Assembly (NCBI GenBank): GCA_043228905.1
Contig: JBHGNT010000016.1
Location: forward strand, 2,914,001-2,978,000
Direction: 5' to 3'
From: Azolla caroliniana
Taxonomy: Eukaryota > Plantae > Polypodiophyta
DNA: 64,000 bases
Each line of letters opens with the position of its first letter. The first letter of the stretch is position 1. This document shows, in pieces, positions 1 through 64,000 of the stretch. The position numbers and the translations under genes are program-made. The notes below the pieces were generated by a model. It was not told the origin of the DNA, searched no databases, and was given only the letters and a program-made list of their open reading frames with translations.

Positions 1-460
1 TGGGGAACGTTGGATCAGCAAAAGGCTTTTTATCATTATCATAATTCTTCATTGACTTTACAGGTAAAAAGTTTTCAAGTGTACTCTATTTCCAACTTTG
101 TACCGGGAATCAAGTTCTTCTCGCGGTGTTATGTTTGGCAGATTGTTTCCTCTTTGGCCCTATGGGTTTTGTGGAAAGCGAGATGTTCCAAACTATACAA
201 CGATGAACAAATTCATGTGTGAATCAGGTTAAGACCTTTTGGGAATTACTGATACATACAGTAAAAGGTGAGTATGATAGTTATAAGGGTGATGGAAATA
301 AAGCTAACCAGAAAAGAAGAAGAATTTGTAGAGTCTGGGCAGTTATTCCCATTTTGTTGGATGCAGATGATGATGTAAAGTGGAATTACGTTCCACCTCG
401 TTGGTTGTTTCCGCCACCAGCACCGTTCTTAGTGTATACAACGTGGCAAGGATGAGTGAG
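1..460 (+). mobile_element. 3' coding remnant of a non-LTR retrotransposon (L1-like LINE)
   Basis: Translation contains WQIVSSLALWVLWKARCSKLYN, resembling the W-x-[IL]W-x-x-R-N/C C-terminal motif of plant L1 ORF2. It is frameshifted and followed by tandem repeats and an A-rich tail near 1681-1692. Confidence 0.55.
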
Positions 461-1320
461 GATGTTGTTGAGGGTTGAAGCAAAATTTCATGAGGACAGT
501 TCATTCATTTTGTTTGTTGTCTATACAGGAACTTGGTGAAAATGGCGAGAGGGTTGCTGTGGAATTATTTTGAAGCAGATTTAGGTATTATAACTTTTAG
601 AATGATGAATGAAGATGGGGAAGGAGGCAAATACAAATTTTCATGATGGTCTGAGGAGTGTATATATACAGGAAAGTGTTGAAAGTGGAGAGGATTTTGA
701 TGCAAAATGGTGAGTTGTTTTGATGTGGAAGTTTTTTTTGAAGCAAACTTATTTATTTTCAATTTTTAGAATGATGATTGAAGATGGTGGCAGAGGTAGA
801 AGCAAGGTTTCATGAGGGTTTGAGGAGAGTGGATTCATTCTAGTATTCTTTTTGTAGGTAGAAAACTCGAGTGATGAATGGCAAGTGGAAAATGAAGTTG
901 ATTTATTTTGAAAGGATGAGTGAAGATGGTGGCGGAGGCCGAAGCAAGGTTTCATGAGGGTTTGAGGAGAATGGATTCATTCTGGTTTTTGTAGGTACAG
1001 GACTCGGGAGATGAATGGCAAGATGGTTGTAGTGGAAAATGAAGTTGATTTAATTTTGGAAGGATGAGTGAAGATGGTGGTGGAGGTAAAAGCAAGGTTT
1101 CATGACGGTTTCAGGAGTCAGAGTGGATTCATTCTGAGTTTTTTGTAGGTACAAGACTCGGGTGATGAATGGCAACAGGATCTTGATGGAAAATGGAGAG
1201 ATGGCTGATGTGGAAATATGTTTAAGCACATTTATTTGTTTTTAGTTTATACAACGTTGAGAGAAGATGGTGGCGGAGGTAGAAGCAAATTTTCATGAGG
1301 GTCTGAGGGGAGTGGATTGA
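460..1320. repeat. Degenerate tandem repeat, about 5-6 units of about 140-190 bp
   Basis: The anchor GAAGATGG...AGCAAGGTTTCATGAGGG...GTGGATTCATTCT recurs at 611, 780, 922, 1070 and 1263. Confidence 0.85.
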
Positions 1321-1709
1321 TTAGAGAACCAATATTTTCATATGGTAGGCTCATCTGGCTCATCTGGATCATTTGGATATGATGAAATCTTACATGTAGC
1401 AGCGATCAAGGAATCATTGTGAAAGAAGATATATCACTACATGTTGAATACGATGGAATTGATGCTAGGGGCTTTGGCATGGAATCAACATTACTTGGTG
1501 ATATGGACACTGGTAGGGCAACAATATTACTTAGGGAGAAGTTCACCGATATTATCTTGTATCTTGCCTTTATCTTTATCTAGAAAGATTGGCTACACAT
1601 TATTCATTGTAATGTTGGATTATTTTGTATCTTGCCTTTGGCTACTTTAATCTTAATACTAATGGAGGATAATTTTTATGAAAATAAAAAAACATCCGGC
1701 TCATCAAAA

Positions 1710-4700
1710 ATGAGTCTAAGGATGTTCAACAAGTAAAACTTCAACTTCTAGAAGGAGCAGATGCAGGACTATCTAATAGTCAAGGGTCAGATCGACCCAA
1801 TCGAGACAGAAAACATTCCAAAAGGATACAAACCGAATGAGTGGAAATAACTTGATAGAGTTGTCCGAGCCACCATTCAGATGCACTTCTTGGAGTCAGT
1901 GTGCCATAATTGGAATCGGCACAATAGAGCTCAACCTTCCATGTGGCTCTACATTTGTACTACGCAATGTCTGACATGTATCTGAGCTCTCACGACCGCT
2001 ATCTCAATTGGACAACTTGACGAAGACGACATCCATGTCAGCTTCTCATTAGGAGGGTGGACACTCCATAGAGGGAACCTCCTACTTGCTCAAGGACCAA
2101 AAGTACATTCATATTACCCGTTATACGTCACACTAAGCGAGGGTAACTTGTTCTTGGTTGATGTCCCCGTGTCATCACTATGGTACGGATGACTTAGACA
2201 CCTTGGCAAGGTCGGCATAACACACTTATCTAGAGTCGGATATATCCCCAAACTCTCCTTCTCGGATCACCAGTTCTGCGAGCATTGCTAGTATGGCAAA
2301 CAAGTCGCAACCTCATACCCTACGACCGCACTCAGTTCACTCGATTTGGTCCATTCGGACATCGGTGGCCTTATGCCACATTAGTCTCTCGGTGGTGCCT
2401 TCTATTTCGTTTGCTTCATTGACAACTTGACTAGAAAGTTGTGGGCATATCCAGCTAGAATCAAAGATCGGGTGTTCTCGATCTTCCAGGAATGGCTCGC
2501 TATGGTCGAAAATCAGTCCCGCCGAAAGCTGAAATGCCTTTGAAACAACAATGGAGGAGAATCTAAGTCTGAAGAATTCGTCAGATTTTGTCGGCAATGC
2601 GGCATCAAACGTGAATACACGACACCTCATAGTCCAGAGTAGAATGGAATTGTCGAGCAGATGAATTGGACAATTCAGGAACGGATACTATCCATCCTCC
2701 AACACTCCGAACTGTCGGATGATTTCTAGGCAAAGGCCCTACTTATGGCAGTACACATAATCAATATGTCGCCGAGTAGGCCTCTAGGAATTCAAATCCC
2801 TCAAGAATTATGGATTGGGAGTAAGTCGAAATACACAAGCTGAGGATTTTCGGATGTGAGGCATACGCCCTCATAGTGAAGGACGGTCGCCGAAAACTTG
2901 AACCGAGGTTCAAGAAATGCATTTTCCTTGGTTATGGACTAGAATGTGAGATCAGATACCGACTCTTGGACCCTAAGCACAGACAGATTGTCCAAAGTTA
3001 GGATGTAGTGTTCAATGAGTCGGATATGCATAAGATGGCCGATACGGCTATTGAAGTCTGAAGGGTAACTTTTTCCGAATTGTCAGCCCTTCATGATGGC
3101 CCAACCCATAACACGAGGTCGGCTTCATGGGTAGTCGAATCCTCTAGCACTGAATCAACACCGATCAATTTGGCGCAGCCAAATGATTCAGCTTTGGACC
3201 ATATGACTCAGACACCCGATGCAACTAGCCCAATCTTACTTCAAAGATCCGAGAGACTATCACAACCGCCAAAGAGATACTCTCCTGGAATTTTCTTCAC
3301 GGACATCGGTGAGCCAACGTCATACGAAGAAGCATCAACATTAGCTGATTCAACCACTTGGCATCTAGCGATGGCGTCAGAGAACAACTCCATTTGGGCA
3401 AACAAGACTTGGGACTTGGTCGAATTACCAAAGAATCGACGCGCTCTTCCGTGCAAGTGGGTCTACAGACTAAAAGAGACGTCTGATTCGACCACCCGAA
3501 AATTCAAGGCCAAATTAGTAGTGAACAGTTTCAATAAGAATATGGCGTCGATTTTGACTAAATATTTTCACTAATGGTGAAAATGACAACCCTTCGCTTA
3601 TCCTCAGCGTTGTGGCAGTCAAAGATTTGGAGTTGATTCAACTAGATGTCAAAACGGCTTTTCTCCATGGTGATCTAGAGGAGGAAATTTATATGGAGCA
3701 ACTGAAAGGCTTCATGGTATCTGGCCAGGAACATCTAGTCTGCCGACTCAAGAAGAGTCTTTATGGCCTGAAACAAGCACCAAGGCAGTGGTACAAGAAG
3801 TTCGATGAGTTCATCCAATCAGTCGGCTTCTCAAAGAGCGATGAGGATCACTGCCTCTTCACCAAAACAATTCGAGATGGGTCTCCCATCTTCATCATCA
3901 TTTACGTGGACGTCATGCTACTCTCTGGTCGTCATGCCTAAGAGCTCACCGAACTTGTTCAACAATTGCGGTTGAAGTTTGCCATGAAGAACCTCAGTTT
4001 GACAAACATTCTAGGGATGAAGATAGTTCGGATTTGAACTCGACGACAATTGTTTCTCTCTCAAGCCGACTATATTGGACGTGTCTGAGAACGCTTCAAC
4101 GTGCAATGGGCCAAATCTGCTTTGACCCCGTTCCCCATCAGCCTTCAACTCTCTTAGCGAGATTGCCTAACATTTGGTCCAATGGCGAAGTTATGAAGTC
4201 AGTATCGTATGCACCAATAATTGGCTCCTTGATGTACATGATGGTCACAACACGGCCTGACATTGCCCATGTCGTAGGAGTCATCAACAGATTTGTTCAT
4301 AATCCTAGCCAATCGCATTGGAACGCAGTCAAGCATGTGTTCAGATATCTGGTGGGCACAAAAGACTATGGCATCCTATTTGACCTGAACAATACTTCAG
4401 GTGTACTTGGTTATATCGACTCGTACTTTGCCAGTTGCATGGATAGTCGAAAGTCAACAACCGGATATTGCTTCAAATTTGGCAATGGAGTAATTTCGTA
4501 GAAGTCGAAACTCCAGGAGTGCACTGCCACATCAACCACTGAGGCCAAATACGTAGCCGTGTCTAACGTGGCGAAAGAGGCCTTATGGTTTGGTCGGTTG
4601 GCGCACACATTTCAACAAGTCAACTCCGACTCGGCTCTAGTTGTCTATAGTGACAGTCAAGGTGTTGTCGCTTTGTCAAAAAATCTGGTTCAACACAACA

Positions 4701-4880
4701 CCTTGAAACACATTGATGTGAGATATCACTTTGTTCGAGACCGGGTCATTTTAGGGAAAATCGGCCTCGAGAAAATATCCACAGTTGATAATGTCGCAAA
4801 TGGGATGATCAAGTGTCTTCCGGTGGATCAATTTCGATCACTTTAGCACCAGATGGGCGTAATGAAGAATCAACCTGATT
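1710..4880 (+). mobile_element. Decayed Ty1/copia retrotransposon (gag fragment, INT, RT, RNase H) with many stops and frameshifts
   Basis: RT motifs TWDLVELP...CKWVY, QLDVKTAFLHGDLEEEIYMEQ, KSLYGLKQAPRQW and IIYVDVML; RNase H motifs DSRKSTTGY, KEALW and KHIDVRYHFVR. INT remnant lies upstream of RT (copia order). LTR limits are not resolved; 5060-5410 may be a 3' LTR. Confidence 0.9.
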
Positions 4881-5620
4881 GAGTCGGACATTCAGGATGG
4901 TTTCAGACAATAACCATCAATTTGATAGTTCAATGCTTGCCTTCAACTCTTCCGACCCCGGTCGACTCGGCTTTCTATTCTCAGATTTTGCCAACTCGAA
5001 CAAAGTCGACCTGTTTGACAACCTTGTATAAATCTATATTTCTTGCTCATTTGTTTTATTACAGATTTTTTGTTGTATACAACCATTACGAGGCAATGTC
5101 GAATATGGGTATATAATGGCCGTATTCACATTGTCCCATTGGACACACTAGGTTTAGGCTATTTCTGTAAATAGCAGAAAGGGTAGTTGCCCTAAGTCAA
5201 TTAGTATTTAAACCGACTCTTGTAACCTAGCTCAAGGTTGTTCATTTTGTACATTGTGCTATTGTAACACTCTAAGAATAATACAGTTACACCTTGCTTG
5301 TGCCTACTCTATTGTCTTTCTTCCTTTTTTCATTGTTGATCTTGTCTTATGATTCAATTGTCTATTGTTACCAATATGTTTCTTTGTACTTGTTGAAGAT
5401 CTTCAACTCAAAGACTGTTGAGATTGTTCCGCACCTGACGGCCAGTTCCAACAGGGGGAGCTTTCATGCTAAACACGGTCCGCAAATCAGGCTTATTACT
5501 GGCAACTATTGTAGTAAGATCGGCCACCATGATGAGGAGTGCCAAAAGAAAAGAAGCAAGTTGGCTTCTACAAGTCAACAAGTCGACAAGTCGACAAGTC
5601 ACCAACTACACCTCAAACTC

Positions 5621-5682
5621 TGTTGATGGGTGGAGGGTGAAACCTAGAATGGCTTCACCCCCCTCCCAAGGGAGATTACGAT

Positions 5683-5721
<39 letters not shown>

Positions 5722-5994
5722 ATAAGAACAACACCAAAATGAGAGGGAAAAATTTATGTTACATTATGCCCCATGGGTAGGGTTTATATAGTACAACAGG
5801 TAACTATAACAAATAAAGAACGAGACAGGGAGGGAGTTACATTACTTACCCACTTTCTCACCTTTGTACACATGCACACAAATGTGCATGTGTTCATACA
5901 CATACTCATCCTCATACACTCATTTACGCATACACATCAACCACATTATCGTGTTCCACCCCTTATGCCTCCCCGTATATTCTTACGGGTAACA
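5621..5994. mobile_element. Solo LTR (374 bp) with 5-bp target-site duplication AACTC
   Basis: Starts TGTTG and ends TAACA. AACTC occurs at 5616-5620 and 5995-5999. Removing the insert restores the copia frame TNYTSNSEFEDY. Contains a (GA)n tract. Confidence 0.85.
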
Positions 5995-6175
5995 AACTCT
6001 GAATTTGAAGACTACGAAGGCATGTTTGTTATGAAGCACAAAGCAAACACCATGTCGGCATCCGGTTTGGCCAACACCTCTACATTAGAAGAAGTATGGT
6101 TTGTCGGCTCCGACGCCTCCAATCACATGACATCCCACGAGCAGTGGTTCAACGATTTGCGTACGCCTCCAATCA

Positions 6176-6311
6176 CTTAAACGGCTTAGCTGGCTTAGCC
6201 GGCTCAAGCCGGTTTGGCGAGGCTCAAGCCAAGCCGAGCCGAGCCGCTAAGCCGTTTTAAGCCGGCTAAGCCAAACGGTTTAGGCTTGAGCCGAGCCGTT
6301 GCCGATCCCTA
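6176..6311. mobile_element. One end of a hAT-like DNA transposon/MITE
   Basis: Dense GGCTT/AAGCC/GAGCC subterminal-type repeats in both orientations, ending in GCCGATCCCTA (TAGGGATCGGC on the - strand, a TAGGG-type terminus). The opposite end was not found. Confidence 0.55.
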
Positions 6312-7008
6312 GAGAGAAGGCCAAATTTTTATTCTCAATTTGGACGAGGTAAAATCGTCCATGTATGCCAAAGGTCTCAAAGTTGAGACGAATATCGAGT
6401 TGTGGCACAAGAGAATTGGCCACATCAACCTCCAATGGCTTCGAGCTATGCAATCGAAGGGAGTCGATTTGGAAGGTCCACAATAATAAGGTCATTGATC
6501 AAAACCAATTGCATGAAGTTAGCTTCTTTAAGCAATCCCTCAACAATCTCTATTTGATTGTCTGCAACTTACAAACATCACATTGCAAATTTACAATCTT
6601 TACTTTGAGTGCTTCTAAGCTCTTTAGTGTCTAATCGACACTTCTATATTTCTCTTTATTCTTAGTGGGTTTTCACCTCACTTTGAGGTTTCCCACTAGT
6701 AATAAAAGTGTTACTAACAAAAAGAAGAGATACGTTTGGGGTGGATTGAAACAGAAGAGAGCAAATAATGTCCATTTTAGACAGCCATAGAAGAAAGAGA
6801 GAATTATATTGTCTTTTTTAATGATCAAGATGACACATAATGATGTTAATTTACATCATCCATCCATCAATTGCATTTGTATTACAATCATTAGTAGGTT
6901 TGAAAAGTAGACAACAAAATCATTGTAAAACACACACATAACTATGTTGCAACAAAAAAGCAAAGACTTTAATACAAATAATCAATTTTAAAGGCAAACT
7001 TAGGTAGA

Positions 7009-8133
7009 CTATACATAAGGTGTCCAAACGAAGTGATTGTGAGGAATCCAATGGCAAATCCCTTTTCCATTGTTTGGATATGTGTGAAGTTCTCCAAAGG
7101 CAGGGTGGTTGGTATTCCATGCGGAGGTGTTATGGTGACAAACCACCAATGCATGTCCTTGCGCTTCTTTAAACGAGACACTTAATACAGAGGTTGATGT
7201 TGTTGTATGACAACCGTAAACTAAGTATGGGTAGACTAAGTTATGGCATGTAGTTGTGGCAACATCCTTAAGATTTCTAGTAATGTTCACTATCTCATTT
7301 ATAGTAACTTGGTGCCGATTTGAATAATCATAGTGTTCAACATTTTCTAAATTAGGTGTCCACACCATAACCTTGTTGCCTAGCGTTCTAAAGACAAAGT
7401 CCACCATTGATTCAATTGATGTAGCACATTGCATTGTGTCTCCACCCATATTTGATTTGTCACAAAATTCAAGTGTTTGAGCCATGTTGTCTGCCATGGA
7501 TGAGTTGATGGGAACATTGAGAAGGGAGAGCAATTTAAAGAGATTTTTTGAGTCAAAGGGAAACATGTTTGCTAAAGATTGAGGAAGAAATCCTTGGCTA
7601 TTGTGAATGTTATTAGAAATGAGAGGAAAGGAAATTTGATCACCCACAACAAGTTGATGAGGATGAAAGAAAGTTTTAATGGTTGGCTTATACATATCTT
7701 CTTGCTTCAAAATGAAGGATGGTCTTGACTCATTTTCTTTCAAGTGGGAGTCATTTATACGTTGCATTGTTTGTTGATTCTTATTAAGCATTGTGGTTTG
7801 CATATCATGAGATGTGCCATCTTTTAATATAGGAAGTTGTGTTCCCTTGCAATTCTTTTCATATTCATAAAAAAATTGATATACACATGTGCTCGCTGGA
7901 GGTCCTCCGGAAATATTACTGTTTGCACAAACATTGAGATCAACTTGAGTGCATAAACACAAGTTGTGGTTTATTTGAGAGATGCACACAAATGATTTTC
8001 TCATAGTCTCCACATCAACGCTCAATGGGGATGCGAGCATTGTAATGGGCTTGGGAGGTTCTAAATTTGGAAACTTGAGTTCCCAATGTTCTCTCCAACC
8101 TAATAGTGCATCTGAGGTTGTCATCCATTGAGC
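7009..8133 (-). CDS. BURP domain protein (main exon; N-terminal exon(s) probably upstream near 8720-8801)
   Basis: 371-aa ORF with FF at the domain start, CATSIESMVDFV and four Cys-His motifs (TCHN, GCHT, VCHH, ICHW) with a terminal W. The N-terminal W..HW...P.P...ASPL...C motif resembles PG1-beta-type BURPs. An AG acceptor lies just upstream of 8133. A candidate signal-peptide exon MRTKIMHICIFTIFVVTLYYLQ could not be joined with certainty. Confidence 0.88.
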   Translation of the reverse strand, partial: AQWMTTSDALLGWREHWELKFPNLEPPKPITMLASPLSVDVETMRKSFVCISQINHNLCLCTQVDLNVCANSNISGGPPASTCVYQFFYEYEKNCKGTQLPILKDGTSHDMQTTMLNKNQQTMQRINDSHLKENESRPSFILKQEDMYKPTIKTFFHPHQLVVGDQISFPLISNNIHNSQGFLPQSLANMFPFDSKNLFKLLSLLNVPINSSMADNMAQTLEFCDKSNMGGDTMQCATSIESMVDFVFRTLGNKVMVWTPNLENVEHYDYSNRHQVTINEIVNITRNLKDVATTTCHNLVYPYLVYGCHTTTSTSVLSVSFKEAQGHALVVCHHNTSAWNTNHPAFGELHTYPNNGKGICHWIPHNHFVWTPYV

Positions 8134-9959
8134 CTACATAATAATACACAAACATTGATATATTTCTCCCAAATATAAAAGTAAATGAGAACTTTAACAT
8201 GTTCACAATTAAATCTGGTTAACTAATAATACAATTTACCTACCAAAATAGCAAGCAAAGTATATGTCATTCCATTGCAAGGGGTCATTATTCTATTTAA
8301 TGCCATCTATGACCTTTGTACCTTATGTTTTTGTTGTCATTTCCTTGCCTTTATATTGTCCATTGTATACAGTTTCATTGCATTTCCTTCAATTGTCATG
8401 GAGTTAGGAGGAATATAGATACACTTCTTTATTCTCCTTGGATTGTTGATACATCAACTTTATGTGAAGTTAGCTCTAAATTTGGTAAAGAAGAAAAGAT
8501 TGTCAATTAATGTTCTCTTGGTAGTTTTATCACAAATGTGGTTTTGTAAAGTAAAATATTGGATTGTTCTTTATGACCAAGAAAATGAGGTTATTTACAC
8601 ATTGTAATATGGACAACAATACTTAACAAAGTAAAAGATTATCTAACAAATTTGTTCCTCTTCTAAAGGTTTTGAATACATGATTGGTTGCCGGTTAACA
8701 CGACCCAAGTCACTTTGAGACCTTTCTATTAGGTTTTGTAGATAATATAAGGTTACAACAAATATTGTGAAAATGCATATATGCATTATTTTCGTTCTCA
8801 TTGAATTAAACATATGCTCAACAACACAAAGCAAAACAAAACAAACATGGATACATAGACAATAATCAACATTTTTTATTATTATAAGCTAGAGACAATT
8901 TGGTTTGTTAGGAGTTTGATTTATGATAACGTATTGTTGAACCCAATATTGAACAAACCACATCTTGATGTGTGCAAATAGATGGACATATACTTTGTAA
9001 TCTTCTTAGCCCTAATATGGTAACAAATGTACGACAGATGTCAGAGGGATCTAGAAACTCATCAATAGTTAAAGAATTAGATGAGTTTCAATCCAAAGTC
9101 TAATTGAAGACACGTCCATTCTAACATGCCTACGTGGAGATTCAATTCAACATATTTACAACTAAATCACCTAACTCAAGCCTAAAGCTTCAATTGTTGT
9201 GCTCATTCACTTCATAATTATTATTCAAAGTATATTTTTAGGATTGTGAGTTTTTAGTCAACGGTCTCTTCCCTATGAAATATAAAATAATATTCTAAAC
9301 TTTGATGTGTTCCATTGAGTATTATTGGCTTCTGTCACTTAGGTTGTGTTGGTCATTAGGTTTATAACATAGTCTATTTTTACTTTTCGCTCAGGATAAC
9401 TTTGGTGTACTATAAATTTGTATCAAAGAGGAATTGAAGCTCATGAATATTTCACATTGGGATTCAGAACAAATAGGAAAGTTTATTATCGTTAGTTATC
9501 ATGCAAGCTTGCAATGGGAGAAATTTGCATATCATGTGAGTAGAATATAGCTTTGATGACTTTCAGAGAAAATTATAAATGTTTCTTGTATATGTAGCTT
9601 GCTCTAGTTGAAATTATAAGTCTAGCCCCAATTCCAGATTCTTAGCACATACCATGAACAAATTAGAAATTGCGAGTGACACTCTTTTAACAAATGTGAA
9701 ACACATACATTCAAGAGTTGGAACCTCATCTCTACCTATAAACAAAGGGTGGGTCGCGTGGTTCTATAAGATGATTATGAGTTGAATGAGGTTGATACTA
9801 GTGTTGGGATCCCACAATCACATTTCTTCACCTTTTGGCTATGACAATATGCAATATATATTTTTATAGGTTTAATATTCGAATACATCGTCTACATTTC
9901 CACATCTTAACCTAATTTCTTGCATGTGGGAATATCTCATCGAAGAGAACAAGGGGGTT

Positions 9960-10620
9960 GGGTTGGGTTGCATGTGTCACCTTGGTCCTTGCACTACAAC
10001 CAAGGTCACATATGCCCCTTTTGCAAAATCTCCAAGATATCAAGAAACATATGGATAGATTGCTTGCAAGATGGACGTGTGCACATAGAGAAAATGAAAG
10101 GGATAGAGAAATATTAGGCCATATTTTTAATCAACAACCATGAAAGGCTAAAGCCCTCCACACAAAATAGACAACCACCTAACATAGATCTAAGTTTGAG
10201 TACTATTGCAATTGCATTGATACTCAATATTGGGAAAATAATTGGCAATCATTGGCTCATGCCCAAAATCACATGTAGACAAACAACCATGCCCAATAGA
10301 GTTAAGCATGCCATCACATTCATGGCACACTCAAGACACATTGAAAATAGAAATTGAGGGTTGGAAGAGTTGAGCAAAAAAGAAAAATATGCAACCTATG
10401 TTGCCTTAAATGTAACAAAAACAAAGGAATGTGTACCTTTGGAATGCCTTGCATATCAGGACATCAAGAATAAATTTCATGATTTACTCCAAGGTTTTAC
10501 TAGCTTTGAAGATATTCGAAAGAGGATGGAACAAGTGTCAATGACACCAAGAATGTTCTTTCCTCATCTACTTAACAAAACAAAACTCGTGGAAGATCTA
10601 CATCGTGAAACTAGAAAATA
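9960..10620 (+). mobile_element. Degenerate LINE ORF2 C-terminal remnant
   Basis: Fragments TLKIEIEGW and LECLAYQDIKNKFHDLL resemble the H-x-L-x-IE-x-GR and E-C-x-x-Y-x-x-I-R C-terminal motifs of RTE/L2-like LINEs. Confidence 0.4.
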
Positions 10621-11368
10621 AGATAGTTTACAATTTCAGCAAATCCCCATATATCTACCTTGGTTGGGATAGTGCTTTGTAAGGATTGTTTGTCCCATAA
10701 GGCATTTTGGCAATACACCACATCCTCTCTTGTAAATATATTGTCTTGCATTGGTGTCTCTTCATCATGTTCTATGCCACCACTTCATGCATAGCTCCTC
10801 CCTTCATAGATCAAAATTTATAACTATAATGTTGTGAACCATAGCTTAAAAGTTAACTTTGCGTTTCAACTTTGGTTTGCACGAGTCTTTACCTTGCTTA
10901 TTTTTGCCCCAACTTCCACATATAAATTCTAGGAGGGCCATATATTTGTGAGGGTGTATCTCAAAGGATCAAAATCAATATGAACTCCAGTGACTCCATT
11001 GCAATTGAGAACTCGAGGCAGATTCCTATGTTACCAAATATCAAAGCAGCTTAAAGAGAACCTCACCAAAACAAAGAAATGTCACCAAATAGTAAAACTC
11101 CAGAAAAGCTCCATGAAACTCTAGGAAAAGTTGTGTGCATATAGAGCAAAGTGCTGCTTAATGAAAAGAAGCATTTCAAAATGCCCTTATAAAATACTAT
11201 GGTATTGGCGGGACAAAGCAAAACCTGGCCTCCTTGGATGTTCTCAAAACAAAAAAAAAGGTGTTGTTGGCATAACAATAAATTTCCCAAACATAAATCA
11301 AATATACCATAACTCAAACCCAAGAAACACAAAATATGAAACAATACACACAAAAATAACGTGTGTAT

Positions 11369-14004
11369 CTAAGCTCTAGACACTTTAATCTTGGGCATGG
11401 CTTTCTTCATCTGACGCAGTCTCTCCTTCTCTTCTCTCTTGCGGAGTACTTCCGTAGCAATTCTGGACTCAGAATTTTCAAGTGCTTTCCTTCTTTCTTC
11501 CTTCCTCTTTTGCAAGGCTTCCTGACGAGCACTCTGGGCTTCTTTGAACGCTTCTTGAGCTACTTTTGCTCTTGCTGAATCAGCCTTTGAGCGAAGCTAT
11601 AATATACAAACAAGGATGCAAATTTAGTTTGCATCAGAACATCAGTCGCTCAATCTTTAACATAATATATATGGTAAAAAAACTTTTGAACACCACCAAA
11701 CTTTTTCTTTATTTCCCTTAATATCCCTGAGTTTTCATTATTTCCGTAAAGTCATTCCTTCAAAGCAACTATATGTGCTATTTGACCAAGTTATTGGTCA
11801 AGTCATCCCCTTTCCCCAAGTCTCTTATCGCTCAAATATATGAATGTTATTTGCAATATTATGTGGTGAATTCATCCATTTTATCTGTTCCAATGGTTAA
11901 CCAAGGACATCTGGGGAAACAGTGGAAACTTAGGGGTATTTCAAAGTTTTTTCATGCATATATGTGTAATCATTACTCACCTGTGCATTCAGCTTGTATC
12001 GACCAACAAGGTCAATATAGTAAGGTACTAGTGCGATCAGACGAGACATATCTGCCATAGCGTGGATTGATGGCAGAGTAAACTTGAACTGAAGTATCTT
12101 CTTATGTGAACCAATGGGAAATTCATCTGTAAAATGTAGAGATACAAAATTGCTTCCATATTTTTGAAAAGCTTTCTCACCAAAAACCTGATCATAACAA
12201 GGAGTAGTTAGTCCAGGAAATGGTGCATACTTATCACATATCTTATTAGCCTGCGTTGAAAGACAGGCAATGGCTTACATATTATATATTGGTCCTACTC
12301 TAATTTGAATGGATTTCTAATGGAATATGAATTGGTTTCTACTTCAATCTCTCATCCAATCTGAGTCAGTTTCTAATACGATATGCATTAATGTCTAGCC
12401 CAATATGCATCAGTCTCTAATTCAATATCACTATAAAAGAAATAAACAAAAGAGATCATTAACTATATTGGGGGTTGCAGAACCTTGTCCAATCGAAAAC
12501 CAAGTTATATTGCAATATGTTGTTTGATACCATCCACATATTGATTTCCAAGATAAGACATTAAAATGTTGCCTTAATGTACACCCCATATTTTGTATTG
12601 TTATAAGAAAAAATGATCCATCTTTCTCATTATGTGAGAAGACCATATCTAATAATTGACAATCTAAAACAAAGAATAATAATAAATATTCATTAATTAA
12701 CACACAATTGCATACTGCAAATTCCCTTGATTCTTTTACTTAATATCCATGAGAAGAGCTAATCTACCAAACAAACAAAAGGAACAATATCACTTAGCAT
12801 AAGACCATACCTGATCAATAACAGCATCAGTGAGAAGATCAATCCCTAATTCTCGCGATTCTGAAATAAAAACAAGTTCTTCCGATAATCCTTTCCGTTG
12901 TTGAGACTGAACTGGAGCAAAAGTCTGAATATCTCTCCACTCTTTCACCATTGCTTTCACATTCTTCTTTCTAACCAGAGCAAATGTTATAGGCTCCATA
13001 TTCTCATCATTCATAAATACATCAACAGTGATTTCATCTTTCCTGGGGCTTATGAAATACCACATACAAGCAATAAGATCGTGTCTACATTGTAAATCCA
13101 TGGTGGCTAGAAGACCTTTGCAAAATCTTCTTCCACTGGCATAGAATTTGAAGAGATTTTGGCCTTCTTTGATAAGGAGAGGTGAATCTGCTTCTGGTCC
13201 CGTTCCGAGGAGACTGAAATTCTTCTCAAAGATGCAATCTTTGCTTGCAAATTGTGCGGCCCAAGCAAGAACAATCTTCTCGTTCTCTTTTTTTCCAAAG
13301 AAGTAAGCTATGGCAAAAACGATAAGAAAACATATACAAGCTATCTCAAGGATGTAGTTCCGAGGATCAATTCTGCTTTGCACATTCTTTGGATCTTGAT
13401 TTGAAACTTCAGAAGACAGATCTGATGGAGAAGAAGAAGAAGAGGATGATGATGATGACGCTGAAGAAGAAACTGTTTCTTCTTCTTGTTCAGGTAAACC
13501 TTCGAACTCGTCTTCGTCCCAATATTCATGTCTCTTAGTTGCTGCTGGGGCTGAAGGTGAAGATGAAGGTGCAGAAAAAGTCAGAGTCTCATGGGTCTGA
13601 GAGCTCAGCGATGGTGTCTGATCAGAAGTTTCTATAGCATCTTCTGCTGCACCTATTTGTCCTCCTTTAACTTCTTCGTCTCCTTCTGTTTCGATCAGTG
13701 ACGAACGAGAAGGAGGGCCTCGATCCGTTTCGAAACCAGATTTTCTGTGAAGAGAAGGAGGGGGGGGAGGGGTAGAAACCATGGAGAGAGGTTCTTCGTC
13801 TGCTTCTTCGGATTCATCGCCGAAACCTTCGAAGTCTGGGACGGAGGAGACAGCGATGGCGAGGGCGGAGGTGCGAGCGATCTCTTGACCTAGAAGGGAG
13901 AGGATGGATACAAGAGCGATCCACCACCAAAGGCGATCCATACCTGGGAGGAAGAAACCCTTCAGGAGCCATTGCAGAAAGCTTCGACGCCCCGAATTCG
14001 CCAT
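11369..14004 (-). CDS. CCDC47: CCDC47 / DUF1682 family ER membrane protein (PAT complex subunit homolog), about 542 aa
   Basis: Exons 14004-12811, 12187-11981 and 11596-11369, all GT-AG and phase 0. Signal-like segment, acidic luminal region (WDEDEFEG), TM segment, YASGRRFC...LQCRHDL, and a C-terminal basic coil ending KKAMPKIKVSRA*. Confidence 0.9.
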
Positions 14005-14027
14005 AGCCACGAGCTCTCTGCGAATCT

Positions 14028-14067
14028 CTTCTTCTTCTTCTTCTTCTTCTTCTTCTTCTTCTTCTTC
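14028..14067. repeat. (TTC)n microsatellite in the CCDC47 5' UTR region
   Basis: Direct read of the TTC run just upstream of the ATG at 14004. Confidence 0.9.
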
Positions 14068-16835
14068 TGCTTCTATTGCTACTGCTACTGCTGCTGCTTT
14101 TTTTTTCTTTATCTTTTTGTTCAGAATTTTGGCGAAAAAACGAAACCTCAAAACATGCCCCTCATTCTCTGGCCTGAGTTTTACTAAATTTCATATAATG
14201 CCCCCCCATCTCTTTCTTTGCACTTTCACTTTCTCTTCTGTGTTTTTGTCCGATGAGGCCCATACCAGACCTCTTCCTTGGCTTCAAATCTTATCCTGCC
14301 TTCAATTCGGATCATCCCCATTTCGGAAAAGAAACGTTCTAGAGCCTTCTATGTAAAGCTACCAAGAATCCCTGATCTTCAGAGGAGTCGTATGATATGA
14401 ATGTGGATCGTTTTCGAAGTCTGGTCTTTCCCTACAACAATGGAGCTGCTTGTAAAGCAGTTATGTCGTGGTTTCATGGTTTGGTTTTGGCCCTAACCAA
14501 ACCATTGTCATTTACGCATTTCAATCAAGGATGTCGCCTGCTCTCATCGGTTCATGCATCGATGTTTGGAACAAATGTCCGGTGAGGCTTGTAAAAGAAG
14601 AAGACAATGAAGAGTTTTATCTTTAGTAATTCAATCAACGTGCTTTGTTTTACAATTATGATGTGGTGGTGCTTTCAAGAAGTATTGCACATATACAGAC
14701 AAGCTTATGAGCAGCTTGAATGACTTTTGCGTGCATAATAAGCTAATGTGTCAACATCTCCATATGTAGGTTATGTTGGTCAACGCTATAATAATGATAA
14801 ACCATATACTGCATGCAACAATGAGCCATATGAAATGATAGAAAGTTTCAAATACGTTGGTCGTGAGGTTGCCTCGCATCATGGAGAAAAGAATGTACTT
14901 TTTGGCACTTCGAAGCAGACAAATTATGCAATGAAGGCGAAATAAACAAATGTAAGTCCACAAAAAATCCATGCAACAAAAGAGAAATCAACATGTTTTT
15001 TTATCTTGGCGGACAATAATGATATATATCCAACCAACTTCTCTTTTCGTCTTTGTATATGTTTTTTCAACCTCCACCTTCATTTCGCATGTTTGATTAT
15101 CAAAATACTCATTCACATGTTGGCTAACGTTGCACTTTGATGAGGACATGTTAATGAAGTAAAATAAGCAAGTAACTAACTAATTGAGTCAGGGACCAAA
15201 AAAGTAAGGAAAATATTTTGAGAAGAGAGGAAACTGAAAGACATAGATTTGTTGACATGAAAAGCCAACATCTCTAGAGATAATTAGATCACATTTTATG
15301 GTTTAAGAGGAACCTTGGAGTATTGAAATTGTTTGTTTGTGTGATGTTGGGGGTATTTCACCAAGGTAAATTTGGAAATTGTATCTTTTTCATCTTCGGA
15401 ATATTTGGGAGGATAAGGTAATGGTGATTTGTTGTATCACCCAGAGCAAAGGACACGATACAAACATAAAATACCATTGGTGTCCCATACCACCAAATAT
15501 TTCCTCAAGTCATACATTGGTTGTTGAATAAATTATCTAAATAAGATATCTTAGGCTCATTGTGAGAGTCTGCTTTATATAGCCCAACGCTTAAGGTCCA
15601 TATGAGTTTGTCCTGGTTCCGAAAGTGTCATGTCATGGCACCTTTTATAGACATGACCTATAGACAAGTTCTATAGCTAATTTTAATGGGTTAAGGGTAG
15701 GATAATTAGGATGATAGATTGGAACAATATACCCTAGAAACGGGACAATGATTAGCCATATAATATTTTGGCATAATGATGAGATCAAAATGTAAACCAA
15801 AACAATTGATCACCATTGGTAAGTTTTCAAATAGAGACACAGGGATAGTATTAGAAATTAAAATGTTTGATGGAGAGGCTAGAGAACTCAACTTGGTTTG
15901 TCACAATCATAAATTTGGCATGTGCATCAAGACATTGTAATGACATAGATTCTACATATTCATAGAAACCACAATGTAAACAATCCATATTTGATGATAA
16001 ATTAGGCATTATGTGCTACTTAATGTGTTAGAATATTGGATATAGTCACAAGTTGATTGTATGTTGGATGCCATGTATCATATATTGGACATGTCTTTAG
16101 AATTTATTGCCAAAGAACTCAACATGATACAAGAATGAGACCATGGCATTACTTATTATACTTTCACAGACTTCAAAACCCTTTTGTTTTTCACTCTCTC
16201 TCCATTTATTGCGGTTTTGTAGATATTAGGTGCAAGATATATCCACTTCCACATTGAAGTACATAGAAAATGCTACATTTATTTGGATCCCACCTTACTT
16301 TTCCATTCAACACAACAGAGGTGAAGAGGGAACTCCCATACATAAATTAGGGAAGATCTTAACTATCCTATATGGGTGCTAGCTTTGTTTAATGAGATAC
16401 TTAATTTTATGAGTATTATTTTTGTCAACTCCAATAGTTATCTAGTTATCGCCTTGATGCACACTACCTTGGATTATTATTTTATGTAAATGCATCAAAG
16501 GTGAGAGGGCTCATCACTTTTATGTGGGGAGAACTTAGAAGTTAACCCTATCTAGTGTGTAAAGAGTGAGAAGTCATTGGGTAATTTATCTAATTAAGTA
16601 GTCAATGGATGAGCATCATTTTTAAGTATATAGTTGTAAACGTACACTCAACAAATTTAAAACTAATAATTGCAAAGGTGTGGGCAATTTGCAAGGTCTA
16701 GAATGCATGCTAAGAAAATTGCTTTCAAACATGTCATGTATCAACAAAAGATGTAAATGATTTTGTAAACTCAACAATTGAAAATCTCCTTTTTTTTAAA
16801 TTGCACTTCTAACACTTCGTCTTGGGTTCAAAACC

Positions 16836-16838
<3 letters not shown>

Positions 16839-16884
<46 letters not shown>
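16839..16884. repeat. (TC)n microsatellite
   Basis: Uninterrupted TC run. Confidence 0.95.
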
Positions 16885-16886
<2 letters not shown>

Positions 16887-17579
16887 ATACAACAAAAATG
16901 AGGTTGGTATGTAAGGCGCAACAAAAACTACAAAAATGTTTGGTAAGTCTTCAATGCTTTCCAATTTCATTGTATGTGCTTCCTACATGTCACATTTTTT
17001 ATCATGTGTAAATCCCAAACATTTTTATGCCATCAACAATCTTCATTTTGAGTCACAATCTTACACACCAAATACTACATATTACATGTAATCTAAATAC
17101 ATTGTTAAATTACCTTGATTTGGATTAGATTGGATTAGAGATATACATATATGAAAGCTATTCCACTATCACTACCCTAGCCATGTTCTTTTTCAATCAT
17201 TATGGAAGTATTCCATATTCAATCATAATAGACACTAAATCCCTTGTATAAACACAAAGAAAGATATGATAGCATGATAGTTATGTAATGGCTACATGAA
17301 TGATTGGTGGATCATCTCTTGCATGTAGGCACCGCACCTATTACGAATATCAATGTCCAGCATTATCAATTATATCGAATCCCGTGAAAACTAAAAGTTC
17401 CCATGCCCTTGTAAAGAGGAACTTTTAGAGAAGTTAACTGTAAATCTTGCTTTAGTTCACAAAAATAAACAAGTAGCAATTATGAAGATACACTACTGTT
17501 TTATACATGAACAATATTTAGCACATAATATGGCTAGAGTTAGCACATGAAAATAAGAGTAATAGGGTAATTGCATAAC

Positions 17580-20500
17580 TTATGCAGCGAATGACTTTCC
17601 GCAGCCACATGTTGATGTTGCATTCGGGTTACTGAAGGAAAACCCACCACCAATAAGGGCATCACTATAATCAAGCTGCATCCCATAAAGATAAAGTAGG
17701 CTCTTTGGATCACAAACTGTAAAATGGAACAGAAAGTCAACAGTTAATCTAGCATAAAGACTACAAAAACATCGCATAAAAAACTTAATTGAATTTAATG
17801 ATAATATTCAAAAATCTAAATTAATCAAAAAGTGAATACTAAAATTTCAAGTTCAATTCACTATTTTCTTCTCTCTACATAAAATTGAAAAATTGCTATC
17901 TCATATAACCCAGCAGTGCAGCATCTAGATCTTCACCAACAATTTCACCAGACTATTTCTATCTTGTTCCTGTCCTGCCCCAAATTTGAAATTAAATTTT
18001 TGTTTCAAATTATCTACAGTCTCAATCTCATTTGTTTCTGCAGGTATTAAAGATTGCCTTTTACGATTTAACCTTTTGTTTCAACATTGAAGATGGTCCA
18101 AGTCAACCTTTGAGGAAAAGCTAGAACTACAAATGTGAATCTAAATTTCAAATGCGCTGATAGTAATATTAATGTAAGGCAGTATCCAATAAGTGGATCC
18201 ATCAAAGAAATGACAAATTTCTAATATTTTCTCCTACTAACCTTAACAAGCTTTGATAGATTAGTTGTTTCTTTTCTGACTGTGTTGCTTTCAGATTTTC
18301 CGTAGTTATTTAACAAGCTTTGGAAGAACTACCCAATGTCAATGTCAATCTTCCTTAAGATATATTATCTCAATCGATGAGAAACGAAAACCTAACTTGG
18401 AGTTACTGGAATAGGGTGAGCAGCTTACCCATTGTGAATCCTTCATAATCAATAAGAGAATCCTCTTCTCTCAAGTTTGATTTAAGTTCAAAATCCATAG
18501 TGTAAGACATTCCAGAGCAGCCTCCTTGCCTCACTCCAATCCTCAAACAAAGTTCTTCATTGCGTTCTGCCCTCATCTTATTCAAATGGCCTAACGCAGA
18601 TGGTGATAGAGTGATTGGAGCCTTGACAACAGGTTCCGTTCCTGTTTAGAGATGGAAAGTGACTAACTTATAAGTACCAATTGATTGACATCAACATGAA
18701 AGACCTTAGACTACACAAGATGAACACTGATTGTTATGTGCACAGGCATAACCTTCAGTAATTATCAACATTAAAAGAGAGGTTAGATTTATTTGCATGT
18801 CTTTGTCCATGGCACAGAAACTGACTGGATAGCAATGCTCTAGACATAGCCATTTGCCTGGTTCAGTTTCGGTTTGATTCGACTTGAGCAGAGCCGAATC
18901 AAACCATTTAATATTGATTAGAGGTTACAAACTAAGTTAAGTTGTTTAACCATTTGGCCTAAATATTTAAACCAGAACTGTTTAAGCCAGAACATTTGAG
19001 CTATAAGAAAACTTTAGCTAAACAAAATTCATAGAAACAAAAACCTAAACCAAACTGTTTGATCAAGAATCCATTTAGCCATCAAACCAAACTTGAAACC
19101 ATTAAACCATTAAACATAACCAGAAACCATTCCCAAGTCCATTAAATTGATCTAAGCACATCTGCATATATTCAATTTGACATGAGCTTCCAGAAAAATA
19201 GAAATTTGTCCATGCTCACCAGCAATGTAATGCATGAAGCAAAAGACAATTCTGCACATTACAAAGTGTGAAGTAACATACATACTTGAAGACATCCAAA
19301 TATAAAACAAAGTTACATTTTCAGTGTTCCCACCATGATTATCACTTAAAATATAATATATAATCTCATCCTCTGTAAACAAGTCCTCCAATTTCATACT
19401 TAAATCCTCATATGCTTTCTGGAAATCATCAGGTATTGCCATTTTTTATTCTTCTAAGATGGTCATCTATGATTAAACTAATATTTTAGCTTTAAATGTG
19501 GAAGCATGCAGGTTAATCTTATCATCAGAAGTTGATTCCCTCACTTGCCCTCTTAAATTTTTGGTAGTAGTTAGTCACGAGCGTATGTATGTGATGTATG
19601 TATGTATGGAGAGGCCATTTCTAAGGTGCGCTGTGTATTGTATTTGCAGAGGGACATGCAAGCAGAGGCAGGATGTGCAGTAACTTCTCAGCTGAATTTC
19701 CCTCTTCTGCGGGTAAGAAAACGCTAGTATTCCATGGCAGTAACAAGATAAAGAATCCCAATTTCTGAAAACTATAAGCCTAAAACGTAAACTGTGTGAA
19801 ACATTTAAATCAAGTTGAACCAAGCTAGAAACTGCTAAACTGTTATATTTTGGGGCCAAATTAAATCAAACCCTAAAGCTTTGGGCGAACCAAGTCAAAT
19901 GAAAAAAAGTGGAAATGAAAACGAATTGAGCTAGCAAAAGGCACCATACAAGGTCCTCTGCATGTGCACTCAGACAACCATCTTTGACCATCATGTCACC
20001 CCAACCTCACTTAGGCATAGGCTTTAGGCTTTAGGCTTTAGCTGAGCCTGAACACAAAGACAAACAGAGTGTCTGCTCAGAGGGGAGTCAAACATCTTAT
20101 CAATTGGATGGAGTTCAAGACGGGTGTGCCACGAATACCAGAAAACGAGATTTTCTCTAATTATATGGAAGTAGATGGTCTGTACAGTCCTTTATAGACA
20201 TTGAGGAGATTTGAAATGAAATATATTCAATTGTCAGCTGTGACTAAATGGTTTCTTTCAGCTCAATCCAAACCAGGAAAAATACCAGATTGGACAGGAA
20301 GTTTGGGCCCTAGGGTCTGTCACTATACAAGGGCTAGATACCCTTAAACTTAAAAGTATAAAAAGATATCCATGTCAGCATGAAAGACAGTGCAACATGA
20401 ACCAATGGTTGTGGACATATATAAGGGCAATCTATGATCACATGCATTTTCATTCATTCTCTTATTTTCCTCTAATCTAATAGTGGAAGCAAGTTCGAAA

Positions 20501-21561
20501 TATTGACATAACACAATGATGTGTTCCCCAGAATGAGGATAGTGGTGGGTAGAGACTTGAATCTATATGCCTTCTATCGATTCGTTATAGTTAATTCCTT
20601 ATTATATAGGAATATCACAGAGATTGAGACTTCAAGCACTCAAATACCATGTGAGGTGATCATACAATGTCCATGTGCCCCATTCATTATGTAATGAGTC
20701 CATCTATGACAAACATAATGGACTTTGCTCCAGAGGACTAGATGAGTATCTATGTTCCCTGGATAACTTGATTCCACCTGAACATAGAAAATATATATTG
20801 ATATTTTTGTTCCAAGTTGAATCATTGGATCTTAAACATCAAATATATACCCACCTTCCTTGTTGAATTTGTTCTGCCTAACCCAGTTCTAAAGGAATTT
20901 TAACTAAACAACTATATACACGTCTATGATCAATCAATCTAACAATTTCCTGGAAATATTTTCACCAAAATATTATGTGGATATGTATGTTTCTGGTTTA
21001 ACACAAGGAGAAAGCGATTTCCACCAGAAATAAAGAGATTTAACATACATGTGTTCTTGGCGAGTACTGAGCATTCAATCTAGTACACACATGAAGGGAT
21101 TTCCATCAAGTGACTATGTATACATCTATTTTCCTCGTTGGATAGTTTGATATAGATTAAGTATAAAGCTATATTTCACCAAAAGATCAAGGAAAACTCA
21201 CCAAAAACTAGCCCCTTTTCAACCAAACAATACTAGTTTTCACCGAAAAAAGGAACTGTTAACCAAAAAACTATGCAGATATGTATGTCGCTGGTTGGAT
21301 CAGTGTATCGAGCACAAGCATGTAAATGTACATTTTCCACTAAAACGCTCAAAAAATACATATTTTCTTGTGGAAATACATATTTTCTTGTAAACAGATT
21401 GACCCACCTGATTCTGCAGCGCGGATGCGGAGAGTATCAAAGCGTCGGCTACGCAAGTGAGAGAGACAGAGTTTACTGTTGATTTTCAGTGAGACAGGGC
21501 TGGCATGGAGACCCAGGGAAGCTGGAGGGACTGCGATCGAGCACCGTAAAGAAGAAGCCAT
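17580..21561 (-). CDS. ISCA: Iron-sulfur cluster assembly protein IscA/SufA, chloroplastic, 167 aa
   Basis: Exons 21561-21408, 18641-18429 and 17716-17580 (GT-AG, phase 1). Ser/Arg-rich transit-peptide-like exon 1, [15 protein letters not shown], and a C-terminal [14 protein letters not shown] HesB signature. Confidence 0.95.
18855..19145. mobile_element. MITE/hAT-like remnant in IscA intron 1
   Basis: Many AAACC/GGTTT repeats and an 11-bp inverted repeat GGTTTGATTCG (18871-18881) / CGAATCAAACC (18895-18905). A similar patch lies near 19760-19930. Confidence 0.4.
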
Positions 21562-23606
21562 GGATCGATCGATCGATCGATCGAAGAAAAAGGAGAAACA
21601 CAGGAACAGAAGAAGAAGAAGCAGTAGTACGAAGAAGATAGAAGCACTAACAAATATGTTTTTTTATTATTACTTTTGTTTACAAATATGTTTTTTTATT
21701 ACTTTTGTTATATTTATTATATTATGTTGTTTCCGGTTATCATCCCATCATTTCCCATGTATGCGGCGGCATGGCATGCCTTGCTATGTGTGCATATATG
21801 TATATATGCCTACATGCATGCTGACACTATGGTGTATCAATGGCATCGGGCGCATTCCGGAAATCATCATCTAACAAGCCAACGAGTTTGAAACCGATGT
21901 TTCAGAAACAAAAACAAAACACAATGGCAAAACACCAATACGATGGTGATGGCGATGGTCATGGTCATGTTCATGTTGGCATTGAAATCCGAATTTCTCT
22001 GCCCTCCGAGTGCGCTCAGAAAGCTAACTATGATTTGTTGTCATGTGTTCATATGGACAAGATCAATATCTTTCGCCAAACCCCACTCTTGAACGAACCT
22101 GATGGTGGATTTCAATGTGTTTCACGACATGTGGTTCTGATAAGTTTGAATATAACTTTAAAACCAGGGGTAGAAAATCGACAATTACATACGTCCAACT
22201 CTAACAAGGATCGCATAATCAAGCGACATCAGAAGTAGCCATGGTTGTGCCTCTACTTTCATGACTGACAAAGTTGTCATTGGTTGATTTTTACAATTAT
22301 AGGTGACCATTGTGCTCCAAGTGGGAAACTCGTATCCACTTTTACATTGTCAAATTGTCAGGTCGCATTTGCGTTTCCACCAAGGGTCTACACAACTCTT
22401 ACCTTCAAGTGTTGTTATGCACTTCCAAGGACCACTATTAAGTTCTCTTCACTAACCCACTAACTGGGGGATGAAGAGTACAAGTTTGCTGGGAAATACC
22501 ACATCATGTTTCAATACTAAAGCATACATCCCTCGTCTGTATGAAACCATGATTGATTTGTGTGCATAACTTTCTCCAAGTTGAAAGATTATATCACAAC
22601 ATCCAAATAATAACCTAGACAATAGCTCCCTCCATCCACTTGACATGTACAACCTAGAGTTGGCCAATGACACCGACCTCAACCAACTCTCTCGTGGAAG
22701 TAAAGCATATGTTCATCATGGTTAACGAGGGCATAAAAACGTGACCACAAATGTTAACAATATATGTTGTTTGGGTTGTTGGATTTGGTAGATGACTTGA
22801 TGTCAATCATTGTGAAGGAGATGACATTCATATTTAGGACTAACCATGAGCATAGTTTGGAAGTGTCATTGCATTGTACGCAAACAATCATTGGATCCCC
22901 GTTTCTTATTGTTCCTACTTAGCATTGAAGAAGTCCACCTTTCACTTTTCATTATGCTTCACAACGCACCCCTTGATTGGGGAGATTAGTCGAGTTGAAG
23001 TAAGGGACAAGAGGGGGAATGACACTCACGCTCGTATCTAGATGAATTGCAAACATATTGATCGTGAACAAGAGGGAGCTCAAGTAAACGTTAAACCATG
23101 TCTTGGTGTCTATAAAATATGTTGCCATTGAAGGTCAAACAAATGTAAAGAAAAAGAAAAAGGAGTTATATTAGTCAATCTCTCTCTTTGTATACATGTA
23201 GAGAGAGAGTCCAAAAACTCCAATCAATTGTAAAGAACCTTACATAAATGTTTTATTTTGTAGTTTTTTCCATATAAACCCGTATTTGTGCTTCAACAAA
23301 GTCCAAAAATCATTGAGACCGGGTCTCAATTATATATCTCGCCTTGTTAACCCTCAAATGAAAACAATAGATTAAACTGAGAGAGCAATCTCTCATTTCT
23401 AGATGAACATAATAACCAAGAAGACACGAGTAACTCTTTTGGCGCTCTTCGACATTCTCAAACTCATTTCAATTGGACTTAAGGATGTCATCAACCCTCG
23501 TTTGGGTGAAATGAAACAAATGATAAACAAAAAAGAAACATGAATTAAGAGTCTCGTGACTAGTGATTATCTACTTGAGACAAATTAAAATATATATATT
23601 TTCTCC

Positions 23607-26600
23607 TCTTGAGAGATCAAGCTCAACTTAGTTTAGTTAGTTAGTCAACACATGTAACTTAGTAGTTACCTAGATAGAATCTAGTTAGTGTGTTGACCAT
23701 AAAGCCTTAAATAGGATTTTGTACTCGAGTGGGATACATTGTAGATCCACCACTCCATGCTCATTTAATATAGGACTTACACGTTGTACCTATATTCTCC
23801 TAGCACATGTGCACCCTTGCACATGAAACCTATATATACCTCATTGAATGTATTTTTGTATTTGATGATAGTTGATGATATTTACCTTTTAACATACTTT
23901 ATCATCCCCCATCTTGTTTTTGTGTTCATAAGTGTACTTCTCTCTCTCTTCCTCTCACGCACACATACACGCACATATCACTTAATCTTCCATTATGTAA
24001 TCGCTTAACTTAATCACTTAATTAAGTAATAATTATTCATTAATTAATTACCTAATCCTTAACATGGTATTAGAGAGTGTGGTTTAGCATATCCACTAAG
24101 CCCACCCGACACTCCGTGATTGTGTTCAAAACGCCGACGACAAATCCGGTTATCCGCTATCGTAGTGCCGCTACGTAGCACGTATACGTGATCGAAGGAA
24201 GAAAAGCAAAAAGAGAAGACACTAATCAACATGAACACACAAATGGGTAGCTCGCTCCCTAGTGAAAAGTTAGACTAGAGCAATTATTCGTCTTGGGAGT
24301 ACAAGATGACCCAATACCTCATCGGACAAGGGTATTGGAGCTACGTCAACGACGCTCAAGAAAATCGACCCGACTCAAAAAATGTTGACTATGCAACATG
24401 GGAGCAAGCGGCGAGTCAAGTCATGTATTGCTTGGCAACATGTGTTCACGACCACATGCTTAGCCACATTCGAGACGCCAAGACGCCCAAAGAGGCGTGG
24501 GAGAACATAAAGAAAATGTTTGCCGCCAACACGACCGCCCGAAAGCTTCAACTCCGACAAGAGTTGAACAACATTCGGCAAAAAGACATGTCTGTGTCGG
24601 ACTACACCGCCAAGATCAAGAGCATTTGTGACTCGCTTGGCTCCATCAAAATAAACGTCGACGAAGACAAGTTGGTTCAAGTATGCTTGGGCGGCCTCAC
24701 CATTATGGACGACAATCTTGGTGAGAGAAAACCCTCTGTCATTCTTCGACCTCCAATCAATGCTATTGGTCGAACAGAACCACGTCTAAACCAAAAGCAA
24801 GACGTCGGAAGGACAAATGTTCTTCTCGAATTCAGACGGTGGCCGAGGAGAAGGTCACGACAGTAGAAGAGGTCAATTCGACCCATCACGCGAAGGGAAC
24901 TCAAACCTTCATGGAAGCCATCGAGGAACCTTCAGAAGAAGGGGGAGCTTCCACGTTGAACATGATTGGCAAATGAGGCCCGCAACTTGTAATTATTGCA
25001 GCAAAATAGGCTTCTACGAGGCGGAGTGTCGGAAAAAGAGAAGTCAGTCGGCTTCAACAAGTCGACACCTCACAAACTACGCATCGAACTCCGACCACGA
25101 CAACCGTAGCGGAATGTTCATGAATCACGCGTCCAATTCTGACTACGACGATCGTAGTGAAATGTTTACAAATTATGCCCCAAATTCCAACTACGGCAAC
25201 CGTGGCGGAATGTTCGTAATGAGGCATAGAGCGAACTCTATGACGGTCTCCAACTCCGCAAGCACCTCCAACTCAGAAGACGTGTGGTTCGTTGATTCCG
25301 GCGTCTCACATCACATGACATCTCACGAAGAGTGGTTTCCTTATTTACGAACGCCGGATCGACCCAGCTTCATACAGACGGGAGATGACACCACATACCC
25401 CATTCAACACATCGGAAATGTCCCATTCGAGAAAGAAGGGTGAGCAAACTTGCATCAAGAATGTCTTGCACGTGCCCACAATAACGAAGAATTTGGTCTC
25501 AGTCGGCCAAATCATGGAGCAGGCATGCAAGTCCGCTTCAACAAAGAAGGATGCTTCATCGAGAAAGATGGCCGACTCATAGCGAAGGGGCGGAGAGACG
25601 GCCGAATGTTCATCCTCAATTCGAATGAGGTGAAATCGGCAATGTACGCCAAAGGTCTCAAAGCTGAGACAAGCATCAAGTTGTGGCACAAGAGAATCGG
25701 CCACATAAACCTCCAACGGCTTTGAGCTATGCAAACAAAAGGAGTCGTCATCGGACTTCCGACATTCGAGTCAAAACGAGTCGATCGAGTATGCGAAGCG
25801 TGTCAACTTGGCAAATAACATAGACTTCCATTCCCCAAGGAGAGCCACGCAAGTAAAGGCCTCCTTGACGTCATACATTCGGATGTATGGGGACTGGTTC
25901 AAACGCCAACGATTGGCGGATGCCGATACTACGTAACCTTCATCGACGACTACTCGCGCTACGCGTGGATCTACCTAATGAAGAAGAAAAGCGAAGTGTT
26001 CTCCCACTTCCAAAAGCTCAAGGGGCAAGTCAAAAAAGAAACCGGTCGGCACATTCAATGCCTACGATCGGATGGAGGCAAGGAGTACTTCTCTGACAAA
26101 TTCACCTCCTACCTCCAAAGTGAAGGCATTTGAAGAGAATTCTTGTGCCGACACACACCCCAACAAAATGGAGTCGCCGAAAGGAAGAATCGGCAAATAC
26201 TCGAGGTAGCACGTGCCATGATGCATGAGAAGCACATGCCGAATTTCTATTGGGGCGAAGCGGCATCCACGGCCGTCTATCTCATGAATCGATGCACCAC
26301 TAATGGAGTGCATGAGCTAACTCCATACGAGCTCCTCATCGGAAGGAAGTTGATCCTGTCGCACCTCAAGGTGTTCGGAAGCATTGCGAATGTACGCATC
26401 CCGAACGAACAACAACAAAAGCCCGACGCGAAGTCGGAGGAATGTATCCTCATAGGATACTCGTTCGAGAAGAAAGCATACAAGTGCTACAACCCTTCTA
26501 CCCGAGCGGTTCGGGTAAAGTCGAGACGTAGTCTTCGATGAGTCCGCATCCTGGTACGCACTAGAGACAACTTTGACTCCAACTCCGCTCGACCCAGAAT

Positions 26601-27678
26601 CCGCCGAACAAGAGGTAGAAGATGGAGATCACTTCGAACACATGTTCGAAGAAAGTCTGATTACGACAAAGCCTAGTGGGCCACAAGAGCCCCCACGCTA
26701 CCCAAGCACGCCGCGGCCAAGTAAGAACTTGGACAAAGGCAAAGGTAAGATGCCCGAATACGAAGTCGACCACCCCGACGACAATGATTCGGATGGATCG
26801 GCTCCCTCACTAGACAGTGAGTTCGGTGTACCCTTCATGCGTACACTTGGAGTAAAGAAGGCGTTCACATCGGCGAGCAAAAAACTTCGATGCTCTTCTA
26901 GAGAGAAGAATCTCGTCGCTCGGCTCGGCTACAACGAGTAGATGGCCCATCATTACGCCTTTATGATGAAGGTAGTGGCCGAACAAGAGCCCAAGAGCTC
27001 CACCGAAGCAGCTCGTAACCCACGATGGGTGGAAGTAGTCAACCTTCACCCACACGCTACAAGCCTTCGTCACCGACTTGAGGGGGAGGACTTGAGATTG
27101 CCACGGCGAACAAAGCCAAAGGCCGGACGAAAGCCGCACAGAAGCCGACATCGAAAGTCAGACAACGCCGAAAACAACGCCGGATGTCGGACACCTCACA
27201 CTTGAGCTTGAGGGGGCGTGTTGAGAGATCAAGCTCAACTTAGTTTAGTTAGTTAGTCAACACATGTAACTTAGCAGTTACCTAGATAGAATCTAGTTAG
27301 TGTGTTGACCATAAAGCCTTAAATAGGATTTTGTACTCGAGTGGGATACATTGTAGATCCACCACTCCATGCTCATTTAATATAGGACTTACACGTTGTA
27401 ACTATATTCTCCTAGCACACATGCACCCTTGCACATAAAACCTATATATATACCTCATTGAAGGTATTTTTGTATTTGATGATAGTTGATGATATTTACC
27501 TTTTAACATACTTTATCATCCCCCATCTTGTTTTTGTGTTCATAAGTGTACTTCTCTCTCTCTTCCTCTCACGCACACATACACGCACATATCACTTAAT
27601 CTTCCGCTACGTAATCGCTTAACTTAATCACTTAATTAGGTAATAATTATTCCTTAATTAATTACCTAATCCTTAACA
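23607..27678 (+). mobile_element. Ty1/copia LTR retrotransposon with RT and most of RNase H deleted (non-autonomous, degenerate)
   Basis: LTRs 23607-24064 and 27219-27678 (about 12 substitutions by eye; 5' TG mutated to TC). TSD TCTCC (23602-23606 / 27679-27683). PBS TGGTATTAGAG (iMet-like) at 24065 and PPT before 27219. Contains gag, zinc knuckle, PR (WFVDSGVSHHM) and INT ([24 protein letters not shown]). Confidence 0.95.
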
Positions 27679-29749
27679 TCTCCCCTAATAGTAAATATTC
27701 CCAAAATAGATTGTACAATCCCACCACATGTTATGCATACATAAACCTTTGTGAGGGTAGGTCAATAATAAGTGATGGGTATGTTCCGATGTTAAAAAGG
27801 GACTAATGTTATTGGATAGAAGGAATAATAGGTGCATGCACTATCATGATCTTGATAACTAATAAATGGAGTGTCTTTTAGAAAAACACATATATCAGTG
27901 GGCTTATAAATATAAGGCCTAGCTAGCCTCGTGAAGCACGTTAAATTAGAAGGTTGAAATCTAAAGACACTAGCAGTGCGGGCTAGGATTTCATCACAAT
28001 GGTCGTGTTACCTATTTCAAGGTACCAGTCATCCTAACATTGGTGGCAGGTTGGCTATGTCTTCATCATATCTCAAGGGAGGTATGTACTATGGAGGATC
28101 GAGTTCTCCTATCCAATCTATTCACATTTCTCTTGCTTTTATTTGGTCTATTGATTAGTAATAAACTCTTAACACCTCATTCGTCCCAACAATTAAATTT
28201 AATTTGTGTCATTGACAATTAGCTAAAAAAACGAGCCAACAACATTAGTTGATTCCACACAACAATACATGTGCAATCTCATTGTATTGGTGAAAGTGTT
28301 GAACTCATCATTCACACAATGATGAGTAATCAATGATAACAATTATAAACAATAATTCATTTGCACAACTAATGAAGCTCTCAAACCAACTATTGATTGC
28401 ACTTGTTGATTCATCAACTAAGTAACATGACACAAACTCCCCATGTAATCAATTACAATTGGGTCATTGGAGAACGTTGTTATGGCATTGAATAATCTAT
28501 CTTATATCGATGAGATGTAAGGGCAATACATGGGTTGTTACTCTTGCGTGTCACACTATTAAGAGAATGATTTGTTATGAATGTTCAAGACAAAACTATT
28601 TACAAATAGGCATAGTTCTCTTCACCCACAAATACTTCTAAGGCTCTTTTGAGAAGGGAATTCCCTTGCATTTTTCATTGTGCAGCATAATAGCAATTCA
28701 TGAGAAAATGTTGCAATTTATAGGTATTTAGTAGAAGTTTTATATATAATATTTGATTTTATTCTTGTTGTAAATGTTTTTCAACTTGCCACTTCAAACA
28801 TTTGATTGATGTTGGCATGGATGAGAGCACATTTTTGTTGAGTGCTCTTGATTATTGTAAAACATGTAATGAGTTGCATTGAGTTGTGGTTTAACGTGCT
28901 TTCCCATGCGGGAAGTGGTCATTGTGGAGACTTCGTTGACGTAGATTGTGGACATTCTTGCTAGGATTTCATATGTTCGTTAGTGATACGTGTGCACCTT
29001 TAACTAACATCATAACTTTATGGGCATTGGGAGTGTCGAAGAATGGTATTGTGTTCAGTTTGTAAGGGTTTAAGACTTGAAAGCCATTCTATACAGATTA
29101 TATAGGGTTAAACATACCAAGGGAAATGACAAACATGGCAAGATGTTAATAGTTTTTTTCGACATTGAGAGACATGTGAATAACTATTGTGTGGTACGGT
29201 GTCTCTCATGGTGGATTGTAGTGAGAGTGATAAACAAAGAAACCGTGTTGTACAACCAAAAAATGTTCGCTAAGTCAATGATATGCATTCGGATATGGAT
29301 GCCATCAACCAAAATGAAACACGAGAATCAATATAGTTGTTCGTCCCTCATGAAGGCATTAACATGGATGGGTTGTGGGTTACTATGATGATTTTCCAAT
29401 TAATACAAACAAGGTTTGTATGGTTGGACATGTTTATAGAACTAGAATATCCCTAAAGTGGGAATTGTTGATTCGGTTATTGGGGGTTCCACGTACCAGT
29501 TAGACAAATAGTACAATCGCCTCTTTGATGCATTACTACCACTAGATAGAATATTTGTGGGATAAGTATCTATCAAATTCTCTCATAGACAATAAGTCTA
29601 CACAGACACACACACACACACACTCTCTCCCTCTCTCTCTCTTGGTAAAACACACAATTATATTAAAAAACGTGTGTAAAAAATACTTACAATGGGTGTG
29701 ACAATGGAGTATGGTCACCCACTAACTACACTACACTACATGGGTATTG

Positions 29750-29969
29750 GAACATGTTGAGTTGCCAATAAGCAAGACAAACACTCCACTGAGGAAAGAA
29801 TTTCCACTTGTTCCAATGAAGAAAATTGTCACATTAGTACTCCCTTCAACTTTCGTAGATATACTTTTACTCCATGTCTACCATCGAATACAAGAGCGTT
29901 GCGCATATTCCAATTATGACGCAATCCCCAATACCTAAGAAATAGAAAAACGATCTCCATCTCTGATTT
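29750..29969 (-). mobile_element. LINE remnant, downstream half, split by the copia insertion
   Basis: Joining across the TGGGT TSD gives WMFAQFTQVDPKSEMEIVFLFLRYWGLRHNWNMRNALVFDG (W-x-x-R-N-x-x-V-F motif). Confidence 0.7.
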
Positions 29970-32546
29970 TGGGTTGTTAAAGATTGCTTGTGGAAGCGTT
30001 AGAAAGAACAATACACAAAGAGAGAGAGAGAGAGAGAGAGTACGCGGGAGAGAGAGTGAGAGAGAGAGTAGGATACACTATTCTTCAAAATTATATGAAT
30101 ACTCTGTGCTCTGTATCTACAACGCGCTCATCAGCGCTATTTATACAAGTCCACACGGGACTGTTAGAAGTACGGTGTACTTCAATGCTCACACGAGCAT
30201 CTAACACTAACTACGAGACTATAACTGCCTATTAGTCTAACCTATACTAGGCTTCCGGTTACGGATTGGATCCGCCATACTGGCTCCCCAGCTCACCGGT
30301 CCTTACTGCTTACCAGCTCAGGCTTATTCAGCCGATCCAGCTCCGGTTGAGCTTGCCGCTAAACACTCCCCCCTCAAGCTCAACCTGAGGTAGGGTCGTA
30401 GTGTCAACCTCTGTGGTAGCCGGTTCTTCCAACCGACTTCTCTTGGCGTCGCTCGCGCTCCTTGTCCAGTCTGGTCCCGTTTGTTGTGACCCCTTTGGTT
30501 TTGTGCGCCTCGACCTTCGGCATGTCTGCTCAATAGGCCGATCTCAGCTCCTTCGCTGATATGACTCCGACGCTTGCCGATCCGTCGGTTCCTCTGCGAT
30601 GGCATCGACTTCTGCTGCGTCCGTGTCTCCTTGGCCTCTTGTTAATCCGATTCATTCAGATCCGTTTGTTGATCCGAATCGGTTGTCTCTGACTCGTTCC
30701 AGCTCTTGTCCGAATTAGTATTTTCCAATTCGATTTTCGGCTTCAGGCCTCTCACCACATCGGACCACGTCCGGGTCTTGGTCTTCTCCGTGCTTCCCTT
30801 GGCTTCTTCAACCGGTTCATCGAAGTCGAATGAAGAATTCGACTCCGCATTACGATCGTGATGACCTCCGCATAGCATGCACTTCTCTTCCTGAGTGTAT
30901 ACTTCTTCTTCACATCCGCTCACTCCGACCTATTCGGATGTGCCGACTTCCTTCGTCGACTCGGCTTCATTTTTCTTCTTGTCTCCACCTCTACCGATTC
31001 TTCTCTTACCTACGGGTTCAACAATTTTTTTCCCTTTGCCCGTTTCGGTAGTGTCTTTGCCCTTGCGTCTCCCCCTCAAGTGCGGCACGTCGAGATGCTG
31101 AACACCAAGCATTTCGGTAAAGTGTTGCAACTTGTCCGACCCGAGTGGCTTGGTGAAGATGTCGGCAACTTGTCGATCCGTGTGAACATACCGTTGTCGC
31201 GTTGTTACACGCGTGCGTGGAGAAGGGCGGAACCACGGGGGTCTTGGACTAAGGAGAAGGGGAGAAGGAATAGGACTTCGGAATGGAGCTTAGCACAAGA
31301 AGAGGAAGAATGAACAAGAGGAAGATGGAGGCCAAATGCTCAACAAGATATATTAGAACCGAAAACCGATTACAAAATGGCGGCCGCGTAGGCCGCACCA
31401 AACGACTATGATAAACCCGAAACCCTAATCCGACGAAGAAGAAAAGAAACCCTAACTAAGGAACCCTAAACGAAATGGTATACCTCACTCACACTCAAAA
31501 ATAAGGCAACCCCCACAATGGTGCTCTTCCTCTCCTTTTATAGCACAAGGAGAGAAGACCGTTTACAAAAAGGGTGCTACAAAATATCCCCTTTCAATCA
31601 ATGGGGATATTTCCCTTGATTTTAGGGGAGGTGGGAAGGATGGGTCTTAACTCCCACCTCTACACGAACTACTATGTACCTATCTCTCTCTCTCACGTGG
31701 ATGTGCGCGCAAAAGCACATCACCTTTACACTTTACAAATCCTAAGGTGCATTTCTAGCACCATACTTATCACTATCGATAAATAGAAATACAACATGTT
31801 GATGTGCAACGTTGCACATCGCGGTTTTGCTTGCTTCGCTCGGTTTTCCGCCTATGGACGAAAATCTTCACGACATCCGCCCCCACCTAACCGCACATCC
31901 ACCGGTATGTGCCAAAAGGGGAACAAAACGCGAGATTTTCGGCCAAGGCGGCCAACCGAGCCCTTGACAACCTCGTGGGCTTGCCCGGCTTCGTCTTCCA
32001 CTTCGAGCAAGTCCACCCCGTCCACACGAACCACCGTCGCCTTCCGGCCCACCATCTCCGCCGAATGGTCTCGAACCGTCGGCTCCATCCGATCCGCCAC
32101 ACTCGACGATGCTCGCCGAGTCGTTGCCTCCACCTGATCCGCCACGTCCACCGTGTTTCCTCGAACCACCGACTACACTCGGACCGCCATATCCGATGCC
32201 CGCGCTTTCCTCCCCGTTCGGTCCTCCCGAACGCCGTTGCCGACCCTTTGTCCGCCTCGCATATCCTCCGGATCCGCCTTTTTCGTGCCGCGCACCTCGT
32301 CGTGCCGACTCTTCTCGCTCCGCGCTTGCCTTCCGTAGGCTTTCCCCGTACGTCGGTGTTGTCCTCCGAATGCGTGCTCGTGCTTCGGTCCTTCGATGAC
32401 CCCATCATGCATTTTTCGCCTTCCCTTTGCTTGCCGTGCTCTCTCGCCGTAGAGCATACCATCGTTCCCGTGCTCGTTGCTTGGCCCTCATGCGGCCGCA
32501 TTGCACGTTTCGCATTCCGCTCCTCTTCGCGTACCCTTTCGGAAAG

Positions 32547-35500
32547 TTACCCTTCTTCCCCGACCTCCGTTTCGCTCGAAGGAACACCCTCTTGGCCCTC
32601 TTGGCCCGCTCGACCGCACACATCCTTCGTGATGTCGTGTTCGTTCCTTTGGGCGCATACATCTTCGTTCACCGCGACCTCCCGTATGCCTCTCTCGGTG
32701 CCTTCATCCGTTGTGGCCTTCGTCCCCTCGCCGCCACCGTCCGCCACTCTTGGTCTCACGTCGGCACTCGCGCCGATCGCCGGAGTCTCTATAGCCGGTG
32801 TGGAGGATCCCTCTCGGGTCTTATCTTCGTGGCCGCCGGTCTTAGCCTCTCCGTAGGCCACCTCTTCCCACCAATCTTCCCTAGCATCGTGCCGGGTCTC
32901 GTCGTCGCCGCCTTCCTCCTCGTATTCGCCTCTCGAAGGCGTGATCCGACCGTCATCTTCGGTCGCTCGATGTGGCTCCTTCGTAGGCATGCTTGTGTCT
33001 TGGCCCTCCATCGGCCGTATTGCATGCATCTCGTCTCGCTCTTCCGCCGTAGACCCGACCTCCGTGTCGGTCTTCTCCTCCTTTGTCGCCGTAGCCCGTT
33101 CCGACACGGGCTCGCCGTCTTGGACCCACCCGTCCACCATCTCGTACCGGATATCTGTTCTGGTAACCTCGTACGCTCCGGCCTCCGACTCCTCGCTGCC
33201 ACCCGCCGTTTCTCCGGTCTTATGTTGATCCGCAACCGCCGTAGTCTCTAGAGTGGGTATGGAGGGTCTCGTTTGTTTCCGTTTTTCCCCCGAACCATGG
33301 TCGTCGTGCCCGGTTAGCCTCCATCTCGCACTTACCGGCTCCCATCGTAACCGTAACCGTAACCGTAACCGTAACCGGCCAATCGGTCTGGCCGGCTTCC
33401 TTCGGTTTGGGCCCGGTTCGCCGGCCCTTACTCTCTTCTTCTTCCGTGCCGTATTCCGGTCGGGTCGGTTCCCGACTCTCTCCTCGTTTCCGCTCCGGTC
33501 CTCTCCGTCGGACCCACCGTATACGCCCATTCCGGGCCCCGCATACTCGTCTTCGTATGCGCTCTCTCCGGGCCTCACCTCCTCACGGTCACCGCCCATC
33601 TCTCCGGTCTCACGTTGGCATTCGAGCACAACCGCCGAAGTCTCCGGCCCCGGTGTCAAGGGGTCTTGCCTCCGTCCGCTCCAATCTTCCTTCTCGTTTC
33701 CGTTGCCCGCCCTGCCGCCGTCACCTCCCGTCGCACTAAGCCTCATGCCGGCACTCGGGCCGGCCATTGGAGCCTCTAGGATTGGTGTGGGTAAGGACCC
33801 GGCACCGCCGCTTGTTGTCTCCGTAACCGCTTTCGTTCGGACGTCGTTGTCCGCGGCTCCCCCATCTCCGATTCCGTAAGCCTCTAGTATGCTTGCCACC
33901 ACCTCTTCTTCGCCGTTCTCCGCATCATTTTGTTTGCCCGCCTTGCCGCCGCCACCGCCCGTCGTTCTAGGTCTCGTGCCGGCACTCGGGCCGACCGCCG
34001 AAGCCTCTAGGGCCGGTGTGTGGAAGGTCGCGGCACCACCGCTCGCCTCCTCTCCGCTCGATGTTTTGGGCCGCCGTGCCCCGAATCTTCCGCCCACTTT
34101 CGAAGTGGCGCTCTCCGCTTTGTAGTCACCGGCCTCATCCTTGGCCGTCCATTCGCCGCAAGACGAGAGGGTTGCTCGCTCCGCACCCTCTCCCATGTCG
34201 TCGTCGTTTCGGTTGCCCGCCTTGCCGCCGCCACCGTCCGTCACTCTAGGCCTCTCGCCGGCTCTCGGGCCGGGTGCCGGAGTCTCTAGGACCGGTGTGT
34301 GGAAGGTCGCGACACCACCACTCCTCTCGTCCGTAGCCACCTCCATTCGGACATCGTCGTCCGTGGCTACCCCGTCTTCGGTTTCGCAAGCATCGAGTAT
34401 GCTTGCCGCCGCCTCTTTTTCGCCGGTCTCGTCCTTATCTCGGTTGTCCGCCTTGCCGCCGCCACCGTCCGTAGCTCCAGGTCTCGTGCCGGCACTCGGG
34501 CCGACCGCCGAAGCCTCTAGGGCCGGTGTGTGGAAGGTCGCGACACCGACGCTCGTCTCCTCTTCCTCCTCCATTTCGCAAGCCTCGAGTATGCTCGCGA
34601 AATCCTCGTAGAACGTTTCGGGCAACCGCGTCCCGAAACTTCCGCCCACTCTCGAAGTGGCGTCCATCGCTCCGTAGATATCGGCCTCGTCCATGGCCGT
34701 TCTTTTTCCCCGAGATGAGACGGTCGCTTGCTCCGCACCTTCTCTCGTGTCGACGCCGTGGTCGCCCGCCTTGCCACAGCCACCGCCTTTCACCATAGGT
34801 CTTACGCGGGCACTCGGGCCGGCCGCCGTGATCTCCAGGAATGACGCGTGTAAGGTCGCGGGACCGCCGCTCGTCGATGTAATGTCCGCAGCCACCTCCG
34901 CTCGGACGTCGTTGTCCGTGGCTACCCCGCCTCCGTATATGCAAGCATCGGTTATGCTTGCCGCCGCTTCTTCCGCGGTCTCCTTACCGTTGTCTCGGTT
35001 TCCCGCCTTGCCGCCGCCACCGTGCTTTTCCCTCGGTCTCACGCGGGCGCTCGGGCCGGCCGCCGGGGTCTCTTGAACCGGTGCGTGGAAGGTTGCGGTA
35101 CCGCCGCTTGTCTCCTCCGTACTCGATGATTCGGGCCACCATGTCCCGAATCCGCCATGTCCGCTCGAATCGGCGATCGCCGCCTCACCGTCCCCGACCT
35201 CGTCCTCGGTCGTTCTTTCCCCCCATGTCGAGAGGGCGGCTCGCTCCGCACCCTCTCCCGTGGTACCGATGTACCATTCTCTTTCGGCCTCCGCATAGGC
35301 CCCGTCCTCCATGTGTGAGGAAGCTCCTTCCTCCGCGTCCTCCGATCCGCTCGGGCCCGACCCCGCAATAAGCCATTCTTCGGCTTCGATTTTCGCCATT
35401 ACGAGCCCGCACGCCTCCCGTATTAGCGCTTGTAGGTCGAGCCCCTCCAAACCGGTTCGCGATGAGCTCTCGTCCGGCGGCATGGCGTAGTCGGTCGTCG

Positions 35501-36152
35501 CTCTCTCTTCTCCCCCGCTCGCGGGCCGTGTTGTGGCCGACCGCCTCGCCTCATGTTGCCGACACACCCATTCCACTTCGGGCCACTCCTCGGTGAGACC
35601 ATGCGCCCCATAATCGTCTTGAAGCTCGAACATGATGTCCATCCTCTCCTCATGATGGACCGTCTCCAAAAATAGGAGGACTTTGTCCGCCCCCACCGAT
35701 CTTCGTTCCCACTCCGAGAGTTGAGAGAAACGACGCTCGAACTCTCGGAATGCCTCTATTGCGCTCCGATGGCGCCTCGCCGACGCCATCCACCGATCGA
35801 ACTCTCGCCGACCTCTTACCTCCGATTCCGCGCACCCGTATGCCTCCATTAGAGCCCCTTCAAAGGACTCCCACGATTCGTGAGCTTCTTGGAGCTCCTT
35901 GACCTCCTCGTACTTTGATGCGGCCGCCGCTCGACGAAAGAACTCTAGCCTCGTCGCTTCGTCCACGCCCATCCCCGTCATTTCCGCATCGTAGGCTCTC
36001 AAAAATTTTGGGACCTCCTTCCCATCGAACCGGCCGACTAGACGGACCACCCTTTCGACCGCTTGTTGAGCCGCCTCTCGCCTCGCCCTCTTCCGTCCGG
36101 CGTCCATCAAGATCTTTGTCATCATCTCCTCGAAGTCGAAGCCTTCCTCCAT
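32547..36152 (-). CDS. 1201-aa Gag-like protein with a long repetitive acidic/Gly-rich extension
   Basis: ATG about 20 nt after the PBS. The N-terminal ~200 aa (GRFDGKEVPKFLRAYDAEM...SWESFEGALMEAYG...FREFERRFSQLS...GLTEEW) resembles retrotransposon capsid Gag. It is followed by repeated GGxATFHTPxLE...GPSA.xRP...GGGGKAG modules. No CCHC knuckle seen. Confidence 0.75.
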   Translation of the reverse strand: MEEGFDFEEMMTKILMDAGRKRARREAAQQAVERVVRLVGRFDGKEVPKFLRAYDAEMTGMGVDEATRLEFFRRAAAASKYEEVKELQEAHESWESFEGALMEAYGCAESEVRGRREFDRWMASARRHRSAIEAFREFERRFSQLSEWERRSVGADKVLLFLETVHHEERMDIMFELQDDYGAHGLTEEWPEVEWVCRQHEARRSATTRPASGGEERATTDYAMPPDESSSRTGLEGLDLQALIREACGLVMAKIEAEEWLIAGSGPSGSEDAEEGASSHMEDGAYAEAEREWYIGTTGEGAERAALSTWGERTTEDEVGDGEAAIADSSGHGGFGTWWPESSSTEETSGGTATFHAPVQETPAAGPSARVRPREKHGGGGKAGNRDNGKETAEEAAASITDACIYGGGVATDNDVRAEVAADITSTSGGPATLHASFLEITAAGPSARVRPMVKGGGCGKAGDHGVDTREGAEQATVSSRGKRTAMDEADIYGAMDATSRVGGSFGTRLPETFYEDFASILEACEMEEEEETSVGVATFHTPALEASAVGPSAGTRPGATDGGGGKADNRDKDETGEKEAAASILDACETEDGVATDDDVRMEVATDERSGGVATFHTPVLETPAPGPRAGERPRVTDGGGGKAGNRNDDDMGEGAERATLSSCGEWTAKDEAGDYKAESATSKVGGRFGARRPKTSSGEEASGGAATFHTPALEASAVGPSAGTRPRTTGGGGGKAGKQNDAENGEEEVVASILEAYGIGDGGAADNDVRTKAVTETTSGGAGSLPTPILEAPMAGPSAGMRLSATGGDGGRAGNGNEKEDWSGRRQDPLTPGPETSAVVLECQRETGEMGGDREEVRPGESAYEDEYAGPGMGVYGGSDGEDRSGNEERVGNRPDRNTARKKKRVRAGEPGPNRRKPARPIGRLRLRLRLRLRWEPVSARWRLTGHDDHGSGEKRKQTRPSIPTLETTAVADQHKTGETAGGSEESEAGAYEVTRTDIRYEMVDGWVQDGEPVSERATATKEEKTDTEVGSTAEERDEMHAIRPMEGQDTSMPTKEPHRATEDDGRITPSRGEYEEEGGDDETRHDAREDWWEEVAYGEAKTGGHEDKTREGSSTPAIETPAIGASADVRPRVADGGGEGTKATTDEGTERGIREVAVNEDVCAQRNEHDITKDVCGRAGQEGQEGVPSSETEVGEEG

Positions 36153-36172
36153 CTCTTTCTCCCTTGCCGCCC

Positions 36173-36190
36173 TTCACGTCGGGTTCACCA
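36173..36190 (-). promoter_or_regulatory. Primer-binding site complementary to the tRNA-Trp 3' end
   Basis: The + strand reads TTCACGTCGGGTTCACCA, matching the 3' 18 nt (including CCA) of plant cytosolic tRNA-Trp as I recall it. It lies 4 nt inside the 5' LTR. Confidence 0.85.
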
Positions 36191-39100
36191 AAGATGTCGC
36201 GTTGTTACACGCGTGCGTGGAGAAGGGCGGAACCACGGGGGTCTTGGACTAAGGAGAAGGGGAGAAGGAATAGGACTTCGGAATGGAGCTTAGCACAAGA
36301 AGAGGAAGAATGAACAAGAGGAAGATGGAGGCCAAATGCTCAACAAGATATATTAGAACCGAAAACCGATTACAAAATGGCGGCCGCGTAGGCCGCACCA
36401 AACGACTATGATAAACCCGAAACCCTAATCCGACGAAGAAGAAAAGAAACCCTAACTAAGGAACCCTAAACGAAATGGTATACCTCACTCACACTCAAAA
36501 ATAAGGCAACCCCCACAATGGTGCTCTTCCTCTCCTTTTATAGCACAAGGAGAGAAGACCGTTTACAAAAAGGGTGCTACAAAATATCCCCTTTCAATCA
36601 ATGGGGATATTTCCCTTGATTTTAGGGGAGGTGGGAAGGATGGGTCTTAACTCCCACCTCTACACGAACTACTATGTACCTATCTCTCTCTCTCACGTGG
36701 ATGTGCGCGCAAAAGCACATCACCTTTACACTTTACAAATCCTAAGGTGCATTTCTAGCACCATACTTATCACTATCGATAAATAGAAATACAACATGTT
36801 GATGTGCAACGTTGCACATCGCGGTTTTGCTTGCTTCGCTCGGTTTTTCGCCTATGGACGAAAATCTTCACGACACCGTAGTTCAACTTCACCGCTTAGG
36901 ACCCGTTCACGCCCGAAGTGATAATGCACTTCTATGTGCTTTGTGCGAGCATGGAACACAGGGTTCTTGGCGAGTTGCATGCTGATGAGGTTATCGCAGT
37001 AGATCATGATCGGGGTCGGTACCTCGATCCATAGGTCTTGCAGTAGTCGCCGAAGCCAAATGGCTTCGCAGGTGGCAACGGTCGCACCCCAGTATTCAGC
37101 CTCAGTGCTGGATAGAGCCACTGTTGCCTGCTTTTTGCTGCTCCACGCAACAGCCGCGCTCCCAAGAGAAAACATAAAACCGGAAGTTGAGCGACGATCC
37201 GTTGCATCGCCAGCCCAGTCGGCATCCGTGTAGCCGACAAGCTCTTTGGTTATACCTTGCCGGTATAAGAGCCCCCGGTCCTTAGTGCCGCTTACATACC
37301 TCAGTATTCGTTGCACGCACTGAAGGTGCTCCACGGTTGGCTTCTGCATGAATTGGCTTACCACTCCGACCGGATAGCTAATGTCGGGTCGGGTGATGGT
37401 CAAGTAGATCAGGCTTCCGACTATTTGTCGGAACCGTTTCTCATCGCAGGCTGGTCTGGAATTGGGACGGATCTTCTAATTCCGGTCCAGGGGTGTGGAG
37501 ACAGGTCGACATTCCGTCATGCCGAACTTGTACAATATATTCAACACATAATGGCGTTGAGAAAGCAATATGCCGTCGGGGGTGCGGATCACCTCGATCC
37601 CCAAAAAATAATGAAGGTCCTCCAAGTCCTTTATATCAAATGCGTCCAACAACTGGGACTTGACACGGTTGATTTCCAGAAGACCTGGGCCGGTGATGAC
37701 TAAATCATCAACATAGAGTAAGATACATACCGGACCGTTTGAGCCTTGATGGATGAACAGGGAAGAGTCTGACTTAGAGGCAACAAACTCCATCTTTCGC
37801 AACCAGTGCGTGATCTTAGCATTCCAAGCACGGGGGGCTTGCTTCAAGCCATACAACGACTTCCTCAGCCGACATACTGCCGACTTGTTCACCTCCGATT
37901 GAAATCCAGGGGGCTGAGTCATAAAGACTTATTCTTCAAGATCTCCTTGAAGGAAGGCATTCTTCACATCCATCTGATGAAGATGCCACCCCCTTGCCGC
38001 AACAACCGCCAGTACCACACGAACCGTCGTCATCTTCGCTATAGGAGCGAAGGTCTCGTCGTAGTCGATTCCGTGGGTCTGTGCATATCCCTTCGCCACT
38101 AACTGGGCCTTGTACCGGTTAACTGTACCGTCGGCATTGTACTTTACCTTGTACACCCACTTGCATCCGATCGGTTTACAGTGACGGGGAGGGTCAACCA
38201 GGTCCCAAGTTCCGTTGGCATCAAGTGCCCGCATTTCTTCCTCCATAGCGGCACGCCAATTTGCGTCCTTTGCCGCTTCTGCGTAGCTCTCCGGCTCACG
38301 CACTTCCGCGACCTTGGTCATGTACGCATAATGATGCGCCATGTACTCGTTATACCCGTACCATTTAACGGGATCCTTCTGGCGGGTGGATCGGCGTAAC
38401 TCACCGTTACCCGATATGAGACCCTTCTTGGCCGGTTCGGTCTTCGTTCCCAAAGATCTGCCTATGTCCTTGCCGAAGTCATATGCGCACCGATCCAACT
38501 CGTCATTGCCGGTCTCGAATTCCGGCATCTTCTGCTTCCCTTTCTCTTTGCGTGTGAACCGTCTCCTCGGTTCCTTGCGCAGGGAGAGCACGACAGAGTC
38601 TCCACTACTCGTCGTCTCATCATTTGACTGGTTGGACTGATCCAGTCTCTCATTCGGTCCGCTTATCCGGAATGATTCCGGACTCTCATCTTGAGTCCCG
38701 ACTTCATCTTTCTCTACCTGGGCCGGCTCGGGCTCACTAGCCCCATCCTCCGACATCGGGTCGGGATCGGAAGTCGGAGTCAGTAAGGAATACCACAATG
38801 CTGATTCATCAAACTCAACATCTCGGACCTGCTTCGTCCAGGGGTTATAACACTTATACCCCTGTTGTTCTTGAGCATAGCCGACTAGGATGCATTTTTC
38901 CGATTTTGCATCTAGCTTTCTCCGCTTCTCATCCGGCACATGTACATAGGCTATGCAACCGAATATCCGGAGGTGTCTCAAATTCGGCTTGCGCCCGAAA
39001 TACAGCTCGTGAGCTGACACCTTGTCCCCAATCCGGTTCTGGATGTAAACGACCGTTTGGACCGCCTCTACCCAGTAGAACTTGGGCATGCTCTTTTCCT

Positions 39101-41210
39101 CCAGCATTGCCCTAGCCGCGTCAATCAGCGACCGATTCTTCCTTTCGGCCACACCGTTTTGTTGCGGTGTGTATCTGCATCTGAATTCTCGCCGAATTCC
39201 TTTTTGTTGCAGATAGTTGTTGAATTGGCCGGAAAAGTACTCTTTTCCACCATCCGACCGTAGGCATTTGATCTTCCTCTTCGATTCCTGTTCCACCATC
39301 TTCCGGAGGCTCTGGAAACACTCGAAGACTTCGCTCTTCTGCTTAATGAGGTAGATCCATGTATGCCGCGTGTAGTCGTCGATGAAGGAGACGAAATATC
39401 GACTCCCGTCAATGCTAACATTTTGTGTCGATTCCCACACATCCGAATGGATAAGATCGAGCTTGTTACGGCTTCGATTTCTTTCGGTGGGGAATGGAAG
39501 CCGGTGTTGCTTCCCGAGTTGGCAGGCTTCACAAATCTGGGCTCTCCGGCCGATAAACTTCGGCAAACCGAAAACGACTTGTTTCGTTTGCAGGTCTTGA
39601 AGCCTTTGGTAGTTGACGTGGTCGATCCGCTTGTGCCACAGGTCGATATCCGACTCGACCTTCTGTCCTTTGGCAAACAATGCGGTGCCGACATCATTGG
39701 TGTTGAGGATAAACATCCTCCCATCTCTGCGCCCTTGCGCAGTAACTTCGCCCTCATCCTCAATGAAGCACCCGAGGTGCGTAAACCGCACCTGCATCCC
39801 CTGGTCGACGATCTGTCCAACCGACACCAGGTTCTTCGTGATTGTCGGAACATGTAATACATTCATCAACTTCCCCCTCTGTCCGACGTGGCTCAAAGGG
39901 ACTTCTCTGACGTGCACGATCGGGTGGGGAGTGTCGTCTCCGGTTTCGACAACTCCCGGTTGATCTGGCTTCTCCAAAAAGGAGAACCACTCCTCGTGGC
40001 TCGTCATGTGGTTCGATGCGTTGGAGTCAACGTACCACACTTCCTCCGATTTGGAAGTGGTCTTCTTCATTGAGTTTGCCTTGTGCTTCATCACCAAGCC
40101 TGGCCCCTTACCGTTCTTGGATCCTCCCAATCCGTTTGCGTAGTGCGAGCTTTGCCGGCCTCCCTTACCGGTCTTGCCGGATCCGGATTTGTCTGAATCG
40201 ACACGCTTTCTCCAGCACTCGCTTTCCCTGTGGCCCTTTTTGCCACAGTACCAGCATTCCGTAGCGGAATAGTCTTGCCGGCCTCTAGCACCACCTTGAC
40301 TCCCCCTGCTTGTGGAAGTCCCGGAACTGTTGTCGGCACGCTCACTCTGCCTTCGTTCCTGCTCTTGTCGGCCGCCTCCATTGCGTGCCGACTTGCCTCG
40401 TCCACCATGCCCGCGGGACCAATCCGCTCCCGTGTACAACATCCGGTTGTCTGGGGATGCACTGGTAGATGCACCGACGTGGTTCTCCTCTACAAGGAGC
40501 ATCGACTGTAAGTCGAAAAATGAGGGCGTATTCTCCCTTGTACAAACCGCAGTCCAGAAAGCTCCGAACTTGGACGCCAGGCCTCCAAGACAGACCTACA
40601 CCATCTCGTCTTCCTCTACAGTGACGTTAATAGAGGCAAGCGAGTCACAGATCCCTTTGATCCGGTCTGTGTAATCTGCCACCGACATGTTCTTCTGTCG
40701 AACATTGCTCAACTCCTGTCTGAGTTGCAGCTTCCGGGTAGTGGTGCTTGCGGCGATGACCTTTTTCAAGTTTCCCCAAGCATCCTTCGGTGTCTTGGCG
40801 TCACGGATATGGCTGAGCAGCTGGTCATCGACACTAGACGCGAAGCAGTACATCACTTTGCTTGCCGCCTGTTCCCACACTGGGAAGTCCTTGTGTGTCG
40901 TCTCCGGTGCTGAGTCATTCACTCCGTCGACATAACTCTAGTAGCCATGCCCAAGCAGGTACTGGTGCATCTTGTATGACCAAGATGCGTAGTTGGTTCT
41001 GTCGAGCTTCTCCATCGGGAGCGACGTAGCCATACCTTTGTCCATTTCTCCTTTTGTGTCTTGTTTTCCGATCTGTTAGGGTTTCCTTCACAAGCGTAGA
41101 TGTCTGCAGCAGAGGTTCTCAACCCACGCGCTCTGATACCATGTTAAAGATTGCTTGCGGAAGCGTTAGAAAGAACAATACACAAAGAGAGAGAGAGAGA
41201 GAGAGAGTAC

Positions 41211-41270
<60 letters not shown>

Positions 41271-41571
41271 AGGACACACTATTCTTCAAAATTATATGAA
41301 TACTCTGTGCTCTGTATCTACAACGCGCTCATCAGCGCTATTTATACAAGTCCACACGGGACTGTTAGAAGTACGGTGTACTTCAATGCTCACACGAGCA
41401 TCTAACACTAACTACAAGACTTTAACTGCCTAGTAGTCTAACCTATACTAGGCTTCCGGTTACGGATTGGATTCGGCATACCGGCTCCCCAACTCACCGG
41501 TCCTTACTGCTTACCGGCTCAGGCTTATTCAGTTGATCCGGCTCCGGTTGAGCTTACCACTCAACATGGGT

Positions 41572-42130
41572 CAACTTGTGTAAATTGTGCAAACATCCAC
41601 TGTGATCAAACTTGTCAAATTTGAGAAATGTAACGCCAAATCTGACAAACAATCAGACATTGTGTAAATCGACGAGTACTATCTTCCATTTGAACAGTGC
41701 AAAAAAGCAATTACCCGTTGCTAGTTCATGACGCTTTAGAGCTAATCTCAAAGGCAATCCTCCAATCAAAACTCTCCAAATGAAGACCTTTGCCACAAGT
41801 GGCAATTTAGAATGCCAACTACATTGTAAGATCTGCCACCACCCATGATCAGATTTGTGTAATCTCCATTCTTCTTCGGCCTTAGATGATAACCATCCAA
41901 GAGACTCAACAGAGCAATGATACAAAAGATTAGTAGTCACTTGTAACAACGACGTTTGACCCTTTAAACACCAATCAATCCATGGTTGTTCTCCTATTTT
42001 TAGAGACAAGGGACCTTGTATCAATGGAATATTTTGTAGTTGTTGCCAAATAAACCCATAATTAGGCAGAATGCGTAATAATTATCGTGTTTCAACAAAC
42101 TCCAAATTTCTTTGAGATGGAGCCTCAACT
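41572..42130 (-). mobile_element. LINE remnant (zf-RVT region), upstream half
   Basis: WQILQCSWHSKLPLVAKVFIWRVLIGGLPLRLALKRHELATGNCFF is a typical zf-RVT (W...P.K...F.W.....LP) signature. Confidence 0.8.
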
Positions 42131-42905
42131 ATATCTCCCACCTCTTTGACCCCTAAACCAAACAAACGATTAAATTAATAGCGTAATCTCTCCTTTCCTG
42201 GCCAACATAATAACCGAGAAGACACAAGCAATTCTTTTAGCAAAGAATTACAATGCTCTCTACTAGATGATGGTTTCCATACACATAACAAAGAGTGCTT
42301 CTTGCCATGAGGTAACCCATTGTTGAACACATGTAGAGCATGGAATCCTAAGTGATCTCTCTCTCTCTCTCTATGTTTACATGCAAGACATCGCGACATT
42401 CATAACTCGAGGCATAACATTGTTTCATGAGGAACACATATACACCCATTATAAAAGGGAGATATAATGATCGTCTAAGGAAAAAATAAGCACATATCGT
42501 CAATAGAAATTCAACATTTGTCATGGGGAAGGCAATGTTTTAGACATTCATGTCCAACTGACGTGGTAACATTAACAATCGGTGGACTCATTACAGACCG
42601 AACCTAAATACTATGTTAAGGCTCCGCACGTAAGAACCTGTGACTCAAGCAATGTTGACCAAGCCGCAATGGTATGCACATCCTACAAGTCTAATGGACG
42701 CAGGCCATGAACAAGGAACTCTTCATGGAGCGATGTAAAAACAAAAGAACACAAGTTTGAGCAGACCACAAGAAGCTCACGGACTCTGGCTGGCTAGCGA
42801 GTGTCGAGAGACGACCATCCATTTGTCGGTCCATCCGTCCGTCCGCCATAGCCGTGGCTTGCCAACGTTGGAAAGCGGACAGAACTGGTCGGCCCTGTCA
42901 GTGTT

Positions 42906-42966
42906 TTTGGCGGGAAAGAAGAAACCAATGAGAGATTTTGGCGGGAGAATGTGCTTTTTGGCGGGG
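42906..42966 (+). promoter_or_regulatory. Three E2F-binding sites plus a CCAAT box in the MCM6 promoter
   Basis: TTTGGCGG at 42906, 42937 and 42957 (the first also reads TTTCCCGCC on the - strand); CCAAT at 42925. About 210-270 bp upstream of the ATG. Confidence 0.8.
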
Positions 42967-43171
42967 AAGATCTCTCTCGCTCTCTCTCTGCGTCTGTGCC
43001 TTTGTCTGTATCGATCGATCGATCGATCTCCACTCAACGTTTCCTGTTTCCTTCGTGTAGCTGCTGGTCTTGCCTCCTCACTCTCTCATTCCCTGTCTGT
43101 CTCTCTGTCTCTCTGTTTCTGTCTGTCTCTCCATCTCTGTGTGTTCCCACAGGCGCACAGGCACCGCAGAT

Positions 43172-49931
<6,760 letters not shown>

Positions 49932-52900
49932 TATAGCTTGATGATCTTGAGAATGGTTGTAACTTGTAAGTCCTTTTCTTGAGTTTCATCCATTCAAATA
50001 TAGGCTCTCATATCTCCATGCATTTCTATTCAAATTCAGAGGGTATGGATCAATCGCGTATGTAGGTTATAAAACATAATTGGCATATCTGAATCTGGGA
50101 AGTGGAATCAAAACACATACCCATAATGTATATAAACGCAGAGATTGAGCATGATCAGCTGCTCTAAAGCATCTCATTGCACTCTGTAGGAATTAGGATT
50201 TTTGCCATTACCTGTATCATTGTCTCTCATCACCACCACTTGAAATGTTATCACAAATTCTTTCTTTTCAACTTATTGTTTTACCTAAAACTAGCTATCC
50301 TGTGAAGAAGAAATTGAAGCCCTGGGGAGGATAGATAGAATGGTGTGGCGACCGCCGACTTATGCAATTATTGATAGAATGCTTCGAAATGTGTGGATTT
50401 ATTGTGAGGTTTGAGAGGCATAACTGTAAACGCAAACATATAAGCAGAATGTTTACCAACATATGGATAAGAATTTTGCTTTTTGGAATACAATGTGACA
50501 TTGTAAAATTAATCGGAATTTTTGATAAAGAGCAGCAAATTCACATGTGCGAAATGTACTATGAGGGAAGGTAGACATAATTGAACATATGCAAAGAAAC
50601 GCTTGTGCAATCCATCACATTTGTTAGTTAAATGGTGTACTCAATTGAACATGCTCAAAACAGCCTATGAATTAAATCGGTTTTGTATTTCTAAAAATAC
50701 CAAACATCTTTTATAAATATTATAATCCCTTAATGTTGTGTACTAGACTAAGCATTAAATAAGGAGATTTGGAAAAGTACAATGGGGTTCCAATTCAATG
50801 TACAATGGCATTGAGTGTAAGTGAATTAGAATATGAAATGATGCTTAAGCCATAGTTAAACTATTTGCGTGCAATTGCTACTCTTAAGTTTGATGTAAGT
50901 TTGAGAAACCAGCAATCATCGACAATGACAGTTAAAGCCTTATGTATGGAAGTGCATTGTTATTTTGTTAGGTTTATTGAGTGGTTATAGTGTAGTCGAT
51001 TGTGAGTAAAAGTAAATTATCTCGCATATTAGTAGCCACTTGACAAGTTTTGATTTTTTAAACTATCGAGTCTTCTATGTCTTAAGGATATTAAAATGTA
51101 CTTAAGGAGAGGATTGAGATGTGAGCACATTCTTAGAGGTACATATATCAAAGTCCTTTTGGAATGTGTGCGCGTATATGAGGTCGAGATCGGTCTTTCT
51201 TATTGTTAATAGGATGCTATGTAGAAAGGGATATATGTATGTATATGGGTTACACGTGCCACCAAAGGGTCATGAATAGCCTTACTTTAAAGCTTGTTAT
51301 ACATGTGGTTATTTTCCAAAATGATGACCTCGTATTACTTTATGTTAGTTATTCAACTTATAACTTAATGATTGTGCAAATATGTTTCCTTTTAAACATG
51401 AACAATATAGAATGGAAGCTTTTTCGAGGAAATCTTATTCGCTTTACTTTTTTCTGTGAATAACTTAGCAACATAACACAAATCCAAAGAAGAAGATTCA
51501 TCATTTACATCTTAAACTTCTACAGGGAATAATATAAAACACATGCATGACGTCACCTATTAATAATTCAAGATATGATTAACAACCTAAAACATGGTGA
51601 TTATGAATATAGTCCTTTAAAAATACTTATGATGTAACTTATGACAGTATCTTGTCCAAGAGATAAAAGGGTAAATATGTATGATTAAAAATACAATTGC
51701 TCGTACTTTGACTTGTCAAGCCACAAGTTACACGGTACTTACACATTTTTAGTTTGAACAAGGTGTTAAGAACTGAATGTGGTTCTTTTAAACAAAATGG
51801 GAAAGAACTTCATGGCATTATATTGTCCGATTGAAGGAAAAAGTGGATATGTGTAATTAAATTGCATTTGACTGTAATTTGTTGGTCAATACAACACCTT
51901 TACAACTTGATACATTATTGTGGTTTTCCTTAAGAAAACAATCTTGGATTATGACACTTATCTTGCCTCAAGGGAGAAAGAGGATGCATGGTTCAAAAAC
52001 CTTTGCACGAATTTTTTTCGTCAAACCTTGAAAAATTACTGAAAGATATTATAATACTTGACGGAAATGAGGCTTACTATTGGAAACTTTTATTATTACA
52101 TAGTTAGCAATGACATGATAGCATGCTTGAAGAAATAAATACTACAACATTGTCTTAGTACGACATGACAACGATATAATAATCCTCGAGGCAAGCATCA
52201 TCAAGATGTAGATTTTTATGCTTGATGCAATATTGATATTGTCATTTTTTTATGGTTTTCAACCCTTGGTTGTGGAGCACGACTCCATATAAAGTGATTG
52301 TTTTAGTGACAACACATGAACATACAGACATTGTCTCCTATTATTGAGGAGAATTTTCTTATTGCGCATGATCTCAAACTAAAATTATGAAAACTTTTAT
52401 AATGATTACAAAAGCAAACACTTTGCTGGAGACTCAAGCTTGAAATGTCCATAAGGCCATAAAGCATAAGGTTTAATAATACACCGTCAAATTTGTGCAT
52501 TTAGATTAAAAAAACTTAATAATACAAGCTTGGAAACTATGAATTGTGTAATGCTTTCGCTTTGTCTTTTATCACATAACATGTTATTTATCTTGCTATA
52601 GCCAATACTTTTATTGGCGCGGTTAGGGTAAAAATGCTTAATGGCGATGTTGTTTATGTTGCCGATGTGAAAGGTATGATAATGAATACCTTCAAATGCA
52701 TATTCCTTTGATCATCGTTGTAGCAGTTTAGTTATATGATTGAGCATAAGATCATCGAGTGTTCAACATCCACAATTTCATCACTTTTTCTTTGCCTTCC
52801 CCAATTGTGGATGTCTTGTTGTTGGTGAGACTCACAACGATACATTTTGCTAGGAGTGGCGAGATCATGTGAATGTATAACCTCTTCTTGAAGTGGGAGG

Positions 52901-54528
52901 TTGTAAATAATATCAAGGTCAGAAGTTAAGAGAACAATTAGAAAAAAACTCGACAAATCAAGAGTTGTCAAATCTAAGTTAGTTTTATGTGGCCAAGAGT
53001 GCATATTGATTAAGATGATGATTACAAATAAGGACTATCCATTTATGTATCCCCATAGTTTGACCTAGTTTTATGCTTGCGCTCAACGGCTTAAGGTCGT
53101 GCATTTGAAGGATATGGGTCTACAACAATATGGCTTGATGTTCAATTCGTTATTAAAAAAACTCCATAATTTTAGCTTTGACATTGTACGCATTAACAAG
53201 TTGCTCTTAAAGAATGGCTTTACAACATTGACATCGAGACATTTTTCCGTGATACAAAGAATGAAAACATCCACTAGAATAGGATTCTTTTCCATAGTTC
53301 AATAATACTAAATGCAAACTTCATTTCATGTACGTTTACCATTATCTATGTAAAATCGTACAAGTAGCGAGTGGAATAAACACTATTTTTTAATACGATG
53401 AAATAAACACTAACGAACTAAATGGAATGTGAAAGCCACTCCTTATTTGCACCTTGTTTCAAATTTAATGCAACTAAATTTTGCAACGTGTGGGCTATTT
53501 CACAAAATTGCCCTTAACAAATAAATCCTCCTTGCCCTTAACAAATAAAAATTTGCCCCATCAACTGAATTGGTAAATATTAATGTCGTTTGTTTTCAGC
53601 CATTGTGTGTGAACCGCCTTGACTTTGTAAAGAAATCAACTAGTACAATGCATGTGAACCAATGCTAAAAAAATGAAACAAAGTCTGATAATACAAGGCA
53701 AACTCCATTTTTGCAAAGCGTTTGGATGATATGTGTAAGCCTTGCATTAACCATTTATAGTTCATTAAAGTGAAGACTAAAATGATTGAAGGGTAGGGGT
53801 GGTTTGATGACTTCTAATAATACGATATTTGGGATGCATGAGAACTTAGACCATTTATGGATATTTGGAATTGCCAAGGTATAGAAACCTCGACAATACG
53901 ATTAAAACACGAAGATAAGACATGACAACATGACAACCTCAAAATTATTGTCATTTTTAGATTATTGTCACACATGAGGTAGTTATGATGGAATGCATGA
54001 TTGATAGTGCAAGTATGCAATGAAGTGGGAGTTCACCAACATATGGCAAGGTTATCTATATATTTATTAATGCACGTGAATTTGGGGTTAGGGCTCAACA
54101 ACTTCATGCAATGCAATATGAACACGAACACTTGTGGGCACAAAGGAGAGTGTTGCTAGATTCATTAGACAATATATATACCAACTTGAAGATTCCTTCA
54201 TCCTCGAGAGACATGATACATAGCTAGGAAGAGATGTGCATGCCACACAACATATCGATGAGCTCAACTGGCATGCTAAAGAAAGTTCGTCAAAGCTAAT
54301 GTACTGTCGTGCCAAAAGTCATTCTAGTAAATAAGAGAGAGGGAGAGAAGGTCATTTGGTAAGGTTGTTGAATGGAAACCTGGTAATCACGGGCACAACC
54401 CCTACATTCCACAATGGCATCTAGTGAAATAAGAGATATCGATGGAGTAATAGAGGGGAAAAAATTGGGTTTCGAACCTAAGATCTAGTCCTAATAGTGT
54501 AACAACTTACCACTACGATAAGCTAATT

Positions 54529-54532
<4 letters not shown>

Positions 54533-54567
<35 letters not shown>

Positions 54568-55125
54568 AGTAAGTAAGTAAGTAAAAAATAAAAAAAAATA
54601 AAAAAAAAAGAGTAAGAAAGAGACGGTATGCGTTGAGGGGACATTGCCGATGTGTCAAAGGGAGATTGACGGATGCTAATTAGGGCATGTAACCTTTGGG
54701 GGGGTCGTTGCAGAGAGTAGACAGAAGTGTGGGCCGAATACATAAGCAGAGCAGGTTTTGAAGTGTGCAAAGGGGGCAGGTAAGGTAAGGAACCATGAGG
54801 CAATCTGACAGAGGTGCATGCACACACATGGACACCCGCCCCATGGGGGGTTCAGGAATGGGTCTCTAGGTCATTGTCTGGTGAAGAGTGGTCTTCTTCT
54901 TCTTCTTCTCTCTCTCTCTCTCTCTCTCTCTCGCACATGCACGGACAAACCCCCCGTTTGCGGGTCCGGGGTCCGGGGTTCGGGTCCGTGTCCGTGGGTG
55001 TGTGGGCATGTGGGTCTGGGCCTTTGTGAAGAGTCGTCTTCTTCTGAGTTCTCTATCGTCCACCCTTTTGCTTTTTTATTTACCCGATTTGTTTATTCTC
55101 ACTTTTGCTTAAGATTCTGCATTCC

Positions 55126-55159
<34 letters not shown>

Positions 55160-55262
55160 CTTTAATTTAATTTCTTAAAAATTTTAATTGATTAATTTCA
55201 TTATCGCCTCCCCCTCCTCTTCATTCGCCGTCTTCTTCTTCTTCTTCTTCTTCTTCTTCTTC
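54533..55262. repeat. Microsatellite cluster upstream of the E3 ligase gene: (GA)n, (GTAA)n, (TC)n, (AAT)n, (TTC)n
   Basis: Direct read at about 54533-54584, 54892-54931, 55126-55159 and 55231-55262. Confidence 0.9.
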
Positions 55263-55658
55263 TCATCGAAAGAGAAAGACACAGAAGGCAGAAGAGAAGA
55301 GCTCTCTGATCCTTTCTCCCCCATTCTATTTCGCATTTCTGTGTTCTAGGGTTTGAGATCGAGATCGAGAGCAAGAGAGGGAAACACACACACACACACA
55401 GAGGGGAATCTTTCTCCATCTGGCTCCATTTCGCGCTTTCCTGGTTCTTTTGATCTATTCTGGAATCCCTCTCTTCCTCCTTGTGAATTGTTTTTCACCG
55501 CTTTCGCCTCACGTAATTCAATCAGAAAAATACACGCATAGCACATACCCCATAACCATACTACATAGCCATACGCATGCACAGCTCATGCACCTGCACA
55601 TGCACATGTGCACGTTTTTATCTGTTGTTTTCAGGATATTTTCTTTCTTCTATCGCTC

Positions 55659-58600
55659 ATGAGGAGACTCTCTGGCTTCCATCATGATGATTATCATAAA
55701 GCTAGAAAGGAACGCCAGATCATGTCTCTTATATTCAGCAATTGTTACGATGGTGTGAAGGACGTTTCATCCAAGCTCTCTTCAAAACTGGAAAAGGGAA
55801 AGCTTTATTTTACTCAGAGTTGGTGCAACAACAAGAATTTCGGAATCTTTAAAGCTCGCCATCATCATCCATGGCACTTCAATTGGATTTTCCTTGTTGC
55901 TATGATTTTAAACTTGTGTGGGTATACGCAAGGTGTCAGGCCTCTGAAAGAGAAGACCTTGATGCTGGAGGATTACATGTGGCTCAACCAGGTAAGATAG
56001 AAATAAATAGCTAGATAAAATTGTATTATCATCCTTGAAGAGAGAAATAGTTAGATCGGTTTTATTGCCATTCTTTGGTCAAATGTGACCCTATGAGAAA
56101 AGGTTAAGGCTTGAACTTGTGACATGCTTGAAGAAAAATAATTTGTGCACCGCTTCAATGAACAGTTTGGGGGGAGAGAAATAACAATTAAGAGAGGGTA
56201 CACTTGGCTTACGAGACAAATCGTGATCCCAAATACACATAGTTTCAGGATATCTATAGTGGAAAACAAAAGCTCCAGGTTGCGTGAATATCCATGAGAA
56301 TGATCTTAATGTATGAGGTGGCTTTACCAATGGTAACGATTCTCGAAAGAGTTATACAAGCATGTAGTGCATAGCCACTTTGTATGGTATGAGTGGTGGT
56401 AATGAGGGGACATGATGTCCAGCCTCAGTTGGTGTGGTGGAGCGAGGCAACTATGAAGTACACTGACTGCATCTGGATGGCATGGGGGTGGCTCAGCCAT
56501 GCAAGCACAGATTTCGACGCAGTGGCATAGCACATGTACCAACAATGTTCATTGTGGTACCCAAATTCTTTGTACTTTGTGAATGTTTCTCTGCTTGCCC
56601 AATGGTAGCCACTTGACACGTTATTGGAGGTGTAGAAGTCTGGAAGAAGTCAACGATGTTTAGAATATAAGAGTAATATTAGAATTGATTCCTGTATTCC
56701 AGAAACCCAAAGAGGCATTGGCCAAAGTGATTTCCAGCTTTCTCCATCGATTGGCTGAGGGTGGTGTGCTCCGTGAAGAGTGGTATACTTCCCTCTGTAG
56801 GCTGGGCATTCCCACACAAAACTGTTCTGCTTTCTCAACTTCTCCTTGTCATAATTTGAAAATTCTGTCTGACCTAGGTATATAAATTGTGTGCTGTCAT
56901 TTATAGCTTGTGAATGCTATATTTGTATCCAACCGTATATATGGATAATAAATGCCCTGTGGTCCTATAACTGTCTGGGCTATAGTATTCTAGATGACAG
57001 ATTTACTTAAATCTACAGAATGCTCGAGAACATACTCAAATCAGTACAATCCATTTCAGGGAGATCTAGTTAGGTAAACAAGAACTTTAATGAGTAACCG
57101 AAGTTCTAAATGCCATAGTATAGTTTTGATTCCGATATCAAAGCAGCACACCAAAGTTATTAAGAAGGATTAAAAAAATGACGTATCTAAAAGACCATTA
57201 TACTCTATGAGATTTGACATTGTGACTGATTAACTTGTCTCCTAAAATAAAAAGCTTGGCTTATATGTATTCATGAGTAACTATTAACATTAGGGAGAGC
57301 TTTGGTCTACTTGATTATGTGCAAAGTTGTTGCCTTGGACGGAGCCATATAAACCTAGACGTTGATAATACTTTGAGTGTGCATAGAGAGAAAACTAGAA
57401 ACACTAAAACAAAGTGAACAAACCTAGCTGAACACAATCAAAACTATGACATTTCAAGGATTCAGTTGTGTACAAAAGAGAGCAAGGCGGTGAACAGGTG
57501 AAAGAGATCATACATGAATATGGAATGTAATAAACACTTGAGTTGTAAATAGGTGGCTCCATAAGTAGTTTAGACCTACTACTATAGTCACAAGGGAATG
57601 ACATTCCGACAGTATTATATTGAATACCAAGGATAAGCAATGAATATTATGATTAAGAAAAGAGTTGTTTAAGGGTGATTAATTACATCGATGGACATAA
57701 ATACCATCGGGTCTGGTACAAATCAATGGTCTCAATTTCTGAGTGACTAGGTTAAACCCAACAAGAATTCCCTCATCTATTCAATAGAGTCCTTATTACC
57801 CAATCAGGCTCGGCAAACCCAATTTCGTTAGCTAGTATTAATGACTCGTCAAATTGGTCTAGACCATCGAGTTTGTGGCCACGATTATGTGATACTAGCG
57901 TTACTATTTTATCGAGTTTGCTTCATCAGGAGGTTTGTGATTTGACTTCGAACATATATGGCTTAGTACCCAGTCCTGCCCTAGATATACTGACCTCATC
58001 ATGACAGCAGGTATGATAAGTTTGAAAATGGCTTTGTCCCTTGTCAGGTTATATGAATAGATACCTGAAACCAAAATAAGTAATTGCTATGGGAGCCAGC
58101 ACCGTTACAATAGATACATTTAGTAGTGATTCCAAAACATTGTTTGCGGGGTGGATAAGTTAATTCCTGTGGATATTTATTTGCCAAGTCATCCACCTAT
58201 TCTCAAAGCTATTATTGATCTGTATGACATATCATACCTTAGTAGTTGCGATGAATAATCCTCAAGATGCTGTGGTAGCTTGTACTTTTTCTGAAACTTA
58301 ACTCCTTAGAACCCCAGATTACTGCATGTTCCTATCTGTCACACGTCCTCATTGGTTTGTCCCACTTATCCTACCCTTAAATCATTGAAATCAGCCGTTA
58401 GAATTGGTTTTGAAGGTTATGCTTTTTAACAAGCACTTTACAATGCTTTATTTTTAGCAAACCCAGTCTTGGCTGACTATAGTCAAAGCTGAAGTAGAGT
58501 GTAGTTTGCAATAGGCATGCTGATCTTTGCTGTTTTGTTAACATGTCAAATGTTAGTTCAATACATTATTATGTCACACCAAAATTGCTGCTTCACCAAC

Positions 58601-61600
58601 CTTCTTAATTTCCCAACCAAAACTTCAAAACCTACATATGGCAGTATTTTATTAGAAAGAAACCAAACCCTGCTTTCATTTTCCACCCCTTCTTTAATCC
58701 AACATTGTGACCTTCTCAATCTTAAAAAAATGCATGCGAGTGTATGAAAATTGATCTATTACACATTTATATTATCTGTTTTATATTCTTAAAAGCATGC
58801 CTTTTCAATCTATTTCAAAGTGTGGGATGATTAAGTAATATATGCTATACTATTGGGAAATCTATTTGTTCGTTAGAGAACAACCAATACACTTTTATTA
58901 TAGATCCAGAAATAACAAAGGTTTAGATGAAGAAGTGGATCGAGGCATTAATAGTCTTTGATTACGACATATGCCTACATCCACTTAGAATTTGTTAGAA
59001 ACTCACGGATTACTACTGCAAATGGAAGAGAAACTGTTTACATTATTAGGCACTAACAAATTCGTACTATAGTAGAGAAGATTGATGTTCTCATGGGTTT
59101 TTATATCATGATATTGACTACAAAGCAATTTAATATGTCCTTGACACACCCACATCTCTGAAGGTCTATAATGGCAACTAAAAGTTTTCTAAGGCCTTAC
59201 CTTTCTGTATTTGGGTGTGGAAAATCCCTAATGAAATACATCTGAAGTGCATTTTACCTTGAGAATGAATTGGTAGATGCTTCTAATGGTCCATAAAGGT
59301 GTCCATCCATATGTATCCACCTGTACCTAAAGGATCTGTCATGTTCATTCTTTTAGTGTTGTTTGACTATACTATCTGCAGAGCTGCCTTGAGATTCTCG
59401 ATCCTTGGAACATAATATGTATGCATTTCCTGGAAATTCTGAGATTTTGCCAATCCCTGAAGCATTACTATGTAAGCTTAAATTCTTGCATTCCTCTTAG
59501 AAGGCATATGCCCTAAATCACCATATACCCTAAATCGTGCATGATAGAAAAGTCTTTATTTTGTTACGATGCTAGCAATTTGTTTTGTTTTTTTATTGAA
59601 GTGGTGAGTTGGTTTTTCCAGTGAATGTCTCATGATTGACTTTAGTGTGTGGTTTACAAGACATAACATTCTAGATGGCAAAGTTTATCATCGTGTAGGA
59701 TTATAAAAATTAACGGAGCTTATGTCATTTTCTACCTCGTATGTTTTTGACACATAGGTTGCCCCGTCCTATTCATAATTGAAATGAACACACTTCTTTC
59801 TGTAGGAAACTAGCATTGCATTTGGTGCCATTTCCTCCTCAACAACTCTTTGCCTGGAAAATAAGCCAAGAAGAACCATGGCCCACTTTTTGAAGGTTGC
59901 TCTAACTCCTGGAGTCTTCAGCCCATAGCTTTCTACTTGAACATATATGATATATGCTATATCATGTTGTAGTTTTGGTTGTTTGAGTCTTGACATTTTG
60001 ATTTCACATATGAATATAGTAAATTGTTCTGATATAGTTTATTGAAATTCTGAGTCTGGGCTGAGAGAGAAAGAAAGAGCCATTAATGTCTTTTAAGAGA
60101 TCAAAATGGCATATAAGACCAAACAAGAGATTACATCATATGATGTTGTCTTGTCTTTGAGAACAACAAACCAAAATAAAGTAAAAAGGTAAATAAAAAT
60201 AAAAGTGACTAAAGAATCCTGTTATCTATACATGTAAGATTCTCAAATCAGATATTTTTCTTTGAAAAATCTCTAGCATAGGTCGTTTTGGAATGGGGAG
60301 ATCTCTAAAGTAAGGGAAGCACCTATGATGGCAGGAGATGATGGCCTTTATTTGACGATGACAAAGGTGGTGAATGCTAAAGGCCAAGATGACAAAGGCC
60401 AAGATGCACGTGAATGCTAAATTGCTATTGCTTGATCCATTGTAACTCTTTGGAATATCTTGGTCGGGAGACCACTGCAGCCCATGATTGACTGGTACCA
60501 TGAGTAGGAGTAATGGGGCTAAAGAAAGTTGTGATTGTTAATTTGTTGATGAGCTTGTCTGGTTGTATTGTTGTCCTTCAATAACTTCTCCATGTGTCTC
60601 TTGAGTTGTAGCAAGAACAATCCCAAGCACTATTGACCTCATATTCCATTATCTTGCATAATGAGCCAAAGCCCTGGTTATAAAAGCAAGGCTATCCTCT
60701 TGTTTCATAAAAAGCAGTAGAGTCGCAAACATAGTGTTCTTTAGATTCCACCCGTTGATGACACAATTGGCAAATTCTTTCTTCCAGAGGTGTGTACATA
60801 TCTGCCTGCCTCAATCTGTAATTGATGTGAAGAGGTCAATAGCTGTCCTATTACATTGTGTAGAGCATGGTGCAGATGTATGTCCATATAAGAGGGGCTG
60901 ATGATGAATCCATCCTCTGATATGTGTGAAAATTGTGCCTTATAATGGGCCATCTTCCTACCAAGAGATGTTCTTGGTCTGTTCTATGTCCTTCCATTAT
61001 CCTATTTGATATCGTCTGTTTGGATCACTCTATTCTTTTCCACTCTGATCACGTTTCGATATATTGGAGTGCATTTATGCTTATGCCATGTGACTCAACC
61101 ATTGTTGTGTTTCAAATCAGCATACTAGCAATGATTATCTCCATGTTCAACAAGTTGTTTTGATTACGTAAGTGTAACCTTGAATACCTGTATAGGGAGC
61201 TCCCAAAGTCGTTGGATACCAATCACTGATCGGAATAATGCCTTGGTGATTATTGGGCCTGCTCCCATCTCCACTCGAATTATATCATGGGGCATCAATG
61301 CTTTGCTCCTTATCATGTGGGCAATCATTGAGACTAAAGGTCACATGAAAATCATTCCAAGTATTACCTTGTGAAGACTCTATAGAGAAGAATTGGAGTG
61401 ACGAGTAGCAAATAACCACAATTTAATGTGGCTCTCTGTACTGTATATCTACACACTGTCTTTCAAGAGCTCCAACTGCGGCATATCCATGAGAAAGTTC
61501 AGCACAGCCACCTGTAAACAGTGTGCAAGCAGTTTCCTTTCGTTATGGTGCTATTAGCTGAGGCTTTTGTATGGTGTAAATCAAGAAGTCCTGATAACAA

Positions 61601-63954
61601 AAGGGGGGAAGAGGAATAGGCATATGTTGGAAAAGCATTTCATTTAGTGTCACATTTTGGAGACATTTGTGTTCAACATTCCAAAAGTAGCTCACCCAAA
61701 ATTCGCATTTCTGTTTTTATCCCATTCAATTGCCATTCTCAGCAAGTTGGAGGGTGTTCTATTTTGTTAAGTTTGATTTGAAGTTTCCTTTAGATAAACT
61801 CTTCAGCAACTGGAACTTGAAATATCTTGGCCAGCTTGATTCTTTATCTGAAGAAATTGAATGAAAGCATATTGAGCATTTAAATGACATTACCCTGATT
61901 AAAATTTCATTAATTACTGTGTTTTCCAGCGTCTTTTTCCTGATGGCAACGAGGGTGCTGTGGGGCCTTATCCAATGTGGAACATTTCAGCCACATTTAA
62001 AGGTTTGGAACGAGACTTTCATTGATTCACTAAGGATTCAAAATTTCATCTCCATTTGATGGAGCATTATAACATTATAACATTAGAACATTAGAACATT
62101 AACATTTAGATCTTGGATTACAATGATGAGCATGTCTCTAATATAATCTTAACAGGTACATGGAAGGTTCATAACTATCGAAATGGGTCGTTGAAACTTC
62201 CAAAATTTGAGAAGACATCGGGAAATGCTGTTGTTGAGCTAATAAGCTCCCCTTCAAAAATCACCGGTGTACATTATGTCCAAGTTGAGCTCAAAATCTG
62301 TATACTTCTTAGAATGAAGTCAAGGAAAGATTTAAGAGACTGAATTGGTTAGATTTTAATGATTTTGAATTAAACATAGGGCGAGGTGTTACTACACGAT
62401 GGAATACATGTAGAAGGAAATGACTTTGAAGCAATTCAAATAAAGATGGAAGGAGTTTATGTGTGGCCATTCAGACAACTTCGAATGGTTGTTAGTGGGT
62501 AAGTGTAGCATGGAGAAAGTGGCTTTGTTAAGTAGCTTCATCAAAATCTCAAAAATGAATGCTTGGTATTCTTGTGCAGCCCGTATGATCCAGAAACAAG
62601 AAATGGTGATGAGTTTTTGCAATCCAACCCTTATCATCTGGTAAAGAGGTTGAAGTATTTAATGTATCTAAAACGCTTCAAATGTCATCAGGCATTAATA
62701 AGTGCAAATTTTGAGTCAGCATGTATGAGTTTTGTTGGGGCTATAGATCATTGAAATTTCCAAATGAACTTATTTGGAATATGGAGTTCCTGGACCATAT
62801 GATGTTAACAAGTGGTTTTGTATATGATTTTGTGACACAAAGAAGACTGTAAACATCAAGAGAAAGAAATGAACATTTTGTTTTGGCTGTATTGGTAGGA
62901 GGACAAAGAAGACTGTAAACTTCATAATTGGGATTTTGAAAAAAATCATTCATTCTTGAAATCATATACAGCTTGTATCTTAACTTTTTGTAGAGCAAGT
63001 ACAGATGGAAGCTTTGTCTAGGAAATTCCTACATTATGTTGTCTCCATGTGGTCTCCTATATTAATAGTGCATTGCACAGTTATGTTGCATTAATGGAGA
63101 TACATTGTATTAAGGCAGATGTATCAAAGTAATATTTATGGTCTACATGATCTGAGAGGATAATGTATTAACTGTCTTGTACCCTTGGATGCAGCTTGGA
63201 ATTTTTTCGTCTCAAGTTCTCCAAGAATCTCCCAGAGATCGAATACGGAGAAAGGCAAAGAATGGTATGAGCCTGCAAGTGATCATTTTTCATCTCTGCC
63301 ATTGATGTGTTTTTGGTAGATTGACTTAAATTATTTCTATTTTTGGAAGCTTTCATGTTAAATATGTCCTCCAGAATTTATTCAGAGAGATTCTGTGCTT
63401 TATTCGCAGCTCAGATTGTAACTTTGGATAAGGATTGCAAAGTCCAAATGGCGGCTCACATTTCTCAGGTCTTCTCTGACTATAAGAGTAATCTCTCCTC
63501 CTTCTCCCTTATGATGATAGAACTGCATTTAGTCTTCTGAGATTTATATGGTCTGGCTACTTTGAATGATTTCTTCACCATAATGGAAATCAGTCAGATT
63601 GATTCTGATGGCATTAGCTGCCACTGGCAATCCACCAAAAACCTACACATAGATTCATTTGTGCATAACAAGAGAATCAGTCGGGAAATTCTATAATCTT
63701 TAGTACTTGGGGAATGCTTTGATTATAGTAGCTTTCACTTTTCTAGCTTGTTTTTATGAATTTATGAAGTAATACCCTATTAATGTTCAGGCTCTGAGCG
63801 TGATCATCAAGCTTACCGAATGCAAGGACTGGTGGAAAGTGCTACAATTGAGAGTGACGATGCCTGCTTTTCATCGTTAATCTTAAATACTACTTCCGTC
63901 AATGTAGAAATTTACTATAATAAAGCTGTGAATTATACACTGGTGGTGACATTT
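55659..63954 (+). CDS. FLY1: Transmembrane RING E3 ubiquitin ligase, FLY1/FLY2 (TUL1/DSC1) homolog, 5' part; continues beyond the window
   Basis: Exons 55659-55991 (start codon uncertain), 61930-62002, 62156-62283, 62380-62498, 62580-62640, 63195-63264, 63410-63487 and 63791-63954. Peptides GVRPLKEK, KITGVHYVQ, EGVYVWPFRQLRMV, SNPYHLLGIFSSQVLQESPRDR and TSVNVEIYYNKAVNYTLVVTF match Arabidopsis FLY1 as recalled. Confidence 0.9.
60500..61380 (-). mobile_element. Degenerate LINE 3' portion inside the 5.9-kb first intron
   Basis: LLTSSHQLQIEAGRY followed, after a frameshift, by RICQLCHQRVESKEHYVC. These are C-terminal motifs of RTE/L2-like LINE ORF2. Confidence 0.65.
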
Positions 63955-64000
63955 GTATCCTCAGTTTATACATCCTTACAAAGAAAGCTAGTTTTTGCCT

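Follow-up and report, generated by a model that had tools for sequence, protein, structure and literature searches.

Structure of the element

The window (the whole 64,000-nucleotide stretch of Azolla caroliniana DNA that was analysed) carries on its minus strand, at 31195-36875, an LTR retrotransposon that lies within the RNase H coding sequence of an older Copia element. The features are as follows (plus or minus refers to the strand):

36195..36875, minus: 5' LTR, 681 bp, with TATAAA at LTR position 334
31195..31875, minus: 3' LTR, 681 bp
36173..36190, minus: primer binding site (PBS), 18 nt, complementary to the 3' end of tRNA-Trp(CCA)
32547..36152, minus: ORF of the present copy, 1201 aa, terminating at a private premature stop (32547-32549)
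35529..36152, minus: predicted Gag capsid head, aa 1-208 (N-lobe ~aa 45-107, C-lobe ~aa 111-207)
33694..35177, minus: six degenerate in-frame repeat units, acidic and Gly/Ala/Thr-rich, spaced 231-318 nt, each spacing a multiple of 3
32729-32802, minus: extra core copy of the tail repeat
33318..33485, minus: basic patch, ~aa 890-945
33346-33377: (CGTAAC)5 microsatellite inside the basic patch, its length differing by whole units
31887..32546, minus: same-frame continuation, 219 codons, Arg/Trp-rich, predicted to be translated in most other copies
31876..31916, minus: 41-nt block including the polypurine tract (PPT), 90-95% identical to the autonomous helper
31191..31194: left copy of the target site duplication (TSD), 4 bp, NCGN
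36876..36879: right copy of the TSD
29975..41566, minus: older Ty1/copia element hosting the insertion, LTRs ~92-94% alike

The two LTRs (TG...CA) differ by a single mismatch, the PBS lies 4 nt from the LTR and matches the genome's own tRNA-Trp(CCA), and a purine-rich tract directly adjoins the 3' LTR, which bears out the near-identical LTRs and intact PBS and PPT of the initial annotation. The TSD reported there is present but is 4 bp long (CCGT on the plus strand), not 5. The interior was rightly described as CpG-rich and undecayed, with a CpG o/e of 1.30 versus 0.47 in the flanks at the same GC of 0.63.

The single giant ORF (36152-32547) was confirmed at 1201 aa, a length that no Markov simulation reached (three orders, 300 runs per order; maximum 847). 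The present copy is nevertheless truncated relative to its family: the stop at codon 1202 is absent from the other compared copies and from the contigs of four runs that cover the element (such contigs being no indicator of transcription), and the frame runs on for 219 further codons, so that the protein predicted for the family comes to about 1,400 aa, with an Arg-rich end. Neither a CCHC nor a D[ST]G motif was found, Pfam gave zero matches to the element at E<=1, and tblastn with the helper Pol described below found no match anywhere within the window, in agreement with the earlier statement that protease, RT, RNase H, integrase and CCHC knuckle are missing. For the tail, Pfam and ESM Atlas returned nothing, a result that shows neither absence nor novelty, and repeated T-F-H motifs considered as possible protease sites displayed no added conservation. 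The last 260 nt faintly resemble an integrase end, by eye only.

Copy family and autonomous helper

The expected check of copy number and age revealed a multi-copy family with 93 exact matches to a 20-mer of the head. All 40 scored head matches were 99-100% identical over the head, 36 of 39 fetched loci had two LTRs (identical to each other in 18), and the interiors of these 36 copies showed 94.8-99.3% alignment identity to an open copy. The reading as a young, non-autonomous Gag-only element was upheld. Among 37 young copies, 26 are open to the end (1009-1468 aa) and 11 are closed early, with one frame-closing deletion common to two copies.

An autonomous partner with the same LTR ends and Trp PBS, postulated earlier, was found. 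Of 20 helper pol loci fetched, 19 are two-LTR elements of 7.0-7.3 kb (one of 6.1 kb), all with a 4-bp NCGN TSD and 0-4 LTR mismatches. They encode a Gag-PR with CCHC and protease motifs and a Pol with RT, RNase H and integrase; the helper-type junction has 1,368 exact matches, and a recent burst of the helper is under way. Helper and element have in common the first 11 LTR bases, the terminal CGACA, the PBS and the 41-nt pre-LTR block. Within the LTR only the last 40-90 nt align (75-85%, in 14 of 19 helper LTRs), and global alignment is weak, yet above all 50 of 50 shuffles. This abundant autonomous relative of the same young age is the likely helper; trans-mobilisation by it is inferred from the shared ends, TSD motif and age.

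In the tree, ten pol-less heads group together as a single clade (100/100) at the end of a long stem, with the helper as their sister (98/99); a long-branch warning applies to this placement. A one-off deletion of the helper was rejected as the origin, the helper Gag being only ~35% identical to the element's head and the pol-less heads forming a clade of their own. A decayed or frame-shifted pol was likewise rejected as the source of the tail, long tblastx matches to the helper being confined to the head and the PPT end. A pol-bearing version with the element's LTR was sought at 40 loci, identified by the PPT/LTR junction and taken in genome order (8 young, 27 sister, 5 short): none has a helper-type pol inside, and the gag-pol matches at four of them lie outside the element or come from another lineage.

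The four distinct large head deletions are all in frame, each removing one lobe. Lineages without the N-lobe (57 marker matches; 9 of 40 loci) or without the C-lobe (5 and 3 of 40 loci) have spread; an entire capsid is not required for spreading. In an older sister lineage with 219 exact marker matches the frame is closed at aa 480-488, leaving ~2 kb untranslated; in three copies read, stops occur in all three frames beyond the closure.

Classification

The element is a young pol-less Ty3/gypsy retrotransposon with two hallmarks of Phygy, a 4-bp NCGN TSD (among the two-LTR copies, 31 of 36 show a 4-bp duplication, in every case NCGN) and a tRNA-Trp primer site, and it is almost certainly a non-autonomous Phygy-type retrotransposon. 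Its Gag has a homologue in an autonomous element of the same genome that bears these marks too. Measured against Phygy as characterised in the portion of Neumann et al. 2019 (PMC6317226) used here, it differs in lacking the Gag-PR-RT-RH-INT polyprotein and in falling, at 5.7 kb, below the 7.7-10 kb range; the helper carries the polyprotein, but at 7.0-7.3 kb. The literature search yielded no non-autonomous Phygy family. TatI likewise has a 4-bp TSD and Trp PBS, but with an extra RNase H, of which Pfam showed none in the helper Pol.

The best reading of the element is a parasite of a known kind, resembling TR-GAG and RLG_Quinta. With TR-GAG, according to the sections of Chaparro et al. 2015 (PMC4350172) relied on, it shares LTRs, PBS, PPT, TSD, a lone Gag ORF, the lack of RT, RNase H and integrase, and apparent activity. 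TR-GAG elements are stated there to be <4 kb, whereas the Azolla copies measure 4.4-5.8 kb, although the same paper searched a window of 1-6 kb and the size limits have been termed arbitrary (PMC13570524). The TR-GAG1 ORF comprises 433 aa with a zinc knuckle, compared to ~1,400 aa and no knuckle in the present family, and in Azolla a likely helper is present in the genome.

The RLG_Quinta/RLG_Cereba pair of wheat, as far as the excerpted text of Heuberger et al. 2024 (PMC11302176) describes it, is closer in organisation. RLG_Quinta is an old pol-less Gypsy lineage with one ORF encoding Gag plus a domain of unknown function; the suggestion that no described family has such an architecture is weakened by this precedent, but no described family matched the first ~1,235 codons. 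In both systems PBS, PPT and LTR termini are common to the autonomous partner, the Gag has diverged from that of the helper, and sub-lineages recombine (in Azolla, L080 and L081 carry a sister head on a young tail). The Azolla element is, however, Phygy-type rather than CRM and is dispersed across all large contigs. Its LTR bodies have little in common with the helper except at the ends, without the strong conservation of the second LTR half seen in the Quinta pair. Its extra part consists of ~1,200 aa of repeats that appear to evolve neutrally under a ban on stops, and its clade includes lineages with a single capsid lobe.

Selection on head and tail

The ~200-aa head, initially called Gag-like, passed a capsid-fold check. 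Its predicted structure reached a pLDDT of 89.9, Foldseek ranks 1-10 were all Arc, copia or Ty3 capsids (none at E<=0.001), and VIA-align ranks 1-21 were all retro-type capsids (best Z 10.1; rmsd of the lobes 1.8-2.9 A), rank 11 being the Drt2 capsid CTD (PDB 9rxy). The head is predicted to fold as a two-lobed retrotransposon capsid and is under purifying selection, though a dN/dS of ~0.55 (0.56 and 0.54 in two computations) is weak.

The idea that the protein is selected holds for the head and the open frame but not for the amino-acid sequence of the tail, whose dN/dS is 0.92-1.31 by region and 1.01 on distinct shared changes. In 18 sister copies, 13 new in-frame tail stops were seen versus 98 expected, with all copies below expectation, while off-frame controls were in line with expectation at 183/171.5 and 189/160.8 (seen/expected). 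In-frame stops are purged up to the very end of the frame (1 versus 8.0 expected). All nine shared net indels are in frame; raw gap counts had seemed random (18 of 57 in frame) before adjacent compensating gaps were merged. It is selection, rather than GC content, that keeps the tail frame open, whereas the tail amino-acid sequence is not selected. Because of the latter, a specific Pol-recruiting domain in the tail, as once suggested, is unlikely. The selection tests cover few related lineages, not independent ones, and S/N ratios computed for the young family by itself gave no signal; this sample is young and chosen by head identity, and 3 of its 37 copies were removed as duplicates, tandem twins or recombinants.

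Conservation of the frame across copies extends over the first ~1,235 codons, where neither random tail frameshifts nor a unique deletion was seen, but not over the last ~180 codons, which lie in three different frames among the young open copies (15, 10 and 1 of 26). A +1-frame coding signal at the C-terminus (0.5-0.7) was not trusted, as CpG decay in CGG codons can mimic it. P0087 (labelled Physcomitrium patens) and P0089 belong to another Gag clade, in which the capsid also bears an acidic tail, a combination that may have been reached independently.

Neutral amino acids could also indicate that the open tail is a by-product of the expansion of GC-rich repeats in a handful of fortunate master copies, without present selection. 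Paralogous repeats, which differ nearly equally at the codon positions (0.21, 0.22, 0.26), and the small number of independent lineages agree with this. It is nonetheless very improbable and already largely refuted, as 0 of 900 simulations attain the ORF length, stops are lacking in frame, though not off frame, across ~20% divergence, and the shared indels and head deletions are in frame without exception.

Maintenance of the open frame

It is quite possible, although we propose it tentatively, that the long tail acts as a leash that holds the nascent capsid to its own RNA. The helper's enzymes would copy and integrate the pol-less element, whose single frame would encode a capsid head followed by a long tail that tolerates sequence change. 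Held on its own mRNA, the nascent capsid would pull this RNA into helper particles, and the frame would have to be translated to its end for a benefit in cis. The benefit would be in cis because, with more than 1000 helper copies around, selection could hardly act on individual copies through a Gag that is available to all. Either capsid lobe could dock on the helper lattice, and Arg-rich patches would replace the lost zinc knuckle.

The young copy family, the shared cis ends, the capsid fold, selection on the head and the purging of stops and frameshifts are consistent with a leash, as are the free length of the tail, the in-frame, single-lobe head deletions and the C-terminal segments, basic in all five profiled proteins of the clade. 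Counting against it are the early closure of 11 young copies, few related lineages, the missing S/N signal and the weak head dN/dS. The spread of single-lobe lineages also fits a protein of little use, and Ty1 Gag, in the part of PMC3945221 consulted, has no cis preference. A leash would not always be needed, because the older sister lineage spread with a closed tail.

The main rival is that the open frame shields the RNA: by running almost up to the 3' LTR, translation would spare the transcript nonsense-mediated decay (NMD) or small-RNA silencing, the tail peptide would be a by-product, and helper Gag would do the packaging. The same signature of purged stops and neutral amino acids is expected here, and stop removal to the very end, openness despite three end frames, the dispensability of either lobe and a GC3 of 0.68 would all fit. 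Translation-linked silencing of a plant retrotransposon has been described (PMC8892269, in the section cited), but long 3' UTRs were no predictor of NMD in Physcomitrella in the corresponding part of PMC6009662, and our literature search found no paper on NMD and non-autonomous Gag ORFs. We consider RNA protection rather unlikely: most helper transcripts would stop ~3.5 kb before the 3' LTR, the closed-tail lineage spread with its long untranslated region, the head is under purifying selection, and deletion of the tail would be a simpler escape from a long UTR.

A mutualistic role of the finished protein has been proposed for RLG_Quinta as a pol-less partner supplying Gag (excerpt of PMC11302176). 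In a comparable scaffolding Gag, a disordered acidic tail with basic RNA-binding ends would help condense retrosomes, with composition selected rather than sequence. Distant members likewise have an acidic middle and basic ends, and an Arg/Trp motif closes the frame in P0005, P0006, P0007, P0014, P0165 and L031, but this motif is lost in 11 of the 26 open young copies. A shared product would be under little copy-level selection beside so many helper-type junctions, and a 1,200-aa acidic tail per subunit would be hard to fit in a lattice, which makes scaffolding improbable.

Single-lobe and tailed Gags could finally act on the helper as dominant-negative inhibitors, retained in part because they benefit the host. 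Ty1 p22 (PMC4599808) is reportedly a restriction factor of this type; Ty1 p22/p18 and the Drt2 capsid C-domain factors derive from Gag, have a single lobe and could be incorporated into the lattice of a helper, and a lineage with only the C-lobe as well as the Drt2 fold match point the same way. Whereas those factors restrict transposition, the Azolla forms sit inside elements that themselves transpose, as dispersed insertions with TSDs, beside a bursting helper. Inhibition is the least credible of the explanations.

Implications

Gag-only partners of autonomous retrotransposons are known, and the question of why they keep Gag has so far been answered by the hypothesis of mutualistic supply. 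The present clade amounts to a deletion series made by nature, with members that keep the whole capsid, the N-lobe alone or the C-lobe alone, next to a young burst of the helper, and it also offers tails of ~270-1,260 aa with open and closed alleles. These natural alleles make cis packaging, RNA protection and shared supply testable. The clade also cautions against taking a very long open ORF, even one under selection, as a sign of a conserved protein. A more far-reaching form of the leash, in which Gag has turned into a co-translational grappling hook, with either single lobe on 600-1,200 codons that are free in sequence but stop-free, is possible yet doubtful. If true, an element's RNA would be packaged into the particles of a helper with a preference for cis, something that LTR elements are thought to lack, and nature would provide a clean example of selection that acts on the length of translation rather than on protein sequence.

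Structure of the element and its copy family

The element under study bears out the initial annotation, with two 681-bp LTRs that differ by 1 mismatch, a 4-bp target-site duplication (TSD), a purine tract and an interior rich in GC and CpG that carries a giant frame of 1201 aa, in which a motif scan found no knuckle or protease motif and for which Pfam gave no match. Simulated sequences did not reach this length at any of three Markov orders (0 of 300 each), so the open frame is not explained by high GC. The primer site is an 18-nt match to the genome's own tRNA-Trp, and the element has inserted where an older Copia element encodes its RNase H. At an assumed moss rate, a single mismatch across 681 bp translates into an age of roughly 0.1 million years, as an order of magnitude.

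Features of the window:
31195-36875, minus strand: pol-less LTR element under study
23609-27679: further LTR element, ~4.07 kb, LTRs ~460 bp at 97%, no long frame; possibly a shortened Copia
24790-25443: Copia-type Pol beta-barrel fragment within the element at 23609-27679
6312-6466: matched at 85% by the interior of the element at 23609-27679
7009-8133: BURP-domain frame, host gene
12790-14190: CCDC47-like frame, host gene
595-1330: degenerate tandem repeat, unit ~142-170 bp, purine-skewed

Genome-wide searches place the element in a young multi-copy family, as a 20-mer of the head had 93 exact matches and the 40 scored hits of the head query were all 99-100% identical. Among 39 fetched loci, a sample chosen by likeness to the window element that leans young and contains one locus apparently assembled twice, 36 had two LTRs, with at most 4 mismatches in 35 and none in 18; a 4-bp TSD was present in 31 of these and was NCGN in every one. 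Of 37 copies, 26 had a frame that stayed open as far as the purine tract or ran on into the LTR (1009-1468 aa), and 11, including the window copy, closed early. Sequencing runs under two organism labels contain near-identical sequence. L044/L045, L034 and L098 are tandem elements with a common middle LTR. L080 and L081 (860-4490) are recombinants that join the head of an 85% sister lineage to a 98% young tail with the frame open. A single instance, L144, has identical LTRs and a TSD and is missing ~520 nt at the start of the interior, hence most of the capsid.

Capsid head, helper and lineage

Structure prediction upheld the proposed Gag-like head (pLDDT 89.9). The model resembles the capsids of Arc, copia, Ty3 and PEG10: Foldseek placed capsids at all of ranks 1-10, without a significant E-value, and VIA-align did so at ranks 1-21 (best Z 10.1; single lobes rmsd 1.8-2.9 Å). 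Residues 1-205 align to helper Gag at ~35% identity, and at E<=0.001 the head matches 542 proteins, among which are several Gag-protease polyproteins. In the Gag tree the pol-less heads form one clade on a long stem, and the lineage is therefore old, though its copies are young. In another branch of that tree, the homologous proteins P0087, P0163 (labelled Physcomitrium patens) and P0089 join a capsid head of Phygy type to an acidic tail and have neither knuckle nor protease; judged by sequence, a parallel origin is possible.

In pol-less LTR elements, reverse transcription and integration are necessarily supplied by a helper. The pol search gave 131 scored matches at 98-100%, mostly in open frames of ~1,167 aa, and of 20 fetched pol loci, 19 have NCGN TSDs and two LTRs that differ by 0-4 mismatches. 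These 19 share with the element the LTR termini, the Trp primer site and the 41 nt before the 3' LTR, and little else, and are a likely autonomous partner of the kind that had been anticipated. They encode a Gag-PR that carries a CCHC knuckle and a protease motif, and a Pol that overlaps it; exact junction matches numbered 1,368 for the helper type versus 206 for the element's type. As a second autonomous family of this kind exists (L088, L134), the helper need not be single. tRNA-Trp-primed reverse transcription and NCGN integration must come from a helper, whose identity we infer. Large clusters of the primer tRNA were also seen, as arrays of tRNA-Trp-like 3' ends (G000 C8:17.80-17.82 Mb, C16:4.99-5.11 Mb and C5:10.11 Mb; spacing ~0.9-1.2 kb; 63 matches in total).

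An NCGN 4-bp TSD with a Trp primer site is the Phygy signature in the available part of PMC6317226; the element derives from Phygy without being a full member of that lineage. Named homologues derive from Physcomitrium and Riccia. Gag-retaining families are numerous (listed in PMC13570524, available in part). As far as the accessible text of PMC4350172 goes, the element works like TR-GAG but fails its size limit, and the closest likeness is RLG_Quinta, in which Gag is joined to a domain of unknown function and an autonomous partner is present (partial text of PMC11302176). In openly readable literature, neither a non-autonomous Phygy family, which repeat libraries may contain unnamed, nor the selection pattern reported below (stops purged, tail amino acids neutral) turned up; the accessible portions of PMC7466625 and PMC6911290 held nothing further on the element.

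Selection on the frame and possible mechanism

The initial suggestion that the protein is selected holds for the head, with dN/dS of 0.56 against sister lineages and 0.54 on distinct shared changes (CpG-aware expectation, 31 copies), and for the purging of in-frame stops, but not for the amino acids of the tail (0.92-1.31 and 1.01, respectively). New in-frame stops numbered 13 versus 98 expected in 18 copies, with off-frame controls as expected, and counted once per event they were 5 versus 13.6 in the tail and 1 versus 8.0 in the C-terminus; p-values overstate independence because the compared copies come from few lineages. Net indels kept the frame in 9/9 shared and 15/20 rare cases. Among young copies, three different frames are in use over the final 180 codons (15, 10 and 1 of 26).

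Deletions were surveyed at 40 loci in genome order, 28 with an alignable head. Nine loci have in common an in-frame deletion that removes the capsid N-lobe (57 marker matches), and one young copy lost this lobe, again in frame, in an event of its own. Two different in-frame C-lobe losses are common to 5 and 3 loci, respectively. In locus L140, 1143 codons are still open. A further lineage has a stop at aa 480 and a decayed tail (219 marker matches), with LTRs mostly 95-97% alike.

Selection on the frame at copy level would require a benefit in cis. Translation to near the 3' LTR could shield the RNA from NMD or small-RNA silencing, the tail peptide being a by-product. This fits the data nearly as well as the tethering proposed below, but is weakened by the closed-tail lineage and by moss NMD data (PMC6009662, available in part), and we consider it rather unlikely. 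A shared scaffold appears improbable. Our tentative preference, at somewhat short of even chances, is that the nascent capsid is tethered by its tail to its own RNA, which would be drawn into helper particles. The lack of cis preference in Ty1, reported in the accessible part of PMC3945221, disfavours this leash. Basic patches could take over from the lost knuckle, and such a leash would fit a conserved head, interchangeable lobes and a tail that varies freely in length and sequence but tolerates no stops.
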